DNA of 62,111 nt, filler included, from Candidatus Fermentibacterota bacterium (GTDB lineage Bacteria > JAFGKV01): the NCBI GenBank assembly GCA_016928395.1. It is 6 parts of 6 records of this genome, joined end to end, with 100 filler letters (N's around TTAATTAATTAA, not from the genome) between each part and the next. Parts side by side here need not be neighbours in the genome. Positions count along the whole stretch, not along the records: positions 1 to 7,031 come from JAFGKV010000262.1; 5 more parts are not named here. One strand, 5' to 3'. Position 1 is the stretch's first letter, and each line of letters opens with the position of its first letter. Below are positions 1 through 62,111 of this stretch, piece by piece. Below the pieces are notes generated by a model. That model was not told the origin of the DNA. It ran no database searches and saw only the letters and a list, made by a program, of their open reading frames with translations. The translations under genes and the position numbers were made by a program.

Positions 1-120
1 AGGTCATGCTCATGTCCCCGGACAGCACATAGGCCGATCCCGACCAGTAAGACTCGGAGGCGCAGACATGGTCGGCTCAGGAGCCTTGCGCCGCGACCCT
101 TAATTCATGGAGAACCGGCC

Positions 121-149
121 TTGACAAGGCTCGATCCCTTGCATAGACT
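121..149 (+). promoter_or_regulatory. sigma70-type promoter upstream of the RiPP precursor
   Basis: TTGACA (121-126), 17-nt spacer, TAGACT (144-149). Confidence 0.6.
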
Positions 150-295
150 GTTTTCGGCAGATGTACTCGTATAGTCGAAGGAGAACCTGAAGGCAGAAGG
201 GAGGTGCAGCAAGGGAGGAAGCATACGTCCGAACTGCTCCACCGAGGGGCCCCCCCCTCGACGACGGAAGAATCAAGGTAGTAGGTGGTAGTAGA

Positions 296-577
296 ATGGG
301 CAAGTACGAATCGCCAATTCTTATCCCCTTAGGGGAGATGGCCAAAGGGTCTGGACTCTGTGAAACGGGAAGCTCAGTTGCGCCGGTGACCTGCACGGTC
401 GGTGATGCCGATGCGGCGGTGCTTGATTGCACCGCTGGCTATACTGCAACGCAGGACTGCAGCGCGGGCCCCACAGCAACTCGCGATTGCACTGCCGGCA
501 CTGCCGCACTCAATGCGTGCACTGCGGGTACCGATGCGATAGCGGCGTGCACGGACGGCACTGCTGACACACCGTAG
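296..577 (+). CDS. putative RiPP precursor peptide with CxxG repeats (SynChlorMet-type cassette)
   Basis: 93 aa; leader MGKYESPILIPLG resembles the YxxPxL RRE-binding motif; core has 7 CxxG motifs, the last five at 10-aa spacing; upstream of PqqD and radical SAM genes. Confidence 0.8.
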   Translation: MGKYESPILIPLGEMAKGSGLCETGSSVAPVTCTVGDADAAVLDCTAGYTATQDCSAGPTATRDCTAGTAALNACTAGTDAIAACTDGTADTP

Positions 578-1266
578 GTTGGGGAATAGACGATTGCACT
601 GCCGCTAGCGGCTCGCGAGAGACCGCTTCGCGGCTGGCCTGACTCTGTAGCGCTATTTTGGGCGAGGATGATTCCTCCAGGCCGAGAATAGCGTTGGGTG
701 AGGAGCGATTGTTTTCCCGTCGACCTGTAGTCTCTTCTGATACCGAATTGCGGCACGTGAAGGTGCCAAGGAGATGGCACGATTGGAGAAGCAGGGTAGG
801 CGGCGCGCCGGGAGGCTGCAGGAGCCGCGGCCCACGACCCAGGCTGCCTGGCCCTCCGGCAATACGCCGCATGGTCAGGCTCCGGTCGTCCGCGCCTGGC
901 ACACTGCCGGTTCGAGAGGGCACGGGCAGTAGCGTATTCGTGGGCGCAACGGCGGTGTAGGCGTTCCGCACAGTCGAAGTCCAACCAGCCCCTGTGAGCG
1001 CCGCTCGGGAGGTTCTGGTGGCCTCTCCATTGCGCAGCGAGGGTTGCCGCGAGTGTGAACCCGGCTGCGCTTCGCAGGCCTGCGCATGAGCAAGCGTCAG
1101 GCCCTGCGTGTGATACGCGGCACCGGGTTTACCACGATCCGGCTGTCCTGCCCCGGGGGACGCCAAGCGAAACGACGACGCGATGACGACCGAGCGGGCG
1201 ATTGTCGCGTGCGGCAGGTCAGGCAGCGTTGTTGCCACAAGCGCGATTAGATGGAGAAAATGATCC

Positions 1267-1554
1267 ATGATTCAAACGGACAGACCGATCGCCAATCCCG
1301 TCGTTGTGCTCCGGGAGGAGTTCGCCGACTGGGCCGTGCTCTTCAATCCCGATACGGCCTATGCTGCAGGAACCAATCCTGTCGGTGTCGCAGTATGGAA
1401 ACTGATGGACGGTAAGAGAAGTCTCGACGATATCGTGTCGGAGATCCAGAACAGCTTTGAAGACACTCCGGACGCCGCCTTCAAAGAGATCGCCGCCTTC
1501 GTCAACACGCTCGCTGAGAACGGTTTTGTGGGGTTCGAGGTGGAGAACCAATAG
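1267..1554 (+). CDS. scmD: PqqD-family RiPP recognition element, SynChlorMet ScmD-like
   Basis: PIANPVVVLREEFADWAVLFNPDT...NPVGVAVWKLMDG...FVNTLAENGFV is typical of PqqD/ScmD. Confidence 0.85.
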   Translation: MIQTDRPIANPVVVLREEFADWAVLFNPDTAYAAGTNPVGVAVWKLMDGKRSLDDIVSEIQNSFEDTPDAAFKEIAAFVNTLAENGFVGFEVENQ

Positions 1555-1568
1555 TGGTGTCTCAGGTC

Positions 1569-1800
1569 ATGCGTGCGCCGTGCAGCCTGACCACTGATCA
1601 CTGCACGCTGCGATCTTCCCTGCCGCTACTGCTACTTCTTCAGCAACCCGGCGATGGTGTACCGGGATCTGCCTCCCGATGAATGGAGAAGCTTCTTCGC
1701 CGAACTGGGGTCGCTGGGCGTGCTGAGAGTCACCTTGGCAGGCGGAGAGCCGCCTATCGGGGAGGACCTGTGCGGGACAGGACAGCAGAAGACTGGATGA
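1569..1800 (+). pseudogene. scmE: frameshifted and truncated radical SAM gene, ScmE-like
   Basis: frame from 1597 reads ITARCDLPCRYCYFFSNPAMVYRDLPPDEWRSFFAELGSLGVLRVTLAGGEP and stops at 1800; ATG at 1569 is out of frame; not in ORF track. Confidence 0.75.
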
Positions 1801-1806
1801 CCCGGG

Positions 1807-2880
1807 ATGCCGACGCTCAATACCCTGTATTTCTACCTGACCGAAGGGTGTAACCTCGCATGTCGCCATTGTTGGATGGGGCCCCAGTTCCACGCCACAG
1901 GCAATCACTATCCCACCTTGCCGGTTGAATTATACGAGACGGCCATCCGTGAAGCTAGGCCGTTGGGGCTGAGTGGAGTCAAACTCACCGGCGGCGAGCC
2001 GTTGTTGCATCCCCACTTTGCCCGTTTGCTGGAGATTGTCCAGCGTGAAGAGTTGAAGCTGACGGTCGAGACCAACGGTCTGCTGTGCACGCCGGAGATT
2101 GCCGCTGAGATCGCCAAATCTCACAAACGATTCGTATCCGTCAGTATCGACGGAACCGACGCCGCGACCCACGAATGGGTGCGCGGTGTGCCGGGATCCT
2201 TCGAAGCGGCTCGACAGGCGGTGCGCAACCTTGTGGCCGCCGGCATCAGGCCGCAGGTCATCTTCACGGTGATGCGCAAAAATGCCGCGCAGGTGGACGC
2301 CATGGTGCGAATGGTCGCGGAACTGGGTGCGGGCTCGCTCAAGTTCAACGTGGTGCAGCCCACCGCCCGAGGCGAGAAGTTGCATGAAGACCAGGAGACC
2401 CTGTACATCGGCGACCTCATCGAGTTGGGGCGGCATGTGGAGCAGGAACTGGCGCCGAGGACCACGTTGAAGGTCTTCTTTCATTACCCACCTGCTTTTA
2501 GAGCCCTGCATCGCATCGCCGGCGGGGATGGGTGTGGTGCCTGTGGTATTTTCGGCATCCTGGGCGTCATCGCCAGCGGACACTATGCCCTGTGCGGCAT
2601 CGGCCAGCAGGTGCCGGAACTGGTCTTCGGCGAGGTGGGGAAGGACTCGTTAGAAGAGGTATGGCGAGAAAATGCCACCTTGAAAGAACTGCGAGAGGGC
2701 CTGCCCGAGCGACTGGAAGGGGTCTGCAGTCGCTGCCTGATGAAGAGGCGCTGCAGGGGCTCATGCATTGCTCAGAACTACTACAGCAAGGGCAGCCTGT
2801 GGGCGCCATACTGGTTCTGTGAACAGGCGGAAGAGGCGGGTCTCTTCCCACCTTCACGTGTGGGGACACGACCCGCATAG
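1807..2880 (+). CDS. scmF: radical SAM/SPASM peptide maturase, ScmF-like
   Basis: CNLACRHC motif, TGGEP, Cys-rich SPASM C-terminus (CGACG...ALCGIG...CSRC...CRGSC). Confidence 0.88.
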   Translation: MPTLNTLYFYLTEGCNLACRHCWMGPQFHATGNHYPTLPVELYETAIREARPLGLSGVKLTGGEPLLHPHFARLLEIVQREELKLTVETNGLLCTPEIAAEIAKSHKRFVSVSIDGTDAATHEWVRGVPGSFEAARQAVRNLVAAGIRPQVIFTVMRKNAAQVDAMVRMVAELGAGSLKFNVVQPTARGEKLHEDQETLYIGDLIELGRHVEQELAPRTTLKVFFHYPPAFRALHRIAGGDGCGACGIFGILGVIASGHYALCGIGQQVPELVFGEVGKDSLEEVWRENATLKELREGLPERLEGVCSRCLMKRRCRGSCIAQNYYSKGSLWAPYWFCEQAEEAGLFPPSRVGTRPA

Positions 2881-2902
2881 TCTCAGTTCGTCACTGCCGT
2901 CA

Positions 2903-4528
2903 ATGCCTATTCAGACTGACAGCGGGAGCATCCCCGGCGCCGTGTTCTTCGCCGCCTATGCTGGCCCCAGCATGAATCCGACTCTGCGCGAGCCGGAGAT
3001 CATGGAGATCCTGCCCTATGACACCAGGCCCCTGCGTGTGGGCGATGTGGTTCTGTTTCTGTCACCGGAGGCTCATCAGCCGGTCGTACATCGCATTGTA
3101 CGTGTGACCCCCGCAGGCATATCCACGCTCGGTGACAACAATACCCACCAGGATGAGCCTCTTCTGCATCCGAGGAGCATCAAAGGCCAGGTGGTGGCCG
3201 CGTGGCGCGGGCAGAGGCGGCGGAAGATCGCCGGCGGGCTGCGAGGCCGGCTGACGGGCCGCTGGCTTCGTTGCCTACTCGTCCTTCGCCGTGGCGCGTC
3301 TCCTCTGCTCTATCCCCTGTATCATGCCCTGTCACGCGGGGGGTTGATCGCCTGGTTGGTCCCTGATCGATTCCGGCCGCGCGTCGTCGTCTTTCACGCC
3401 CAAGGCCGGGATCAGTTTCAGCTTCTGCTGGGCCGGCGTGTCATTGGCCGATACGATGACTACAGGCATCGATGGCAGATCCAACGGCCGTTTCACGTGC
3501 TTGTGGGGGGAAGAGCCCTTCCAAGGCAGCAGGACAAGACCCGCCTGAGCCGCCGCGTCTCGATTGAACGGCGACGAACCGTGGGCCATCCACCGACGCG
3601 GGAAGTATGGCATAGCCTGGCTTTGGCTGATGGGAGTCATTGGACAATTGCCGCCGGGGATGAGGAAGCCGCATCCATCGTCGCACAACTGGGATGCGCG
3701 ATGCAGTTGCCCAAGACCACGGGCGAAACGGAACCTTTTCAGCACAGTAATCCCTGCCGACTTGTCGTCACGGTGGACGCTCACACGTCCGTGGCGGATT
3801 GTTATGTCCCGTTGGCATCTGGGAACGACGGCGTCGTTGCCTGCATTCTGAGTCCATGCGACAGCTGGGGCGGCCCATACGTCAATCTGGTGAGACTATC
3901 GCTCATCTTTGCTCGCGAGGCGCAGGCCCGCGGAGGAGTCCTCATACACGGTGCGCTTGCTGAACGGGATGGCAACGGCGTGATCCTGGTTGGGCCGGGC
4001 GGGACGGGAAAGACCACTGCCAGCAATCGCCTTCCGGCCCCGTGGCGCTCGCTGTGCGACGATACCACGCTGGTGGTGCGGGATCCGCACGGGAACTACC
4101 AGGCGCACCCCTGGCCCACCTGGAGCCGCTTCCAGGACGGGGGTCCGGGCGGCACGTGGGACGTGCAGAACGCCGTGCCTCTCAAGGGCATCTTCATTCT
4201 AGCCCAGGCGGTTGAAGATCGGGTGGAACAGGTAGGCCCCGGGCAGGCGGTCAGCCTGCTCGTGGAGGGGGTGAGACAGGCCTCGATGTTCATGCCGCTG
4301 GGCCTGTTCAGAGACGAAGTCCGCACACTGTATCTTGAAGCGTTCAACAACCTTTGCGCCTTGGCCCGGATCGTACCTGCGCACATGCTTCACATCAGTC
4401 TGACCGGCCCCTTCTGGCAAGAGATTGAGCGGGCGCCTAAGGGAGACACGCGTGCGGAAACGCAGGAAACGAGCGTCAAAAACCAACCAGAATCAAAGCT
4501 CCGGAGCGTCGAAAGCGGGAGCGGATAG
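2903..4528 (+). CDS. scmC: fusion of S26 signal peptidase-like domain and HprK-related kinase (ScmC-like)
   Basis: N-term GPSMNPTL, VVHRIV, GDNN; C-term IHGAL...GPGGTGKTT...LCDD; start moved to ATG 2903, after the scmF stop. Confidence 0.78.
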   Translation: MPIQTDSGSIPGAVFFAAYAGPSMNPTLREPEIMEILPYDTRPLRVGDVVLFLSPEAHQPVVHRIVRVTPAGISTLGDNNTHQDEPLLHPRSIKGQVVAAWRGQRRRKIAGGLRGRLTGRWLRCLLVLRRGASPLLYPLYHALSRGGLIAWLVPDRFRPRVVVFHAQGRDQFQLLLGRRVIGRYDDYRHRWQIQRPFHVLVGGRALPRQQDKTRLSRRVSIERRRTVGHPPTREVWHSLALADGSHWTIAAGDEEAASIVAQLGCAMQLPKTTGETEPFQHSNPCRLVVTVDAHTSVADCYVPLASGNDGVVACILSPCDSWGGPYVNLVRLSLIFAREAQARGGVLIHGALAERDGNGVILVGPGGTGKTTASNRLPAPWRSLCDDTTLVVRDPHGNYQAHPWPTWSRFQDGGPGGTWDVQNAVPLKGIFILAQAVEDRVEQVGPGQAVSLLVEGVRQASMFMPLGLFRDEVRTLYLEAFNNLCALARIVPAHMLHISLTGPFWQEIERAPKGDTRAETQETSVKNQPESKLRSVESGSG

Positions 4529-4631
4529 GGCGCGACCGTTCCCGGCGAAGGATCCCGGCTGTGATGGGCCGCAAATCGCTGACCTGCACTCCGCCCAGGG
4601 CGCCTACGTTCCGCCATCCGTTTCAGTCGAA

Positions 4632-6626
4632 TCACGCGCCGATTTTCAGCCAAAGCCGGATGTTTGGCAGGATCCCTGAACCCGGGATGTCGGACGGAAA
4701 GACCTCAAACGAGATCTCGTTAGGGACATTGGGTTTGAGCAAGATGGACGGGAACCCAACGGTGTACCATGCCGCAGACCGCCGGTCGATTGTCAGGAGC
4801 TCGACGTCCTCTCCGTTAACTCGTACGAAGACGCGCAGGGGCGAGTCGGCGCCGGTGACCAGTTGGAGAGTGATGGCGGAGTAGCCCTTGACCTCCCGGA
4901 CCCCCCGCCCGGGGATGAACCACACCGCCGACTTCTTGGCTAAGGTCCGACGACTGGGGCCCCAGCTTTTCGCGGATTGAACGCTCCAATCGTGGAAGTA
5001 GGCAGTGATGCCGTCGGCCATCGAGACCTCCCTGCCGAGCGGAAACGTGGACAACCCCGCGGTCCTGTGGTCAACGAGGCGGCGTTCCACCCGAAGGCGG
5101 CTCGCAAGGAACTGCGCGTAGCGCCACTTGAAGAGATCTTCTTGGTAGACATCGATATCCGGCCTCGAGTTCCACCGAAGCGTCCACACGTTGAACAACC
5201 CCTGGTACGTGTGCATGAAGATGCTCACAATGGACGCGAGTAGAAACGCGAAAAGGGCTACACGCCGACGCCGCGTCTTCCTCTCCGCGAGATGTTCCCA
5301 CGCGATGAGGGTGAGGATCATGACTGCCGGGAACGCCTCGGTGAACACCCGAGGCCCATAGCAGTGCCCGCCATGCCATCGGAGTGGCCGCGCCACCCCA
5401 GCACAATGCAGTCCGAACCATGCGACCGCGAGCCGGAGCAGTGGATCTCTTCGTACGGCGCGATACTGAAGGGCGAGAACCGCGCCTGCGACGACGAAAA
5501 AGGGGCAGAACACGAGAAGGCCCCGGGAAGGGCTCACCAGCGACCCATTCACGGCAGAGATCGTCAGCGAAAGCGGCAGTGGCAGGAGCCTCCGTGCGAG
5601 GGTGTCGTGTCCCGCCACCAGAATCACCATGAGCCCCACTGTCACGAGCAGCAGTACGACGGCACCTCTCTCGGCCAGACGCCTCGTCCGCGACATGGTG
5701 GCTGACGTTCTCCGCACCACGCGATATCCGCCCACCGCGATGATCACGATACCCGCCAGCCCGACGAGCATGAGAGTTGGCTGCGGAAGACGCTTCAGGG
5801 GAGAGTAGTAGTCGGGCAGGAAGCGCCCGAACTCAAGGAGTGAGTATACGACGAAGGGGACGATCGCGAGTCCCATAGAGACCAGCACTCTACCGCCGTC
5901 TCGCGCACTCCGGAAAAAGATGAGCCCAAGGACAACCAGCGCGAATACTCCAGCCGTGGGTCTGCACAGAACGGCGAAGGCCAGCAGCACGCCAAGAAGC
6001 CAGGGCTTCAGGCTTGACCCTCTCCTCACATGCCTGGCGATGAGCACTAGGCAAAGCAGCACGAAGACAGTGGCGAAATCCGAACTCCACAGGGCCGTGC
6101 CCATGGTGCTGATCAGCGGGCTGCCGCACACGAAGGCAGTGGCAAGCACCAGGCTGGCGGTTTCGCCTGCGAAGCAACGCGAGAGGATGAAGGCGAGTAG
6201 AGCCGTGAAGGCGACGAGCGTAGCAGATATCAGGTTTTGAAGCCTGGCATCAGCCTCCGCGTCAACCATGTCCTCACCGGCGAGGTTCGCCAGCCACACA
6301 AAGGGCACGCTCGCCAGGGCGCTCCCCACCGGGAACGAGTAGTAGCAGTGCCCGCGGATCAGTCTGTACTTGCCCGAGAATTCGACTAGAACCTTCGGGG
6401 AAGGTACGGAGGTGCACTCGAAGTAGGGATCGAGCTTCAGCGTACCGGTCTTCACGAGAGCCTGCGCCGTCAAAAGCGTTCCCTGGGAGTCGCTGCCGGA
6501 ATAGTCGATGGGCGAAAGAAACGCGGCGAAGAACACCAGGATCATGAGGCATAGGATGCCCGGCTTGATGAGCCTCAGTGCTCCGCCTGGCGGCTTCATC
6601 CGGTCGCCGGGTTCGTATTCCCTCAT
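4632..6626 (-). CDS. polytopic membrane protein, GT-C/ArnT-PMT-like glycosyltransferase
   Basis: many hydrophobic helices; LCRPT, SPSRGLLVFCP and GGHCYGPR motifs. Confidence 0.6.
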   Translation of the reverse strand: MREYEPGDRMKPPGGALRLIKPGILCLMILVFFAAFLSPIDYSGSDSQGTLLTAQALVKTGTLKLDPYFECTSVPSPKVLVEFSGKYRLIRGHCYYSFPVGSALASVPFVWLANLAGEDMVDAEADARLQNLISATLVAFTALLAFILSRCFAGETASLVLATAFVCGSPLISTMGTALWSSDFATVFVLLCLVLIARHVRRGSSLKPWLLGVLLAFAVLCRPTAGVFALVVLGLIFFRSARDGGRVLVSMGLAIVPFVVYSLLEFGRFLPDYYSPLKRLPQPTLMLVGLAGIVIIAVGGYRVVRRTSATMSRTRRLAERGAVVLLLVTVGLMVILVAGHDTLARRLLPLPLSLTISAVNGSLVSPSRGLLVFCPFFVVAGAVLALQYRAVRRDPLLRLAVAWFGLHCAGVARPLRWHGGHCYGPRVFTEAFPAVMILTLIAWEHLAERKTRRRRVALFAFLLASIVSIFMHTYQGLFNVWTLRWNSRPDIDVYQEDLFKWRYAQFLASRLRVERRLVDHRTAGLSTFPLGREVSMADGITAYFHDWSVQSAKSWGPSRRTLAKKSAVWFIPGRGVREVKGYSAITLQLVTGADSPLRVFVRVNGEDVELLTIDRRSAAWYTVGFPSILLKPNVPNEISFEVFPSDIPGSGILPNIRLWLKIGA

Positions 6627-6663
6627 GCGAACGAATTCCTATCGGTCTCGTTACGCCGTTCGT

Positions 6664-7031
6664 TCATTCATGCGCCCCCTTGTCGAGCGCAGCAGGTACC
6701 ATCGCCCTTCGTTCAGGGCCTTCGCTCTCGATGCGAGACCTCCTCGGGCATCCTTGAGTCGCGCCGGCGTCAGGACTGGGCAGGATCCTCGACGTGCGCG
6801 GTGCGCGTTCCCCGAACGACGCGGTAGCTCTTGAGCTTTCTGTACAGCGTCGCCGAGCCGATGCCGAGTTGCTTAGCAGTCCGGGTCTGGTTTCCGCCGT
6901 TGACCTCGAGCACCGCCATGATGTAGTCCTTCTCGATCTCGTCCAGGGCCTTGACGGGGCCGGAAACCGACGGTGTCGGGACCGCCTGCCGGACCTCTTC
7001 AGGGAGATCGTCGAGTTCTATCAGGCTGGCG
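6664..7031 (-). CDS. C-terminal part of a sigma54-dependent regulator (Fis-type HTH), partial
   Basis: manual translation IELDDLPEEV...LDEIEKDYIMAVLEVNGGNQTRTAKQLGIGSATLYRKLK; cut by contig end. Confidence 0.8.
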
Positions 7032-7131
7032 NNNNNNNNNNNNNNNNNNNNNNNNNNNNNNNNNNNNNNNNNNNNTTAATTAATTAANNNNNNNNNNNNN
7101 NNNNNNNNNNNNNNNNNNNNNNNNNNNNNNN
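7032..7131. other. artificial contig spacer
   Basis: N runs flanking TTAATTAATTAA, 100 nt; same at 35958-36057, 42665-42764, 50686-50785, 57729-57828. Confidence 0.97.
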
Positions 7132-7296
7132 AACCCTAACCTGTAGCTCCACGCCACGGCACCGGAAGTTGCATCACGTATCGTCCGGGCGGGCCCGGGG
7201 CCCCCACTCGTTTGAGAGTTCATCCACGCACTCGTACTCGGATGTGCGCCTCTCGAGAGCGATACTGATACCGACTCCGAGCCCCGCCTTCCCGCA

Positions 7297-7322
7297 GGCG
7301 ACCAGAGACGGTCGCCCCTACG
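7297..7322 (-). repeat. GTAG-type REP-like palindrome
   Basis: CGTAGGGGCGACCGTCTCTGGTCGCC on the minus strand; 25/26 identical to 39716-39741. Confidence 0.7.
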
Positions 7323-7356
7323 ACGGCAACGGTTTCTCGTAGCGCTGAGCGGGCCT

Positions 7357-7419
7357 GATAGCTGACAGCCGATAGCTGACAGCCGATAGCTGACAGCCGA
7401 TAGCTGACAGCCGATAGCC
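7357..7419. repeat. tandem 14-bp repeat (GATAGCTGACAGCC) x4.5
   Basis: four perfect copies; related heptamers at about 39529-39555. Confidence 0.9.
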
Positions 7420-7622
7420 ACCAGCCGGCCGTAGTCTCAACCTCGAAAACCCTGGGTGCTCTCGCATCCAGAGGCCTTGCTGAGGACTGCAAGCGAAGCG
7501 AAGCCGGCAGTCGGCGGTACGCAGCATTCAGGATCCAGAATCCAGAAGTCAGGATTCAGAAGGCCCATCCATCCGTCCGTCCAATCATCCAATCATCCGA
7601 TCGTCCAGTCGGCAGTCAGCAA

Positions 7623-10532
7623 TCAGCAGTATCTTCCGCATTCCGCGCTCCGCATTCCGCACTCAGTCGTCTCCTCACTCCTGCCTTCGCGAAGCGAGGC
7701 GAGGACAACCATGGGCCTGATGACGCCCGCACGAATCTGCGTTCTCGTGTAGAGGCTGGCCACGCGTCCATCGGCGCCCGCAAGGGTTGCGCGACAACCG
7801 TTTCCCATGGGGACTGCGCCGAACCCCTCGGTCAGGACCACGGGGAAGGGAAGATCCTCGTCGCCGGTGACGCCCGTGGCGATCTCTCGCCCCGCGAATC
7901 GAACCCAGTCGGAGGCCGGTACCGAGGGTGCGACAACGCCGCGGACCCCCGCGGCGCGGCAGCCTTCCAGGAAGGCATGGTCGATGGGCTCGGGGCTGAT
8001 CACCACGGCCCCGGCGTGTTCATCCGGCCCAAAGGAGCCTGCCACAACCCGGCACGGCCCAAATCCCTCTCCACCGAACCCGATGGCCCCGTGGATGATG
8101 ATTCCCTGCCCGGAGAGGGTCGCTGATCGCCCAGGCACAACGTCGGTGACGGTTCCCGCCACGGATCCGACGGTGACCAGCGGTTGCAGGTCGTAATGAA
8201 GCACGACCTCGCCCCGGTCGGTGTCGATCTCCTTGAGGATACCCGAGCGGGGCGCCTTGATGGGCAGGCGGTTCCCGCTTCCCCGTACCAGCTCTTGGCC
8301 CGCCTGCACAAAGTCGCCGACCTGGAACTCCAGCCGGCTCCTGATGTGCCCCTTCGGAATGCCAAGGAAGCCCGCGATGTCGACTCGCACGGGTTTGCGC
8401 GCGTAATCCTGGATCTCCCGCAGGACGATGGTGCCGTGTTCCTCGACGGCACTGACATGCCCCCGCACGGGGGAGTTGCAATAGAACTCAACGCCCAGGA
8501 ATGCCTCGCGCCCGCGGAAAATCCGTTGCCCCATGGCGACCTCGTCGCCTTCCTTCACCAGAATCCCGTCGCGAATCGCCTCGGGTGAGAAGCGACGCTG
8601 GTACCCGAGCAACCGCCGCACATCCACCAGGAAGACCCGGGGGGGAGTCAGCACATTCTCGCCCACAGGGGTGGCAGGTTCCACCCGGTCTCCCAAACTC
8701 ACAAAAATCGTTCCCTCGTACGGCAGCTCGCGACGAATGTCGAACGGACCCTCAACTACGGTCGAACGCGTGCGGCGCGGCGGGATGGTCACGGCTCTCG
8801 GGCGGGTCATTGGCCAGGGTTCACCAAAGGAGAGCAGCGGCTCGCCGTTGAACGCCGTACCCCGTCCCCGGCAATCAAACAGGACGGGCAGCGTCGTCTC
8901 CAGCGTTACCTCATCGGTCTGCCCGTACAGGCGGATACCCGGCGCAGGTGTAATCTCCCACACTCCGCCGTCCGGCGCGAAGAAGACCTCTCCTCCCCGG
9001 AGCTCGCGCCGAGCGCCGCTTCTGCGATCCCGCAGGGAAACCATCACCGCCTCATGCACTTCACCGGTGGGCGCCACCACGTAGGCAAGGTCGCGGAGAG
9101 ACTCCTCGAAGAGCTCCAGTGCGGCAGCGGGATTTACCGTGGAGAGCACCCCCAGATGCGGGCTTCGGAAGGAGGTGTCCACGGCAAGCTTGGTGAGGCC
9201 GGTGGGAAGGAATCCGTCAACGAGCATCCGGATCGCTTCGTGAGTTGATGCATTGGAGAACACGCCGCCCGCCCCAATCATCACGTCGATGTCGGAGACG
9301 TGGAAGAGACTGCTGGCGTCGACTCCGTGGAACGTCTCCTGAAAGGGATCGAAGTCAACGCGGTTGCGGAGCCTGTCCAGGAGGCCAACCTTGGCCACCG
9401 TGAAGTTCATATCCTGATGCTGGCGCCATGCCACGGAGATGCCCGCTATGGCAGCGGCGTGCTCCATGAGGAGTTCTGCTTCTTCGGTGGGAATACTGGT
9501 CGGATTGAGCATCTTGTTGGCCGCGTACTCGCGGATGTGGGCTTCCTCGATACCGGCCGGGAGGTGCCGCATCACCGCATCGATGCCTGCGGCGGCAATG
9601 GTGGCGCACAGAGAGTAGCTCACGCCGATATTGGCGGCCACCGTGCGGCGGTACTCGCCATAGATGTTGGAAAAGACATCCGTCGTGGCGCCGCCCATGT
9701 CCGCCATGACAACATTCTGACCATGCCGGCGCGCATACAACTCAAGAATCCTCTCCACCGCCGTTGGAGTCGGTATGATATCTGCGGCTGCCCATCCCTT
9801 CAGAGTGCGGTAGCCGGGTGCACGCTCCATGACGGTATCCATGAACAGCCTGAGGATGGCCTCCTTGGCGGGGCGCAGATTGGTGTCGGTCAATGTCGGG
9901 CGGACATTGTCCACCATGTGCAGATCGAAGGAGCCGGCCAGCACCGGGGCGACATATTCCCTGGCGTCTACATTGCCACAGAAGACCAGTGGGATGCGAC
10001 CTTCCGGATCGAACTTTGCGGTTGGCTGGGCCAGGCGCAGGATCTCGGCCAGCCGCACCACATTGGCAATGTCGCCGCCATCGATGCCGCCGGCCATGAG
10101 GATCAGATCAGGATGCAAAGCGCGGATGATCCGCATGGTGTGAATGGTAGGCGTTCGGTCATCGATGGTGAAGACGCGGAGGATCACGCCCCCGGCGCCC
10201 TGGGCCGCCATCTGAGCGATCCGGCCGGTATCGGTGGAGGTCAGGCCCACCACCAGCATCTGCAGCCCCCCGCCGGCCGAACTGGTGGTCAGGTACGGTA
10301 CCATCGGCACGCCTGATTCGTCCAGAATCTGCACGCCGGCCTGCCTGCCCACCGCCTCGGCTGCGGCACGCACCCCGATGCACACGTCTTCCGAGGGCTT
10401 CTCCACCGTAGTGGGCACGTTCACGCCTGCCGCGATGCGGTAGCCTCCGTCGCGACGGGCGAGCAGGATACCCTTGGTGGTAGTGCTGCCGACATCGGTC
10501 ACAAACACGTGACCTGTATGATCATCCAACAT
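7623..10532 (-). CDS. glutamate mutase L (MutL/GlmL, ASKHA fold) protein fused to an uncharacterised C-terminal region
   Basis: DVGSTTTK, TSSAGGGLQM, LMAGGIDGG, DMGGATTDV; about 350 extra C-terminal aa; start set at ATG 10532. Confidence 0.75.
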   Translation of the reverse strand: MLDDHTGHVFVTDVGSTTTKGILLARRDGGYRIAAGVNVPTTVEKPSEDVCIGVRAAAEAVGRQAGVQILDESGVPMVPYLTTSSAGGGLQMLVVGLTSTDTGRIAQMAAQGAGGVILRVFTIDDRTPTIHTMRIIRALHPDLILMAGGIDGGDIANVVRLAEILRLAQPTAKFDPEGRIPLVFCGNVDAREYVAPVLAGSFDLHMVDNVRPTLTDTNLRPAKEAILRLFMDTVMERAPGYRTLKGWAAADIIPTPTAVERILELYARRHGQNVVMADMGGATTDVFSNIYGEYRRTVAANIGVSYSLCATIAAAGIDAVMRHLPAGIEEAHIREYAANKMLNPTSIPTEEAELLMEHAAAIAGISVAWRQHQDMNFTVAKVGLLDRLRNRVDFDPFQETFHGVDASSLFHVSDIDVMIGAGGVFSNASTHEAIRMLVDGFLPTGLTKLAVDTSFRSPHLGVLSTVNPAAALELFEESLRDLAYVVAPTGEVHEAVMVSLRDRRSGARRELRGGEVFFAPDGGVWEITPAPGIRLYGQTDEVTLETTLPVLFDCRGRGTAFNGEPLLSFGEPWPMTRPRAVTIPPRRTRSTVVEGPFDIRRELPYEGTIFVSLGDRVEPATPVGENVLTPPRVFLVDVRRLLGYQRRFSPEAIRDGILVKEGDEVAMGQRIFRGREAFLGVEFYCNSPVRGHVSAVEEHGTIVLREIQDYARKPVRVDIAGFLGIPKGHIRSRLEFQVGDFVQAGQELVRGSGNRLPIKAPRSGILKEIDTDRGEVVLHYDLQPLVTVGSVAGTVTDVVPGRSATLSGQGIIIHGAIGFGGEGFGPCRVVAGSFGPDEHAGAVVISPEPIDHAFLEGCRAAGVRGVVAPSVPASDWVRFAGREIATGVTGDEDLPFPVVLTEGFGAVPMGNGCRATLAGADGRVASLYTRTQIRAGVIRPMVVLASLREGRSEETTECGMRSAECGRYC

Positions 10533-10578
10533 GGCTCCCTCCTGGCAGATGCGCCGCCTGGGCGCGCGCTGTCTGCTA

Positions 10579-11055
10579 TCAATTCCCCTGTGGCGGCACA
10601 ACCGCGTGCAAGGCGCTCCTGATCGCCTCCTGAATCCTCCGCACTTCTTCGTCACCACGGTACGGTCGGCGCTGCCAGATCATCCTCTTCGAGAACAGGC
10701 CATCCTTCCGCCGCCTCGGCATCACGTGCACGTGGAGGTGGGGGACGCTCTGACTGACGATGGTATTGATAGCAAGAAACGAGCCCTCCGCGCCCAGCCC
10801 TTCCTGCACGGCCCATGCCAGGCGTTTTGCCACGCGAAAGAGCGGCTGCACCATGATGTCTGGGAGGTCGAGCAGAGTCGCGCAGTGGATCCTGGGCACC
10901 ACAAGACAGTGGCCGTGCACGAGAGGACGGTGGTCAAGAAACGCCATGGTGTGTTCGTCTTCGAACACCACATGGCTCGGCGCACGACCGGCAATGATGT
11001 CGCAGAGCGCGCATGCGGCCACCTGGTCGAAAAGATGGAGTTCCACGAGATTCAC
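10579..11055 (-). CDS. HIT family hydrolase
   Basis: QSVPHLHVHVMPR histidine triad. Confidence 0.9.
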   Translation of the reverse strand: MNLVELHLFDQVAACALCDIIAGRAPSHVVFEDEHTMAFLDHRPLVHGHCLVVPRIHCATLLDLPDIMVQPLFRVAKRLAWAVQEGLGAEGSFLAINTIVSQSVPHLHVHVMPRRRKDGLFSKRMIWQRRPYRGDEEVRRIQEAIRSALHAVVPPQGN

Positions 11056-11389
11056 CTACCGGGAAGGATGGAAAGAACGGAGGACCCGTGAAGTGAGAAG
11101 ACCGAAGCTCCATCGTCCAGTATGGAGGGACGCGATTCCTCGCGTCCGCGGTGCGGACGCGCAATGGCGGACCGGCGAAGCGGGTCCCTCCAACGGGGGG
11201 ATTCCTGAGGAAAGACGCGCACGGCCCCGCATCCAGTGGTGCGGGATCAGTCGCGAAGGAGCAAATCCCTCCCAACCTCCCTTTGTCAAAGGGAGGAGCT
11301 GGTGGGCAGTCCGGCGTGTCTCCCCACTCCTCACTCCTCACTCCTCACTCCTATCTCCTCACTTCGAAGAGAGCGAAGTGAGCCAAGCC

Positions 11390-12160
11390 CTACTGCAGCT
11401 CACATTCCAGGTGGCGCCGGATTCGATCTCGAACCTTGTCCCAGGATGGCGTGATGAGGAAGCTTTCCTCTATATTCTCGACCATCCGGGCGAACAGCGG
11501 CCAGGGAATCGCCAGGGTCAGCTCCGATCCCCCGACACAGGGCCGCGCCGACACGTCGAACATGCCCAACACGGCCCGGGGACGCTCGGAGGCCAGCTCC
11601 GTGTAGGGATAGTAGACGATAGAGGCGCATCCGGCGCCCATGGGCGCGATGACCCCATGAAGATCCACTCGGTCGTAGTTGACCAAGGTAAACAGCCCGG
11701 CCAGCACATCGCAGGTGGCAAAGAAGATGACCACCGCCGGCTCGTCCTTCTCGCGGAGCAGGTCCCATGGGGAGAACACGAGATGGCGCGCCGGGGCATG
11801 AAACGGCGCCATGTCCTCCATCATCCGGTGGACGATCTCGGGCGACTTCTTGTAGCGTTCACCCTCCAGTTTCCCCGGGATGCCGCAGGAGAGGAAGTAA
11901 TCGAACTGCGGGCTTATCTCCTGGGTGAATCCCGTGTAGCGCGTGCCGCCTCCGCACCCGACGGTATCGGCGCCAAACGACAGGGCATTCCCCTGTCGTA
12001 CCCCGGAGAGATCGCAGATGAGGCACCGGTGGCCCTTGGCCACGGGAGCCTGCGTAATACCTTTGGGCTCATCCTCATACCACAGGGCGATGGGCAGCTC
12101 GGCACCGGGGAAGTAGCGCCGCCATTCATCGGTGAAGTGTTTCTTGAGAGCGCGATCCAT
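11390..12160 (-). CDS. DUF169 family protein
   Basis: CGGGTRYTGF, EGERYKKSPE, AGCASI, GMFDVSAR. Confidence 0.75.
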   Translation of the reverse strand: MDRALKKHFTDEWRRYFPGAELPIALWYEDEPKGITQAPVAKGHRCLICDLSGVRQGNALSFGADTVGCGGGTRYTGFTQEISPQFDYFLSCGIPGKLEGERYKKSPEIVHRMMEDMAPFHAPARHLVFSPWDLLREKDEPAVVIFFATCDVLAGLFTLVNYDRVDLHGVIAPMGAGCASIVYYPYTELASERPRAVLGMFDVSARPCVGGSELTLAIPWPLFARMVENIEESFLITPSWDKVRDRIRRHLECELQ

Positions 12161-12178
12161 GGTTCCTCCTTGCGGGGG

Positions 12179-12469
12179 TCAGCGCTCAGCGCCCGGCATG
12201 ATGCCGGCGCGGCGCCGGCAGTCGTCCTTCACGGCACGAGGAGTCAACGAAAGGGCAAGCCCCACCAGCAGCCCGACGATCACCACATCATCCACGTGCC
12301 CGAGCACTGGAACGAAATCGGGAATGAGGTCGATGGGGGACACGAGATAGCCGACGGCGGCCACGAGAAGCGCCCGGGGCAGCCAGGGTGTCCGTGGGTC
12401 CCCCGCCATGAGGCGGTACGACTCCACTGCCCGCAGGAATCGTGAGAACCGACGCTGCAGCGCCTTCAC
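12179..12469 (-). CDS. DUF1232/YkvA family small membrane protein
   Basis: YLVSPIDLIPDFVPVLGHVDD. Confidence 0.88.
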   Translation of the reverse strand: MKALQRRFSRFLRAVESYRLMAGDPRTPWLPRALLVAAVGYLVSPIDLIPDFVPVLGHVDDVVIVGLLVGLALSLTPRAVKDDCRRRAGIMPGAER

Positions 12470-12519
12470 TGAAAGCCTCGGGGTGCATGCCGCGACGCGG
12501 AGACCACCAACCGACCGTC

Positions 12520-13317
12520 TTAGAGCACGAACATGATGGTTCGCAGCACGTCCATGTAGTCGGCATGCTCGAACCTGACGGTGAACGCATCGACGACATG
12601 AGCGCCCGGATAGAAACCGGCCCGGTAGGCTTTGACATGAGTGCGATACCCGATCTCCAGGACAAACCGGTCAGGAATCGGGATCAGGCATCGTTTCACA
12701 TCGCCGCGGAGAGATGCCTCTACACCGGTTCTGATCCTCTCCACTGCCGCGGCGGGGTGAAGGTTGATAGTGGAGTCGCCGACGCCCTGTTTCACCGCCA
12801 CGGTCCCGATGGCGGGATTCACCACGGCCACCTCGTCGCACAGCCCCTGGTCGCCGGATACGAAGGCCACGGGCACGCCCACCGACGCGGCGGCATACCC
12901 GTGTAGCAGGAACTCCGAGGCGAAGCGGTCATTCACCTTGATATGGCCCGCGACGCCGCACATGGTATGGGCCAGCGGGCTGGTAGCCAGGCCCGCCCGG
13001 CTATGGTAGCCGATCATGAGCATGGCGGCGAATGAGCCGTCCAGTTCCTGGGCCATGGACAGCGGATGCCCGCTCCATCCCCGCACGAGCCGGACTTCCT
13101 TGGGAAGCTTGCCGGCCTGAAGATTCCTGCCCGTGTCGTGGGCGTCCTTCACCCAGACCTCATCGGCTCCCGCGGCCAGTGCGCCTTCACAGGCGGCGGC
13201 CACCTCCGCGGTCATTTGATCTCTGAACTCGCCGTAGTCGCTCTTCTTGGCATCGGTCTCATCGTCGTGGGTAGCGCCGGTGACGCCCTCGATGTCTGCA
13301 CTGATGTAGATCTTCAC
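12520..13317 (-). CDS. dppA: M55 family D-aminopeptidase (DppA-like)
   Basis: MKIYISADIEGV, DAH, GYHS, AHT. Confidence 0.9.
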   Translation of the reverse strand: MKIYISADIEGVTGATHDDETDAKKSDYGEFRDQMTAEVAAACEGALAAGADEVWVKDAHDTGRNLQAGKLPKEVRLVRGWSGHPLSMAQELDGSFAAMLMIGYHSRAGLATSPLAHTMCGVAGHIKVNDRFASEFLLHGYAAASVGVPVAFVSGDQGLCDEVAVVNPAIGTVAVKQGVGDSTINLHPAAAVERIRTGVEASLRGDVKRCLIPIPDRFVLEIGYRTHVKAYRAGFYPGAHVVDAFTVRFEHADYMDVLRTIMFVL

Positions 13318-14252
13318 GATTCATCTCCCTGGGTCGCGCGCGCCTGCGCGCATGACTGCCGTTGGGGTTGTTCAAGGTCGTGGGTCCAAAGCCAGAAGTC
13401 AATCGAAGCCGGCGCATTCACGGCCAGCGCGTAGGGTTCGCCGTGCCGGTCAATGGCGTGAATGACCACGGGCCCCAGGAATCCCCCGCGGAGATCACCC
13501 AGGTCCGCAGCGGCTTCATGGCAGGCCTCGGCCACACGGGCGCCGCCTTTCATGAGAAGCACCACCGACCGCGCCGTGCCGCAGCGGATCGTCATTTCCC
13601 CTGTGTGCGTGCAGCCACAGGCGCCACAACGGTCATCGGCGTAGATCCCGGCGCCGATGAGAGGGGAATCACCCAGCCTCCCGGGGTACTTGTAGGCCCA
13701 GCCCGACGTGCTGGCGCCTGCAGACAAGTGCCCGTGCCGATCCATGGCCAGATAGATCACCGTGCCGCCGGTGCGGCTCGTGGGCATGGGCCAAGCCAGG
13801 GAGGTCAGAGGGGCATGAGCCACCCCGTTCACAAGGTCATCCAGCCCGCGTTTCCGCACCCAGGAGGCGTGGGCCGCCCGGGCTTCCCCGGTCAGCATTT
13901 CGGCTGCTTCCAAGCCCATTTCGCCGGCGAACCGCGCCGCACCCTCGCCGGCCAGCATCACGTGCGGCAGCCGCTCCATGACGAGACGGGCCGCTGCTAT
14001 GGCGTGGAGATACCCTCGCAAGGCTCCCACCGCGCCTGTCATCCGGGTTGCCCCGTCCATGATGGCGGCATCGCACTCCACGATGCCTAGCATAGTGGGG
14101 AGCCCTCCGCGGCCCACGCTGCGAATAGCGGGATCTGCCTCCACGGGTTCGATTCCCGCCTGCACTGCGTCCAGGGCAGCTTTGCCCTCCCGAAGCGACG
14201 CAGCGGCGGCCTCCACCCCTGCTGCTCCCTCGTCGTTGGTGACAATGATCAT
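13314..14252 (-). CDS. Ntn-hydrolase isoaspartyl peptidase / glycosylasparaginase family
   Basis: SVGRGG, ECDAAIMDG, GTV nucleophile, STSG...GRLGDSPLIGAG. Confidence 0.88.
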   Translation of the reverse strand: MIIVTNDEGAAGVEAAAASLREGKAALDAVQAGIEPVEADPAIRSVGRGGLPTMLGIVECDAAIMDGATRMTGAVGALRGYLHAIAAARLVMERLPHVMLAGEGAARFAGEMGLEAAEMLTGEARAAHASWVRKRGLDDLVNGVAHAPLTSLAWPMPTSRTGGTVIYLAMDRHGHLSAGASTSGWAYKYPGRLGDSPLIGAGIYADDRCGACGCTHTGEMTIRCGTARSVVLLMKGGARVAEACHEAAADLGDLRGGFLGPVVIHAIDRHGEPYALAVNAPASIDFWLWTHDLEQPQRQSCAQARATQGDES

Positions 14253-14420
14253 GCCCTCTCCTCGCCGGCGGATTGACGGCCCGGCTCACAGCGCCGAAGG
14301 ATAGCGCCATAGACGCGCGTGCCGACCTGTTCGCCGGACAGGGCACTAGATACATTGGTCGCGCGATGCGTCAATGCACCACCTGCGCATCATCGTTCCC
14401 TCAATCCCCGTGAGGAGAGT

Positions 14421-15083
14421 ATGCAGCGCTTTGTCGAGCCCACGATCCTGCTTTCGTGTATCATATCCCTCGTGTCAGCATCCGATCTCGAGGAAACACC
14501 GTGCCCCCTCTATGCGACCCTGTTCGCCCCTCATCTCGCGGCAGTGTCCGCCAGAGAAGCTCTCTCCGACTCCCTGCATCCGCAGTTCGATCGCTACACG
14601 GCGGCCCTTGAAGCGCTGGAACTGCCTTCGGATGCCCTCGAAGACGTAGAGGGGCCGCTGCGCTGGCTTCTGGAGAAGCGCCATGCTCTGACGCGGTCCG
14701 TTGCCGCGCTCACCGGTGCCGAGGTGTCCGAGGCCGCGTCGTTCGCGGAGTCATGCCTGCTCTGCTATGAATGGGAGGGCATGAGTGACTGCCCCCTGGA
14801 AGAGGCCCGCTGCGCCGAGGAGTTCCTGAAGGCTCGGCCCTATTCCCCGCTGGGCGCGGCTGTGCTGCTCTTCGTTGCCCATCGATACCGCTCGGCCTCC
14901 GAGTGCCTCCTGGCTGAGGGCCAAGAGGACGACTCCATCCTCGCCAGGCAGCGCGCCGATGCCGCCCTAATGCAGGCCATGCGCGCCGGCAACCCTCTCG
15001 CCTCCTATATGGCCGATGAGTTGGCCAGGGCGCCCTGGGTGTATCTGCGAAGCGCCCCCTCCGAGCCGAGAGACTCGCCGTGA
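14421..15083 (+). CDS. hypothetical exported protein
   Basis: RBS GAGGAG before ATG 14421, signal-like N-terminus, overlaps next gene start. Confidence 0.55.
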   Translation: MQRFVEPTILLSCIISLVSASDLEETPCPLYATLFAPHLAAVSAREALSDSLHPQFDRYTAALEALELPSDALEDVEGPLRWLLEKRHALTRSVAALTGAEVSEAASFAESCLLCYEWEGMSDCPLEEARCAEEFLKARPYSPLGAAVLLFVAHRYRSASECLLAEGQEDDSILARQRADAALMQAMRAGNPLASYMADELARAPWVYLRSAPSEPRDSP

Positions 15084-15694
15084 CCATTGCCGTTCATCCC
15101 CGGGCCCGGGCTCTGCTCTTCGATGTGGACGGCACTCTGGCCGACACCATGCCGCTGCACTTCTGGGCCTGGCACCGGCTGCTGGAAGATATGGGCATCG
15201 ACTATCCACAGGACATGTTCCATGCGCTGGCGGGCATGCCGACCCAACGCATCGTGGGGCTGGTGAACCAGCGCTTCGAGGTCAGCCTTGACCCAAGAGC
15301 CACCGCCGCCGCGAAAGAGCGCCTGTTCGCCACCCGCCTGCATGAGGTGAAGCCCATCGAACCGGTGGTGGCCCTGGCCAGGCACTGGCGCGGCGTGATG
15401 CCGATGGCCGTGGGTACCGGGGGGAGACGACGTCTTGTCCAGCGCATTCTCCACACGGTAGGACTCCGGGGATGGTTCCGCATTATCGTCGCCGCCGAAG
15501 ATGTCACGGATCACAAACCGGCGCCGGATACGTGGTTGACCTGCGCCAGACGCCTGGCAGTGCCACTGGAATGCTGCCAGGTATTCGAAGACGGTGACCT
15601 GGGCCTCGAAGCAGCCCGACAGGCCGGCATGATCGCCACCGACATACGGCCCTTTCTTCTCCCGGAGGATCCATTCCGTGTCCTTGACGGCTGA
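15080..15694 (+). CDS. HAD family phosphatase (YqaB/beta-PGM-like)
   Basis: FDVDGTL, KPAPD, VFEDGDLG. Confidence 0.9.
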   Translation: MTIAVHPRARALLFDVDGTLADTMPLHFWAWHRLLEDMGIDYPQDMFHALAGMPTQRIVGLVNQRFEVSLDPRATAAAKERLFATRLHEVKPIEPVVALARHWRGVMPMAVGTGGRRRLVQRILHTVGLRGWFRIIVAAEDVTDHKPAPDTWLTCARRLAVPLECCQVFEDGDLGLEAARQAGMIATDIRPFLLPEDPFRVLDG

Positions 15695-16784
15695 TTCCGA
15701 ACCCTTCGCCCACGAGCCGCACGCTTCCTCGACTCCTGAGCGCCGCATCGGCGTGGTGCGGGATGAGCGATACCTTCTGCACGATGCGGGGCCGGCGCAT
15801 CCCGAGTCGCCCCGCAGGCTGGAAGACCTTTATGCCTGCCTGGACGATCCCGAAGTAGCGGGCCTTGTTCGTACGATTCCACCCCGTCTGGCATCGGAGG
15901 AGGAGCTGCTGTGGAACCATACGCCGGAGCATGTGGGGCGCGTGCGCGATGCCTGTGCCCGGGGCCCCCGGCGGCTGGATCCCGACACCGGTGTCAGCCC
16001 GGGCTCGTGGGAGGCGGCCCTTCTGGCCGTGGGAGGCGTGTTCGCGGGGCTCGATGCGCTGGCCCGGCGGGAGGCGGATGTGTGCATAGCCTTGGTGCGG
16101 CCTCCGGGCCATCATGCCGAGGCGGATCGGAGCATGGGCTTCTGCCTGTTCAACAACGTGGCCTTGGGCGCCCACTATGCGCGACGGGTCCTGGGATGCG
16201 GGCGGATCATGATCGTCGACTGGGACCTCCATCATGGCAATGGGACCCAGCAAAGCTTCTACGCGGACCCCGACGTGCTCTTTGCCTCGATCCACCAGTT
16301 CCCCTTCTACCCAGGCACGGGCCCTCTAGGAGAGACGGGCACCAACGCAGGCGAGGGCCATACCGTAAATGTCCCGCTGGCGGCCGGCGCCGGCGATGAG
16401 GCCTATGCCGCGGCCTTCAACCGGGTCATCGTGCCCGTCGGACTCTCGTACCGGCCCGATCTGCTCCTAGTATCGGTTGGGTTTGACACCCATTGGGATG
16501 ATCCGCTGGGCGGCATGAGAGTCTCCCTGGACGGGTTTGCCTACATGACCAGGAGGCTCCTCGAGCTTGCCGCGGTCTGCTGCGGCGGCCGGATGCTGTT
16601 CTGCCTGGAGGGTGGCTACTCTCCCCGGGGCCAGCAGGAAGGGCTCCTGGCGATGCTGGGCGAATGCGCAGGGCGGTCCATCGCCCGGCCCGAAGCCATG
16701 GCCGGCCTGACCGAAGCCCACCATCCCGCCATCGATCTCATCGCCGAGTTCCACCGGCGCCACTGGCCGGTCATCGAGGGTTGA
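15678..16784 (+). CDS. histone deacetylase family amidohydrolase
   Basis: HPESPRRL, RPPGHHA, GFCLFNN, DWDLHHGNGTQ, LEGGY. Confidence 0.93.
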   Translation: MSLTADSEPFAHEPHASSTPERRIGVVRDERYLLHDAGPAHPESPRRLEDLYACLDDPEVAGLVRTIPPRLASEEELLWNHTPEHVGRVRDACARGPRRLDPDTGVSPGSWEAALLAVGGVFAGLDALARREADVCIALVRPPGHHAEADRSMGFCLFNNVALGAHYARRVLGCGRIMIVDWDLHHGNGTQQSFYADPDVLFASIHQFPFYPGTGPLGETGTNAGEGHTVNVPLAAGAGDEAYAAAFNRVIVPVGLSYRPDLLLVSVGFDTHWDDPLGGMRVSLDGFAYMTRRLLELAAVCCGGRMLFCLEGGYSPRGQQEGLLAMLGECAGRSIARPEAMAGLTEAHHPAIDLIAEFHRRHWPVIEG

Positions 16785-16955
16785 GGCATCGTCATCCCGG
16801 CCGGGGTTTTCGGCGCCAACGCTCCTTCTCCCTCAATTGGAGGAAGCTCAGCCGGCCCCCCACCGCGGGATGCGGCACTGGTCCCGCCCCTACGTTTGTC
16901 GCCCCGCTTTCATTCCCGGGCCTCTTGACTGCTCGGGCGGGCACAGGTCCCACCC

Positions 16956-17543
16956 CTACCGAGTTGATCGCGGCGCTGTTGCCGTGTCGGGGCAAACCGC
17001 CTCTGGTCGCCCTTGCAGCTCCTCGATCAGCCGCACTACCTCCGCCTCAATCATCGCCAGCCCCTCGTCCGGCGTCACCTCATCAAGGTCCGGAATCCTC
17101 CAGTAGGTCGTTTTCGTTTCCCACTCCGGGAACAATCGGGCGACCATGGGGCGATGCTCGGATTCGAAGAGTGCGATGCGAATGGCCGCCCGCCGTAGGT
17201 TCGCTTCGGTCAACGGGGTGGGATCCATAGTGGTGTTGGTCAGGGCGATCCCCCGACGCGTGAGGCCGACGATGACGTGGGGTGACAAGGCGCCCTGGGG
17301 GAGGAACAGGGAAAGACCCCGGGAGAATGCGCGCCATGGAATGGCTTGGCGTCGCGCGTGATGGTTGAACACCGCCTCGGCGAACCGGCTCCGGTAGTAG
17401 TTGCCGGTGCAGATGAAAAGAACGTGCGGGTGATTGCGAACGGCGAGCTCCTGGGGAAAGGGATGCGCAGAACCGAGGCTCACAAAGTCCGTACCCGGCG
17501 GCACTCCCGCAACCCCTTGTCGACGACAGGGTCGGCTCGCCAC
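16956..17543 (-). CDS. low molecular weight protein-tyrosine phosphatase family; true start probably near 17440
   Basis: VLFICTGNYYRSRFAE CX5R loop, WRIPD. Confidence 0.85.
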   Translation of the reverse strand: MASRPCRRQGVAGVPPGTDFVSLGSAHPFPQELAVRNHPHVLFICTGNYYRSRFAEAVFNHHARRQAIPWRAFSRGLSLFLPQGALSPHVIVGLTRRGIALTNTTMDPTPLTEANLRRAAIRIALFESEHRPMVARLFPEWETKTTYWRIPDLDEVTPDEGLAMIEAEVVRLIEELQGRPEAVCPDTATAPRSTR

Positions 17544-17705
17544 TCGTATCGGGGATCTCCTCCGTCACAGAGTAGGCGCACGACGGCGGCATGACGATGA
17601 GCCCGGCTAACCCGCCCGTTCCCTCCGAGTTTTCGATACGGCACGGACCTACCCACCACAGGCGGAGCGGCATTCCGCTTTGCCCCGAGGCTTTCGGAAT
17701 CGGGC

Positions 17706-17734
17706 TTGACACGCCACCCGCGGCCGGATACTCT
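17706..17734 (+). promoter_or_regulatory. sigma70-type promoter
   Basis: TTGACA-17nt-TACTCT upstream of 17822. Confidence 0.5.
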
Positions 17735-17821
17735 CGACACCGTGACAGAACTGCTTCGGGCGGCTCTCTGGAAGCCGAGCAGTGAGAAGAGCGACTTCCC
17801 CTCAGTCAAGGGAGTAACACG

Positions 17822-18901
17822 ATGCCCCGCATGTTGTCTATGGCCATGGGTGTGCTTGCCATGCCCGCGATCGCCGGTGCACAGAACCCCCTCATCATCG
17901 ATCATACCTGCACGAATCTGGAATCGATTCCCCTGGCGGTCATTGAGGAGATCAAGTCCCCAGATAATGTCTTTCACTACGGGCACCGTTCCCATGGGTG
18001 GCAGCCGGTGGAGGGGTTGATCCAGATCGAATCCTTGTATGGCGCAACCTACAACTTCGATCGCAGGTACTGCGGCATGCCCAATGACACGACGGCACTG
18101 GGCATGTGGGACGGGATGACGTCAAACGACTATGTCGCGCCGGAGGATTACTGGTTCTCCCAGGCAGGCATGAACGATCTGCGCAGCATCCTGACGAATC
18201 ACCCCCAAATCAAGTACTCCATGTGGTCATGGTGCGGCGAACACCACTGGTGGCCGCTGGCGGACATTCAGGCATACCTGGATTCTCTGGATCAACTGAG
18301 CACAGAGTTCGAGAATGTGACCTTCGTCTACATGACGGGAAACGCCGAGTATGACCACGAGTATCCTGATCCGTGGGGGATCCACGCGCGGTGGGAGCGG
18401 GGGAACATGATCCGTGACTACTGCGTGGCGCACGACAAGGTGCTCTTCGACTTCGAGGACATGGACTGCTGGTATGAGGGAACTCAGCATACGGTGACAG
18501 TGGAACTGGACTCAACCTATGTCATCCCATGCCAGCATCCCGCGTACTGGGGCGACGAGGTCGCCCATACGACGATGGTAAACTGCATCAACAAGGGGAA
18601 AGCATTCTGGTACATGATGGCCCTGCTGCAGGATATGCTTGCCGCCCCGGTCATCACCGGCATCAGCGCGGACTCCGATTCCATCCGCGTCTCGTGGAAT
18701 CCCGTATCGGGCGCCAGCAACTACCGGGTCTACTCCTCAAGCCATCCTTACTCGGGGTATTCCCTGGACGTGACCGGAGTGTTCGACGGTCTCACCTGGT
18801 CATCGGAAATCGCGAGCAGCATGCGCTTCTATCACCTCACCGCAACCGCGGGCTCGGAAGAATCCGCAGCCTCCAACCGGGTAGGGTATTCGAGATACTA
18901 A
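17822..18901 (+). CDS. secreted hypothetical protein (SGNH-like core) with C-terminal FN3-like domain
   Basis: signal peptide, IIDHTCT, HRSHG, MWSWC, LFDFEDMD; C-term VSWNPVSGASNYRVY...SNRVG. Confidence 0.7.
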   Translation: MPRMLSMAMGVLAMPAIAGAQNPLIIDHTCTNLESIPLAVIEEIKSPDNVFHYGHRSHGWQPVEGLIQIESLYGATYNFDRRYCGMPNDTTALGMWDGMTSNDYVAPEDYWFSQAGMNDLRSILTNHPQIKYSMWSWCGEHHWWPLADIQAYLDSLDQLSTEFENVTFVYMTGNAEYDHEYPDPWGIHARWERGNMIRDYCVAHDKVLFDFEDMDCWYEGTQHTVTVELDSTYVIPCQHPAYWGDEVAHTTMVNCINKGKAFWYMMALLQDMLAAPVITGISADSDSIRVSWNPVSGASNYRVYSSSHPYSGYSLDVTGVFDGLTWSSEIASSMRFYHLTATAGSEESAASNRVGYSRY

Positions 18902-19189
18902 CGTCAGGCGCCTGCACAGCCTCGTGCTGCAGGTACGAGGGCTCGTGCCCATCAATGTGATGTGTAGCATTCCGTCGTGGCTCGTGAACATGATGAAGGA
19001 GCGGACATGGCCTTCATACCATCCGCAGACCACATCGTGAAAAAGCAGGTCGCGTTGCGTGGCCTCGGTCACGTCCTCGGTGAACCACTCCCCCGTCAGC
19101 TCGTCGACGATCGACATGATACCATCGGCGATGGGGCCGGTCGGTCGCGTGCAGATGTGGATAGACACGCCGCCGGGAGGATCCATCAC
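18900..19189 (-). pseudogene. truncated GNAT acetyltransferase remnant
   Basis: SFIMFTSHDGMLHITLMGT then loses GNAT similarity where motif A should be, and runs into the opposite gene. Confidence 0.4.
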
Positions 19190-19286
19190 ATCTCACTCTC
19201 AGGATTATGGAGGAAGCACGGTGCTAGCGTTGTGACTTCGGGGGATAGTACCGCACGGATTGGAGAAATCTAGTCTCGCCACACCA

Positions 19287-20294
19287 TCACGTTGCCCAGG
19301 CCTTCAGCACTCTGAGGGCATGCAGGGTGATCCACTTGCTGGGCGCGCCCTTCTCTTCGATGTCCACCAGGAACTTGCCGTTGAAGGTGTCGGCCAGCTT
19401 CCACCTGCCGTCGGCGTCCTGCTTGGATATGACCACATCCACGGCTTCCCGCATCCGCTCATCCCGGTAGCCCAGCCGCGTCAGGATCCCGAGTATCTCC
19501 AGGATGTCGGTCTGCCACATACGCGGGAACCCAAACCGGCGCCATCCCGGCTTGGAGACCTTGGCCAGGTCATGGCTCCGTTTGTGGATGTGGTGCCTGA
19601 GGAGGTACTCGACACTTTGGTCGATGGTGCGCCGTACCCCGCGTGACCACTCGGAGGCGGGGATCTCCGCCAGAGCCTTCAGTGCCTTGACCACTCCCAT
19701 GTGACAGGTGTGGCGTCCCCAGCACATCTCATAGGTGTCGTAGGGCCAGCCGGTGGGGGGATCGACGACGCCATCATCGAATCGTTGGTACCTAACCAGC
19801 CAGCCGATGGCCCGCTCGACCCGCGGATCGCCTCCGTAACCGAACCTCAGAAGCGCCCAGGCAAGGTTCCCGGTCAAACAGGGGAGTACTTCGCGGTGCC
19901 GGCCGCCGCCGGCTCGCACCGCCTGGTTCATGGCGAACCCGCCGCTTGACCTGTCCTGCAGGCGCTCCAGAACGAACTCGCATCCGCGCCGCACCCGCTC
20001 GTCATCTCCCTCGGCGAGAAGCCCGGCCAGGATGATGAGCTGCCACACGGTGCCGCGATACTTGGCGTGATAGGGACGATCAGGTCGGTCCCACGAGCCA
20101 TCGGGGTTCTGTTGCGCCAGGACCCGCGGCGCCACACCGGTGCGCATGATCGCGGCGCGGGCCTGTTTGACTTCCGGAACCGTCTCAGGCCGCCCGAGGA
20201 TGTCCACCAGGGTCAGGTACCGAACCGACGGATTGTCCTCCTCGAGAAGCCAGCCCGTCGGGTCGCCTAATAGTAGCTGTTTCCAGTCACTCAT
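19287..20294 (-). CDS. prenyltransferase/squalene-cyclase repeat (alpha6-alpha6 barrel) protein
   Basis: WLLEEDNPSVRY, QNPDGSW, YQRFDDG, KQDADGRW. Confidence 0.75.
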   Translation of the reverse strand: MSDWKQLLLGDPTGWLLEEDNPSVRYLTLVDILGRPETVPEVKQARAAIMRTGVAPRVLAQQNPDGSWDRPDRPYHAKYRGTVWQLIILAGLLAEGDDERVRRGCEFVLERLQDRSSGGFAMNQAVRAGGGRHREVLPCLTGNLAWALLRFGYGGDPRVERAIGWLVRYQRFDDGVVDPPTGWPYDTYEMCWGRHTCHMGVVKALKALAEIPASEWSRGVRRTIDQSVEYLLRHHIHKRSHDLAKVSKPGWRRFGFPRMWQTDILEILGILTRLGYRDERMREAVDVVISKQDADGRWKLADTFNGKFLVDIEEKGAPSKWITLHALRVLKAWAT

Positions 20295-20513
20295 CGCACT
20301 CTGTCCTGTCGTGCATCCAAGGAGATCTTGAGGCAAGGTTCAGTACTTGACCGCCTGAAGAGACGGGATGCAGGTGGGGAGTCGAGCCTGGGTTGCCGAA
20401 TCGCGTGGGGAGACACGCGCTTTCCTTGGGAGAGCACGCCTGGGAGGGATACCCCGCCCATCGGCCTTCTCTCAGACAGTGAGCGATCCCGGTTCAGCAG
20501 TGCTGCTTCCGTG

Positions 20514-21068
20514 CTACATAAACCAGCACTGCTTGGAGTGCGAGAGCATGTCGATGAATGTACCGACCCCCACCAGGCTCAGATTCGGGTAGTCGATCAA
20601 CTCCTCCTTCTTGATGCCCATGATGTCCATCGACATCGTGCAGACGTGGATTCTGACGCCCATATCCGCTGCCTCCTTCATGAGATCCTCAAGCTGCGCG
20701 GCACCACGATTCCGCATCACGTGACGGATCATGCCGGGGCCAATTCCTGCCATGTGCATCTTCGAGAGCGGCAGCTTCTTCGAGCCACGCGGCAGCATGA
20801 GGCCAAACATGGTGTCTAGAACCCCCTTCTTCACGCGTTTCTTGGGGTCTCGCAGAGCGGCCGTGGCCCAGAACGTGAAGAACATGTCGACCTCCATGTC
20901 AAAGGCGGCCGCGCCGACTGCGATGATGAAGGCTGCAATTGTGTAGTCGAGATCTCCGCTCATGACGCCGAGCGTCAGGCGGTCTGATGGCGTACCCTTC
21001 TCGAGCGTTTCGACGCGGGCAACGAGTTGCCTGATAATCTCATCACGATCTTCGTTTGACTGGCTCAT
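20514..21068 (-). CDS. DsrE2/DrsE-like sulfur carrier (peroxiredoxin-family) protein
   Basis: MFFTFWA, LPLSKM, CTMSMDIMGI. Confidence 0.88.
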   Translation of the reverse strand: MSQSNEDRDEIIRQLVARVETLEKGTPSDRLTLGVMSGDLDYTIAAFIIAVGAAAFDMEVDMFFTFWATAALRDPKKRVKKGVLDTMFGLMLPRGSKKLPLSKMHMAGIGPGMIRHVMRNRGAAQLEDLMKEAADMGVRIHVCTMSMDIMGIKKEELIDYPNLSLVGVGTFIDMLSHSKQCWFM

Positions 21069-21409
21069 ATCTCCCTCTCCTGATCGAGTTCCTCGGCCCT
21101 ACGCCCCCGCGCGATGAGGCCTTCGAGGAGGACTTCACGCACCATCGCACAACACACGGCAATCTTGAGATTGCTCAATCGGTAGTAGACAGTCCGGCCA
21201 TCCCGGCGAGTGAGGACTACCTCCTTGTCTCGCATGATTCGCAGGTGTTGGCTCACCGCGCTGATGGAGCTACCCAGTGCATCGGCGAGCTCACCAACAC
21301 TGGCCTCGCCTCTCTTCAGCACCTCCAGGATGGCCAAGCGCTTGGCGTGGGCCATGGTCGAGCATAGGTCGGCTTGTTGTTCCAGAATATCATAGTTACT
21401 TATTTTCAT
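21065..21409 (-). CDS. ArsR/SmtB family transcriptional regulator
   Basis: MAHAKRLAIL...SVGELA...VSQHLRIM...RRDGRTVYYRL; start set at ATG 21409. Confidence 0.9.
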   Translation of the reverse strand: MKISNYDILEQQADLCSTMAHAKRLAILEVLKRGEASVGELADALGSSISAVSQHLRIMRDKEVVLTRRDGRTVYYRLSNLKIAVCCAMVREVLLEGLIARGRRAEELDQEREI

Positions 21410-21522
21410 TCTTGGTAAAATATGCATCATTGCGACAAGCGCAATGGCTCTCCGCACTGAGAAGCACCTCCCCACAGCACGGCTGCCCGGGCGCGTGCGT
21501 ATGTCGTCACGGTTGGCAATGC

Positions 21523-22164
21523 TCAACGCCGGCAGTGGTAGGTCCTGATCAGTCCCTGATGGCCGTGGAGCCTGCCTTCCGCTTCCTCCACCAGTGCATA
21601 GCCTGCGCGCTCCAGGACACGGCATGACGCGACATTGTCCGCCGCCACAATGCCCAGGATGTGCGGCAGCTTGAAACGACGTAGTCCCCATTCAGACATC
21701 GCCGCCACCGCTTCAGACGCGAGCCCTTTGCCCTGGTGCTTTTCCTCAATGGCGTAGCCGATCTCCACGGTACCGCGCAGCGGACTCAATCCGACATGCC
21801 CCACCAGTTCGCCATTGCCGCGCAGACACACCCCCAGCACATAGGGGCCGGCTGCCGGGGTGCCGGGGTCGGCATACTGCGAGATCAGGTAGCACAGCAC
21901 CTCCCGCGCTTCGCGTTCGTCCGCGTAGACCTGATCCGGGATCCATGTGCGCATGCCGCCTTCCTGACTCATCGCGAAGACCTTCGCGGCATCGTCAAGC
22001 ACAAAAGGCCGTAGCGTGAGCCGTCGGGTCAGGATTGGTAACGAATCCTCAACGGGCTCAGGTCGGGGTGTGAGCATGGCATGTGACTCCATAGTGGTGG
22101 CCGGTTGCTCTATCTGAGGCGCTGTCTGGGGATCCAGCATCCGCAGTTCGTCTGCAGCAGCCAT
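21523..22164 (-). CDS. GNAT N-acetyltransferase (RimJ/RimL-like)
   Basis: TRRLTLRPF, EIGYAI...QGKGLASEA, NVASCRVLERAG. Confidence 0.88.
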   Translation of the reverse strand: MAAADELRMLDPQTAPQIEQPATTMESHAMLTPRPEPVEDSLPILTRRLTLRPFVLDDAAKVFAMSQEGGMRTWIPDQVYADEREAREVLCYLISQYADPGTPAAGPYVLGVCLRGNGELVGHVGLSPLRGTVEIGYAIEEKHQGKGLASEAVAAMSEWGLRRFKLPHILGIVAADNVASCRVLERAGYALVEEAEGRLHGHQGLIRTYHCRR

Positions 22165-22175
22165 GCCGTCGCCAC

Positions 22176-22901
22176 CTAGACGAGGCCGAGAGCAACCGCA
22201 ATGAAGCCGGGGCCGTTGACGCCGGCGTGAATGACAACCCCTACCCAGCTATTCCGCCGCCGCTGCACGACATACGGAAGGATGATCAGAATCGGCAGCA
22301 GCACGATCACCAGATACCAGCCGAAGGCAGCGTGAAAGAGCAGCCAACCGCATGCATTGGCGATCCACGCCTTTGGTCCCAGCGCGACCTCCTGGCGCGG
22401 GAGCACGACACCTCGCCAGAGAACCTCCTCGCCCATGATGTTCAGAACCCAGAATGGCAGCCATGCCGCCAGAATCCAGTACCTTCCTGGCGACAAAGGC
22501 TCGAATGCCATGAAAGGCGGGTGCAGATCACTGCCGCCGCCCAGCGCCCCCAGTGCGGCCTGGATGCCGGCACCCAGTATGCCGATGACGATAGTGGCTC
22601 CGATTCCCCATGCCCAGTCGCTTCTGCTCATCCTGCGGAAGCGAAGGCGCTTCGTCCAGAGTCGATTCCTCGGGTGCCCCTCCCGGCGTATGAGCAGATG
22701 ACCGGCCATGAGAAGCGGGGCAAATACGCCGAAACCACCGATCAGAAACCAGAAAAGGATCGGCTCCCGGCCGGTATGTGCACTCAGAAGCGGAATCAGC
22801 CCATGGGTTGCGACGAACAAGAGGAGCCCGGCCGCACCAAAGCCTGCCAGGGTATGGATCCACCCCATGGGGGGAACTCGGATACGCGCTTCACCCACCA
22901 T
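22176..22901 (-). CDS. CPBP/CAAX intramembrane metalloprotease
   Basis: GEEVLWRG, LFH, HAGVN; start set at ATG 22901. Confidence 0.85.
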   Translation of the reverse strand: MVGEARIRVPPMGWIHTLAGFGAAGLLLFVATHGLIPLLSAHTGREPILFWFLIGGFGVFAPLLMAGHLLIRREGHPRNRLWTKRLRFRRMSRSDWAWGIGATIVIGILGAGIQAALGALGGGSDLHPPFMAFEPLSPGRYWILAAWLPFWVLNIMGEEVLWRGVVLPRQEVALGPKAWIANACGWLLFHAAFGWYLVIVLLPILIILPYVVQRRRNSWVGVVIHAGVNGPGFIAVALGLV

Positions 22902-23703
22902 CCCTTCATTCGACTCCACCGTTGATCTCCGCTGTGCTGCCGACACGAAGTCCACTTCCTTCCTTCCCTGTGCTCCACGCCCGCTACCCTGCGTTGCCTT
23001 CCGCCGCGTGCTGCCGCTCCACTGGGTTGACTCCGCCCGCCGATCGTGCTGGTGGCGAGTCGTGGTCAGCGGCCGGCGACCCGAAACGGGCCATAGAACC
23101 ATCCAGCTCAATCAAAGGCTTCCAGAATGGGTGTGCGCTCCTCGACATCGCCCTGCGGCCATTCCCGCATATCATAATGCTCTGGCTTGAGGCTCCTCAC
23201 CAGAATCTGTACACGACGTGCCGTCTCGAACATGGCCGAAGGCCTCTACACGCAAGGAGGCCGCGTCCGTGGGAGCATCGCCCCCTTCCTGTGCAGCCTC
23301 TGGAGGGACGCGCTCCCGCGCGTCCGCCAGGTATGAGATCCACATCTCCATGGCGACGCATGACCGCTGCCGTCGAATCGATCGAGCCCCGCTCCAGGCC
23401 ATCGCGGGGAAACCCCTTCAGTCGCGGCACTCCGCCGGACCTGAACGCCCTGGTATGGTCCGTACTGATGCAGCCCCGGTTGCCGGCTCTCGGACGCGGG
23501 GAAGCGCGTCCCTCCACGGTGTGCGATTCCTGTTTCCCACTGTGGCGTACTTCTGCCATTACTCCCAATGGCTTCCTGCCATCGGAATTCCCGTACTCAC
23601 GCACAGATTCTGTCGAGAAGCCGGTCTTCCCGCCCCGTGGGGACGTTGCGTTCGCGGGGCGCAGTGGCAGCATTCCCCGCGCTAGTCCGCCGGACGTGCG
23701 CCG

Positions 23704-24849
23704 CTACTTCCTGTTGGGATTGTGTCGTTTCGGCTTCCCCTCGATTCTCTCGATCGGATCATTGATGTAGACCTTGCCGAGTCCGATTGCCGAGGTAATG
23801 ATGCCGCCCCTTCGATCTTCACTGATGTCGTTCGAATACCCAAGATCCACGGGAACTTTGCCCCGTCCACCTTGGGCATCCACTACGTAGGTTGGGCGAA
23901 GAAACCCCGTGGTGGCTCCGCAAAGATCTCGACAGATCTCTTTCCCCCTGTAGACTTCCGTTCTGAAGTGACCGGTTCCCTCAACAAGGTCAGCATAGTA
24001 CAGATAGTAGGGCTTTACTCCCATCCGGCCTAGACCGTGCACCAGGTCTCTCATGATATCCGTATCATCGTTGACTCCCTTTAGCAGTACACTCTGGTTT
24101 GCTATTGGAATCCCAAGGTCCCTTATGATCTTCACCGCCTGGTAGCTCAGGTTGGTTATCTCATTGGGATGATTGAAGTGGGTGTTTATGTATAGTTGTG
24201 TGTCATTGAGCGACTTCGGCGTGTGTTTCCTTAGCGTCTCCACGAGCTCAACGTCTTCAATGATTCTCTGCGGCCAGACGCAGGGGACTCTCGTTCCTAT
24301 TCTTATCAGATCAAGATGTTTGATTCCCTTCAATCTCCCAAGTATTTCGTCAAGTCTCCTGTTCGAAATCAGTAGTGGATCACCGCCGGAAACCAATACA
24401 TCTCGAATATCCTCGTGAGAAGCAACGTAGTCAATTCCTCGATTTATGTCTTCCATCGATGGATTCTTTCGATCGTCACCGACCTTTCTCTTTCTCGTGC
24501 AGAACCTGCAATACATCGCACATTCGTTTGACACAAAGAGTAGGACTCTGTCAGGATAGCGATGTATTATTGTCCTCGGACCCCCGAGAGGAATATCACC
24601 TTCCTCATCCAACGGGTCTTCCGTGAGGTCCATGTAGTGCTCAAGTTCCTCGACATCGGGAATTGCCTGCTTCCAGATGCCGTCATTCATCTTCTCGATC
24701 AGCCCGAGATAGTACGTGTTTACCCGCATGGGATACTTGGCAATGACGTCTCTGAGTCGTGGATCCACTCGGGCCTTGCGGCCTGTAAGCCATTTCTCCA
24801 GATCCTCGAAGGTCTTTATGGAGTTCCTCAGGATCTCCTTGTACGCCAT
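23704..24849 (-). CDS. KamA family radical SAM aminomutase (lysine 2,3-aminomutase-like)
   Basis: HRYPDRVL, CAMYCRFCTRKR, SGGDPL, NTHFNHP, NQSVLLKGVND, GKVP. Confidence 0.92.
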   Translation of the reverse strand: MAYKEILRNSIKTFEDLEKWLTGRKARVDPRLRDVIAKYPMRVNTYYLGLIEKMNDGIWKQAIPDVEELEHYMDLTEDPLDEEGDIPLGGPRTIIHRYPDRVLLFVSNECAMYCRFCTRKRKVGDDRKNPSMEDINRGIDYVASHEDIRDVLVSGGDPLLISNRRLDEILGRLKGIKHLDLIRIGTRVPCVWPQRIIEDVELVETLRKHTPKSLNDTQLYINTHFNHPNEITNLSYQAVKIIRDLGIPIANQSVLLKGVNDDTDIMRDLVHGLGRMGVKPYYLYYADLVEGTGHFRTEVYRGKEICRDLCGATTGFLRPTYVVDAQGGRGKVPVDLGYSNDISEDRRGGIITSAIGLGKVYINDPIERIEGKPKRHNPNRK

Positions 24850-25268
24850 TTACGGTTCTCCTTCTCCGGCCACGGGAAGCGAGCCGGGCTCCATCAGTGA
24901 CGAGTAGAACACTCCCGCGAAGCACGGTCGCGCGGGGAATGCGGACTGAGGTTTCGCAGTGTGAGATGTAGGCAGGGGAAGAACGACCGGGTTGCCACCG
25001 GTGAATGCATCATGCACACGAGATCCCAACCGGTGCCGAAGGTCATCATGCGATCCAATCCCGCCACTCACACTCCACACCGTGAAGGCAATGCTCGGAT
25101 CACGATGGGCGGCAAGGAACGAGGTCCTTCAAGTAGCGTCAAGCAGCCATGGGCGTGAAGGGGCAGTCTGGCCAGTGGTTTCCACGATTCTCTCGTGCGG
25201 TAGCTATGAAAAGGCCTCGGGCGGATCGGTCACGCGGCCAGGGATTCCCCCCGTCCCCGCGTGCCCCG

Positions 25269-26186
25269 TCACGGGCTGGTCTCCTCGTCGTCGTCCTCCG
25301 TGGTGGGCAGGGAGAATCTCATAGGCCCGATCGGGGTGGGCACCCTGATTTCCTTTGCGCGGGGCTGGCGGATACGGGTGCGGGGCACCCTCACGGGTTC
25401 GGGAGAAAAGCCTTCCACATCGGCGAAGTCCTCCGGCACCCATCGGCCGTCTTCGGGCAGACACAAGAGGTTGAGCGCGGCGATTTCGCCGAACACGTTC
25501 TCCTCGCACTTCATGAAGTTCTCAGGGTTGTAGAGCATGGGGGTATGCCAGAACATCCGGTAGCCTTGGCGGGCAATGCAGGCGATCAGCTCGTCAGACC
25601 GATCGTTCCGGTCGTTTTCGACGTAGAGGACAGGTCTGCACCGCGCGATCATCTTCACCGCGCCCTCGATCACTGTGTGCTCCATGCCTTCCACATCGAT
25701 CTTGACCAAGTGCAGGCGTTCCAGTTCGAGCCCATCCAGCGTGATGACCGACATGGGCTCTCCCGGCGAAGAGGACCGCAGTGACAGCCCCGCGAAGTTC
25801 GTGTGGCAACGGGGATCGACAGACTGCGCAAAGAGAACGCCCGGCTGATCGCCGAGAGCCGCCTGGTGGGCGAACACATTGGTGATGCTGTTGAGCGCAA
25901 GATTGGCGCACAGCGTCTGAAAGAGCAGCCGTTGCGGTTCAAAGGCATAGACCGTACCCGTCGGACCGACAGCCCTGGCCAGGGGAATCGTGTGGGTGCC
26001 GATGCACGCACCCACGTCCACCACCACCGCGCCGTCTTCCGCGATCCTGCCGAGCAGTTCGATTTCGGCTTCGGTGAATTCACCATACAGATCCAGGGAA
26101 CGGCCGACATAGGCGTCGTTGGGGTTGAAGACCATGAGCCCGTGGCGGCAGATCCTCACCTTATTGAACAGCCTGGCATAGCGCAT
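25269..26186 (-). CDS. FkbM family methyltransferase
   Basis: VDVGACIGTH, AFEPQ, KIDVEGME. Confidence 0.9.
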   Translation of the reverse strand: MRYARLFNKVRICRHGLMVFNPNDAYVGRSLDLYGEFTEAEIELLGRIAEDGAVVVDVGACIGTHTIPLARAVGPTGTVYAFEPQRLLFQTLCANLALNSITNVFAHQAALGDQPGVLFAQSVDPRCHTNFAGLSLRSSSPGEPMSVITLDGLELERLHLVKIDVEGMEHTVIEGAVKMIARCRPVLYVENDRNDRSDELIACIARQGYRMFWHTPMLYNPENFMKCEENVFGEIAALNLLCLPEDGRWVPEDFADVEGFSPEPVRVPRTRIRQPRAKEIRVPTPIGPMRFSLPTTEDDDEETSP

Positions 26187-26368
26187 CGAATCACCTCCTG
26201 CCTCACGGCAGCACGGTCTGAACACTACGAGACTGCGCGGAAGGTCCACAGCAGAGGCCCTGGTCGCAAGGATGCGTACTGGTGCCCGGGCAGCCGTGGT
26301 TGCTTATTGAGCCGGCATGCTCCCTGCGCAGGAGCAACCCTTCCGCGAACCTTGAACGCACGGGGAAC

Positions 26369-28507
26369 ATGATGGTGTACCCTCCCCTCGAATCGATGGC
26401 CATTCCCGGAGCGGGCATTGTACTGCTCATTGCCGCCTGCGCGGCATCCTCGTATCCCTCGACGCCGCGTGGAGCTGTGAAAGATACCCTCCACGGCGAG
26501 GCCATAGCCGATCCCTACCGGTGGCTGGAGAACGGCACAGATCCAAGGGTCATTCGCTGGACCGAGGCGCAGGAGCAGCTCGCCCGAGGCTTGCTCGATG
26601 CCCTCCCGCAGCGGGAGTGGCTCATCCGCCGCCTCAACGAGGTATGGCGCTCTGACGACCGGTCGGCATCCACGGAAGTGTTGGATGGTACGCGGATCTT
26701 CTTCTGGGCCAAGCGCAAGAATGAAGATCGGTGGCGCTTTGTGACCCAGGCGGATGAGCGCGCGGATACGGTTGAGCTTCTTAACCCTAACCTCTGGCCT
26801 CAGCAGGAGACTCTCGATCTGGCAACGCCCTCTCGTGATGGGAGCCTGCTGGCCTTCGGCAAGGCCCATGGGGGTGACGAAGATCCTGTCATCCAGATCA
26901 TGGAAGTCGCCACCAGGCGCATCCTCCCCGATTCCCTCCGCGGGTGGCGCAGGGGCGGTGTGTCTTGGCTCCCCGACAACAGCGGGTTCTTCTACTCCGC
27001 CAATCCCCAAAAGGGTGAGGTTCCGGCGGGAGAGGAGTTCTACTGGCACTCGGCATACTTCCACAGGCTGGGCACGCCGGCCTCAGAAGACCCGAAGGTC
27101 TTCTGGCACGGCACGGTGAAGGAATGCTTCCACGGCGCTGGGGTCACGGAAGACGGGCAGTACCTGCTGCACTACCGCTACCGATTCGACAAGAACGAGG
27201 TGTACATCGCCCGAGTCGGTGAGGAGGCCCCCCCGCGACCCATCGTCACCGGATTCGATGCACAGTATCTCATTGATGCCATCGACGGGAAGCTCTTCAT
27301 CGTCACTGATCTGGATGCGCCCAGGCGAAGAGTCTTCACCGCCCCAGTCGACAACCCTGCGCGCGAAAACTGGAAGGAGTTCCTGCCGGAAGCCGAGGAC
27401 AATCTGGTGTCGCTTGGGTGCATCGCCGGCAAGATCTACGTCGAGTACTCCCACAACGCGACCACGCGGGTTGCCATCTACGACATAGACGGAAGACACC
27501 TCCGGGATCTGCCCCTTCCGGGCCTGGGGTCAGCCTCGGTGAGCGGGTACTGGTCGAAGCCGACGGTCTGGGTGTCATTCAGCTCGTTCTCCTACCCGAA
27601 GGCGATCTTCACGTACGAGTATGCGACCGACGAGTTGCGGCTGTTTCACCAAAGTCCTGTGCCCGTCGACGTTGATCATTTCACGACCGGACAGGTGTGG
27701 TACACCTCGAAGGACGGGACTCCCGTCTCCATGTTCCTGATCCACCGTAAGGATCTCGTCCGCGACGGTGCGAACCCGGTACTGCTTACCGGCTACGGCG
27801 GCTTCAATATCCCTCAGACGCCCTATTTCTCCGGCGGGTACGTGGCCTGGATCGAGGCTGGCGGAATGGTGGCGATCCCCAATCTCCGGGGCGGCGGCGA
27901 GTATGGCAGGGAGTGGCATGAGGCCGGCATGCTCGACAAGAAGCAGAACGTCTTTGATGACTTCCTCGCCGCGGCAGAATGGCTGATTCGAGAAGGCTAC
28001 ACAATTCCCGCGAAGCTCGCCATTGAGGGCGGGAGCAATGGCGGTCTATTGGTCGGAGCCGCAGTCGTGCAGCGGCCGGACCTTTTCCGTGCGGTGCTGT
28101 GCGAGGTCCCGTTGCTCGACATGCTCCGCTATCACCGGTTCGGCCTCGCCAACATCTGGGCCGAGGAATACGGCAACGCCGATAATCCAGAACAGTTCCG
28201 GTACCTTCGTGCCTACTCGCCCTATCACAACGTGAAGGAAGGCGTGCGCTACCCCGCCATGCTGTTCGTCGCCGGTGAGAACGATGCGCGAGTCGACCCG
28301 GTGCATGCCCGGAAGATGGTGGCGCGGCTGCAGGCAGCGGATCCGGACGGCCAGCCCATCCTGCTCATCGTGCAGCGAGAATCAGGTCACGGTGGCGGCA
28401 CAACCCTCTCGCACCACATCGAGCAACGGGCCGATGCGTGGGGGTTCCTGATGGACCGCCTCGGAATGAAACCGGAGGGAAAAGCCCAAGTCGGCGGTCA
28501 GCAGTAG
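26369..28507 (+). CDS. prolyl oligopeptidase (S9A); start uncertain
   Basis: ADPYRWLE, GYGGF, GGSNGG, DARV, GHG. Confidence 0.93.
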   Translation: MMVYPPLESMAIPGAGIVLLIAACAASSYPSTPRGAVKDTLHGEAIADPYRWLENGTDPRVIRWTEAQEQLARGLLDALPQREWLIRRLNEVWRSDDRSASTEVLDGTRIFFWAKRKNEDRWRFVTQADERADTVELLNPNLWPQQETLDLATPSRDGSLLAFGKAHGGDEDPVIQIMEVATRRILPDSLRGWRRGGVSWLPDNSGFFYSANPQKGEVPAGEEFYWHSAYFHRLGTPASEDPKVFWHGTVKECFHGAGVTEDGQYLLHYRYRFDKNEVYIARVGEEAPPRPIVTGFDAQYLIDAIDGKLFIVTDLDAPRRRVFTAPVDNPARENWKEFLPEAEDNLVSLGCIAGKIYVEYSHNATTRVAIYDIDGRHLRDLPLPGLGSASVSGYWSKPTVWVSFSSFSYPKAIFTYEYATDELRLFHQSPVPVDVDHFTTGQVWYTSKDGTPVSMFLIHRKDLVRDGANPVLLTGYGGFNIPQTPYFSGGYVAWIEAGGMVAIPNLRGGGEYGREWHEAGMLDKKQNVFDDFLAAAEWLIREGYTIPAKLAIEGGSNGGLLVGAAVVQRPDLFRAVLCEVPLLDMLRYHRFGLANIWAEEYGNADNPEQFRYLRAYSPYHNVKEGVRYPAMLFVAGENDARVDPVHARKMVARLQAADPDGQPILLIVQRESGHGGGTTLSHHIEQRADAWGFLMDRLGMKPEGKAQVGGQQ

Positions 28508-28583
28508 CCGCGCGCTATCCGCGCGCCCTATCCTCCGCGCGGCTCGTTGTGGATGGCCGCACCCCGTCTCCAAGGACCGCGCG

Positions 28584-28733
28584 CTATTCGGGCGCGATTC
28601 TCAGTTCGATCTCTTCGACCTTGTCGGGGATGTCACGCAGGGTCTTGACGGTGGCCGTCATCTGAGCTTCCAGCAGATTCGAGATGAAGGGGTTCAGTGG
28701 GACAGACTGTCCATTGATCTTCAGTTCTACCAC
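28584..28733 (-). CDS. 49-aa small protein resembling the C-terminal domain of MobB-like proteins
   Basis: AAGGAGG RBS, GTG start, MVELKINGQSVPLNPFISNLLEAQMTATVKTLRDIPDKVEEIELRIAPE; below ORF track cutoff. Confidence 0.75.
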   Translation of the reverse strand: MVELKINGQSVPLNPFISNLLEAQMTATVKTLRDIPDKVEEIELRIAPE

Positions 28734-28916
28734 AGCATTCCTCCTTGTTTCAGCCTGCGCGGAAGTGCCACCAGGAGCACTGCTCGCCGCCTTTCGGCGC
28801 CATCGTAGCGCAGGCCGTGGTTTCGTGTTCTATTCCGACGGTTCAATCAGGTGTCCCTTGCGGGACCGTCAAGGCTCGGTGCCTGGCCACGGACTGCCCA
28901 GGCCGGCGCACCGCCT

Positions 28917-29615
28917 TCAGCCTGATCGGCCGCCCCCGGCCGAACGCATCGCTTCACCGCCGCGGAGCCGCGTCAGCGTCGCGGTGAATGACTCGCTCTC
29001 CGGTGCTTCGATGGTCAGTTCGTTCCCGGAAGGCAATCTGAACCGAAGCTTCCTGGCATGGAGCATGAGTCGTGGGAAGCGGCGCTGCAACTCCAAAGGC
29101 CCATAGCGCAAGTCGCCGACCACCGGATGCCCGATGCTATACAGGTGAACTCTGACCTGGTGGCGCCGACCGGTCGTTGGCGTGACGGTAAGCACGGTCT
29201 GGGCAGGCAGACTCTCCGCAACGTCATAGGTGGTGCAGGAAGCCTTTCCGCCCCTGTGGTCAATTCCCATGCGACCCGAACCAAACTCCTTGATGGGGCG
29301 ACGGACCATCCCATGAGTCGCCGTCAGAATGCCGTGCACCAGGGCAACATACTGCTTCTCCACGAGCCGACTACTGAACTGGTCATTGAGGAATCGATGC
29401 GCCTCAGCCGTCTTGGCGAAAAGGATGACGCCGCTGGCCGCCTTGTCCAATCGATGCACCGCGTAGAGGCGTTGACCCTGTCTTTCAGTAAGGAGACTGA
29501 GGAGCGAGGGGATCTCGATATTCCTCTCAGGGACGGATGCGAGGCCTTCCGGCTTGTCCACCGCGATGATCTCATCACTCTCAAACAGGATCACTGCCAC
29601 TGCATCCCCGTTCAT
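28917..29615 (-). CDS. RluA family pseudouridine synthase
   Basis: VDKPEG, VHRLDK, TGRRHQVRVH, GDLRYG, LHA. Confidence 0.92.
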   Translation of the reverse strand: MNGDAVAVILFESDEIIAVDKPEGLASVPERNIEIPSLLSLLTERQGQRLYAVHRLDKAASGVILFAKTAEAHRFLNDQFSSRLVEKQYVALVHGILTATHGMVRRPIKEFGSGRMGIDHRGGKASCTTYDVAESLPAQTVLTVTPTTGRRHQVRVHLYSIGHPVVGDLRYGPLELQRRFPRLMLHARKLRFRLPSGNELTIEAPESESFTATLTRLRGGEAMRSAGGGRSG

Positions 29616-30036
29616 GAATCCACGGCCTTTGCGCGGGCCCGATGGCGCGAAATTGTGGTGGGAGCCACTCGCACATGGCGTGGCCGTAAGTTCTTCGGCA
29701 GCATCCATCGGCACAAGGGCGGGGGAAGAGCATCCGACCTCATACGGTGAATACGGGAGATTCGGATTCGAGCCGACTCAGCCCTGCGTATGGAATTGCT
29801 CTCTCGTCGGGCCTACCCGTCGCAGCCGCGCCCATGTGGACAGCTGTGGCGACCGGCCTCCAGCTAGCCGGGCCCGCACGTGGGAGGGTGTGGCAACGGT
29901 AGAGATGCCTCTGTTGATATTGGAGCGCCAAGACCATAGTGTATGCCCTCGAGGGCATGCCTCACAGCCGTCTATCAAGAGACTGCCAAGGCCACCGGTA
30001 GCCCCTCAGAACGGAGCGTCGGAGAAGTCATTGGAT

Positions 30037-30447
30037 ATGAGTGTACTGATACGCTGGATCGTTGTCGGGGTGTACGCGGCTCTCGTGACGAGACTCTCAC
30101 TGGCGCCCTCTTCATCCCTGAAGCTGTTCTCCAAGTACATCAGGTTCGCGCACTCGGATAAGGTTGTTCATTTCGCCATGTACGGCGTGCTGGCGGCTCT
30201 TCTAGTATGGGCCTTCCGGGTTCGAGCCACCCGCGTGAAAACGGCCCTGTGGGTAGCTGGCATCTGCGTGGGCTACGGGTTGCTCATGGAGATTCTCCAG
30301 ATTCTCCTTCTGCCCGGCGATCGCCATTTCTGCCTCGTGGATGTGACCGCCAATACGGCGGGAGCGGTCGCCTCGGTTCTTCTGCTTTCCCTGTGGGCTC
30401 AGAGCCACGCGGCGGAAAGACTGAACGGGGAAGCCGACCGGGAATAG
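30037..30447 (+). CDS. VanZ family membrane protein
   Basis: DKVVHFAMY, EILQ, DVTANTAG. Confidence 0.85.
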   Translation: MSVLIRWIVVGVYAALVTRLSLAPSSSLKLFSKYIRFAHSDKVVHFAMYGVLAALLVWAFRVRATRVKTALWVAGICVGYGLLMEILQILLLPGDRHFCLVDVTANTAGAVASVLLLSLWAQSHAAERLNGEADRE

Positions 30448-30590
30448 GCATCCGGAGAAGACACCGTGGGCCGAATGCGAACGCACCCCGGGTTCTCAGA
30501 GGCCGAACTGAGCCCTGAAAGCTTCCCGCGCGGCGGGAAGAATGCGTGGCGCCGGGTACGGTGACCCGGCGCCACGGCGTCTTTGCTCTT

Positions 30591-33200
30591 CTACTTCAGC
30601 ACGACCAGCGGACGGCGGACCTCGCTCTGGGCCGTGGAGAGCCGCAAGAAGTACACCCCCTGCGACAGGCCCGAGACATCTACTGCCACTCTGTGGGTGC
30701 CGGCAGGCATGGAAGCATGCATCGGGGTGTTTACGCGCCTACCCGCGACATCGAAGATGTCGAGACGCGCCATGCTCTCTCGCGGTAAGTCCATGGTCAC
30801 CCAGGCTCGGTGTGCCGCAGGATTGGGCTGAGGCGGGCGTAAGGCCAGGGCTGCGGGAACCGGCGAGCTCGGATGCGTTGAGACTGCCCCGAGATCGAGG
30901 TAGTCGCCCGTCCGGGTTGCCACGCCCCGGAACTGCGACCAGAGCCCGGCAACGCTGCCGCCCTGGGCCTTGAAATCGAGCCCGGCGATCTGGGTGCCGG
31001 CGCCGACCACGAGGTCGATGTCGCCATCGTCATCCAGATCTGCAAGGCCAGGGGTTGAGCGAATCCTGAAGCCAAGGTTCAGGGCTTCCATGGCGGGGGA
31101 GCCGTCCGGCGTGAAGACCCGAAGATTCCCGTCATCGGCGCCCACAAGAATCTCCGGCACGCCGTCACCGTCCACATCCGCCACCACGGGCGACGATTCG
31201 CTTCTGGCGCCGATGCTCACGGGCCATCCCGGCATTTCCTGCAGGGCGAAGTCGAGCACATGCACCCACCCATTGGCAGCGGTGGCGATGATCTCCAGCG
31301 TGCCGTCGCCATCCAGATCACTCACAGCCGGAGTGGTCATGAGATCGCCCTCGAACATGATGGCGACGATCTCCTCGCCCGAGGGCTTCACGACGTGGAG
31401 TGCATCGTCCAGGCAGGGCATTAGCACGACGAGCCCGTGGGTCGCCACCGTGGCGGTGATGACCCCGGCCTTGACTTCCTTCGTGAAGGTCAGGGGCCAT
31501 CCCGGCAAGGCAGATCCGTCGCCGCGATACGCGAAGACACCCTTGCCCCAGGTGCCTACCACCAGATCGCGGACTCCGTCGCCGTCCAGATCAGCCAGGC
31601 AAACGCCGGCGGTCATGCGATGGGTTGAGCCCAAGGCCACGGGCCAGCCTGCTGAAGCATTGCCATCGGCGTTTAGCACCCACAGATCACCCGACATGGT
31701 GCCGGCGGCGATCTCCAGAGCACCATCACCGTTCACATCTCCCACCGCCACCGGCCCTGTGACGTATCCGCCCAGGTCGGCGGTCCAGCGGGTTGTGCCG
31801 TCTATGTTGAAGCAGTAGAGATGATTATCCCACGACCCGACGAGGATCTCCGGCAGGCCGTCGCCGTCGAGATCAACCACCGCAGGTGAGGAGGAGGCAC
31901 GCGATCCCGCCTGCGCGGGGAATCCGGTCAGGTACTGCCCCCGACCGTCGGTGACATGGACGAACCCAGCCTCATCCGCCACGGCAACAGCCATCCCGGG
32001 AGCGAAGGACGGGGGAGGCGCGAACACGGCCGGGCTTGAGAGCACTTCGGCGCCGCAGACCAACGGGAAGCCAGGCTGGTTAATTGAAACAAGCAGCGTG
32101 ACCGGGATAGTCTGCTCGTAGGCATCTCCCGACCCGAATGTCCCTCCAAACACCAGTTCCATGGGGAATGGCCCAAGCTCCGCCTCCGGGCTGACCGAGA
32201 CGCCAAGCTGCCCGGCGGCGACCCATGCCGTGTCGCCCGGCATCATGTCGGGAAGCGCTGCAAAGCCGTCAGTGACAGTGATCAAATCAGACAAGCTGAC
32301 CAGAGTCAAGGTTACATTGGACACTGCTCCCCAGTCAGGATCGGCCCGCACAGCGAGGGTCGCCGTGCCGTCTTCTCCGGGGTTGATGACACCGTCGCCG
32401 TCACCGCGGCCGCTTTCCGTGCCCTCGAAGCTTACCAGCCTGAACCACGGCAGCTCGGCAGGCATACGAGCCGTGGCGGCCTGGAAGACCCTTCCTAGTT
32501 CGTCCTCCTGGATGAAGACCACCACTTCCAGATTGTGCACTTCCCACGCCGGATCGAGCCCCGCGGCGACCTGTGCCGTGAACACCTGGTTCGTTGAGAG
32601 GTCGAGGGTCACACCATCAGGAGTCGGCACCATGTCACGCATGACCTGATCGAAGGGGAAGGAACTCGCCGACGGCCGGTAGAGATCCGACTCTATCAGT
32701 GCGCAGCGAAGATGCAGGGCGTCGGGAATGGTGGCCTCCGACTGGCCGGAACACGTAACGGTGAGCTGCCGGGCGGCAAAGTCAAGATCAACGTCGAGAT
32801 CCATGGTAATGAGGCTCGGCACCGCCAGCGCCTGCCACACCGCGTTCTCGTATTGAGGCACATCGGCATCCGCGTCGAACAGCATGTCAACGAAGAAATG
32901 GGGAGCATACAAGCCTTCACCAGGATTCTGTTGGTGGTCGTAGAGGTAGTAGATCCGGTCGCGGGATTCGGTGGGATTGGCGAGGTAGAAGGGATCGCTC
33001 CCGTCAGGCCACCAGCAATGGTAGCGGATGATGGCTAAGGAGTCGCCGAAGAGGTCATGAAGACGGTCCAACTCACGGTCGGACGCTGGGCAGGATGATC
33101 ACCCCGAGTTGGTGATCATCTCTCCCAGGACGACCCGCGACGCCGCGGAGCTGACCCCGGCGAGGGAGATCAAGAGAAGAAGAGCGAGATGGCGACCCAT
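30591..33200 (-). CDS. secreted selenoprotein candidate: Omp28/thioredoxin-like UxxC domain, FG-GAP/VCBS repeats, T9SS/FlgD-like C-terminal domain (869 aa, Sec at codon 34)
   Basis: RBS AAAGGAGG, ATG 33200, signal peptide, RVVLGEMITNSG-TGA(33101-33099)-SSC continues in frame into ORF 30591-33071. Confidence 0.82.
33066..33098 (-). promoter_or_regulatory. putative bacterial SECIS hairpin
   Basis: GUCCGAC-CGUGA-GUUGGAC 7-bp stem; G-containing loop starts 21 nt after the UGA. Confidence 0.6.
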
Positions 33201-33349
33201 CGAGGGCCTCCTTTCGATGTGCTGTGTGCCCCCACCTGCGGGCGGAAGGCGTGGCGAGGTCTTGGAACCGCCAAGGAAGCCTACAGCTTGAGGGTACCGC
33301 GAGTCAAGTGCCATCGTGACATGGCGGCCGATGCGCAATCCTGTGACCG

Positions 33350-35020
33350 CTACTGAAGCACCACAAGAGGAACGAGAGCATGGCGAGTGCCCCGGCGGAG
33401 TGCCAAGGCGTAGACACCGGCAGGTATGTCGTCGAGGTCGATGAACAGCGCGGGGGCTGCCCGCCCCGCATCCGGGCGTGTCTGCACGCCCATTCGCCTT
33501 CCTGCCATGTCGAGGAGAACCAGCCCCTCACCTTCGGACCACGGCCCCCCTCCGGCCAGGCGGGTGAAGCCCCTGGCGGGATTGGGCCAGAACGCCACCC
33601 GGGGCAGTGTGGCCTCGGTCTCGATGGGGAACGAGAAACAGGGAGGATGGTACTCGTAGCAGCCGCGGTCATAGGCCGCATTGTAGGGCCTCGGGAACAG
33701 ATCGAGGTCATCGGGGAGGCCGTTATCGAGCCCCGAGTCCACTGCGGGGGAGCTCTCATCCACGTGGAAGTCACCGGAGGCGCCCCACGCGGGGGCCGCA
33801 AACTGGGGGTCGCCGCAGAAGTTACCCGTGCCGAGGTCGCCGACCGTCGCGCAGGTGTAGGTCGTGCCGTTGGCCGTGATCTGTTCTGCGGCGTCGATGT
33901 CGAAGAGGTTGTTCTCGGCGATGACGGTGACGATGGGGCTCACATAGAACTGCCGCAGGCCTGCGACGATGACATTGCGCAAAATGAGAGTCGTGGGAAC
34001 GGTGGATTCGTCGTACTGAACCGTGGCCGTATAGTGAGGATGGCGATACGGCGAATCCCACATGGTCACATTGGTGATCTCGAAGGTTCCCCCGGCGTCG
34101 TCGGTACCGATGACCAGGAGACACCATGGGCTTGGCGTGGTGTCCCCCCCTCCCGTGGCATAGATCAAGGTGTTCTCGACTCGGCTGCTGTCTCCCCAGA
34201 GTTTGACCCCATCGGCAAAGTTGTTGGCCACGATGCAATGATGAATGTACGTACGCCGCGCCTTGGAATCCAGCCCATCTCCCAGATTGTGCTCCGCGAC
34301 CGTGTAGCGAACCTCGACGGGGCCCTCGGACGCCTCGAACCCCAGGCCGTCGGGGCGATCCCAGGGTGACTGTTGGTCGTGGCCATTGTAGAAGTGGCCC
34401 GAGTAGCTCAAGGAGCAACTGTCAATCAGCACATTGACCCACCCGTCGCCGCTGCCGCCGGGGCCGCCTAATGCGGTGTACCCGTTACGATGGATTGAGC
34501 AGCGGCGGATAGTAATGTCCCCGGCGTCGCCCCCCAGGTTGAAGGCCAACTCCTCGGTGTGGTGAATCTCGATGTCCTCGAACAGCAGGTCGTGAACAGT
34601 GCTGCCTGCATTGATGCCCGCCCGGGCGCCGCCGGTATACGGCGTGTCGATGAGGCTGGTGCATTCGAGGTTCTTCATCACGATATGGGCGCCATCTTCG
34701 ATGTCGGCGCAGGAGAACAAGGATCCCGCGCCAAGGAACCGTGGCCGGCTGGGGCCTTGGCCCAGGACGGCCGTGGGTGCCCCGGCGCTTCCTGAAGGAG
34801 GCGTGAGCATGTCATCATAGAATACCGCCATCACGTAGTCGCCCGAAAGAACCACGAGGGTGTCACCGCCGGCCATGTGTTTTGAGCCATACCCGGGCGA
34901 GGCCCACGGCTGGGCAGCGGTGCCCGGCCATGAATCGTTTCCTGCGGGAGACACGTAGTACGTGGATGCCTGTATCGCAGAGAAAGATGACAGCCACATG
35001 ACAAACACTATGGTTCTCAT
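33350..35020 (-). CDS. secreted right-handed parallel beta-helix protein with T9SS/FlgD-like C-terminus
   Basis: TYYVSPAGNDSWPGTAAQPW, DGLDSK, SPAVDSG...DRGCYEY, WPNP...GVY; start ATG 35020. Confidence 0.8.
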   Translation of the reverse strand: MRTIVFVMWLSSFSAIQASTYYVSPAGNDSWPGTAAQPWASPGYGSKHMAGGDTLVVLSGDYVMAVFYDDMLTPPSGSAGAPTAVLGQGPSRPRFLGAGSLFSCADIEDGAHIVMKNLECTSLIDTPYTGGARAGINAGSTVHDLLFEDIEIHHTEELAFNLGGDAGDITIRRCSIHRNGYTALGGPGGSGDGWVNVLIDSCSLSYSGHFYNGHDQQSPWDRPDGLGFEASEGPVEVRYTVAEHNLGDGLDSKARRTYIHHCIVANNFADGVKLWGDSSRVENTLIYATGGGDTTPSPWCLLVIGTDDAGGTFEITNVTMWDSPYRHPHYTATVQYDESTVPTTLILRNVIVAGLRQFYVSPIVTVIAENNLFDIDAAEQITANGTTYTCATVGDLGTGNFCGDPQFAAPAWGASGDFHVDESSPAVDSGLDNGLPDDLDLFPRPYNAAYDRGCYEYHPPCFSFPIETEATLPRVAFWPNPARGFTRLAGGGPWSEGEGLVLLDMAGRRMGVQTRPDAGRAAPALFIDLDDIPAGVYALALRRGTRHALVPLVVLQ

Positions 35021-35117
35021 ATGCAGTCGCTCCTGATCCCGTCCGCGTTTCAGGGTCGTGGTGCACGAGCCTCGCGGACTCAATCCTATCACCGCGGAAC
35101 GAGGGCTTCCCGGGTCC

Positions 35118-35957
35118 TCAGCCCCGGGGACGTACCAGCACCTTTCTCTTCCACCGGCCGGTGAGATAATAGGCAAAGCTAAGGGTGAAACCAACGACCC
35201 AGCCGGCGGGAATGCCCCACCAGATCCCTGGTGGCCCAAACCTCGATGACAGCAGCGCCGCCGCAGGGATTCGGACAACCCAAAGAGCCATGAGGGTGAA
35301 GAACATCTGGGCCAGCGTATCACCCGCGCCCCGCAACACACCACCGGTGACGAACATGCCGGCAAAAAGCACGTAGAATAGTGACACAATGACCAGGTAC
35401 TGGCTGCCATGGGCGATGACGGCTGCATCCGCGGTAAACAGCCTGACCAAATCTGGCCCCCATACGACCATCACCACCGTGGTCGCGCCCGAAAGCGCCC
35501 CTGCCATGACCAGAGTAGACAAAAAGCCACGACGAACCCGGTGGGCCTTGCATGCTCCCAGATTCTGGCCGACGAACATCGAGAGAGCCATGGCCAGATT
35601 CATGGCGGGCATGGAGGCAAAGGAGTCAAGCCTGGAGGCGGCGGTAAAGCCGGCCATGACGTCGGCGCCGAACGGCGCCACGATCCGGGTCAGGGCGATG
35701 AAGCCCAAGGAAACAAAGGAATGCTGGATTCCCGAAGGCAGCCCAATTCTCATCATGGTGGAAAACACCTTCCGATCCACCAGCAGCGCCCGGGGATTCA
35801 CATTGAGAAACGCCTTCTCGGCCCGAACCATGTACCGAGCCCCGATCCCGAAGGAGAGGGCCTGCGACAGCACCGTGGCCCAGGCGGCGCCCTTGATGCC
35901 CCAGCCGAACCGTACCACAAAGAGCACGTCCAACGCGATGTTGGTGATCGTGGCGAC
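35118..35957 (-). CDS. MATE family efflux transporter, partial
   Basis: GIKGAAWATVLSQ, RIGLPSG, VGQNLGA, VLRGAGDT; cut by contig end. Confidence 0.9.
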   Translation of the reverse strand, partial: VATITNIALDVLFVVRFGWGIKGAAWATVLSQALSFGIGARYMVRAEKAFLNVNPRALLVDRKVFSTMMRIGLPSGIQHSFVSLGFIALTRIVAPFGADVMAGFTAASRLDSFASMPAMNLAMALSMFVGQNLGACKAHRVRRGFLSTLVMAGALSGATTVVMVVWGPDLVRLFTADAAVIAHGSQYLVIVSLFYVLFAGMFVTGGVLRGAGDTLAQMFFTLMALWVVRIPAAALLSSRFGPPGIWWGIPAGWVVGFTLSFAYYLTGRWKRKVLVRPRG

Positions 35958-36549
35958 NNNNNNNNNNNNNNNNNNNNNNNNNNNNNNNNNNNNNNNNNNN
36001 NTTAATTAATTAANNNNNNNNNNNNNNNNNNNNNNNNNNNNNNNNNNNNNNNNNNNNAGACACCGCTCCCGGTTCTGCTCGATGAGACCGATGGCGTCAG
36101 ATCGAATCCCGGGGTCGATGTCGTGGGTGTTCTGAGTCATGGGGCTTCCCTCAGCCTCTGTCAGATGGGGGACGAATCAGTGAGCTGTGGAGACTTCTCC
36201 AGGTTAGCTCCGAACGGGGGCGTGAGTCAAGCGCACCGTCCCTTCCCGTGCGCAGGACTGCGAACCGGGCTGGGGATCGTGGGGAGGGTTCTCCCGACAT
36301 GGGAGCCGGTCAGGAGGTGAGGCTGATGCACGGCAGGGTTCGGTCGGGCCTGAAGGCCGTCCGGCGAGGCGATCCAGTGGGATGCTTGACCCGATTAGGC
36401 TATCATGCGATACTGGTATCATGGTGTCTCTATCCTGAGATGGCTCCACAACGCGGAACCGGGCGAACCGGCAAGGCTTCGGCTGCCATTCCGGATCGAG
36501 ATTAACGAAGACATGGGGACGTGAGGGGTTGATCCTGAGGGAGGCACCC

Positions 36550-39522
36550 ATGCGACAATCGAGCCTACGCGCCCTGATCCTTGCGCTCTCGCTATTACCC
36601 TCCTTGGGCCGTGCCCAGAGCCATGCGTCATCTTCTTCTGATCCTCCGGCTTCCACGGCTGCCCTCCCGGACACCCTTCTCCCATGGCAACGGGCCCTCA
36701 GCGAATCTGACCAGGCATATGTTGACTCGCTCCAGGTCTTGATCGTCGAGTTGCGGGGCGAGGCGCGTTACGCCGATGCCATCGGGCCGGCGGAGGAGGC
36801 GCTGCGGATTCGTCAGGCCGCCCAGGGAGATGACCACTGGGAGACGGCTGATGCGGCCAGGCTGCTGGCAACCCTGCGGCACGTGGCGGCACTAGAACCG
36901 GACGCCCGGGCTCGCCTGGCCGAGGCCGACCGGGCTGACGATGAAGTCCGGCGGCTGTTCGCTGAGGGTGACTGCGAGGCAACCGCCGCGGTGATCCGCC
37001 GCCAGTTGGCCATCCGGAGGGAGATCCTCGGCGATGACCACCTCGAGGTCGCCATCACGATGGATGACCTCGCCGTCGTTCAGTGGACGATGGGAGACTT
37101 CGCAGGGGCGGAGCCGCTGTTCCGCCAGTCGCTCCTACTGAACCGGCGGCTCCTGGGAGCCAGCCATCCCAACCTTGCCCGGGCCATGAACAATCTGGCA
37201 ACGGTGCTCTCCTGGCAAGGCAACCACGAGGCCGCGATTGGCCAGTGTCGGGAAGCGCTTGCCATGAACCGGCGGCTTCTCGGCGAGAACCATCCCCATG
37301 TGATCACTGACCTGGACAACCTGGGGGTCTATCTGGGCGTGACAGGGGACTACACCGGGGCGGAGGCGTCCTCGCGCGAGGCAGTCACCCGTTCGCGCGC
37401 CGTGTTCGGGGAGCAGAACCCTGATCTGATGGAGTATCTGCAGAATCTCGCCCTTCATCTCGAACACCTCCACGATCATGCCGGCGCCGAGGCCCTGTCT
37501 CGCGAAGCCCTGGCCATGAGCCTGGCTCTGTGCGGAGCGAGCCATCCGGCCGTCGGTGAAGCCCGGTTCGGCTTGGCCCTGCAGCGTGCGATCAACGGTG
37601 ACTATGAAGAGGCGGAGCGGCAGTACCGAGAGGCGTTGGCCATCGTGCAGGTCTCCACACCGAGAAGCCCGTTTGCCGTCCTCAATCGTGTGGGTCTTGC
37701 CGAGGTGCTTCACCTGCGCGGCGACTATGCCGCGGCGGAGACCGCGTGGATTGCCGCGGCAGAAAGCTTCGAGGTCGTACGGAGGCAGATGAGTCGTGGT
37801 GGATTCGGGCGGGTCAAGTTCATGGAGAACTGGTCTCCGTTCGAGCGGCTCGCCGCGTGTCAAGCCCGAAACGGGAAGCCCCGATCCGCATGGGAGCACC
37901 ATGAAGCCCATCTGGGGCGGGGCCTGCTCGATGCGCTGAACGAACAGACCTCGGGGCGGCTGATTCCAGAGGAACGCGACATGCGGCAGGCACATCTCGA
38001 CACGCTTGCCGCGCTGGATGACCAGATCGGCGCGCTCGCCCAGAGTAGCGACACCTCGTCTGCATCCTCGGCACGGCTCGACAGCCTTCGCGGGGAGCGT
38101 GAACGACAGCAGACGGCAGTGTCGCTCTTGGAGACCGATCTGGCTGCTACGTACAGCAATTTCCCAGGCGAGGCGGTCGGGTTGGAAGATCTTCAGGCGA
38201 GCCTTGGAGAGCATCAGGCGCTCCTGGCATGGGTGGACGTCGCCGGCGATCCCCACGCGGCTGATCCCAACGGAGAGCACTGGGCGTGTGTGGTGCGGCA
38301 CAGGGGCGAGCCCCAGTGGGTGCACCTGAGCGGCAGCGGAGAGTCAGGGGCATGGACCGCGAGTGATGACGAGCTGCCCGGGGTGGTCGAGGCGGAGCTG
38401 GGGGAATCGCAACGACGCGGCCTTGGCGCGGGGATCGAGGCGCGGCGTCTGCTGTACGGGCAACGCATCGCGCCTGTCGAGGGGCACCTGCAGGGCGTGC
38501 GGCATCTCCTGGTGATACCATCGGGGTCGATGACCCGTATTCCGGTGGACGCACTGACCGATGCGTACACTGTGAGTTTTACCCCCTCGGCGACATTCTG
38601 GGTTTCGCTTCGCCACCAGCGAAGGAATGAAGGAGGCGGTGCAACGCTTCTGGCAGTTGGCGATCCCGTACTCGATGACCCCACGGGCGAGGATCCAAGC
38701 CGAATCGAAGACGAGACGATTGCATGCCTGCGGTCGGCGGCCTACCTGCCGCTGCCCGGGACGCGGGTGGAAGTGGAAACCATTGCCGGGCTCTTCGAAG
38801 ACGCGAATGCCGGCTCGGCGCCTACGGTCCTCCTGGGATCCGCCGCCAGGGAGCAGCCCTTGTGCGCCGCCGCCGCATCAGGCGAGCTGGAGGCGTTTTG
38901 CTATATCCACTTCGCGACGCATGCCGTCATGAATGACCGAGTGCCCATGCAGTCAAGCCTCGTGCTCTCGCGGGAAGACTTGGGCGATGCGGTTGACCGG
39001 GCTGCCCGCGGCGAGGCGGTCTATGACGGGGTAATCACCGCTGAGCAGATCCTGCGCACGTGGCGGCTTGACGCCGATTTGGTGACGCTGAGCGCGTGTG
39101 AAACCGCGTTGGGCAGGGAGTACCGTGGGGAAGGATGCCTTGGCTTCTCGCAGGCGCTGTTCGTTGCGGGCGCCCGGAGTCTCCTGTTGAGCCTATGGAA
39201 GGTCGAGGACCGGGCCACCATGCTCCTCATGACACGCTTCTACGAGAACATGCTGGGGGTACATCGAGAGCCTCGCACCGTGGGAGGGCGCTCGTTCGAA
39301 GCCGGCGTGCCGCTTCCGAAGGCCGAGGCCCTGCGCGAGGCGAAGGGGTGGCTGCGCACGCTCACGACGGCGGAGCAACAGGCCATGGAGCCGCTGTCAG
39401 ATCGGGTGGCAGAGAGAGGGCTCGTGCCCGTGGAAGAACCGGCTCCCGCGTCGCCTGAGGATCAGCCCTACGCGCATCCTCACTTTTGGGCAGCCTTCAT
39501 CCTCACCGGCGATCCGAGGTAG
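36550..39522 (+). CDS. signal peptide + TPR repeats + CHAT (caspase-like) protease
   Basis: kinesin-light-chain-type TPRs, YIHFATHA, TLSACETALG, SLWKVED, HPHFWAAF. Confidence 0.92.
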   Translation: MRQSSLRALILALSLLPSLGRAQSHASSSSDPPASTAALPDTLLPWQRALSESDQAYVDSLQVLIVELRGEARYADAIGPAEEALRIRQAAQGDDHWETADAARLLATLRHVAALEPDARARLAEADRADDEVRRLFAEGDCEATAAVIRRQLAIRREILGDDHLEVAITMDDLAVVQWTMGDFAGAEPLFRQSLLLNRRLLGASHPNLARAMNNLATVLSWQGNHEAAIGQCREALAMNRRLLGENHPHVITDLDNLGVYLGVTGDYTGAEASSREAVTRSRAVFGEQNPDLMEYLQNLALHLEHLHDHAGAEALSREALAMSLALCGASHPAVGEARFGLALQRAINGDYEEAERQYREALAIVQVSTPRSPFAVLNRVGLAEVLHLRGDYAAAETAWIAAAESFEVVRRQMSRGGFGRVKFMENWSPFERLAACQARNGKPRSAWEHHEAHLGRGLLDALNEQTSGRLIPEERDMRQAHLDTLAALDDQIGALAQSSDTSSASSARLDSLRGERERQQTAVSLLETDLAATYSNFPGEAVGLEDLQASLGEHQALLAWVDVAGDPHAADPNGEHWACVVRHRGEPQWVHLSGSGESGAWTASDDELPGVVEAELGESQRRGLGAGIEARRLLYGQRIAPVEGHLQGVRHLLVIPSGSMTRIPVDALTDAYTVSFTPSATFWVSLRHQRRNEGGGATLLAVGDPVLDDPTGEDPSRIEDETIACLRSAAYLPLPGTRVEVETIAGLFEDANAGSAPTVLLGSAAREQPLCAAAASGELEAFCYIHFATHAVMNDRVPMQSSLVLSREDLGDAVDRAARGEAVYDGVITAEQILRTWRLDADLVTLSACETALGREYRGEGCLGFSQALFVAGARSLLLSLWKVEDRATMLLMTRFYENMLGVHREPRTVGGRSFEAGVPLPKAEALREAKGWLRTLTTAEQQAMEPLSDRVAERGLVPVEEPAPASPEDQPYAHPHFWAAFILTGDPR

Positions 39523-39672
39523 ACAGAAGCTATCAGCTGTCGGCTATCAGCTGTCAAATCTCGGCCTTGCCACCCGATACGGGATCAGTGACAGTCCCCT
39601 TCTCCCAGTAGTGGGAGAGGGTGGGGTGAGGGCCATTCAGATGTTGTGCCTGGTCCAGCACCACTGGATGCT

Positions 39673-39741
39673 GGCACAGAGTCCCGCCCCTACGGACATG
39701 ATGGGCACCAACCCCCGTAGGGGCGACCGTCCCTGGTCGCC
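39673..39741. repeat. inverted pair of GTAG-type REP-like elements
   Basis: GTCCCGCCCCTACG ... CGTAGGGGCGACCG; related copies at 16874-16894 and 16939-16960. Confidence 0.6.
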
Positions 39742-39952
39742 CGCCGCTGGAGGCGGGGCCGGGCGTCGGTATCGCTCTCGGAGTTGAGCTTCAATCCTCC
39801 CCGTGGTGTTCCCGGAATCCCGGCATGTGAACTCAGTGGACGTGGTCTCTTGGTCAAAACGTGTGGCCAATCGCGGATCTCGTTTCCCATGGGAAGCGCG
39901 ACAGGCTCACGCCGCAGCTTTCAGTCCGTCCCCTCCTGCTATCGGACCGTGC

Positions 39953-41425
39953 CTATGGGCAGGGCACGACGAAGTCGCGTTCGCCCACAGTCTCCGACTC
40001 CACAGAGACAGATGTCGCATTGCGCGACCTGCCGCGGTAGGAGTAATCGACTGCCGGATCTCCTACTCCCTCCGTGACATCCAGCTGGGTGGCCGGCGCC
40101 GGGACTGTTGCCCATGGCGTGCCGACGGTCGTGAAGAACGCGGTGGCACTTCGGTAGATCTCGTACTCCGTCGCGCCAACCACGGGGAGCCATGAGAGCC
40201 GGGCGGTGGTCGGATGGAGCAGATGCATCCTCAGTGCCATCGGCGCCAGCGGATCCCCCGCGATCTTCACAAGATAGAAGTCCGATGATCCGGCTCCCCA
40301 GGATTCGGTCCACCCGGCAATGACGAAGCCTCCGTCCGCGGTCTGCGCCGCCGAGACCCCGGAATCGGCCAGCGGCCCGCCGTAGGCCGCGGTCCACAGC
40401 GTGTCACCAGAATCGTCGGTGCGCACCGCATACAGGTCATCGCCTCCGGCCCCGAATGATCCAGTGGTGCCGACGATGAAGTATCCGCCCGCCGCGGCCG
40501 GGCACGGATCGGCCGCCACGTCGTCATTCGGGCCGCCGAAGGTCCGCATCCACTCCACTGAGTTCCCTGACGGACTGATCTTGAGGACGCACGCATCCTG
40601 ACCTCCCTGACCACTCAGGGTTGTGAGTCCGGCCAGCAGGTAACCGTGGTCGGGAGTCTGGAGAAGCCCCAGGCATTGATCATTGGACGAAGGACCGCCG
40701 AACCAGTTGATCCATGACTCGTTTCCGGACGAGTCAGCCTTGACGAGGCACGCGTCGTACGATGCCATGAGCGCGGTGCCCCCCGCGGCGAATCCATTGT
40801 CTGACGTCCTGATCACATCCAGACCAGTGGCGAGCAGGCTGCTGCCCGGTCGGTAGGATTCCATCCAGACCAGTGTGCCCGCCGCGTTTACTTTGGCCAT
40901 GAACACCAGCCGCGATATGATGCCCTGGACGGAATCCTCACACCCGCAGATCACATACCCCCCATCTGCGGTCTGGATCAGCGCGTACGTATACCGGATG
41001 AGTTGCGAACTGTGGTAATGCTCGTCCCACTCCACTTGACCCAGCGAGTCCACCTTGACCAGGTAGGCGTCAAACCACCCGACTGTGCCGAAAGAGGTCG
41101 TGTGGCCCGCTAGGGCGAATCCGCCATCCCCGGTGGCGACCATATCGTGGCATTCGTCCTCGCCTGGGCCGCCGTAGGTCCTTGTCCAGAGGGTCTCACC
41201 CGCGGCATCGGTTCGCACGAGCCAGAAGTCGGCGCCCCCGGCCCCGAATGACGTTGTCGTTCCCGCGATGGCGAACCCGCCATCGGCGGCACAACACACC
41301 GAGGCCGCCTTGTCCTGGCCGATTCCACCGCAGGTCTTCGTCCACAGGGTGTCGCCGGGCGCTGCCCAGGCCACCCCGGCCATGACGAGGCCCAGCACGA
41401 TCAGCACACCACACTCGTGTCTCAC
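39953..41425 (-). CDS. secreted beta-propeller repeat protein (GDTLWTxTYGG repeats) with FN3-like C-terminal domain
   Basis: RBS AAAGGAGG, GTG 41425, repeated DGGFxxAG / DxYLVKxDxxG units. Confidence 0.8.
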   Translation of the reverse strand: MRHECGVLIVLGLVMAGVAWAAPGDTLWTKTCGGIGQDKAASVCCAADGGFAIAGTTTSFGAGGADFWLVRTDAAGETLWTRTYGGPGEDECHDMVATGDGGFALAGHTTSFGTVGWFDAYLVKVDSLGQVEWDEHYHSSQLIRYTYALIQTADGGYVICGCEDSVQGIISRLVFMAKVNAAGTLVWMESYRPGSSLLATGLDVIRTSDNGFAAGGTALMASYDACLVKADSSGNESWINWFGGPSSNDQCLGLLQTPDHGYLLAGLTTLSGQGGQDACVLKISPSGNSVEWMRTFGGPNDDVAADPCPAAAGGYFIVGTTGSFGAGGDDLYAVRTDDSGDTLWTAAYGGPLADSGVSAAQTADGGFVIAGWTESWGAGSSDFYLVKIAGDPLAPMALRMHLLHPTTARLSWLPVVGATEYEIYRSATAFFTTVGTPWATVPAPATQLDVTEGVGDPAVDYSYRGRSRNATSVSVESETVGERDFVVPCP

Positions 41426-41635
41426 GACAACCTCCTTTGAGTGCGCTCCTGAAACCATCGATGAAGCCCGAGGATGGCCTGCGCTTCGTCTCACGTGACC
41501 GGCGTCGCGTCGCCGCCACGAACAGGGCCATCTGCTAGAGGTGATTGGCTCCTGATCTTTCCACCTCCGCACCACTCCATCCCTCCAGCCCTTCCTGCTC
41601 GGCGTATCTTCCCTCCAGTCGCCAGCCTTGCCCCG

Positions 41636-42664
41636 CTACTGCTGACTGCCGATTGCCCGCTCCTCCTCCATCCTGGTGCGTTGCTCGTCCCGGCGGGCTT
41701 GCTCGGCTTTCATCTGCGTGCGCTGTTCCTCCATCCGGACCCGTTCTCCGTCGTGCCGAGCCCGGTCCTCCCGATGCCGTGCGTCTTCCGCCTCGCGCTC
41801 CTGCTCTTCCTTCTCGCGCAGCTCCGGATACAGGTAGGAATCGGTTCGTGCCGCTTCGCACACGTCCAGGCGCTTCGCCTCGAACCCCTGGCGTTTGGCG
41901 ACGACTCGGTACCAGAATGGGCTTGATGACTGGCCGTCTTGGCGTTCTATGACATCGAAGCCGGTGAATCCTCGCTTCACCACGATCCCGGCACACTCCT
42001 CATCCTCGAGCTCGATGAACACCTTCATTGGGTTCGCCGCGTCGATGGTCACCGTCTCCAGGAATACAGGATCCAACTCGACGTGACAACGCCCATTCAC
42101 CAGAAGCCCCTCCCCGAAGTCTTCGAACCAGTTCTCCGGGCTTTCCTGGCAGTACATCAGGGTCGGGCCCTTCGACGTCTTGACGACGCAACTCTTCGTG
42201 CCGGTTCCAGCCAACCCGCCGGAGTAGTAGACACCATAGCCATACGTCGAAGTGGTGTGGCCAATGACGCCGTAGTAGCCGTCGCCACAGACGCCGTGGT
42301 AGCCGTAGCCATAGACGCCGCGCTCCGGGCCCTCGCCATAGACGCCGTAGTGCACGCCGTAGCCATAGACGCCGCGCTCCGGGCCCTCGCCATAGACGCC
42401 GTAGCCGTCAATGGAGTCGCTGTGCCCGTACACGCCATAGGTCGTGCCGGTGGTGGCGGTGGCGACGCCGGTGACCCCCCGGCCTTCACTGGCCGCGGAT
42501 GTTCCGTACACCCCGTGCGGCCCCCCCGTCGTCGCCGCGGCCTGGCCCACCACTCCCGCTCCCGCGGGTGAGGCGGAGTACCCGAAGACGCCATTGGCGC
42601 CGCCCGTCGTGGCACCTGCCCAGCCGACAACCCCGATGCCTTCCGTGCCGTTGCACTCACCGCT
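41636..42664 (-). CDS. GVYG-repeat fibre-like protein with conserved ESPENWFEDFG C-terminal domain, partial
   Basis: Gly-rich GVYG repeats, C-terminal coiled coil; cut by contig end. Confidence 0.7.
   Translation of the reverse strand, partial: SGECNGTEGIGVVGWAGATTGGANGVFGYSASPAGAGVVGQAAATTGGPHGVYGTSAASEGRGVTGVATATTGTTYGVYGHSDSIDGYGVYGEGPERGVYGYGVHYGVYGEGPERGVYGYGYHGVCGDGYYGVIGHTTSTYGYGVYYSGGLAGTGTKSCVVKTSKGPTLMYCQESPENWFEDFGEGLLVNGRCHVELDPVFLETVTIDAANPMKVFIELEDEECAGIVVKRGFTGFDVIERQDGQSSSPFWYRVVAKRQGFEAKRLDVCEAARTDSYLYPELREKEEQEREAEDARHREDRARHDGERVRMEEQRTQMKAEQARRDEQRTRMEEERAIGSQQ
42302..42404. repeat. 49-bp direct repeat, period 54 bp, inside the coding region
   Basis: GCCGTAGCCATAGACGCCGCGCTCCGGGCCCTCGCCATAGACGCCGTAG at 42302 and 42356. 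Confidence 0.85.
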
Positions 42665-42764
42665 NNNNNNNNNNNNNNNNNNNNNNNNNNNNNNNNNNNN
42701 NNNNNNNNTTAATTAATTAANNNNNNNNNNNNNNNNNNNNNNNNNNNNNNNNNNNNNNNNNNNN

Positions 42765-44269
42765 ACATTGACGTGAGTCCGACGAGTCTGAGCATGACGG
42801 CGGAGGAGGGGTCGAGCACGACGGCGACATTGACGGTACAGAACGTGGGGGGTGCAACGCTGACGGTGAGTTCGATCACGGACAATCAGACCTGGCTGAG
42901 CGAGAGCCCGACGAACTTCAGTGTGAATGCGGGGTCGAGCCGTGCTGTGACAGTAACGGCGAGCGCGGCGAGCCTGACTGTGGGGACCTACACCGCGACG
43001 ATCACGATCACGAGCAATGATCCTGATGAAGCGACGAAGACGGTAGGGGTGACGTTCACGGTGACGGCAGAGCCCGAGATCTGGGTGAATGCGACGTACC
43101 TGGAGATCGAGGTGAATCAGGGGACCCAAGGAGAAGCCTGGTTCGAGGTGAAGAACGTGGGTGGCGGCACGCTGCAAGTCACGGACATGCATGATGGATC
43201 GGATGATATCTGGCAGAGCGAGCAGGCATTCAATCTCGGCCCGAATGAAAGCAAGTGGGTAGGCGTGTACTCCGGCAACTGGATGTACGGCGGGACCTAC
43301 GATTTCACCATCACCATCGACAGCAATGCCGGCAACGCAACGATTGAACTGCACGTGATCATCAATCCCGTAGGTGGGGAATGCAGTGAGTTCAACTGGA
43401 CTTCCGTCCACACTGACGGGATTGACTACTACGGAGTCTCATCAGACGGCTGGAACGGCTGGGCCGCCGGATACCGCGGTATCTCACGCACCACAAATGG
43501 ATCGTCGTGGAGTGAGCTTGGGGTCCAGGACAACTTCGCCGACATCCATGTGGTGGGATCAACAGGGTTTGCCGTGTCAGGTGGGAGCTGGGGCAAGGTA
43601 TTTCGAACCTACAACGGCAGCGATTGGGATCAGGTCTACGCTGCTGAAGGCGCAGGATGTGCCGGCGTCTTCTACGATGGCGGTTCGACCGTGTGGGTCG
43701 CGGCCGGCGGCGGGAAGGTCTTGAAGAGCACTAACACTGGCGGCAATTGGGATGCCATTCAGGTCGGATCCTCCAACGTGCAGTTGCTCTCGGTGTTCTC
43801 TGAGGGGAACGGGGTCGTCTGGGCATGCGGCACTAGCGGCTCGTCGTGTCTCTACAAGTCCACCAACTGGGGCAACTCCGGTTCGTGGTCTCAGGTGAGC
43901 GTGACAAACATAGGTGGTCTCGAAGACGTATGGTTCAGCAATGGGACTGGCTGGCTCGCGGGGGCCTCAGGCATCCTCTACTCATCAAACGGCGGAGGAA
44001 GCTGGAACCAGGCGAGCGTCCCCGTTGGCGGACCATTCCGTGCCGTGCAGAGCGATGGCTGGAGCAGCACATGCGTGCACGCCGTGGGAGGAAATGACTA
44101 CTCCGGATTCATCATCAGGTCATCCGATGGTGGCGCAACGTGGGAGACCGAGTACACAACCAGCTATCGCCTGATGGAATTGGTGATGGGTGACACATGG
44201 GGCTTCGTTGTCGGGGGCAATCCCGGACCAACCGGAGGGATCTGGAAAGGGGCTGCCACCGCAAGATGA
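42765..44269 (+). CDS. surface protein with BACON/Ig-like domains and YCF48/BNR-type beta-propeller, 5' partial
   Basis: Ig-like NVGGATLTVSSITD...SNDPDE; repeated S/TxDGGxxW Asp-box motifs. Confidence 0.8.
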
Positions 44270-44447
44270 AGGAGTGAAAGAGCGCATTGGCCGCCCTGCA
44301 ATGGCTGGTCTGCGGGAGGGTGCCCCATGTGCCCTCCCTACGCCCCAGCCTGGCTCGACACTCGTGAAGCGAACCTGCGGGCCAGAGCTCCTCGATCAGT
44401 GAGGGAGTAGAGCCAATCGAGCCTGTGTCGAACGCCGGGAGGATATC

Positions 44448-44696
44448 ATGCGGACGTTTGCAGTTATTCTGACAGTCATCACCTTTGGCCTGTTGGTCTC
44501 TCGCTGCTCGAAGGAGCTGGAGGCGCCGCCGGGGGCGCCGGGGATTGAGGTGACGTCACCGAGCAGTGGGGATGTGTGGGATTCGGGGAGTTCGCATGAG
44601 ATTAGATGGACGTCTCAAGGAACCTCTGGTCATGTGAAGATCGATGTGAGCGACGACGCGGGAAGCACACGGGAGGGGGAGTTCTCCCCGGCATAG
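44448..44696 (+). pseudogene. truncated paralog of the N-terminus of the DGR target lipoprotein
   Basis: RCSKELEAPPGAPGIEVT...VWDSGSSHEI...GHVKIDVSDDAGST nearly identical to the 46654 gene, then stops. Confidence 0.85.
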
Positions 44697-44702
44697 CATG
44701 CG

Positions 44703-44743
44703 CGATTGCAGAAAGGCCCTTACTGAGGTACTTTCTGCAATCG
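44703..44743. promoter_or_regulatory. inverted repeat, probable AbiEi autoregulatory operator
   Basis: CGATTGCAGAAAG-15nt-CTTTCTGCAATCG perfect 13-bp inverted repeat just before abiEi. Confidence 0.65.
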
Positions 44744-44765
44744 GGAATGCAAAGTGGAGGATCAG

Positions 44766-45578
44766 ATGCAGCGCGAGAGATCGCCGAGCCACCAAACGCT
44801 GCGCGATTTCGTTGACGCACTCCAAGCGGAGGGTCGCTACACCTTTGATCGCGCAGAGGCGATGGCCGTTCTCAAGGTGAGTAGCCCCGTGCTCAAGAAG
44901 GCCATGACGCGCCTTGTCGCCAAGCGGCGGATAGCGGTGCCCACGCGAGGCTTCTTCGTGATTGTGCCGCTGGAGTATCGGGCAGCCGGGGCACCCCCTG
45001 CTTCGTGGTTCATCGACGATCTCATGCGCCATCTGGGCAAACCCTACTACGTTGGCGTGCTGTCAGCCGCGGGGCTTCACGGTGCGGCACACCAACAGCC
45101 GCAGGAGTTCCAGGTCGTCACTGCCGTGAGCAGGCGATCAGCGGTGGCGGGCAGATCGCGGATCAGGTTCTTCGGTAAACGCCATGTCGAACACACGCCT
45201 ACTGCGGTACTCAAGTCCGAAACGGGGACGATGCGCGTGTCCACGCCAGAAGCCACGGCGATCGACCTCCTGCGTTACCTGTCTTCAGCCGGCGGCCTTG
45301 GCAATGTGGCGACCGTGCTCGCCGAACTGGCCGAACGGATAGATCCCGCACTTCTCGCCCAGGCGGCCGCCGACGATGGCGAATTCGCCTGCGCACAACG
45401 ACTTGGCTACATCCTGGACGCTGTCGATAGCGGAGATCGGGCCGAGGAACTGGCCAAGCTCGTAGCGAACGCGGACCCTCGGAGGATTCCTCTCGTCCCG
45501 GGGCTGCCCACCAGGGGATGTCCTGTGGACCGGCGTTGGCACCTCATCCTCAACGAGCGGGTTGAAGCCGATCTGTGA
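44766..45578 (+). CDS. abiEi: type IV TA antitoxin AbiEi family
   Basis: GFFVIVPLEY, YYVGVLSAAGLHGAAHQQPQ, VSTPEATAIDL. Confidence 0.88.
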   Translation: MQRERSPSHQTLRDFVDALQAEGRYTFDRAEAMAVLKVSSPVLKKAMTRLVAKRRIAVPTRGFFVIVPLEYRAAGAPPASWFIDDLMRHLGKPYYVGVLSAAGLHGAAHQQPQEFQVVTAVSRRSAVAGRSRIRFFGKRHVEHTPTAVLKSETGTMRVSTPEATAIDLLRYLSSAGGLGNVATVLAELAERIDPALLAQAAADDGEFACAQRLGYILDAVDSGDRAEELAKLVANADPRRIPLVPGLPTRGCPVDRRWHLILNERVEADL

Positions 45579-46435
45579 TCCAGCGCGCGTTCATCACGGA
45601 GTGGAGGAGCAAGGCACCCTGGGCTCTCGACGAACAGGTGGAGCAGGATCTTGTCGTGTCCCGGGCTCTCGTGGAGCTCTACTCCGAAGAGGTGCTGCGG
45701 CGCGGGCTCGCATTCAGAGGAGGGACAGCACTGCATAAGCTGTACCTTGAGGTGCCGGCACGCTACTCGGAGGACATCGATCTCGTACAGGTGGAAGCCG
45801 GCCCCATCGGCCCCGTGGTGGATGCAATCCGGCGACGGCTCGACCCCTGGCTCGGCGTACCGCAGTGGAAGCGCGGGCATGGCCGCGTGACGCTCAACTA
45901 CCGGTTCATGACCGAACCCGAGCCGGTGCAGCAGAAACGACTCAAGGTAGAGATAAACACACGCGAGCACTTCTCGGTGCTTGGCCTCGTAGTCCGGCGT
46001 TTCGATCTTGCGAGCCGATGGTGGAGCAGGCAGGCCGAGATTACCACCTATGCGCTGGACGAGCTTCTCGGGACCAAGCTGCGTGCGCTCTACCAGCGAA
46101 AGAAATGCCGTGATCTCTTTGACTTGTGGATCGCCGCCAGCTGGTCGGATGTGGATGCGAGCAAGGTTGTGCACTGTTTCCTGCGCTATGTGGGCAATGA
46201 TGGCCTGCGCGTCTCGCGAGCCGAGTTTGAGGCCAACCTGCACAGGAAGCTCTCCGACCCCCTGTTTGGACGAGACGTGGAGCCTCTGATCTCCCTGACG
46301 ACAAAGTGGGATCAGGCTTCGGCTGCCGAGTACGTGTTGACCCATCTTGCACCGCTGTTGCCCGGGCAACCCTGGAAGGCGAACCCAAAGCCTCCGTCGG
46401 TGGTAGGGCGGAACCATGAACATATGTCGAGCTGA
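45575..46435 (+). CDS. abiEii: type IV TA nucleotidyltransferase toxin AbiEii
   Basis: AFRGGTALHK, RYSEDID, KLRALYQRKKCRDLFD. Confidence 0.92.
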   Translation: MIQRAFITEWRSKAPWALDEQVEQDLVVSRALVELYSEEVLRRGLAFRGGTALHKLYLEVPARYSEDIDLVQVEAGPIGPVVDAIRRRLDPWLGVPQWKRGHGRVTLNYRFMTEPEPVQQKRLKVEINTREHFSVLGLVVRRFDLASRWWSRQAEITTYALDELLGTKLRALYQRKKCRDLFDLWIAASWSDVDASKVVHCFLRYVGNDGLRVSRAEFEANLHRKLSDPLFGRDVEPLISLTTKWDQASAAEYVLTHLAPLLPGQPWKANPKPPSVVGRNHEHMSS

Positions 46436-46653
46436 AGGACCTTCCGGCCGTTGGGCTGCAGGGTGGGTGTCGAGGGCCTTGCCGGGTGCGTAAGGTGTCG
46501 AAGGCGTACCGGTGAAACGGATACCCTGGCGGTGCGTGGTAGTGCGCCGTTTCGGGTGCCAGTGGTGCCAGTGTGGTATCGTAATGTGGTGCGACGGTGT
46601 GGCCGACTGCCACCAGCTAGCGTCGGGCCAAGTCTGAACAACGGGAGGATGTA

Positions 46654-48606
46654 ATGAGAGCTCTTGGAATCATTGCCGCCGTCATCGCGGTTGGGCTGCT
46701 GATGTTTCGCTGCTCCAAGGAACTGGAGGCACCGCCGGGAGCGCCGGGGATTGAGGTCACAGCACCGACCAGGGGAGACGTGTGGGATTCGGGGAGTTCG
46801 CATGAGATTGTCTGGACGTCGGAAGGGACGTCGGGTCACGTGAAGATCGATGTAAGTGACGATGCGGGGAGCACATGGGAGACGTTGGTCGCTTCCACCG
46901 ACGATGATGGTGGTCATCCGTGGACGGTGCCGGACATGGCGTCTGGCCTGTGCCGGATCAGAGTAGCCGACACGGATGGGACGCCCTCAGCGTTAAGCGA
47001 TACGTTTGCGATCGCGGGGATCTCCGTGGTCACACCAGCCGCGGGAGCAGTCTGGGCGGTCGGCGCCACTGAGGAGATCCGGTGGAGTTCGTATGGAGTC
47101 TCTGACAGGGTGAATCTGGAGGTCAATCGAGGCGGCAACTGGGTTGCTGTCGCCGATTCGGTTCAGAACACCGGGTCATATTTCTGGCTGGTATCCGGCC
47201 CCGAGGCCGGCAACGGGATGATTCGCGTATCGGATGTGGACGGGAGTTTCTCGGGCATGAGTGGGGCCTTTGCGATCCGGGAGCCGTACATCACGGTGAC
47301 GGCGCCCGGAGCTGGAGATACATGGGTGGTGGGGACGAGCCGCGAGGTCATATGGACGAGCCTGGGTGCATCGGGATCAGTCGATGTAGCTGTCAGCTAT
47401 GACAACGGGGCAGGCTGGAGCACGATCGCGTCCGGAGTTGCCGACAACGGAAGCAGAGCCTGGACGGTCTCGGGCCAGGCCTCGAGCATGTGCAGGGTGC
47501 GGGTTCGCGATGCAGATGGAACTCCTGAAGGCCTCAGCGGCCTTTTCACCATCCACCTGCCCGCTCCGGACATCACGATCGCCCCAGCGAGTCTGACGCT
47601 GAGTATTTTTCAGGGGGCGAGCGTGGACACGGCGATTGTGGTGGCGAATTCCGGTGACGCGCCCTTGCAGGTCACCTCGATCACGGACAACGCCACGTGG
47701 TTGACTGCGGCACCGGCAAACTTCACTGTCGCGGTGGGATCCAACCAGAACGTGACAGTGACGGTCAACACGGCGGGTCTGGCCTACGGCCAGCACAACG
47801 CAACCATCACCATCGCCAGTAACGATCCGGAAGAGGGGCAGGTGGCCGCGCCGGTGAGCCTGACCGTTCAAGAACCTCTCCTCGACATGGTCTCCCTGTC
47901 GGGCGGAACCTTCCAGATGGGGTCGACGTCGCAGTGGGCGGACTCGGACGAGCAGCCGGTGCACACGGTGACGGTGAGTTCGTTCTACATGTCGAAGTAT
48001 GAGGTGACGCAGGCGCAATATCAGGAGGTGATGGGGACGAACCCGTCGTACTTCCAAGGTGCGAACCGGCCGGTGGAGCGGGTGACGTGGTATGATGCTG
48101 CTCGGTTCTGCAACGCGTTGAGCGTGAGCGAGGGGTTGACGCCGTGCTACAATGAGAGCAACTGGAGCTGCACCTTCTCGGCGAACGGGTATCGGTTGCC
48201 GACGGAGGCGGAGTGGGAGTATGCGTGCCGTGCGGGGACGACGACAGACTACTACAACGGGAACGAGACGCAGAGTGGCTGCAGTCCGATTGATCCGAAC
48301 CTGAATCTGATCGGGTGGTACTGCGGGAATGCCAACAACCAGACGCATGACGTGGGAGGGAAGCAGCCGAACTCGTTTGGGTTGTACGACATGAGCGGGA
48401 ACGTGTGGGAGTGGTGCAATGACTGGTATGGGAGCTACTCCTCGGGGTCGCAGACTGATCCGACGGGGCCAAGCAGCGGTTCCTACCGGGTGCTCCGCGG
48501 CGGCCGCTGGTACGACTACGCCCAGTGCTGCCGCTCGGCCAATCGGTTCTACAACTCGCCCGGCGGCAGCAGCCGCTACGACGGGTTCCGTCCCGTCCGA
48601 GATTAG
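46654..48606 (+). CDS. DGR target: lipoprotein with Ig-like stalk and C-terminal FGE-sulfatase (C-type lectin fold) domain
   Basis: lipobox-like LLMFRC, repeated Ig domains, FQMGS...EVTQ...RLPTEAEWEYACRAG...GNVWEWC...RVLRGG.W...GFRPV. Confidence 0.9.
   Translation: MRALGIIAAVIAVGLLMFRCSKELEAPPGAPGIEVTAPTRGDVWDSGSSHEIVWTSEGTSGHVKIDVSDDAGSTWETLVASTDDDGGHPWTVPDMASGLCRIRVADTDGTPSALSDTFAIAGISVVTPAAGAVWAVGATEEIRWSSYGVSDRVNLEVNRGGNWVAVADSVQNTGSYFWLVSGPEAGNGMIRVSDVDGSFSGMSGAFAIREPYITVTAPGAGDTWVVGTSREVIWTSLGASGSVDVAVSYDNGAGWSTIASGVADNGSRAWTVSGQASSMCRVRVRDADGTPEGLSGLFTIHLPAPDITIAPASLTLSIFQGASVDTAIVVANSGDAPLQVTSITDNATWLTAAPANFTVAVGSNQNVTVTVNTAGLAYGQHNATITIASNDPEEGQVAAPVSLTVQEPLLDMVSLSGGTFQMGSTSQWADSDEQPVHTVTVSSFYMSKYEVTQAQYQEVMGTNPSYFQGANRPVERVTWYDAARFCNALSVSEGLTPCYNESNWSCTFSANGYRLPTEAEWEYACRAGTTTDYYNGNETQSGCSPIDPNLNLIGWYCGNANNQTHDVGGKQPNSFGLYDMSGNVWEWCNDWYGSYSSGSQTDPTGPSSGSYRVLRGGRWYDYAQCCRSANRFYNSPGGSSRYDGFRPVRD
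48481..48606 (+). other. DGR variable region (VR) with IMH near 48583-48597
   Basis: run of NNC codons (TAC, CTC, CGC, TAC GAC TAC, TGC, TTC TAC AAC, GGC GGC AGC AGC CGC TAC GAC), as expected from AAC-rich template mutagenesis. Confidence 0.75.
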
Positions 48607-48646
48607 GTTTTGGATTTTGAAAGTTTTACCTTTTGCGGGTGCTGAG

Positions 48647-48742
48647 GCGCGAGGTCGGGATGCGAGCCGGCCTGCCTGCCCTGCCTCTGGCAGGCGGCAG
48701 GCAGGCAGCGAAGCGGCGCCGGCGGGCATCCCGACCTCGCGC
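48647..48742. other. large hairpin/cruciform downstream of the VR
   Basis: perfect 17-bp inverted repeat GCGCGAGGTCGGGATGC (48647-63) / GCATCCCGACCTCGCGC (48726-42) enclosing a CCTGCCTGCC/GGCAGGCAGG stem. Confidence 0.75.
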
Positions 48743-49268
48743 GCGGCGAAATCCCACCCGGCCTCCCGGATGGGGATGGAAGACTGGAATGATGGATGGG
48801 TGGATTGGTGGGAGAGGAGCGCAAATCCCTGCGGGAGCTTGCTCCCGCACTGTAGGAGCGTCGTCAGGCGCGAACGGCTCATCCCTTTGGGAAAGGGGGA
48901 GGGGGGGGGATTGGGCCGAAACCCTCCCAACCTCGCTTTTGCGAAAGAGAGGAGCTGTTAGAGCGTCGTCAGTCGCGACGAGGGCGAAGCCCTCTTTGGA
49001 GTGCGCAGGCTTGCCCGCGCTTTGTGTAGCGGAAGTTTGCCACAGCACCTTCTCATGCGGCGCATGAGCGGAAGTGAATGCGCAGTGTGGCGGGATTCCG
49101 CGCGAAGGTGCTGGACTGCCGCTCCCGCTGCTGAACGCGGTGGCAAGCCACCGCACTTCACACAAGGAGCGCGGTAAGGCGCGAAGATGCGGTTCGCGGT
49201 TGACACCGCTTCTAGACGCCGCTGAGGCGGCGAGGCAACCGTGAACTCGTAGCGCAACGAGGAATGCC

Positions 49269-49730
49269 ATGCCGGTACGAATCCTGACGGTGCGCTTTGA
49301 CAGGGGCCGCGAGGTTTTTGATGACAGCGAGCTCCAGGCGTTCCTGCTGAACAAGCGGGTGGGCAGGGTCGAGACGGCGTTCTTTCACGTTGATGGGTCG
49401 CCCTACTGGTCACTTTTGATCGAGTACGACGAGGTGTTGGAACGCGCTACCGCTCAGACCGACGAACTCGGGGAAGCGGAACGGTTGCTGCTTCAACGGC
49501 TCCGGGAGTGGCGAAAGGCCACGGCCGATGCCGAAGGCGTTCCCGCCTACTTCATCGCGACCAATAGCCAGCTCAAAGAAGTCGCGGTGCGCTCGCCGAT
49601 CTCCCGCGAGTCGCTGAAAGGCATACGAGGATTCGGTGCGCGGAGAATGGAACGATACGGCGACAAGATCCTCGATCTGGTGAAGGCATTCCTCGACCAG
49701 GAGCCGCAGCCAACGACCCATGCGGGATGA
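49269..49730 (+). CDS. HRDC domain protein (DGR accessory)
   Basis: LREWRKATADAEGVPAYFIATNSQL...IRGFGARRMERYG. Confidence 0.88.
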   Translation: MPVRILTVRFDRGREVFDDSELQAFLLNKRVGRVETAFFHVDGSPYWSLLIEYDEVLERATAQTDELGEAERLLLQRLREWRKATADAEGVPAYFIATNSQLKEVAVRSPISRESLKGIRGFGARRMERYGDKILDLVKAFLDQEPQPTTHAG

Positions 49731-50082
49731 CTATCCTCTCTTTGTCCACTGGTACAAGCAGTTGGACTGGATTCTGGATACGGTTGAGCGGTTTCCTCGC
49801 AGTTCTCGGTTCACCCTTGGGTCCCGGGTGGCGGATCTTGCCCTGGGGGTCTTGGAATGCATCGTGGAAGCCATCTACACGAAGGACCGAGCCGCGATCT
49901 TGCGGCGCATCAACCTGGATTTGGAGAAACTCAGGATTCTCTTCCGCATCGCGGCCGATAGGAAGTACATTTCCCTACGTCAACTCGAGTTCATCAGCCA
50001 GGGACTCGATGAAGCGGGTCGGATGACCGGCGGCTGGAGCAAACATGAGGCGATGCAACGGGCTGTTCGAGAGAGTCATTGA
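49720..50082 (+). CDS. avd: DGR accessory variability determinant, four-helix bundle
   Basis: FPRSSRFTLGSR, LEKLRILFRIA, EAGRMTGGW; directly upstream of the RT. Confidence 0.88.
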   Translation: MRDDYPLFVHWYKQLDWILDTVERFPRSSRFTLGSRVADLALGVLECIVEAIYTKDRAAILRRINLDLEKLRILFRIAADRKYISLRQLEFISQGLDEAGRMTGGWSKHEAMQRAVRESH

Positions 50083-50685
50083 CTTCGGGAGTCTCAAGGC
50101 GGCATTCCGGAGGGCCTTCCAGGGTTCGGGGCGAAGCTATGAGGCGTGCCGGTTCAACTTCCGCCTTGAGAAGGAGCTCCTGCAGCTGGGAGCAGAACTC
50201 GCGAGCGGAACGTACTATCCTGCGCCCCATCGATACTTCGCCGTGCGCGATCCCAAGGAGCGCGAGATTGCCGTGGCGCCGTTCAGGGATAGGGTCGTCC
50301 ATCACGCCGTGGTGGCGGCGATGGAACCTGTGTTTGAGCCTTCGTTCATCTACGACTCATATGCGTGTAGAGTCGGCAAGGGCACCCACGCGGCCGTTCG
50401 GCGGGCCCAGCGGTTTCTGCGATGCGCTGGCTGGTTTCTCAAGGGAGATGTCGAAAAGTTCTTCGAGAGTGTTGATCACGAGATCTTGTTAGAGTTGGTC
50501 GCACGCAAGATCAAGGATTCCCCTTTCCTTGATCTCGTCGAACGAATCGTAAGGAACACGAGGACCCAGGGGCGCGGCCTTCCTATCGGCAATCTTACCC
50601 CAAGTTCACCTCTGATTGAGCGGAAATGGGCGATTTTGAGGGGTGTGGGGCGTGGAAAGCCTTGTCCCATATTGGGGGGAAGTTC
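50045..50685 (+). CDS. DGR-type reverse transcriptase, incomplete
   Basis: DPKEREIAVAPFRDRVVHHA, DSYACRVGKGTHAA, LKGDVEKFFESVDH, GLPIGNLT; similarity lost after about 50599, contig ends at 50685. Confidence 0.9.
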
Positions 50686-50785
50686 NNNNNNNNNNNNNNN
50701 NNNNNNNNNNNNNNNNNNNNNNNNNNNNNTTAATTAATTAANNNNNNNNNNNNNNNNNNNNNNNNNNNNNNNNNNNNNNNNNNNN

Positions 50786-51021
50786 ATGTTCTCATTAGCC
50801 AGCCCGTACCCACCGCCGCCGATGACGAAGGTATGGTTGAGTATCCAGCCGCCACGCCCGCCGACAAACACCGCGGTCTGGTCCGCGAGCTGCGAGAACT
50901 TCACCACCAGACCCCCGAATCCCCCGTTCTCGATGGGGCCTTTGAGAAGAGTCTCCGGCTGTTCCTGGACGGTGATGGCGCACAGTGCGCATGCGAGACC
51001 GATCAGAAGCGGCGACATCAT
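50786..51021 (-). CDS. outer-membrane-protein-like hypothetical, 3' partial
   Basis: signal peptide, GGFGG...VGGRGGWILNHTFVIGGGGYGL. Confidence 0.6.
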
Positions 51022-51125
51022 GCATACCTCCGTTGTTGGTCACCCACATGGATACTACCGGCGAGGGGCCGAAGGTTCCCGGTTTCTCCGGGGCCAGGCG
51101 AACCGTAAGATCTCCACCTGCACCC

Positions 51126-52382
51126 TCAGCCCCCATCTCCCAAAGACTCCCGGCAGGGGCTCGGCCCTTTGGCGCAGGCGCGGCCCAGCCGGAACATGAG
51201 CATGGCTGACGCCAGCAGGAGGCATCCCGACGTGAGAAACACGGGCCTGGCGCCAAGCTGTTGCTTCATGGCCAGACCGACGAAAGGAGCTATCATGGCC
51301 CGCACCCCCACCAAAGTAACGTGGATTGCCATGTAGCGCTGGATCCGCCCGGCAGGCGCGAAGGTATTGGCGCCCAGCATCCACGCCACATCCACGCCCG
51401 CCATACCCAGGCCGAAGCACACATAGGCCGCATAGGCCCCGGGCAACGCCGTCGTGAGGGCAAGCGAGAACGGCCACAATGCCAGAACGCCGAATGCCAA
51501 GGTCGCTACCGGCACGACGCTGGTACGATCCAGCAGTCTCCCGTACAGCGGCAAGCACACCAGCATGATGAGGGGGTGAATGACGCCGAAGACCCCGGAG
51601 GCTTGCGCCCAATCGGCCTTGAGTACGTCGTTCACGAACATGGGAACCAAAGGTTCGGCCATCATGAAGGCGATGCCGTAGAGGAAGAAAATGGCCTCGT
51701 ACCGCCGGAAGAACCCATCGCCGCGCAGGATCTGGAAGAAGTCAGCGAAGGGAACACGGCGCCGAGGCAGTTCGACCGCCTCGGCGGATCGATGCGGCAT
51801 CGATCGGTACGTCATGTACGCACAGAACCCCAGGATGCCTGCCGCGGCAAACACCAGCGGAAACGACTCTGCCCGCCAGTTCAACACTCTGCCAACAGAG
51901 GCTGCGGCCACGCTCATGGCCAGAAGCGCCACGATCTGTGCGCGGGCATAGCAGACGCCGCGGGTTTCCCGCCGGTAGTTGGCCCGAAAGATCATGTTCT
52001 GCGCAGGCAGGTAGTTGGCGTGCACGAGGCTAACCCACGCGATGATCCCAATGAGGAAGAAGGGACCGTGGCAGAAGAGCACCGTGACGTAGAGAAGCCG
52101 ACCGAAAAGCCCGGCCGCCAAGATGAATGAACGGTGATTGGCATAGGTGATGAATGCGGCGCCCACCGAGGAGAACGTGAACATCGACATCTGCAGCGCG
52201 AACAGGAGCGCGATCTGGAAGTCGGTGGCGTCCAACTGCTTGCGGAGGATATAGGCCGTCATGGCCACCAATCCCGCGTATGCCCCGTCGAACAGCGCGG
52301 CCAGCACATGCCGCCGGAAGGTCAGTTGCTCGAGGGGATTGAGCTCCAGCCGCGGCCACCACACACGGAGTAGCTGTCTCAT
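51126..52382 (-). CDS. MFS transporter
   Basis: about 12 hydrophobic helices, GRLLDR, APFVG. Confidence 0.82.
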   Translation of the reverse strand: MRQLLRVWWPRLELNPLEQLTFRRHVLAALFDGAYAGLVAMTAYILRKQLDATDFQIALLFALQMSMFTFSSVGAAFITYANHRSFILAAGLFGRLLYVTVLFCHGPFFLIGIIAWVSLVHANYLPAQNMIFRANYRRETRGVCYARAQIVALLAMSVAAASVGRVLNWRAESFPLVFAAAGILGFCAYMTYRSMPHRSAEAVELPRRRVPFADFFQILRGDGFFRRYEAIFFLYGIAFMMAEPLVPMFVNDVLKADWAQASGVFGVIHPLIMLVCLPLYGRLLDRTSVVPVATLAFGVLALWPFSLALTTALPGAYAAYVCFGLGMAGVDVAWMLGANTFAPAGRIQRYMAIHVTLVGVRAMIAPFVGLAMKQQLGARPVFLTSGCLLLASAMLMFRLGRACAKGPSPCRESLGDGG

Positions 52383-52529
52383 GAGAGGCGCTCATTTCAG
52401 GCCCTGCACCAGACCGTGGGGGCCGCACTGGGGCCCCGGGAGAAGAGTCGCACGAATTTGCCGGTAGTCATGCTCCGGCGCAAACTGGTCTCGCTTCGCG
52501 CGCAGACTCCAAGGTTCAGGGAGGGAGGG

Positions 52530-52745
52530 GATGGATGAATGGATGGATGGGAACACTGGAATGCTGGAATGCTGGAAGGAGGGGGAGGGATACTTCGCTG
52601 CGCTGGCAGGGCACAGGGGTTGGGGTTGGGGTTGGGGTTGGAATACTGGAACGATGGAATGATGAATGGATGGATGGGCCTTCTGAATTCTGAATACTGG
52701 ATTCTGAATACTGCGCAAGGCCGCCTGCCGACCGCCGACTGCGCC
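52530..52745. repeat. composite low-complexity intergenic repeat including (GGGGTT)4
   Basis: GATG/GGAATG units, GGGGTT x4 at 52616-52639; minus strand matches 7507-7572. Confidence 0.7.
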
Positions 52746-52801
52746 GGTCTGCAGGAACCTGAGTGTTGACACGTCGGCATTTTTCCAGTCATTATGACGG
52801 C

Positions 52802-53971
52802 ATGAGAGCTGAAACCCGGTATCCCCGACTCCTTAAGGCACCCGCGCAGAGCTTCTTCGTTTTCGGTATGCGCGGAGTAGGCAAGACTACGTGGGCACGG
52901 CAGGCCTTTCCGGATGCCTTCTACTTCGATCTGCTGGATGAGGGTCTGTTCCAGAGCTACCTGCGCGATCCCCGTCTCTTTGGCCGTGAGCTACTGCGGA
53001 TCGCAGATCGACGGCCCGTGGTTGTGATAGACGAAGTGCAGCGTCTGCCCACGCTGTTGAATGAGGTCCATCGCTTCATTGAGAGCCACGGCCTTCGTTT
53101 CGTCTTGCTGGGCTCCAGCGCGAGAAAGCTGAAGCAGGCCGGCACGAACCTGCTGGCGGGCAGGGCGCTGAGACGCATCATGTTCCCCCTGTTGCCACAC
53201 GAACTCGCATCTGACTTCGACCTGGGGGCAATCCTGCGCTTCGGCTCGCTCCCCGTAATCTGGCAGTCGTCTGTGACGGAAGAAAGCCTTGATGCCTACG
53301 TGCAGTTGTACTTGAAGCAGGAGATCCAGGCGGAGGCGTTGGTGCGCAACCTCCCGGGCTTTGCCCGCTTCCTTCCTGTCGCGGCGCTCTTCCACGGCCA
53401 GGTGCTCAACGTGGCGGGATTGGCCCGGGATGCGGGCGTGGCGAGGACGACGATCTCCGGATACCTGGATATCCTCGCCGACACCCATGTTGCCTGGATG
53501 CTGCCCGCATACGAGGCCAGGTTACGGGTCAAGGAGCGCAAGCATCCCAAGCTCTACTGGGTTGATACTGGGGTGATGCGGGCGGTGAAGCGGGAGCTTC
53601 ATCCGCCCGGCGAGATGGAGCGCGGCCCTTTGCTCGAGGGCTGGGTGGGGTCACTGTTGAGGGCGTATGGCGAACCGGGGGTCGGCCTCGGCCGGCAGTA
53701 CGACGACTTGTTCTACTGGGCTCCGGCCCAGGGCGGCAGCGAGGTGGACTTCTTGGTGCGCCATGGCCTGGAGTTCACGGCGATCGAAGTGAAGGCAAAG
53801 GACGCCCTGGTGCCGCGCGATCTCACGGGCCTGAAGGCCATCGGAGACCTCAAGGGCGTCAGCCGTCGGATCGTCGTGTTCCTCGGCGAACGGCCGTTCC
53901 GCACTGAGGCCGGCATCGATGCGCTCCCCGTCCGTCACTTCCTCGACGCGTTGGAGCAGGGGCTCATCTGA
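52802..53971 (+). CDS. AAA_14 ATPase with DUF4143 domain
   Basis: GMRGVGKTT, IDEVQ, GSS, LAGRA, KLYWVDTG, EVDF...IEVK. Confidence 0.9.
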   Translation: MRAETRYPRLLKAPAQSFFVFGMRGVGKTTWARQAFPDAFYFDLLDEGLFQSYLRDPRLFGRELLRIADRRPVVVIDEVQRLPTLLNEVHRFIESHGLRFVLLGSSARKLKQAGTNLLAGRALRRIMFPLLPHELASDFDLGAILRFGSLPVIWQSSVTEESLDAYVQLYLKQEIQAEALVRNLPGFARFLPVAALFHGQVLNVAGLARDAGVARTTISGYLDILADTHVAWMLPAYEARLRVKERKHPKLYWVDTGVMRAVKRELHPPGEMERGPLLEGWVGSLLRAYGEPGVGLGRQYDDLFYWAPAQGGSEVDFLVRHGLEFTAIEVKAKDALVPRDLTGLKAIGDLKGVSRRIVVFLGERPFRTEAGIDALPVRHFLDALEQGLI

Positions 53972-54362
53972 ACCGCGTGCTTCGTCCGGCTCCCTGTTGA
54001 TTTCGTGCTTCCCGCGGAGCCGGCCTTCACCCCTTGACCCCTTGACTTCTTCATCTCCTCACTCCTCACTCCTATTTCCTCACTCAAGAGACACCTTCAC
54101 CAAGGGGCAGTGGTGGATACGACCGGGCCTTGCCCATGCTCTTGTCATCCGGCGTACTTCGCGTGTCGACCGAGCCGGTGTCTTCCCGGTCTACCGGCGT
54201 CAGCCCTCCCCATACCGCAAGGCCCACCCGTTGGCAGCGGAGAGAGTTCAGATTTCACGGACGTCCCCCAACCGCACGGAATGCTGACCCCGAAGCGTTT
54301 CGCGGAATCCGCCTGCATCGCCGATGGCGCGGGAGCCAAGGCCCCGAAGAGCGCAGGCCGGC

Positions 54363-55976
54363 CTATGGTTTGGATGATGCGCACGTATCCTGCCACCCTG
54401 CAGGCGAGAGGTCTAACGTGGTGTCGGCGGTCACGATGAAGGTGCGCTGCTCGGGGATACTGCCGTCGACCGACACCTCTTGCGTGGCCCACGAGCCGCG
54501 GGTGACCTTGAACGCCAGCATCGTTGACTCCGGAAGGACGAACGCGCGCTCCCATACGCTGTCAGCTTGGAGGATGAGCGGAATTCCCTTGGTGACCCAG
54601 GCCCCGAGATAGCGATGGTTTCCATTCACGTAGACCGCATCTCCAGACGGGAGCGACGGCGGGACCACGCGGATCGTAACCGTGCGTCTCTTCGCCGCGA
54701 ACCCTGGGGTATCCGAGTATGACGCCCATGCGGGCCTCGCCGCCACAATACGCGCATCGCCGAAGCTCCTGAAGCCTTCGGCGAAGACCCACGGGATGAG
54801 ATCGCGGATGTCGACGAAGCGGTTCGCCAGCACGACTGCCCCCAGATCGGCATCGGCATTGTACAACATGAAGGTGGATGTCCCCGGGTCTGCACCGGTA
54901 TGCCCCCACACCGCTTCTCCGTTGTCCAAGGCCATCGCATACCCTCCCACGCCGAAGTCCACGAACGCGCCCGGGAGGAAGGCGCGGTCCACGTGAGGGC
55001 TGAACATTGTCTGGATCGATTCCTCGGCGAGCACCTGCTTCCCGTCACTGACCCCCCGGTTCAGGACCATCATGAGGAAGCGGGATAGGTCAGCGGCGCT
55101 GGAGTAGAGGTCGCCTGCCCCTCGCGCGGGGGAGGAATAGTGGCAGAGACGGATGAAACGCTCTCCCTCTGGGGACTCGACCACGCTGTCCCCGGCCGCG
55201 GCGAGATCGCGTTCGAGACCCCAGTCGTCCCCCCGCGCATACATATCGGCGAAGGCTGATGGATCCCGACCGCTGAATCCGAAGGACGTGGCGGGCATTC
55301 CGAGCGGCTCAAAGAAGTGCGTCCTGCAGTACTCATCGAACGGAAGCCCCGACGCCCGCTCGACGACACATGCCAGCAGCCCGTAGCCCGCGTTCGAGTA
55401 CTGGAACCCCTCGCCCGGTGCCCACTGCTCAAAGTTACCGGTGGAGTCCCAGGATTCTCCCCCAGGTAGGAAGTATGCCTGTGCCCACTGATCGAGCGAC
55501 ATCGGGTGTTCACCGCAGCGGTAGTTCCGCCACAACGAAGGACCATTGCTGATTGAGGACGTGTGGCACAGGACCTGCTCAATTGTGATCGCCACCCCGG
55601 GAAATGCCGGATTGCTGATTCGGAAAGGCAGGTAGTCATTCACCGAACGGTCGATAGCCAGCTTGCCCTGCTCTTCCAGAAGGAGCACCGCCGCGGCCGT
55701 GATAGACTTCGCGATGGAGGCCACACAGAACACCGAGGCAGTCGACATTGGCGCCAGGGTCTCGACGTTCTCGTAGCCGTAGCCCTTGCACCAAAGCATC
55801 CCACGATCACTCACGATGGAGACCGCGACCCCCGGCAGGCGATCGCGGGCGCGCTTGAACTCGATGTAGGCATCCAGCTCGGCGAGGTCCTTCGGGACGG
55901 CATGCGCGAGGTGGCAGACCAACAAGAGGAGGCACGAGAGCCGAGCGCGTGGGTTCTGGTGGTGTTCTCCCATCAT
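54363..55976 (-). CDS. serine hydrolase (beta-lactamase family) with C-terminal CBM20-like domain
   Basis: ASIAK (SxxK), YSNAGY, GHTG; VYVNGNHRYLGAW...FKVTRGSW. Confidence 0.85.
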   Translation of the reverse strand: MMGEHHQNPRARLSCLLLLVCHLAHAVPKDLAELDAYIEFKRARDRLPGVAVSIVSDRGMLWCKGYGYENVETLAPMSTASVFCVASIAKSITAAAVLLLEEQGKLAIDRSVNDYLPFRISNPAFPGVAITIEQVLCHTSSISNGPSLWRNYRCGEHPMSLDQWAQAYFLPGGESWDSTGNFEQWAPGEGFQYSNAGYGLLACVVERASGLPFDEYCRTHFFEPLGMPATSFGFSGRDPSAFADMYARGDDWGLERDLAAAGDSVVESPEGERFIRLCHYSSPARGAGDLYSSAADLSRFLMMVLNRGVSDGKQVLAEESIQTMFSPHVDRAFLPGAFVDFGVGGYAMALDNGEAVWGHTGADPGTSTFMLYNADADLGAVVLANRFVDIRDLIPWVFAEGFRSFGDARIVAARPAWASYSDTPGFAAKRRTVTIRVVPPSLPSGDAVYVNGNHRYLGAWVTKGIPLILQADSVWERAFVLPESTMLAFKVTRGSWATQEVSVDGSIPEQRTFIVTADTTLDLSPAGWQDTCASSKP

Positions 55977-56509
55977 CCCTCCCATGGTGAGCGTAGCTCT
56001 TGGATCAGGGAACAAGCCACTACCAGTGATGTAGCGGCGATCCCCTTGAGTCAAGCTCGCCAACAGCATCTCGTTATGCGGTCTACAGCAGTCCATAGCA
56101 CCCTAGTGGGTCCTAGGTACTAGGGTCAGAGTACCAGGAAGAAGTCAAGGGGTTTCTTCTGTCTTGTGACACAAGGATCTCCTCCCGTTCCGGCAGACGC
56201 CGGTTTTCGAACTCCCTCCAGCTCAGGACCTCGGCTCTCGACGCGAGACATCTTCGCGTTCTGACGACGTCGGTGGCCAACCCTCTCCGTGTGCCTGACC
56301 GTGGCAACCTGTACCGAGCCGGTCAGGGGCAGAGTATGGGGTACCACGTAGTGCTTGTTGGTTCCTTTGAATGAGCCGTGGCGAGAGAATCTCGAGGCGG
56401 GTCCGAGAGTGCAACGAACGAGAATAGGTCGGGTTCGTCGAACGACATTCCTTTCACTTCGGACCTCAGCGTCAAGTCTTGGGCATGGGAAGCGCTTCGG
56501 CGTTGTGCC

Positions 56510-56923
56510 TCAATCCCCAAACGGATGAACTGGCACCTTGAGTTTGCGGAAGTCTGACGCGTTGAAAGTTGCGATGCTCTCACAGCCAGCGTCGGCAGCA
56601 CTGGCGGCGATGTAGGCATCGGCGAATTCGATACCGCTGGTTCGCGCTCGCTGAAGCGCGTCATCAACGAGGGTATGGTCAAGCACGGTGAGCCCGGGAG
56701 CAGTGAGTATGCTGCCGAGCGCATCGAGCACCTCAACCCGCCCAAGCTTGTACGCTGATCGCAGTGTCCAGTACACCTCGAAGAGCACCGGGGGACCAGT
56801 AACGAGCCTGACTTCTGCTCGCTCAGCGCGCTCGAACAGATGCACAGCCAGGTCATGGTGGCCGTGCTCGTCGTGCGTGAAGAGCCGCAGGAAGACATTC
56901 GAGTCGACGAAGATGGGGCTCAT
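56510..56923 (-). CDS. vapC: PIN domain toxin (VapC-like)
   Basis: VDSNVFLR, EVYWTL, FADAYIAA, TFN. Confidence 0.88.
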   Translation of the reverse strand: MSPIFVDSNVFLRLFTHDEHGHHDLAVHLFERAERAEVRLVTGPPVLFEVYWTLRSAYKLGRVEVLDALGSILTAPGLTVLDHTLVDDALQRARTSGIEFADAYIAASAADAGCESIATFNASDFRKLKVPVHPFGD

Positions 56924-57159
56924 TCTCCCCGGTCCTTGTGGGCCGCGACGGCATCCAGCATGCCTTGTCGTTCCTCCGAGGCAGGACGAGCAGCGCCTGC
57001 GAATCCGGCCAGGTCTTTCAAGCTCTTCAACGGCCGAATTACCAGCCAGTCCTGCTCAACCTGAATCATCACATGGCGGTGGGGCTCAATCCCGACCGCG
57101 CGGCGGAGTCCCGCAGGGAGCGTTATCTGCCCTTTGGAGGAGACTGTCGCAACGCTCAT
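56920..57159 (-). CDS. AbrB/MazE/SpoVT family antitoxin
   Basis: VSSKGQITLPAGLRRAVGI; overlaps the PIN gene. Confidence 0.88.
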   Translation of the reverse strand: MSVATVSSKGQITLPAGLRRAVGIEPHRHVMIQVEQDWLVIRPLKSLKDLAGFAGAARPASEERQGMLDAVAAHKDRGE

Positions 57160-57524
57160 GATCACACCTCCGGTATGAGTGAGCATATTCGAGATTCGGA
57201 TCGAACGGAGAAGAGCCCTGTACTGCTTTACTCTGGTCAATCAGTAAAGCGAACCCATCGAAGTCAAGGGAGGAAGCCTTCGCATTCCTCCCGGGCATCA
57301 TGTCACCGGCGCACGCGACGTATGTAGAAGTCAACTTGCTGAGCGAAAGAGCCGCCTAGGGTCAGAGGTAGTGCATTTGTGGGATTGGATGGGGTCGCGC
57401 TTCGGGGAGGTAGGGAAAGCGCCGGATAATCGGCGAGGTGGAGCGAAGGGAAGAGTCGTACGGTGAAGGAACGAAGAACCTGCCGACTGGCGGGCTCATG
57501 TCTGCGTGCAGCCTGCTTCAAGCC

Positions 57525-57566
57525 CACCTTGGCCACTATTCTCAGGTGAGAATAGTGGCCAAGGTG
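57525..57566. repeat. perfect 20-bp inverted repeat with 2-nt spacer
   Basis: CACCTTGGCCACTATTCTCA-GG-TGAGAATAGTGGCCAAGGTG. Confidence 0.9.
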
Positions 57567-57828
57567 ATCCGATCTCGCCTCTCCCGCTTCGCCATTCCAA
57601 ACTACAAACGCTTCCCGGTTCTATTCCTGCAGCAAAGCGACCCGCGCATCCGTTCCTCATTGGTAGCCGGGCCTCTCTCTGGTCGACTCCTGACACGAGT
57701 TGTCGCAGGGGCTGCCAGATGATCGACGNNNNNNNNNNNNNNNNNNNNNNNNNNNNNNNNNNNNNNNNNNNNTTAATTAATTAANNNNNNNNNNNNNNNN
57801 NNNNNNNNNNNNNNNNNNNNNNNNNNNN

Positions 57829-58241
57829 ACCTGCAGCGTCAGGTAGCGTCCCGCGATCCGCGTGGCCAGCTCCCCTGAGAACAGCGAGGCATTCGACCCG
57901 GATATGGCCACGCGCGTAGACGGCTCTGCGTTCAAAGAGGCGATCGCAGTCTGCCACTGCTCGATCTGCTGCACTTCGTCCACGACCACCAGACGCGGTT
58001 CGCCCTTCCGGGTCGTCGCGTTGACGTAGCCGACTAGGTCAGCGGCTGTCTTCACTTCTGCGAAGTCGAAGGACTCCTTGTCTACGTAGCTCACCTGCTC
58101 AGAGCGACGCACCCCGTCGGCGAACTGGCGCAACAGCACGCTCTTCCCGACACGCCGCAGGCCCACGACTGCCACGATGTTCGGTGTCTGCGCGAAGCGG
58201 CTGAGGCTGTCCAGATAGTGCTGCCGCCGGATCTCCAGCAT
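57829..58241 (-). CDS. AAA_14 family ATP-binding protein, 3' partial
   Basis: GLRRVGKS, VDEVQ, SGSNASLFSGELATRIAGRY. Confidence 0.88.
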
Positions 58242-58512
58242 GTTTCGATTATAGTCGAAGAAACTCATTGTTGTCCATAGAATTTAGAGTGTAGTCGAAG
58301 GGATGCCCGGTACACTCCGGCCAGCGGTGGGCGGATCAGCGAGCTCAGCTTCGACCTGTTGCGCTTTCGCGAGGTGGCGGCGCAAGCCGGGCTGGATAGC
58401 GACTCCCGCCGATGAGGTTGCTCAAGGGGGGTCTTGTGGGCCTGCATTTGGCTGAAGGCTGCGCACCTGCGAATGACCGGATTCCCCCCCCGCTACCGCC
58501 CGCGTCCGGGGA

Positions 58513-58562
58513 TTGACCGAGTCGGGAGTTTATTGTATACTAAACTGCCAAGTTGTTGAACA
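58513..58562 (+). promoter_or_regulatory. sigma70 promoter with overlapping operator boxes
   Basis: TTGACC-17-TATACT; ATTGTATACTA and TTGTTGAACA boxes. Confidence 0.7.
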
Positions 58563-58583
58563 TTTTGTCTCGGCGCGAGGAAG

Positions 58584-59645
58584 GTGGTTGTGACATCACG
58601 AGAGAGAATCTTGGCCGCTGGAAAATGTCAGCAAACAGACGTTGTCCCGGTGGCGCCCTACATGGGAAATCATGCAGCCCGCCTCGCGGGAGTCCCCCTG
58701 GGAGAGTACTACAACAAGCCCAGCAGGTTGGCCCACGCCCAGAAGCGAGCCTGGGAGCTCTACGGACAGGACGTGCTGGTCGTGCAGTCCGACAACTACT
58801 ACATGGCCGAGGCCTTCGGCTGCGTCACGGATCATCACGCGGACGGCCTACCGACCATGAAGAAGACGGTCATCGGGGAGATGCGGGACATTGCCCGGCT
58901 GAAGCGGCCGGACCCCCGCACAGATGGCCGGATGCCTGTCTTCCTCGAAGCCATGGAGCTACTGCGACAGTCGGTGGGATCGGAAGTCGCGCTGCGGGGC
59001 TGCGGCACCGGGCCGTTCGTCATGGCTGGGCACCTGATGGGTCCTGAGAAGCTGATGATCGAGCTGGCCAAGATCGAATATGGGCTTGGAGGTGACGAAC
59101 AGGCTCTCGAAGCACTGTTTGAGATCACCCTTCAGACCTTGATCGATTTCGTTAGCCTGCAGCTGGAAGCCGGGGCCGACATCGTGCAGTGTGCGGACTC
59201 TTTGGCTTCGATCGACGTCGTATCGCCCGACATGTACGACAAATACGTGTGGCCGTTCGAGAAACGGTTCTTCGACGAAGTCAATCCGCTCTGCCGGGAG
59301 CACGGTGCGCTAAGTCTCCTGCATATATGCGGAAACAACACCAAGGTCTTCGGACGCTTCGCAGAGCTGGGTGCCGACATTGTTGCGATCGATCACAAAG
59401 CCGATCTGGCCACCGCCAAACAGGTGATTGGGGGAAGTGCCTGCCTGATCGGCAATATCGACCCCTCCTCGGTCCTGCTACTGGGCGACGTGCATGAAGT
59501 CGAACGGCAGTGTGAGCTGTGCATCGCAAAGGGCAACGAGCAGGGAGGCTTCATACTCGGTTCCGGCTGCGAGGTCGCCATGGACACACCACTCGAGAAT
59601 ATCCAGGCCATGATACGCGTGGCGCGTGCCCATGCATGTGGATAG
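58584..59645 (+). CDS. uroporphyrinogen decarboxylase family protein (MtaA/CmuA-like)
   Basis: AEAFG, GPF, LHICG, GNIDP, FILGSGC, TPLENI. Confidence 0.88.
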   Translation: MVVTSRERILAAGKCQQTDVVPVAPYMGNHAARLAGVPLGEYYNKPSRLAHAQKRAWELYGQDVLVVQSDNYYMAEAFGCVTDHHADGLPTMKKTVIGEMRDIARLKRPDPRTDGRMPVFLEAMELLRQSVGSEVALRGCGTGPFVMAGHLMGPEKLMIELAKIEYGLGGDEQALEALFEITLQTLIDFVSLQLEAGADIVQCADSLASIDVVSPDMYDKYVWPFEKRFFDEVNPLCREHGALSLLHICGNNTKVFGRFAELGADIVAIDHKADLATAKQVIGGSACLIGNIDPSSVLLLGDVHEVERQCELCIAKGNEQGGFILGSGCEVAMDTPLENIQAMIRVARAHACG

Positions 59646-59660
59646 AGGAGCCGCTGCGTC

Positions 59661-60821
59661 ATGACCTCGAGGGAGAGAGTAAGCACGACACTGCGACACC
59701 AGGAACCCGACCGGGTGCCTGTGGACTTCGGCAGCCGCTCTTCGGCCATCGAGGAACAGGCTTATGGGCAATTGCAGGCTCACCTGGGGATAGGGGGAAA
59801 GACGGAGACGTTTCTCCGGTCCCACGCCGTCATGACGGAGGAGATGCTGCGCTTCTTGCACGTTGATACGCGCTGGATTCGGAGCATCCCGCCGGCATCC
59901 TGGATGCGTGACAACAGAGGGGACGTGTATGTCGACCGATGGAATGTCCCCTGGCTTCGCAGGCACGGGAGTCTCTACTACGAGCTCGAGCCGTCACGAT
60001 TGGTGACGATGCAGCACGGGGATATCGAGAAACTGGAGTTCCCAGAGTTGGTCAGCGACGAGATGCTGCTGGACATGCGTGTTCAGGCAGAGAACCACGG
60101 ACACCAAGGCGACTACTCGCTGTGGTGCGACGTGGTCGGAGCGGGAATCTTCGAGAGGGCATGCTATCTTCGGGGTTTCGAGCAGCTGATCGTGGAAATG
60201 ATGGTGGAAAAGAAATTCGCTCACCACTTGTTCGAGAAGATCCTGCACACCGAGATCGTTGCCTACCGCCGGATCCTTGAGGCTATCGGACCGCTTATTG
60301 AGGGTGTTCTGATTACGGAAGACGTTGCCACTCAAGACAGTCTCATGATGTCGCCTGAGACTTACCGCGAAATGCTTGAACCATATCAGAGGCAATTGAT
60401 CGAGAGCATCCAGAGCCGCGGCGTCTCGGTACTGTGGCATTCCTGCGGAGCCGTGCACCCGTTGATACCGGATTTCATCAATATGGGCATCCGAATCCTC
60501 CATCCTATTCAGACCTCGGCCCGGGGCATGTGCCCACGGTGGCTCAAGGAGCAATTTGGGCGAGACCTGGTGTTCTGGGGTGGTGGCTGTGACACGCAGA
60601 CGGTGCTGCAAAGGGCAACGGCGCCCGAGGTGGAAGCAGAGGTGCGACAGAGAATCGCTGAGCTAGGCCCGGGAGGGGGCTTCGTGTTCACCACTACCCA
60701 CTGCATTCAGCCAGGTACGCCGGTGCAGAACATCCTCGCGATGGTGGCTGCGTACAAGCGATTCGGGGCATATCCACTTCTTTCCTCCTGGCCCGAGGGG
60801 AATTCGACGGTCGCCCGGTGA
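59661..60821 (+). CDS. uroporphyrinogen decarboxylase family protein
   Basis: MTSRERV...EPDRVPVD, HSCG, FWGGGCDTQ, HCIQ. Confidence 0.88.
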   Translation: MTSRERVSTTLRHQEPDRVPVDFGSRSSAIEEQAYGQLQAHLGIGGKTETFLRSHAVMTEEMLRFLHVDTRWIRSIPPASWMRDNRGDVYVDRWNVPWLRRHGSLYYELEPSRLVTMQHGDIEKLEFPELVSDEMLLDMRVQAENHGHQGDYSLWCDVVGAGIFERACYLRGFEQLIVEMMVEKKFAHHLFEKILHTEIVAYRRILEAIGPLIEGVLITEDVATQDSLMMSPETYREMLEPYQRQLIESIQSRGVSVLWHSCGAVHPLIPDFINMGIRILHPIQTSARGMCPRWLKEQFGRDLVFWGGGCDTQTVLQRATAPEVEAEVRQRIAELGPGGGFVFTTTHCIQPGTPVQNILAMVAAYKRFGAYPLLSSWPEGNSTVAR

Positions 60822-60931
60822 AGCCGAATTGCGGAAGCAATAGACTTTCGGAGTCTCGGGCAGCGAGGCTGCAGATGCGAGCATCGCCAGGCAGGGAGGG
60901 CTCTTCGACGGCCCGCCTATCCTCTCGCGTG

Positions 60932-60983
60932 TTGACACCCCCGGGGATAATTGTATACTATATTGTAATATTGTTGCACAATG
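60932..60983 (+). promoter_or_regulatory. sigma70 promoter with overlapping operator boxes
   Basis: TTGACA-16-TATACT; ATTGTATACTA and TTGTTGCACAAT boxes. Confidence 0.7.
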
Positions 60984-61004
60984 TGGTGACGGGAGATTGG
61001 GAGC

Positions 61005-62093
61005 ATGACGTGCAAAGAGAGAATCCAGAGCCTACTCAATACGCGCCAGCCAGATAGAGTGCCCTATCACTGCAATTTGACGCGCAGCATCAGGGACCAG
61101 CTTGGTGCATTCTATGGAATAGAGCCTGCGGCAGTCGAGCGTGAGGTCGGCAATCACCTGCTGTACCTCAACTTCAAACAGTTGGAGCAAGCGCAACTGT
61201 CCGGCAGCGCGCGACCGGACAGTGAGAAGCACGAGGGAGGCACCTACAGCTTCAACCTGACGAGAACCAACACTGGCTCACTGATTGACGAGTTTGGCGT
61301 GACCTGGGACAACGAGACAGCCTACGAGACGGGTGATTGGGGCATGGTCGACCATCCGGTCAAGAACATGGAGATCGGATCTTACCGCTTTCCCGACGCG
61401 ACCATCCCTGGCAGGTTCCGTGGAGTCGAGCGGATAGTGAAGGAGAATCCCGATCGGTTCAATGTTCTGCTCATGATTGGGCTGTTCGATACCGCTTGGC
61501 ATGTGACTGGCATCCAAGATCTTCTCATGGGCATGGCTGTCGACGACAAGCGTTTCGTCAATCAGATGCTCGACGGTGCGCTGGAGTTCAACATCGGAAT
61601 CGTTGATCAGATGCCCCCGTACATTGAGGGTGTGCGCTTCATGGAGGACTGGGGGCAGCAAAAGGGTCTGCTCATGGGGGTCGACAACTGGCGACGCTTC
61701 ATCAAGCCACGACTTCGAGAAATGTACGCCGCAGTGAAGCGAAAGGGGGCAGCGGTGATGTCTCACAGTTGCGGAGACATCACAGAGCTGTTCCCGGACT
61801 TGATCGAGTTGGGAGTGGATGTCTCTGATCCCCTGCAGCCTGAAGTCATGGACTTGGCGTTTATCAAGAAGCAGTACGGGCGAGACATCATCCTCTTTGG
61901 AGGGATGGGATGCCAGAGTACACTCCCAACAGGGACTCCCGCAGAGGTGGTGGCGGAAGCCAGGGAGCGCAGGCGAGTACTGGGTGAGGGGGGTGGATAC
62001 ATCCTCGGGTCGGCAGGTTCGATTCCCACTGACGTTCCAATCGAGAATGTGGTCGCACTGTTCGACTATTGCCGGCAGATGGACCATGAGTGA
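61005..62093 (+). CDS. uroporphyrinogen decarboxylase family protein
   Basis: PDRVP, DEFGVTW, EDWGQQ, HSCG, PLQPE, GGGYIL. Confidence 0.88.
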   Translation: MTCKERIQSLLNTRQPDRVPYHCNLTRSIRDQLGAFYGIEPAAVEREVGNHLLYLNFKQLEQAQLSGSARPDSEKHEGGTYSFNLTRTNTGSLIDEFGVTWDNETAYETGDWGMVDHPVKNMEIGSYRFPDATIPGRFRGVERIVKENPDRFNVLLMIGLFDTAWHVTGIQDLLMGMAVDDKRFVNQMLDGALEFNIGIVDQMPPYIEGVRFMEDWGQQKGLLMGVDNWRRFIKPRLREMYAAVKRKGAAVMSHSCGDITELFPDLIELGVDVSDPLQPEVMDLAFIKKQYGRDIILFGGMGCQSTLPTGTPAEVVAEARERRRVLGEGGGYILGSAGSIPTDVPIENVVALFDYCRQMDHE

Positions 62094-62111
62094 CACCGGA
62101 GAGATGACTTC

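Follow-up and report, generated by a model that had tools for sequence, protein, structure and literature searches.

The SynChlorMet cassette is represented in databases by models for a peptide, ScmA (TIGR04252), and for the proteins ScmC, ScmD, ScmE and ScmF (TIGR04249, TIGR04248, TIGR04250 and TIGR04251, respectively); a literature search found no paper on it. Freyrasin, a ranthipeptide, carries one thioether per repeated CxxxD unit, made by the SPASM maturase PapB. In Methanococcus voltae, the SPASM protein CrpC (TIGR04463) makes thioether (ranthionine) crosslinks, at −2 Da per Cys, on the Cys-repeat protein CrpA, and the excerpted text of the report gives CAGM and PCAGD among the motifs shown to be modified (PMC13692751). 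Phosphorylated lasso-peptide clusters, namely those of paeninodin (PadeK), pseudomycoidin (PsmK/PsmN) and Bradymonas (BsfK/BsfB1/BsfN), have leaders with YxxPxL at positions −17 to −12 and kinases that act with the help of an RRE, as described in the excerpts of two reports (PMC9266682, PMC10368454).

Here, we analyse a SynChlorMet-type cassette of a Candidatus Fermentibacterota bacterium (assembly GCA_016928395.1); the window is the whole stretch of DNA analysed, 62,111 nucleotides. The likeness to the lasso clusters, as far as the excerpts describe them, lies in the position of the YxxPxL motif, in a hydroxyl-bearing residue at position −2, assuming that Gly20 is the last residue of the ScmA leader, in a separate PqqD-type recognition protein and in a kinase with an HPr-kinase-like P-loop (His...GxxGxGK[ST]...Asp-Asp) (PMC9266682, PMC10368454). 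The annotated nucleotidyltransferase and ABC exporter of the lasso clusters in those excerpts have counterparts in the NTP_transf_5 protein and ABC exporter of related Scm cassettes, likened here by annotation and not by PF14907 membership. In place of the lasso cyclase and B2 protease, however, Scm has a pair of SPASM radical-SAM enzymes together with a peptidase of the S26 type. Neither a lasso cyclase nor a B2 protease family emerged when the locus ORFs were clustered, and the only conserved families were ScmA, ScmD, the radical-SAM enzymes, peptidase/ScmC, the ABC exporter and NTP_transf_5. The ScmA core is a Cys-x-x-Gly repeat and not a lasso core, and ScmA peptides do not have the conserved C-terminal Ser that the excerpts ascribe to most lasso kinase substrates.

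CrpA resembles ScmA in that an N-terminal leader-like region is followed by a tandem Cys motif, but according to the excerpted text it is larger, its repeats span 17 residues, its motif is C-x-x-Q/D, its recognition element lies inside CrpC whereas Scm has a separate PqqD protein, and the cluster described there has no kinase or peptidase, unlike Scm (PMC13692751). CrpC also belongs to another radical-SAM family: TIGR04463 is not in the best 25 of 85 NCBIfam matches for ScmF or the best 25 of 74 for ScmE. Like freyrasin with PapB, ScmA repeats a unit that has a single Cys and is accompanied by a SPASM maturase, ScmF, although the ScmA repeat is without a conserved acidic acceptor.

Gene organization

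The original prediction proposed a 93-residue peptide as the substrate of downstream PqqD, radical SAM/SPASM and peptidase-kinase genes. The ORF is identical to the sequence then quoted, and the downstream genes were recovered as scmD, scmF and a gene for a 541-residue peptidase-P-loop fusion (Table 1). ScmD, ScmF and ScmC each exceed the cutoff of their TIGRFAM model, which upholds the SynChlorMet gene set; the claim fails as to intactness, scmE being a remnant and the exporter missing. The fusion of ScmC to a peptidase is a further difference from SynChlorMet. The 690-bp spacer downstream of the peptide gene, the scmE remnant, the absent exporter and nucleotidyltransferase and the lasso-cluster likeness had all gone unmentioned in the prediction.

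Table 1. Features of the cassette region (window coordinates).
Feature	Position	Strand	Evidence
Putative sigma-70-like promoter match, TTGACA-17-TAGACT	121-149	+	10/12 consensus matches
Shine-Dalgarno-like AGGTGG, 7 nt upstream of ATG	283-288	+	Sequence reading
scmA-like precursor gene, 93 aa	296-577	+	ATG start; TIGR04252 match, locus homologues, CxxG pattern
Two-tier hairpin, RNA just 3' of scmA, inside conserved block 592-645	604-639	+	11-locus alignment A7
Spacer of ~500 bp unique to present copy, between scmA and scmD	710-1210		Unmatched in related loci
scmD, PqqD-family peptide-recognition protein, 95 aa	1267-1554	+	TIGR04248 101.1 bits (cutoff 100); PF05402 E 5e-14
scmE remnant (radical SAM/SPASM)	1555-1806	+	L001 alignment; TIGR04250 match
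scmF, radical SAM/SPASM enzyme, 357 aa, intact	1807-2880	+	TIGR04251 533.6 bits (cutoff 400); Radical_SAM + SPASM domains
S26-type (archaeal/ER-type signal-peptidase-like) N-terminal domain of fusion	2903-3487	+	TIGR02228 E 2.2e-10, 40.6 bits (cutoff 51.85)
ScmC part of fusion: small alpha/beta domain + PEPCK/HprK-like P-loop domain	3488-4528	+	TIGR04249 177.9 bits (cutoff 125)

For the fusion gene, ATG 2903 is a more probable start codon than TTG 2768. Its peptidase domain also matches SEC11C (E = 0.019), and Ser23, His63 and Asp78-Asn79-Asn80 (protein numbering) are invariant in nine fused homologues. The ScmC part matches HprK_rel_A (E = 4e-5), and its structure model (pLDDT 80.9) finds PEP carboxykinases as the best PDB folds (E = 4.4e-9, TM 0.37-0.43); H349, K370, D386 and D387 are invariant in 32 sequences and correspond to the lasso kinase motif of the excerpts (PMC9266682, PMC10368454). 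Close homologues of the fusion protein are labelled 'SynChlorMet cassette protein ScmC' in database sources.

State of the cassette

The scmE remnant matches positions 9-65 of the 358 in TIGR04250 (window 1597-1770, E = 1.6e-15). The window aligns with a related locus, L001 (1211-1770 of the window to 4480-5077, and 1782-4508 to 5976-8702), and alignment of the gene reveals three lesions: loss of the start region, a 2-bp frameshift and a deletion of about 0.9 kb after the GGEP motif. Homologues of the ABC exporter and of NTP_transf_5 were found nowhere in the 62-kb window (tblastn, E ≤ 1e-3). Exporter homologues are present in 24 related loci (phmmer E ≤ 1e-20 to that of L001), mostly directly 3' of scmC, and NTP_transf_5 in 11; in the window, scmC is followed by a convergent gene for an unrelated membrane protein. 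With scmE a pseudogene and these homologues absent from the window, the pathway may no longer work here.

The cassette could accordingly be a decaying relic, whose scmA truly belongs to the family but which yields no mature product here, scmE, exporter and nucleotidyltransferase having gone. We give this reading somewhat less than an even chance. The three scmE lesions are independent, both of the genes that related loci carry are missing, the gene that follows scmC is unrelated and a unique insert of 500 bp parts scmA from scmD. However, scmA, scmD, scmF and the fusion gene are all open, their DNA being 80-86% identical to that of L001, and two other cassettes have no scmE between scmD and scmF (L015 and L027). 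The contig that carries the cassette is only 7,031 bp long and the bin may be incomplete, so the exporter could lie elsewhere. The scmE-deleted arrangement also recurs in a 272-nt contig from a second study, which spans 1551-1822 with nine differences and no gaps; the lineage therefore persists. That the present copy still yields a finished, exported product is nevertheless rather doubtful.

The peptide and its family

The peptide consists of a leader (residues 1-20; Y4xxP7xL9xxxG13...S19-G20) and a core (residues 21-93) of seven CxxG units, in order CETG, CTVG, CTAG, CSAG, CTAG, CTAG and CTDG. Its seven Cys residues (22, 33, 45, 55, 65, 75 and 85) all lie in these units, at spacings of 11, 12, 10, 10, 10 and 10, and the final five are 10 apart, in exact agreement with the pattern first reported. 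The core has exactly seven Gly residues, each at Cys+3; Gly at +3 of every Cys arose in none of 200,000 shuffles of the core.

The precursor of the cassette had been described as unidentified. NCBIfam, however, holds a model that by its name, SCM_precur_ScmA (TIGR04252), is that of the precursor, and it matches the peptide with E = 8e-7 and 29.2 bits (curated cutoff 35 bits) over 47 of its 49 positions (1-47), spanning the leader and the first three CxxG units. The cutoff is reached by none of 26 locus peptides, and E ≤ 0.01 by only four; compared with the model, the cores of the present clade are longer, with up to 10 Cys. The ScmA family is already modelled in databases, and TIGR04252 under-detects the present clade.

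Of the related loci, which were fetched with ScmF, 24 gave phmmer matches to the peptide, 26 small ORFs in total. An HMM (24 seeds) searched against 39 related scmF loci identified ScmA-like ORFs, combining a YExPxLxxLG..KGSG leader with CxxG repeats, in 31; in each of the other eight the contig ends before scmD. In the 31 loci the ORF adjoins scmD or scmF at a fixed position, scmA being first in the operon here and after scmF in L031 and L033-L035. The leader is conserved as protein although the locus DNA is only 66-68% identical or cannot be aligned, and Y4, P7, L12, G13, G18, G20, C22 and G25 are invariant in 24 sequences, with S26 at 90% or more. The original prediction had named the lack of homologues near other cassettes among the outcomes that would speak against it; with homologues at these loci, the peptide holds its place as the precursor-type gene of the cassette. 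We are highly confident that it is the substrate of its own cassette.

A search of the whole library gave 74 matches at E ≤ 1e-3; the three of more than 200 residues proved, on fetching, to be low-complexity repeat proteins. In the pooled locus and library peptides, which were not de-duplicated, Gly stands at +3 of 458 of 502 core Cys, the Cys-Cys spacing is exactly 10 in 200 of 417 cases and 11 in 81, Thr or Ser occupies +1 in 56% and Ala +6 in 45%. The repeats have no other conserved acceptor than Gly(+3), the Thr/Ser(+1) preference and Ala(+6).

Chemistry of the Cys units

In our estimate, the chances that Cys thioethers are the principal modification are about even. Among the matches listed, the named profiles nearest to ScmF are AhbD, MftC and NirJ2 (128-132 and 115 bits), and the thioether synthases StsB (84.8 bits), AlbA (74.6) and PapB (64.5; ScmE scores 91.2 and the cutoff is 340, so neither is a member) rank lower; the sequence thus gives no pointer to thioether chemistry. 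The enzymes could instead form C-C or C-O crosslinks, epimerise residues or oxidise Cys as in anaerobic sulfatase maturases, with CxxG supplying metal or Fe-S ligands or disulfides. ScmF and ScmE both lie nearer to AhbD, MftC, NirJ and WgkB profiles than to AlbA, StsB and PapB, which favours such chemistry, as do the limited acceptor conservation noted above and the lineages of the scmF locus records, which we take to be largely anaerobic. We nonetheless consider it unlikely, since the near-invariant Cys and Gly(+3), with one Cys per unit, resemble substrates that receive a ring per repeat, as freyrasin does from PapB at each CxxxD. Moreover, two of the modified CrpA motifs in the excerpted report, CAGM and PCAGD, speak for thioethers (PMC13692751).

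DNA around the peptide gene

The promoter motif reported upstream of the gene is present, but its evidential value does not stand: a scan of 4.8 kb found two such sites where 1.2 are expected, so the match is uninformative by itself. Its region does not align to related loci. Across 11 loci, 84.8% of cells in the hairpin 3' of scmA are paired (29-40% in slid controls), five of nine pairs show compensatory change and the covariation score is reached by none of 500 shuffles, statistics that are biased because the structure was drawn by eye from those sequences themselves. The wider region 570-720 has a folding z of −6.24, and RNAalifold on a looser alignment gave no consensus. The unique part of the spacer was unmatched in 41 loci, had no second copy within the window and no match in Rfam, and five ORFs in 103-1268, four of which overlap it, had no match in Pfam.

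The region is 62% GC, with abundant overlapping open frames on both strands, and the peptide has no Pfam match, yet that the ORF is a chance frame, or encodes a small protein with no connection to the cassette, is extremely improbable and was rejected, given the leader conservation, the fixed position in 31 loci, the shuffling result and the lack of Pfam matches for the minus-strand ORFs that overlap it.

Proposed leader recognition and pathway

A predicted complex of ScmD with leader residues 1-35 scored 0.40, the best of three controls reaching 0.19, with at least 85% contact agreement between runs and a partner pLDDT of at least 54. Of 80 solved complexes, 58 also reached the mark that it passed, as did two of 110 mismatched pairs, and at 0.60 or under only seven of the 80 and both of those mismatches reached it, counts that are a rough guide here because the alignments were self-supplied. 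PqqD-leader complexes have already been solved, and resemblance to those may be the reason for the pass. The model weakly suggests that ScmD may bind the ScmA leader.

In the proposed pathway, ScmD, a PqqD-type recognition protein, would grip the lasso-like leader, which reads Y(−17)xxP(−14)xL(−12) with Ser at −2 provided that cleavage follows Gly20. The SPASM radical-SAM enzymes would modify each Cys-x-x-Gly unit of about 10 residues, ScmE together with ScmF in intact cassettes and ScmF alone here, the likeliest outcome being one thioether ring per Cys. ScmC, with its PEPCK/HprK-fold P-loop and the His-Lys-Asp-Asp motif of lasso-peptide kinases, may phosphorylate Ser or Thr, with Ser26, almost invariant within C-x-x-G-S, as a candidate site. 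Cutting at G-S-G, a site of small residues, the S26-type Ser-His peptidase fused to ScmC would remove the leader, and in intact cassettes the ABC exporter would release the product. Taken as a whole, the peptide gene most probably encodes a genuine precursor of the ScmA kind, the substrate of a cassette of the SynChlorMet type.

ScmA-like peptides accompany the SynChlorMet cassette

The 93-residue peptide encoded ahead of the cassette enzymes aligns with the equivalog model of the SynChlorMet precursor, TIGR04252 (SCM_precur_ScmA), with a score of 29.2 bits (E = 8e-7), which does not reach the curated cutoff of 35 bits. The alignment places residues 4-51, the leader and first Cys motifs, on profile positions 1-47 of 49. 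The scmA-like gene shares its strand with the adjacent scmD, scmF and scmC, all inside a stretch of 4.3 kb, and of scmE only a remnant is left. The precursor of this cassette had been described in the original prediction as unidentified, but TIGR04252 already models one. Judging by the name and the alignment of that model, a precursor model predates the present work and the claim to a first precursor is not new.

A one-genome-per-species scan with ScmF returned 41 loci, 39 of them with a true ScmF (53-89% identity) and two with distant radical-SAM genes. A phmmer search of all small ORFs of these loci with the window peptide gave 26 ORFs in 24 loci, and 31 of the 39 scmF loci proved to hold an ScmA-like ORF when searched with an HMM trained on the top 24 peptides, the window peptide among them. 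Four of the HMM matches are weak (E = 0.01-0.065; L021, L034, L036 and the third ORF of L030). The eight loci in which no ScmA-like ORF was detected (L007, L010, L012, L013, L023, L029, L032 and L039) all end before scmD, so that the place expected for scmA lies outside the record. The presence of homologous peptides near other cassettes, proposed originally as one test of the precursor assignment, is thus borne out. When TIGR04252 was run on 26 cassette-linked peptides from the loci, four matched at E ≤ 0.01 and none scored 35 bits or more. The cutoff therefore shuts out the whole clade, and for this reason we term the window peptide a sub-threshold homologue, 'ScmA-like', rather than a model-defined member. 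It also follows that most such precursors go unannotated; the clusters nearest to the peptide in the protein atlas are named 'hypothetical protein'. A search of 1.84 billion representative proteins gave 74 matches at E ≤ 1e-3. The three matches longer than 200 residues (P0006, P0007 and P0012) are low-complexity tandem-repeat proteins and were rejected as relatives.

The leader consensus reads K-Y-E-S-P-I-L-V-P-L-G-E-M-A-K-G-S-G, followed by an invariant C-x-x-G-S and then by further C-[TS]-A-G units. Residues Y4, P7, L12, G13, G18, G20, C22 and G25 are invariant in 24 sequences, and S26 is at least 90% conserved. Core statistics were collected from the 85 of 98 peptides with a delimitable leader, a set that combines loci-derived and library-derived sequences and is not de-duplicated. 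In these peptides the core holds 2-10 Cys residues, Gly stands at +3 of 458 of the 502 core Cys, and the Cys-Cys spacing is exactly 10 in 200 and 11 in 81 of 417 cases. The role of the ScmA-like peptide as the precursor of the cassette is well supported.

Some cassettes carry more than one such gene. There are two in each of L024 and L027, and L030 has three consecutive pairs (7185-11398), each consisting of a ScmA-like gene and its own ScmC paralogue, with a stand-alone S26-type peptidase gene after the third. The pairing in L030 hints that ScmC is perhaps matched to a particular peptide.

The window scmA-like gene and its motif

A re-reading of the sequence confirmed the translation of the scmA-like ORF as originally written. 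The Cys motifs of the core (residues 21-93) are, in order, CETG, CTVG, CTAG, CSAG, CTAG, CTAG and CTDG, with Gly at +3 in all seven and with spacings of 11, 12, 10, 10, 10 and 10. The core has exactly seven Gly residues, every one at Cys +3, a pattern that did not arise once when the core was shuffled 200,000 times. The upstream promoter of the original prediction is there as a sequence match, but two promoter-like sites were found in a scan of 4.8 kb against 1.2 expected, which leaves it a putative promoter. Contigs of four sequencing runs leave the gene uncovered, which has no bearing on its expression either way.

Features of the cassette region and of related loci (window coordinates unless a locus is named)
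Sequence	Feature	Position	Strand	Basis or remark
Window	Sigma-70-like TTGACA-17-TAGACT	121-149	+	10/12 positions
Window	AGGTGG	7 nt 5' of the scmA ATG	+	Sequence reading
Window	scmA-like ORF	296-577	+	ATG, 93 aa; translation
Window	Conserved block just 3' of the scmA stop	592-645		L001 counterpart at 4317-4370
Window	Possible two-tier hairpin	604-639
Window	Spacer between scmA and scmD	710-1210		About 500 bp, 67% GC
Window	scmD	1267-1554	+	TIGR04248, 101.1 bits (cutoff 100); PF05402, E = 5e-14
Window	scmE remnant	1597-1770		TIGR04250 positions 9-65 of 358, E = 1.6e-15
Window	scmF	1807-2880	+	TIGR04251, 533.6 bits (cutoff 400)
Window	Fusion gene, S26-type peptidase domain and ScmC part	2903-4528	+
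Window	ScmC part	C-terminal half of the last gene		TIGR04249, 177.9 bits (cutoff 125)
Window	664-aa multi-pass membrane protein	4632-6626	-	Convergent on the cassette
Window	N-containing joints	7032-7131, 35958-36057, 42665-42764, 50686-50785, 57729-57828		Each two 44-base N runs 12 bases apart
L024	ScmA-like genes	3872-4096, 4355-4498
L027	ScmA-like genes	474-707, 4354-4578
L030	ScmA-like peptides	7185-7574, 8663-9013, 10056-10466
L030	ScmC paralogues	7605-8549, 9004-10059, 10448-11398

Cassette enzymes

The profile check against the models upheld the original assignment of the neighbouring genes to ScmD, ScmF and ScmC of the SynChlorMet cassette, each of which scores above its curated cutoff. 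As judged from sequence, the peptide is therefore a sub-threshold ScmA homologue inside a cassette of model-defined Scm enzymes.

The last gene most likely starts at the ATG at 2903 and encodes a fusion protein of 541 residues, the same form being found in the protein collection. Its N-terminal peptidase domain matches TIGR02228 (archaeal signal peptidase I) with 40.6 bits (E = 2.2e-10), under the cutoff of 51.85; the stand-alone homologues of L030 and L024 score 52.6 bits (above the cutoff) and 49.9 bits, respectively. Profile comparison likewise shows similarity to SEC11 and archaeal signal peptidase. Ser23, His63 and Asp78-Asn79-Asn80 are invariant in nine of nine aligned fused homologues, and we take Ser23, His63 and Asp78 to be the candidate catalytic set by analogy with SipW/Sec11. 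A structure model of the whole 540-residue fusion, made from a nine-row alignment, was unusable (pLDDT 35.4).

In ScmC, His349, the P-loop G-x-G-K370 and Asp386-Asp387 are invariant in 32 sequences, and the His...GxxGxGK[ST]...Asp-Asp motif of the HPr-kinase-like peptide kinases (PadeK/BsfK type) is present. The best PDB folds for a ScmC model built from 32 sequences (pLDDT 80.9) are PEP carboxykinases (E = 4.4e-9), with a TM-score of only 0.37-0.43. The HPr kinase fold is shared with PEP carboxykinase. The model TIGR04352 (HprK_rel_A) matches ScmC with E = 4e-5, far below its cutoff of 200. The family is large, with 1126 relatives of ScmC alone at E ≤ 1e-5. The Pfam family PF27840 is precomputed on all listed homologues of window 3488-4525; the Pfam scan of the window protein did not return it.

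Two assignments of ScmF to known systems were rejected. An ACGX-repeat system is disfavoured on both components, as the peptide has no match to the ACGX family and the radical-SAM model of that system gives ScmF 78.2 bits, where its cutoff is 400. Membership in AlbA (74.6 bits, cutoff 850), StsB (84.8, cutoff 625) or PapB (64.5, cutoff 340) fails on score, although thioether chemistry is not thereby excluded. ScmF has higher scores on AhbD, MftC and NirJ2 than on these three maturases, so that sequence leaves the thioether chemistry undecided.

The local copy of the cassette is degenerate

Where both genes are present, scmE adjoins scmF (30 of 39 loci) and in most loci lies between scmD and scmF. 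Its product has 366-477 residues, about 376 in most, and the L001 copy scores 559.7 bits on TIGR04250. In the window the gap between scmD and scmF is only 252 bp. Window 1211-1770 corresponds to L001 4480-5077, and the next aligned stretch pairs window 1782-4508 with L001 5976-8702, a break that indicates the loss of approximately 0.9 kb. Alignment also shows that a 37-bp loss has removed the start of the gene and that there is a 2-bp frameshift besides. A 272-nt contig from a different study spans 1551-1822 with nine differences and no gap, so that the frameshift and the deletion joint both lie inside it. With three separate lesions, a true pseudogene is favoured over a single assembly error. 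Of the ScmE and ScmF pair that marks a complete cassette, the window thus retains an intact ScmF alone. An scmE between scmD and scmF is also missing from L015 and L027.

An ABC exporter of about 606 residues is encoded in 24 related loci and a PF14907 nucleotidyltransferase (NTP_transf_5) in 11; no homologue of either was found anywhere in the 62-kb window. The local cassette is degenerate, and the intact Scm gene set assumed originally cannot be maintained; the lesions in scmE and the missing exporter and nucleotidyltransferase had been overlooked. The cassette lies on a 7,031-bp contig and the window is a chain of contigs joined by N, so that genes beyond 7031 need not adjoin the cassette in the organism; it is possible that the exporter or other missing genes are located elsewhere. 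The exporter position of related cassettes is occupied here by the gene for the 664-residue membrane protein, which is unrelated and glycosyltransferase-like, its similarity to PMT_2 and to the LA_3751/LA_3752 putative glycosyltransferase family (E = 3.8e-12) being weak.

Spacer and RNA features

The conserved block that follows the scmA stop codon recurs in L001 and nine further loci. The hairpin that can be drawn in it has 84.8% of cells paired, with compensatory change in five of nine pairs, compared with 29-40% paired in slid controls; it was drawn by eye from the same sequences, which biases the pairing count. RNAalifold applied to 13 loosely aligned post-scmA regions gave no consensus structure (-0.02 kcal/mol). 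As no T-run follows, the hairpin is not a classic terminator; it may act as a stabilizing or attenuating stem that separates scmA from the genes for the enzymes. The spacer farther downstream has no counterpart in the 41 loci and no second copy in the window. Pfam searches of the spacer and of antisense ORFs gave no match, nor did Rfam on window 1-5000 at E ≤ 1. Contigs of two RNA libraries, from the probable source study, match the window exactly, one with 166 nt on 2974-3139 (peptidase domain) and the other, of 220 nt, with its first 75 nt on 1-75. Since RNA libraries may contain DNA, these contigs are compatible with transcription but are not proof of it.

Proposed maturation pathway and comparison with known systems

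In its leader, recognition protein and kinase the Scm cassette resembles a phosphorylated lasso-type module, and in its other part CrpA/CrpC or freyrasin, systems in which SPASM enzymes act on repeat substrates. PMC10368454 places the Y-x-x-P-x-L motif of lasso-peptide leaders at -17 to -12, usually with Thr at -2. The YxxPxL of ScmA (Tyr4, Pro7 and Leu9) falls at exactly these positions only if cleavage is after Gly20, in which case Ser19, instead of the usual Thr, stands at -2. None of the ORF families clustered from the loci is a lasso cyclase or B2 protease. The Scm cassette is therefore not a lasso system, and the leader is a likeness rather than a sign of class membership.

Recognition would fall to ScmD, a PqqD-family protein that would bind the ScmA leader. 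A predicted complex of ScmD and leader residues 1-35, computed from our own alignments, weakly favours binding: it scored 0.40 compared with 0.19 for the best of three controls, with at least 85% contact agreement between runs and a partner pLDDT of at least 54, a result that likeness to solved PqqD-leader complexes may explain. Of 80 solved complexes 58 attained the mark set for such predictions, as did two of 110 mismatched pairs; at scores of 0.60 or less only seven of the 80 attained it, together with both of those mismatches.

ScmE and ScmF are SPASM radical-SAM enzymes, and since a Cys recurs every 10-11 residues, the simplest view is that they would make one modification in each Cys-x-x-Gly unit. 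By analogy a thioether would be the best-precedented modification, as CrpC, a SPASM enzyme of another family, is described in PMC13692751 as putting ranthionine links into the Cys repeats of CrpA, CAGM and PCAGD included. The invariant residues of ScmC correspond to the His-Lys-Asp-Asp set of lasso-peptide kinases. According to PMC9266682 and PMC10368454, which describe that set, such a kinase phosphorylates the precursor, faster with the PqqD-type B1 protein, and a nucleotidyltransferase homologue puts a hexose on the phosphate. ScmC would likewise phosphorylate its precursor, the conserved Ser26, or else a Thr or Ser at Cys +1, being a candidate acceptor, and by this analogy the ScmC and NTP_transf_5 of related cassettes look like the same module.

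Leader removal would be carried out by the S26-type N-terminal domain of the fusion, with Gly20 as the predicted point after which it cuts. Signal-peptidase sites have small residues at -3 and -1, a rule that the G-S-G of the leader fits. Where the cassette is intact, export of the product would be the task of the ABC protein. A double-glycine bacteriocin leader with a C39-peptidase exporter was rejected, as the L001 exporter (the one scanned) consists of ABC_membrane and ABC_tran only and the leader ends in G-S-G; a Sec signal peptide was rejected on a hydrophobic run of only five residues, judged by eye.

Combining both likenesses, the ScmA-like peptides might constitute a large, experimentally untouched hybrid RiPP class with a multi-ring phosphorylated product, although we consider this rather unlikely. 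In such a class, leader, recognition protein, kinase, nucleotidyltransferase and exporter would make up a lasso-type module, and the places of the lasso cyclase and its protease would be taken by a signal-peptidase-like protease and a pair of SPASM radical-SAM enzymes. Each 10-residue Cys-x-x-Gly unit would contribute one small ring to a chain of 5-10, which would also bear a phosphate or a phospho-linked sugar. If so, natural scmE-less lineages, the present one among them, would reveal which rings ScmF forms alone.

Distribution and significance

Among loci L001-L039, ScmF identity is 71-89% across bins whose labels span many phyla, including Aminicenantes, Thermodesulfobacteriota, Brocadiaceae, Acidobacteriota, Verrucomicrobia, Kiritimatiellia, Anaerolineales, Gammaproteobacteria, Nitrospirae and Clostridia. 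Provided that the bins are correct, this high identity suggests that the cassette has spread horizontally; mis-binned short contigs could inflate the apparent range of phyla.

Our literature search found no paper naming SynChlorMet, its model names or TIGR04248-TIGR04252, and supplements might list members; a search by gene content (HPr kinase, radical SAM, RiPP, PqqD) found none on the cassette either. Syntrophobacter fumaroxidans is not named among the literature matches listed for radical SAM, precursor peptide and PqqD. A compendium of about 15,000 RiPP radical-SAM enzymes (PMC10288494) may list ScmE/ScmF groups, as may the data sets of PMC13692751.

The peptide is an unannotated member of a known but uncharacterized kind, and its value is as a lead for reconstitution and for repair of the ScmA model more than as a discovery. 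The repeat logic of ScmA (Cys, Gly at +3, period 10-11) together with the lasso-like leader and kinase module provides testable predictions for reconstitution of the pathway, and the division of work between the two radical-SAM enzymes has a natural experiment in the scmE-deleted lineage.

Follow-up and report, generated by a model that had tools for sequence, protein, structure and literature searches.

The locus described here raises the question of whether two open reading frames (ORFs) on the minus strand of the window, by which we mean the whole 62,111-nucleotide stretch of DNA analyzed (filler included), are separate genes or two parts of one. The ORFs, at 33099-33338 and 30591-33071, have a common frame with a single TGA (33099-33101) between them, and an earlier note on this DNA had read the pair as a hidden secreted selenoprotein. 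We consider it very probable that they are one mis-annotated gene for an 869-residue secreted selenoprotein, with selenocysteine (Sec) at residue 34 decoded from the UGA at 33099-33101. The selenoprotein interpretation is supported by the pairing of Cys and TGA among relatives, by a downstream hairpin at the SECIS position, and by the domains that the earlier note had named. The gene and its 5′ features are as follows:

30591-33200, minus strand: the complete predicted selenoprotein gene, made up of 869 codons, one of them an in-frame TGA, and the TAG stop (from reading the sequence).
33207-33212, minus strand: Shine-Dalgarno sequence AGGAGG, 6 nt 5′ of the ATG (read directly from the sequence).
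33138-33200, minus strand: signal peptide, residues 1-21, with a basic N end, an LALLLLISLAG core and SAAS (recognized by eye).
33099-33101, minus strand: TGA predicted to encode selenocysteine, residue 34 (from the frame and the Cys/TGA pairing in relatives).
33090-33101, minus strand: redox motif U-S-S-C (residues 34-37), which lies at the N end of helix 37-54 (from the sequence, the alignment and an AlphaFold2 model).

The frame opens with the ATG at 33198-33200 and runs for 869 codons, through one internal TGA, to the TAG at 30591-30593. The upstream ORF as listed begins at a TTG; the ATG sits six bases 3′ of the AGGAGG (33207-33212) and is likely the true start. When the TGA is read as U, the 869-residue product consists of the leader MGRHLALLLLISLAGVSSAAS, the strand RVVLGEMITNSG and then U34-SSC37-PASDRELDRL...IIRYH, with the motif in the context ...TNSG-U-SSC-P, and it closes with the tail ...GVYFLRLS...VVLK before the TAG. 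Homologues at the family loci carry matching leaders. By itself, the downstream ORF begins MDRLHDLF..., has neither a hydrophobic leader nor a Shine-Dalgarno site, and takes as its “start” a TTG that falls within the 3′ arm of the hairpin described below. What had been claimed of the frame, of the read-through product from signal peptide to U-SSC and IIRYH, and of the missing signal peptide in the downstream ORF is borne out by this reading.

The identity of residue 34 was approached through relatives. With residues 1-260 as query, an exhaustive HMMER search returned 1534 relatives at E <= 1e-3, and the alignment was built from the best 150 of these 1534 and the matches of one further protein search, giving 140 rows that cover the motif. 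Among the 140 covering rows, Cys stands at position 34 in 134 (Ser in 3, Asp in 2, Pro in 1) and at position 37 in 137, which agrees with the earlier placement of U at the first Cys of a thioredoxin CxxC. A further 23 rows begin downstream of the motif, several at exactly the next residue. Protein conservation extends to both sides of the TGA, including the leader and the RVVLGEM-TN strand. The annotation of P0003-P0006 and P0012, which are the five closest relatives at the protein level, places their starts just after the TGA/CxxC site. P0003 and P0004 are 74% and 65% identical to the window protein, and P0003, P0004, P0005 and P0006, which all begin at that point, have the FG-GAP architecture in common. 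Because the protein annotation is truncated at the same residue, we infer a TGA for P0003 and P0004 as well. P0009 also starts just after the CxxC site, and it corresponds to a gene in locus L006, whose DNA shows the TGA.

Scanning public genomes with the pattern [LVI]I[RS]YHxWWP yielded 59 loci with 63 family genes. An in-frame TGA lies at exactly the first-Cys codon (UxxC) in 29 of the 63, and 30 encode CxxC; of the other four, one encodes CxxS, one has its TGA displaced and two have an upstream frame that is disrupted. Cys/TGA pairing is found at codon 34, where the earlier note had suggested that homologues be aligned. The record titles of the TGA forms name Zixibacteria, Gemmatimonadota, TA06, Ignavibacteria, Glassbacteria and Marinimicrobia. 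A Cys paralogue and a TGA paralogue occur together on one Gemmatimonadota chromosome (CP070758.1; L033 and L034), and L037, L039 and L045 each hold two TGA-form paralogues about 1.2 kb apart. At about 6100-6180 of L027 the in-frame TGA is shifted by a few residues (…NTSGGGGU-PQG…) and the second Cys is absent; a variation of the motif, an indel or an error may explain this.

In a quick maximum-likelihood tree, made with the motif columns removed and the short rows L043 and L053 excluded, the window protein groups with P0003 and P0004 (support 100), and this group nests in a seven-row clade that includes L001. The latter, from a Candidatus Fermentibacteria record, is the nearest relative with DNA (50% identity) and is a Cys form. 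The Sec/Cys state changes at least 11 times on the tree, at least 5 of these changes being forced by well-supported branches. The window protein is a member of a large clade that is recognized by its IRYHxWWP motif and that shows repeated switching between Sec and Cys forms.

A hairpin follows the UGA, and its parts are a 5′ arm at 33078-33084, the loop at 33073-33077 and a 3′ arm at 33066-33072:

33066-33084, minus strand: SECIS-like hairpin with a 7-bp stem and the loop CGUGA (from RNA folding and family comparison).

The 7-bp stem and the CGUGA loop are as the earlier note had described them, but its distance of 21 nt after the UGA holds for the loop and not for the stem, which starts at 14 nt. 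Bacterial SECIS elements have a small apical loop that holds a G, immediately downstream of the UGA (PMC1088965). Taken alone, the hairpin in the window is at chance level, as the 76-nt fold has z = 0.41 and an equally stable perfect hairpin appears in the zone in 225 of 2000 (11%) synonymous re-codings of the same peptide. What goes beyond chance is, at the level of sequence comparison, the Cys-or-TGA pattern in relatives rather than the hairpin by itself. We also considered whether the hairpin is a by-product of the A-D-x-x-L-D peptide, an idea that is partly rejected, since Cys forms with a similar peptide mostly have no hairpin; for the window alone it keeps some footing, given the 11% of re-codings with an equal hairpin.

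For comparison across the family, each gene was scored by its most stable perfect hairpin within 75 nt counted from the codon. The median score is -7.1 kcal/mol in 30 TGA forms (window included) versus -2.5 in 30 Cys forms (Mann-Whitney p 8e-7, uncorrected for relatedness). Compared with downstream control windows, the zone after the TGA is more stable by a median difference of -4.25 in the TGA forms (Wilcoxon p 1e-7, n = 28, uncorrected for relatedness), whereas the difference for the same zone in the Cys forms is -0.72 (n = 30); the zone beats every control window in 14 of 28 TGA forms versus 4 of 30 Cys forms. RNAalifold returned no consensus pairs across all 30 TGA forms because the sequence and register of the hairpin vary between lineages, and two lineage-specific groups were therefore tested separately. 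The window-type hairpin (nine sequences) retains its five core pairs in all nine, with one pair changed from AU to GC in three, while in the Zixibacteria-type hairpin (ten sequences) 96% of cells pair and one pair is changed from UA to AU in three. Each of these compensatory changes is probably a single evolutionary event. A search of the whole window against Rfam gave nothing at gathering thresholds, and at E <= 10 the surroundings of the site gave only chance snoRNA and miRNA matches.

Two Cys forms, L001 and L041, are nested among TGA forms and have kept the stem while losing the loop G. At L001:6091-6135 and L041:692-736, an A stands where their TGA-form kin have the loop G. Both genes have the look of recent conversions from Sec to Cys in which the SECIS is decaying, and it is known, according to the available text of PMC1794560, that Cys forms can keep remnants of SECIS-like structures. 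These genes also bear on the idea that the TGA is a sequencing or assembly error for TGC or TGT in an ordinary Cys-form Omp28-like protein. Only one base separates TGA from either codon, the assembly behind the window is of metagenome style and contains a contig joiner, and the nearest relative with DNA has Cys; yet the two closest proteins, P0003 and P0004, come from other assemblies and are truncated at the same residue, and the window gene has a SECIS-type hairpin with the loop G that the Cys forms L001 and L041 have lost. We regard such an error as very improbable.

The genetic code of the window was considered next to the codon itself. TGA terminates 16 of the 29 Pfam-supported ORFs and is the commonest stop among them, so the code is not reassigned, and global reassignment under codes 4 or 25 was rejected on that count. 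The same 16 ORFs speak against recoding of the UGA by a route other than Sec, such as near-cognate insertion of Trp or Cys or a local reassignment, an explanation that has no direct support and that we find more improbable still than an error in the sequence: the residue found there in the alignment is Cys and neither Trp nor Gly, and the family shows the Sec/Cys pairing and the hairpin typical of Sec genes.

A scan of the 62-kb window found no tRNA gene, hence no tRNA-Sec, and Pfam models applied to its 47 long ORFs found no SelA, SelB or SelD, both results being uninformative at 62 kb; scans of the flanks of the 59 family loci found no tRNA-Sec. That Sec machinery was not seen in the window would fit a real stop, in which case the locus would be a pseudogene or remnant without Sec decoding, making a 33-residue peptide or nothing useful. 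The chance-level hairpin (z 0.41, equalled in 11% of re-codings) and the frequency of TGA as a stop in the window are compatible with this as well. Against it, protein conservation covers both flanks of the TGA, with the leader and the RVVLGEM-TN strand among the conserved parts, the same TGA recurs in 29 family genes from several phyla, and the part downstream lacks a start signal and a leader and yet ends in a secretion tail. We consider a real stop improbable and retain the reading of the UGA as selenocysteine. A search for other Sec candidates in the window gave 77 TGA-joined frames with loose redox-like motifs, none of them convincing except the target (62% G+C).

The read-through product has the following domains, in agreement with the earlier proposal of an Omp28/thioredoxin-like part, an FG-GAP part and a T9SS tail, which Pfam, NCBIfam, AlphaFold2 and Foldseek confirm:

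32466-33137, minus strand: thioredoxin-like subdomain plus Omp28-like beta-sandwich (HBP35-like), residues 22-245 (Pfam/NCBIfam, AlphaFold2, Foldseek).
32088-32435, minus strand: middle beta-rich domain, residues 256-371 (pLDDT about 50-70; no Pfam or family match).
30969-32045, minus strand: FG-GAP beta-propeller, residues about 386-744 (Pfam; pLDDT mostly 83-94).
30594-30827, minus strand: T9SS type A C-terminal sorting domain, residues 792-869 (PF18962, TIGR04183).

The FG-GAP repeats score 94.9 bits with PF13517 (cut-off 26.9) and 73.7 bits with PF01839 (cut-off 22.1), and the T9SS tail is above both of its cut-offs (PF18962, 32.4 vs 27; TIGR04183, 27.7 vs 23). The Omp28 model PF11551 matches residues 119-243 with 34.6 bits, 0.3 under its gathering cut-off of 34.9; the fold match to 2r2c speaks for homology. 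An AlphaFold2 model of the first 260 residues, based on 49 aligned sequences, has a pLDDT of 90.7 and a pTM of 0.87, with a strand (24-30), the UxxC loop, a helix (37-54), a strand (55-61), further helices and a beta-sandwich (131-245). The order of a strand, a CxxC-type motif (U34/C37) at the start of a helix and another strand is the thioredoxin-like one, and the invariant Pro100 before strand 101-104 would fit the cis-Pro loop. The full-length model, made from only 6 aligned sequences, has a mean pLDDT of 68.2 and renders the N terminus poorly; its confident parts are limited to the propeller (about 386-744) and the tail, so that the bounds of the middle domain are rough.

T9SS cargo requires a signal peptide. 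The one recognized by eye is present solely in the read-through form, and the T9SS tail makes sense only with a leader, which therefore favors read-through. In the window itself we found no clear component of the T9SS machinery, the GldK/PorK-like match reaching 113.7 bits against a cut-off of 350.

Searching the PDB with Foldseek ranked HBP35 first, then 2axo and then the Omp28 domain 2r2c, and a sequence profile search of the PDB returned the same three together with weak thioredoxin matches. HBP35 of Porphyromonas gingivalis (5y1a) aligns with residues 1-260 of the window protein over 248 columns (E 9.7e-14, TM 0.72). Published work describes HBP35 as a cargo of the T9SS that carries a thioredoxin motif as well as a C-terminal sorting domain, that binds hemin and that loses its in-vitro thioredoxin activity when its two Cys are mutated. 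It differs from the window protein in having Cys instead of Sec and no propeller, and the two are 16% identical. The second-best fold match, Atu2684 (2axo; E 5.6e-11), also matches in sequence over the CxxC region (E 5e-7); it is a single-domain protein of unknown function, of which no Sec form was seen. Omp28 (PF11551, NF033782, 2r2c) matches through its beta-sandwich half (2r2c: sequence E 2e-8, fold TM 0.68, target-normalised), with the window protein under the Omp28 cut-offs (PF11551, 34.6 vs 34.9; NF033782, 30.4 vs 150). By eye, the leader of the window protein is of the secreted type, unlike the outer membrane lipoprotein leader of Omp28.

Other UxxC selenoproteins (Trx, DsbA-like and thiol:disulfide interchange proteins) likewise have Sec in place of the first Cys of CxxC, where a helix begins in a thioredoxin-like fold, and the table in PMC13188914, as far as available, lists many thioredoxin-fold UxxC families. 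The Pfam models for Trx, DsbA-like and thiol:disulfide interchange proteins had no significant match to the window protein, and thioredoxin 1fo5 was a weak sequence match in the PDB (E 8e-4).

The closest published selenoproteins come from an ocean metagenome, in which Zhang and Gladyshev (2008; PMC2398784) described the hypothetical protein GOS_C. The accessible part of that paper gives 74 Sec sequences and 312 homologues with Cys, and assigns the protein a thioredoxin-like fold and SECIS-like hairpins. The available text of a 2026 review (PMC13188914) equates GOS_C with the “Omp28-related selenoprotein” NF045500 and gives its motif as UxxC. As far as these sources show, GOS_C/NF045500 and the window protein are alike in the UxxC motif, the thioredoxin-like fold, the many Cys homologues and the SECIS-like hairpin; the portions available to us do not mention an FG-GAP propeller or a T9SS tail, unlike what is found in the window protein. 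The NF045500 model gives the window protein 16 bits (E 0.0058), with a curated cut-off of 200, and 0 of 23 TGA-form relatives pass that cut-off, the best reaching 71.5 bits (E 8e-20). Since TGA-form relatives match with E values down to 8e-20 and the scores stay below the cut-off, we place the window clade as homologous to the curated NF045500 family yet outside it. The setting is less unusual for Sec than the earlier note had claimed, as an Omp28-related UxxC family (GOS_C, NF045500) was already published in 2008. This kind of protein was therefore already known, and the window protein is a divergent multi-domain variant of it, not a new kind; the find is solid and, with related selenoproteins known since 2008 (PMC2398784), unsurprising. 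Our literature search found nothing linking selenoproteins with T9SS, FG-GAP or Omp28, and the supplements of selenoprotein papers may list related sequences.

Under the selenoprotein reading, translation would start at the ATG (33198-33200), and the UGA at 33099-33101 would be decoded as selenocysteine by SelB and tRNA-Sec, with the hairpin 14 nt downstream presumably assisting. Translation would then proceed past the UGA to the TAG at 30591-30593, giving a product in five parts, namely a cleavable signal peptide, the HBP35/Omp28-like module, the middle beta domain, the FG-GAP beta-propeller and the T9SS sorting domain. Sec34 would occupy the position of the first, attacking Cys in a CxxC, leaving the resolving role to Cys37. 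Of this scheme, the single frame, the Cys/TGA pairing, the fold and the domains are directly documented. The protein would be exported through the Sec route and then the T9SS to the cell surface or the medium, where, by analogy with the redox activity of HBP35, it may carry out thiol/selenol-disulfide oxidoreductase chemistry outside the cell. The propeller could hold a ligand, a substrate or a partner.

The wider meaning can be put forward only tentatively. The window gene may lie in a large unrecognized clade of T9SS-exported cell-surface selenoproteins, in which selenium redox chemistry would be routinely placed outside the outer membrane and tethered to ligand-binding propellers. The clade occurs in bins labelled Zixibacteria, Gemmatimonadota, TA06 and Ignavibacteria and in their kin, with about half of the sampled genes being Sec forms, and the six members with an FG-GAP propeller, the window gene included, all appear to be Sec forms. 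Because the database entries of relatives start just after the TGA, they lose the signal peptide and the active site, and this truncation by annotation pipelines leaves the secreted redox proteins of an entire clade wrongly described, in candidate phyla for which metagenomes are the only source. Recognizing it would enlarge the selenoproteomes of these phyla and mark the lineages as selenium users, and would point to cell-surface redox chemistry, possibly with heme or metal handling if the likeness to HBP35 extends that far. With its many natural Sec/Cys switches and fading SECIS remnants, the family also offers material for studying the gain and loss of Sec.

Several other genes in the window were noted along the way. 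At 42665-42765, two N runs flank TTAATTAATTAA, an all-frame stop linker, and the window is therefore two joined contigs, with the target gene on the first (1-42664). On that contig, the gene just upstream of the target (33350-35428, minus strand) encodes a beta-helix protein whose tail (...GVYALALRRG...VVLQ) is T9SS-like by eye, with no model match at E <= 0.01, and a large TPR and CHAT-domain protein lies near the target gene at 36529-39522 (plus strand). At 1807-4528 (plus strand), the radical SAM gene at 1807-2880 precedes an ORF that matches the SynChlorMet cassette protein ScmC (TIGR04249, 177.9 bits, cut-off 125) and has a signal-peptidase-like N-terminal part. Beyond the linker, the proteins at 42773-44269 and 46654-48606 (plus strand) carry Ig-like domains of the DUF1573/OS_HP2 “(seleno)protein” type, with OS_HP2-type scores of 21 and 33.5 bits (cut-off 100) and no Sec codon seen in either; the N end of the former is cut by the contig joiner, and the latter also has an FGE-sulfatase domain with a sub-threshold GldK/PorK-like match. 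At 44754-46435 (plus strand) an AbiEi antitoxin is paired with an AbiEii toxin (Pfam E 9e-36 and 1e-33), and three tandem URO-D family genes occupy 58584-62093 (plus strand), the full profile being matched by the first only.

Follow-up and report, generated by a model that had tools for sequence, protein, structure and literature searches.

A diversity-generating retroelement with HRDC and Avd genes, and a reverse transcriptase reading frame cut after codon 185, in a MAG of Candidatus Fermentibacterota

The window, that is, the whole stretch of DNA analysed here (62,111 nucleotides, 62 kb), consists of contigs of a MAG from sediment that are strung together with artificial N44-TTAATTAATTAA-N44 spacers between them. 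One of these contigs (42765-50685, 7.9 kb) carries at 46654-50685, in this order, the gene of a secreted 650-aa protein with an Ig stalk and an FGE domain, a strong hairpin, an HRDC gene, an avd gene, and the first 185 codons of a reverse transcriptase (RT) gene. The genes AbiEi and AbiEii lie directly upstream of the cassette (Pfam). The features are as follows.

46654..48606, plus strand: target gene of the diversity-generating retroelement (DGR), 650 aa, with a signal peptide (Cys20), an Ig-like stalk and a C-terminal FGE/C-lectin-fold domain (ORF, Pfam)
46654..46713, plus strand: signal peptide ending in LMFRC (Cys20), a putative lipoprotein signal with an atypical Arg at −1 (translation)
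46765..47835, plus strand: Ig-like stalk of three Kre9/KNH-like repeats and one HYDIN/DUF1573-type Ig domain (Pfam PF10342, PF22544, PF07610; repeated modules of ~90 aa in the translation)
48472..48603, plus strand: variable repeat (VR), bounds approximate (alignment to 10 family template repeats; NNC codons)
48605..48639, plus strand: T-rich motif of TTTTTACC-like units directly 3' of the stop codon, common to the family (nhmmer profile, E 0.0085)
48647..48742, plus strand: long GC-rich hairpin 3' of the VR, with arms at 48647-48686 and 48703-48742 (fold)
48743..49268, no strand: remainder of an unusually long spacer, with repeat-like sequence inside (repeats D7 and I4; depth)
49269..49730, plus strand: HRDC accessory protein, 153 aa, with a conserved N-terminal part of ~60 aa and an HRDC domain (Pfam HRDC, aa 74-138, E 4e-20)
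49720..50082, plus strand: Avd accessory protein, 120 aa (Pfam bAvd, E 5.6e-19; NCBIfam NF033474)
50045..50599, plus strand: DGR RT, N-terminal 185 codons only, to GLPIGNLT (Pfam RVT_1; alignment to relatives; tree)
50600..50685, no strand: unrelated tail to the contig end, also present in a contig of higher depth
50686..50785, no strand: artificial spacer N44-TTAATTAATTAA-N44 that joins the concatenated contigs

An earlier note, made from the sequence alone, had read this locus as a DGR cassette in which HRDC and Avd accompany a target of C-lectin/FGE fold. The Pfam matches agree with its open reading frames and domains, and the cassette as such is supported by Pfam, NCBIfam and an RT tree. 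We regard it as almost certain that 46654-50685 is a genuine DGR cassette of this composition; the identification rests on the Pfam and NCBIfam domains of the four genes, the position of the RT in the tree, the likeness of the target to TvpA, and the gene order in relatives.

The FGE-sulfatase domain of the target (Pfam, E 1.6e-55) spans aa 411 to 649 and reaches the last residue. For the C-terminal 250 aa, the closest solved structure is 2y3c, Treponema denticola variable protein 1 (TvpA; E 3.6e-42), and true FGE enzymes are weaker matches (~1e-23). The target stays well under the NCBIfam cut-offs for GldK (113.7 vs 350), PvdO (83.8 vs 500) and EgtB (68.4 vs 360). Judged by these matches, it is a protein that has its fold in common with FGE and the PorK/GldK lipoproteins, but not their family membership. 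At the N-terminus, an Arg at −1 before the Cys departs from the lipobox consensus, and a truncated paralogue of the target at 44448 has LVSRC at the corresponding site. Relatives of the target from other samples are distant: the best 120 of 7999 matches are at most 59% identical.

Between target and avd sits the HRDC gene. Avd exceeds the equivalog cut-off of NCBIfam NF033474 (DivGenRetAVD; 94.6 bits vs 80), and among solved structures no Avd match was found, either with Avd alone or with a 17-sequence Avd profile. The translated RT contains the motifs named in the earlier note (KEREI, FRDRVVHHA and GLPIGNLT). In a tree of 19 RTs, the window RT, which enters the tree and the structure comparison with its N-terminal 185 residues, falls within a clade (SH-aLRT 97) of DGR RTs whose A-biased pairs of template repeat (TR) and VR are verified, and is sister to the RT of L016 (61% identity over 186 columns, SH-aLRT 93). 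Group II intron RTs, a grouping with which would have spoken against the earlier reading, split off with a support of 99. Consistent with this, the fragment reaches 91.1 bits on the group II model TIGR04416 (cut-off 300), whereas true group II RTs from the relatives' genomes reach 357 to 362 bits and form a separate branch. The best solved relative of the RT is 8ub7, a 328-aa 'Reverse transcriptase' (E 6.3e-28), which we take to be the RT of a Bordetella phage.

The end of the target gene looks like a VR. Its framework (RV.RGGSW...GFR) aligns with the VRs of relatives, and comparison with 10 relatives' TRs gave mismatches at 253 of 372 TR adenines (68.0%) vs 283 of 908 other bases (31.2%). True VRs of other loci behave in the same way (1965/3288, or 59.8%, at adenines and 2333/8141, or 28.7%, elsewhere), whereas a TR-to-TR control does not (444/3306, or 13.4%, and 2338/8150, or 28.7%). 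By this comparison of sequences, the target's last ~44 codons bear the imprint of adenine mutagenesis and resemble true VRs rather than TRs, as the earlier note had proposed for the C-terminus. The NNC codons that it saw dominating the last 40 codons are indeed enriched (29/42 at the target end vs 193/608 in the remaining gene; Fisher p 2e-6), and the NNC-richest 42-codon stretch of the whole gene begins at codon 607; depletion of adenine in the VR is weak (16/126 vs 359/1824, p 0.06). The note had further ascribed a GGRW in place of GGSW to adenine mutagenesis. The target does have GGRW, with a CGC codon, where the family has GGSW or GGSY, but the Ser codon is unaltered in the VRs of all 10 relatives; the Arg is thus compatible with an A-to-C change, yet unusual.

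The same gene order was found in 14 related loci, in which the target with its VR is followed by the T-rich motif and hairpin, HRDC, Avd, RT and TR. The lineage with this order is found in MAGs labelled Gemmatimonadota, Brocadiaceae, Desulfobacteraceae, Spirochaetia, Pseudomonadota and others. In all 11 complete relatives, the TR lies 37 to 289 nt past the RT. A TR downstream of the RT had been predicted for our locus too; the position fits all 11 complete relatives and the guessed wording matches their TRs, but neither an adenine-tolerant scan nor blastn found a TR in the 62-kb window. These relatives (L016 from a Gemmatimonadota MAG, L020, L017, L018, L023, L005 and others) are like the window in gene order, VR framework and T-rich motif, with RTs 45 to 61% identical to that of the window. 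They differ from it in being complete with TR/VR pairs, in which at least 75% of the mismatches fall on TR adenines, the exception being L025 (14/25); in the window, by contrast, the RT ends at codon 185 and the spacer is longer.

The missing TR could be taken to mean that there is no DGR here, and that an FGE-family or PorK/GldK-like lipoprotein stands by chance beside another kind of RT (of a group II intron, a retron or a defence system, perhaps tied to the AbiE module just upstream), with the NNC bias being codon usage. The top NCBIfam matches, a group II intron model for the RT fragment and GldK for the target, point the same way. However, both scores are far under their cut-offs (91 vs 300 and 114 vs 350), Avd is over its equivalog cut-off, the tree places the RT among verified DGR RTs, the adenine-position test agrees with true VRs, and the four-gene order recurs in relatives with TR/VR pairs. 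This explanation is largely refuted, and we consider it hardly credible.

A DGR could also be carried by a phage or prophage and vary a receptor-binding protein rather than a cellular surface protein. The founding DGR is phage-borne, as stated in the survey by Wu et al. (PMC5758913), and our contig is only 7.9 kb long with an AbiE module, of a kind that can travel on mobile elements. Against this origin, which we consider very improbable, the contig is free of phage structural genes and the target, with signal peptide and Ig stalk, does not have the architecture of a tail fibre. Furthermore, relatives of the HRDC protein were found at 20 loci of prokaryote genome contigs, including long chromosomal records, one of which measures 7.66 Mb; among 2.9 million viral contigs, none was confirmed. 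From this distribution of sequences the family looks cellular, not phage-borne, in line with the cellular, non-phage DGR that had been suggested.

The contig holds only part of the element. The RT is 45 to 56% identical to five full-length family RTs as far as residue 185, where the homology stops; the fragment has neither an SQ motif nor a catalytic YxDD box, and the relatives' SQFFANVYL and YxRYMDD have no counterpart. Hence, the DGR-type RT of the earlier note stands with regard to motifs and clade, but only codons 1 to 185 are RT-like. An RT C-terminal half was not found elsewhere in the 62-kb window, and the tail behind the break has no similar sequence elsewhere in it. Read on the minus strand, the tail may resemble ATPase N-termini.

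Alternatively, the same DGR may be intact, and possibly active, and short-read assembly or binning may have caused both the break at 50599 and the lack of a TR, whether through a chimeric contig end, the pruning of a graph branch or a mixture of strains. The 3' half of the RT and the TR would then be on a piece that was left unbinned or unassembled. Assemblies often break up DGR loci, and the contigs of L006, L019 and L021 likewise end inside the RT. Our contig stops only 86 nt past the break, and all other parts of the cassette are intact open frames. Moreover, depth falls to 6.0 on the contig that spans the VR, compared to 10.2 to 10.9 in its flanks, a drop that could be caused by unresolved variation. 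However, a second assembly (Logan, run X1) carries the identical junction at 50599, although run X1 is perhaps the MAG's own source sample and the two assemblies would then not be independent data. Logan contig 6 (depth 10.2) spans 49150-50628 and crosses the junction unbranched, 29 nt beyond it, at the depth of the cassette itself. Logan contig 7 (1086 nt, depth 24.2) spans 50599-50685 and extends further. The 30 nt common to both are not RT-like, so that the join cannot be put down to a repeat within an otherwise unbroken RT gene. Logan contigs are simplified graphs from which rare variants have been dropped, and ~56% of the records of run X1 were read; run X2 has next to none of the window's words. 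We take an intact element seriously as a possibility without adopting it.

The reading that we lean towards is, as a whole statement, a chromosomal HRDC-plus-Avd DGR with a real interruption of its RT. In the genotype that dominates the sample, a sequence also present elsewhere would interrupt the RT gene behind codon 185, and the locus would lack the catalytic half of the RT, with no TR directly behind it. With half of the RT lost and no TR behind, the element would be a relic with a frozen VR or would rely on an RT and a TR elsewhere; an intact minority allele may be present in the sample, or a graph branch may have been pruned. In DGRs, the TR RNA is copied by an RT-Avd complex that puts random bases opposite adenines, and the cDNA replaces the VR. 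By analogy, replacement of the VR would recode the ligand-binding face of the C-lectin/FGE-fold tip, which would sit on the Ig-like stalk of a secreted, possibly lipid-anchored protein. The single Logan contig of run X1 that spans the VR has no difference to it; since such contigs cannot show rare variants, the absence of VR variants bears on activity in neither direction.

HRDC-bearing DGRs are already an established class, and the locus is one more member. In the survey by Wu et al. (2018, PMC5758913), architecture C comprises 14 of 372 DGRs, about half of which also have avd. As here, an HRDC gene stands beside the DGR RT in this class, and its type example, the cellular TvpA DGR of T. denticola (PMC4891356), has an FGE-type C-lectin-fold target with a C-terminal VR. 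The window copy differs from the class in being without the RT 3' half and the TR. According to PMC4891356, the T. denticola DGR has its accessory gene between TR and RT, whereas the window and 11 relatives follow the order target-HRDC-Avd-RT-TR; this order may already stand in the supplementary tables of the survey. The DGR of Bordetella phage BPP-1 (mtd-avd-TR-brt) is alike in having an RT with Avd, a C-terminal VR on a C-lectin-fold protein, and an inverted repeat 3' of the VR. It differs in being phage-borne, in lacking HRDC, and in having its TR between avd and brt. Taken by itself, the locus adds an incomplete copy to the cellular DGRs that are directed at surface proteins, which helps annotation and is no surprise. 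It is also a way into a widespread target-HRDC-Avd-RT-TR lineage that is apparently little described.

The acceptor signal of BPP-1 is a GC-rich IMH with a short cruciform, whereas the window has a T-rich motif between the VR and a far longer hairpin. An IMH is defined against the IMH* of a TR; at our locus, the hairpin and the family motif are observed and the TR is absent. The hairpin noted earlier has two arms of 40 nt that are 80% complementary, and 48596-48760 folds with −100.6 kcal/mol (z −6.8; none of 200 shuffles as stable). Not every locus has such a hairpin behind the motif: with a short fold window of 80 nt and mononucleotide shuffles, 8 of 18 loci reach a z of −3 or below, and our own locus gives −2.1. 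Rfam gave nothing credible in 48400-50685 (a single chance-level match, E 0.92) and no match at gathering score in the loci of nine relatives. The spacer from VR to HRDC is 662 nt long here vs 100 to 443 nt in 15 of 17 relatives, and the summed contig depth is 88 at 48983-49139 vs ~10 in the flanks. A TR hidden within the long spacer (48607-49268) was rejected by repeat search, adenine-tolerant scan and blastn.

The T-rich element of ~30 nt is built of TTTTTACC-like units with TTTTG at the end, begins 8 to 10 nt past the stop codon of the FGE-type VR gene, and follows the VR in 17 of 17 relatives and in the window; it was not found after the relatives' TRs. Its distance to the stop codon is fixed, whereas that to HRDC varies from 100 to 2909 nt among the relatives. 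An nhmmer profile built from the 17 relatives, with the window left out, was run against 319,441 bases on both strands, and its sole match within the window is 48605-48639. The score there is low (14.3 bits), compared to 14.8 to 31.1 bits at 16 of the 17 training sites and 9.3 bits at one. Full-text searches of the literature, and passages of the DGR papers PMC5758913, PMC4891356 and PMC3240598, did not turn up a description of the motif. That it is the binding site of the HRDC protein is weakened by the presence of the full accessory in 4 of 10 motif-bearing genomes, a count to which MAG incompleteness applies. Tentatively, the element may be the acceptor-site signal of this DGR lineage and mark the VR, as opposed to the TR, for the homing machinery, IMH and IMH* differing there in a single base. 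In a scan of prokaryote genomes with the exact pattern, 20 of the 80 matches listed fall 8 to 10 nt past the end of a VR-type ORF, and most of these 20 have no RT nearby, as is expected of remote targets.

The HRDC-DGR lineage as a whole has two conserved non-coding features, the T-rich motif beside every VR and a covarying RNA structure beside every TR. Together, they could make target recognition and priming of DGRs testable beyond the Bordetella phage model.

In the window we find the parts of a DGR, an RT that falls within the clade of DGR RTs, an adenine-position signature in the VR and, past the VR, a T-rich motif and a hairpin. The window is six contigs and not a single molecule, split at five pairs of 44-N runs around a TTAATTAATTAA spacer, and features on separate contigs need not adjoin in the genome. 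The DGR cassette sits on a 7,921-base contig (42765-50685), and ordinary cellular genes (radical SAM, prolyl oligopeptidase, T9SS-tailed FG-GAP protein, MFS, and URO-D) occupy the remaining contigs. The ORFs and domains of the earlier note (target, HRDC, Avd, and RT) are borne out, and the FGE-sulfatase domain extends to the final residue of the target (Pfam, E = 1.6e-55).

Features of the DGR cassette and joins between the contigs
7032-7131, 35958-36057, 42665-42764, 50686-50785, and 57729-57828: N44-TTAATTAATTAA-N44 spacers
46654-48606: target, 650 aa; signal-like N-terminus ending LMFRC, Ig-like modules, FGE-sulfatase domain
49269-49730: HRDC protein; HRDC domain, E = 4e-20
49720-50082: Avd; Pfam bAvd, NCBIfam DivGenRetAVD at 94.6 bits (passing the cut-off of 80)
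50045 onward: RT; the motifs quoted in the earlier note are present

The window DGR belongs to the known HRDC-bearing class, Architecture C, which in the passages of Wu 2018 (PMC5758913) drawn on here accounts for 14 of 372 DGRs, and roughly half of the 14 have avd. The same passages describe how RT-Avd copies TR RNA with misincorporation at adenines and how the cDNA replaces the VR. Compared with the Treponema denticola type example, as portrayed in passages of PMC4891356, the window DGR differs in having Avd, and the TR is placed after the RT in its relatives. The Ig stalk of the target would present the variable C-lectin tip on the cell surface, and the HRDC protein may be a nucleic-acid-handling helper. 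With the RT fragment as query, 14 loci were found, 4 of them in genome and 10 in metagenome contigs, and 9 of the 14 have TR/VR pairs with mismatches almost only on TR adenines. A further 20 loci, from MAGs and genomes whose labels span many phyla, came from a search with three aligned HRDC accessory proteins (A2); in viral contigs, the HRDC accessory was confirmed in 0 of 43 candidate stretches. The window's order of FGE-target, HRDC, Avd, and RT is seen at 14 loci.

The TR had been predicted downstream of the RT. This is right for the family, since the TR lies 37 to 289 nt past the end of RT homology in all 11 loci where the RT is complete and the sequence continues past it, and the guessed wording of the TR agrees with the relatives' TRs, but no TR was found within the 62-kb window. 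Nine of these TRs were found by a first search and those of the loci L024 and L025 by a relaxed one; the TR/VR pair of L025 is atypical, with just 14 of 25 mismatches at adenine positions. Incomplete cassettes exist among the relatives, as seen in the 7.9-kb locus L022, where 287-2146 holds a target, the motif, HRDC, and a TR whose mismatches fall on adenines in 18 of 19 cases, with no match to Avd or RT in the locus; presumably, part of this cassette has been deleted or the missing functions are supplied in trans.

Because the window's own TR is not available, the VR was tested indirectly via the TRs of relatives, with 48472-48603 aligned to TRs and VRs from 10 relatives. TRs differ from other TRs at 13.4% of TR adenines (444/3306) and 28.7% of other bases (2338/8150), and from the true VRs of other loci at 59.8% (1965/3288) and 28.7% (2333/8141), respectively. 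Against the window segment, the values are 68.0% (253/372) at TR adenines and 31.2% (283/908) elsewhere; judged by its mismatches, the segment has the profile of a mutagenised VR. Furthermore, its NNC codons align with AAC codons of the relatives. The NNC bias reported at the end of the target is confirmed (29 of the last 42 codons versus 193 of 608 elsewhere; p = 2e-6), and the gene end is the densest 42-codon NNC window of the target gene; adenine depletion in the VR stretch is marginal (p = 0.06). The CGC (Arg) codon of GGRW, ascribed in the earlier note to adenine mutagenesis of GGSW, is indeed present, but it is an oddity, with the Ser codon of GGSW/GGSY unchanged in the VRs of 10 of 10 relatives.

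The RT is of the DGR type, as had been proposed. Clustering with group II RTs, named beforehand as the result that would speak against this reading, did not occur, as judged from the RT tree, the TIGR04416 score, and the ranking of solved relatives. The best of these is 8ub7 (E = 6.3e-28), with group II intron RTs weaker (7.8e-21 at best), as are retron-type RTs. The group II model TIGR04416 gives the window RT 91 bits and does not reach its cut-off of 300, compared to 357 to 362 bits for true group II RTs from the relatives' genomes. In a quick IQ-TREE of 19 RTs (LG+G4), the window RT is sister to that of L016, a locus of a Gemmatimonadota MAG (61% identity over 186 columns, SH-aLRT 93); the two are nested in a clade (support 97) of RTs with verified TR/VR pairs, and the group II RTs branch away from the DGR RT clade (support 99).

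RT homology, with 45 to 56% identity to five full-length relatives, ends at GLPIGNLT (residue 185, base 50599), and SQFFANVYL and YxRYMDD have no counterpart in the window RT after residue 185 or elsewhere in the 62-kb window. The break may be an artefact of assembly. Run X1, which may be the source sample, contains 98% of the stretch's words; the MAG and Logan assemblies rest on the same reads, the Logan contigs lose rare variants, and the comparison took in ~56% of the X1 records. Against an artefact, Logan contig 6 (depth 10.2) spans 49150-50628 and crosses the break by 29 nt with no branch. Logan contig 7 (1086 nt, depth 24.2) has 50599-50628 in common with it and runs ~1 kb past the MAG contig end, and the sequence right of 50599 occurs in more than one context. 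The 30 nt common to both are not RT-like, so that a repeat within an intact RT cannot explain the join. We therefore lean slightly toward an interruption that is real in the dominant genotype and regard an artefact as a possible but less probable explanation. With a real interruption, the window copy would have lost autonomy.

On the minus strand of the 50600-50685 tail, which is unrelated to the RT, an ATG at 50670 reads toward the junction, and the short peptide may resemble ATPase N-termini. The contig of 1086 nt to which the tail belongs has 2.4 times the cassette depth. Three related DGR RT genes shift frame at simple repeats, L010 (1100-1210) and L011 (980-1060) at a (GA)n tract read as RERERE and L012 (1440-1490) at a G run immediately before GIPIGNLTSQ; the cause is either misassembly or a slipped-strand mechanism that turns the RT on and off.

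The window locus is ordinary and, as assembled, incomplete, and the sole lead with some novelty is a lineage-wide T-rich motif. It consists of TTTTTACC-like units with TTTTG at the end and lies directly 3' of the stop codon in the window and in 17 of 17 relatives having both an FGE-type target and HRDC, at a fixed spacing to the stop codon and 100 to 2909 nt from HRDC. A profile of the 17 relatives, with the window left out, has a single window match at 48605-48639 (E = 0.0085; 319,441 bases searched) and, beyond the training sites, just two chance-level matches (E above 1). The element was not found after the relatives' TRs, and a single base sets the TR end (CAG[C/T]AC) apart from the VR end (CAGGAC) at this site. 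The motif could be an acceptor signal; according to a passage of PMC5758913, recognition must reach further downstream if IMH and IMH* do not differ. A full-text literature search and passages of PMC5758913, PMC4891356, PMC3240598, and PMC10907252 yielded no description of the motif.

When prokaryote genomes were scanned for exact matches to a 21-nt version of the motif, at least 120 stretches came up, 80 of which were made into 8-kb loci. Among the 80 examined, the motif lies 8 to 10 nt past the stop of an ORF ending in VR framework in 20 and beside a VR-type ORF by tblastn adjacency in 19; an RT is present in only 2 and HRDC in 10, which would fit a motif that marks remote targets as well. 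The other matches, mostly in AT-rich genomes, look unrelated. A full HRDC accessory was found in only 4 of 10 motif-bearing genomes, and hence, the motif is not tied to HRDC. In several genomes, the motif follows at least two VR-type ORF ends (L059 and L073 on one contig, L071 and L107 on one chromosome), which suggests multi-target systems.

The hairpin pointed out earlier (48647-48742) is indeed strong, the fold of 48596-48760 reaching -100.6 kcal/mol (z = -6.8), and 8 of 18 loci have a GC-rich hairpin within 80 nt of the motif at z = -3 or lower. A Logan contig over the VR and hairpin (48401-49171) has a depth of 6.0, with flanks at 10.2 to 10.9; another, of depth 11.5, spans the hairpin loop (48686-48688) with a 5-nt insertion.

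Immediately 3' of the TR lies a structured RNA common to the relatives (alignment A5, 10 loci: L016:7440-7620, L017:4124-4300, L018:5172-5350, L020:4290-4470, L023:2951-3130, and five more). The final bases of the TR and a GTGTCC-like stretch downstream form a helix that encloses a hairpin whose loop is conserved, and more helices lie beyond. Compensatory changes are found in 24 of 31 predicted pairs, and the RNA had no match in Rfam. It may correspond to the spacer RNA of the Bordetella phage, which primes cDNA synthesis.

Between target and HRDC, 48743-49268 is repeat-like intergenic sequence with direct repeats (D7), an inverted repeat (I4), and a GGATGG/TGGAATGA-rich stretch, where metagenome contig depth rises up to 88 versus ~10 in the flanks. 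A second stretch of this kind is found near 52535-52770 (52392-52792). Both are probably REP- or MITE-like elements, which would account for the long spacer. At the start of the cassette contig, an ORF (42773-44269), whose 5' end may be cut by the contig edge, has Ig-like (HYDIN/DUF1573) domains and a repeat-rich C-terminal part, with neither FGE domain nor VR signature; its product is a probable second surface protein beside the DGR target. The 82-aa ORF at 44448-44696 is a truncated paralogue of the target-gene start (80% identity over 246 nt, including 18 nt upstream), and an AbiEi/AbiEii toxin-antitoxin pair (44754-46435) comes after it; 44430-46635 has the look of a duplicated gene start into or next to which a module was inserted.
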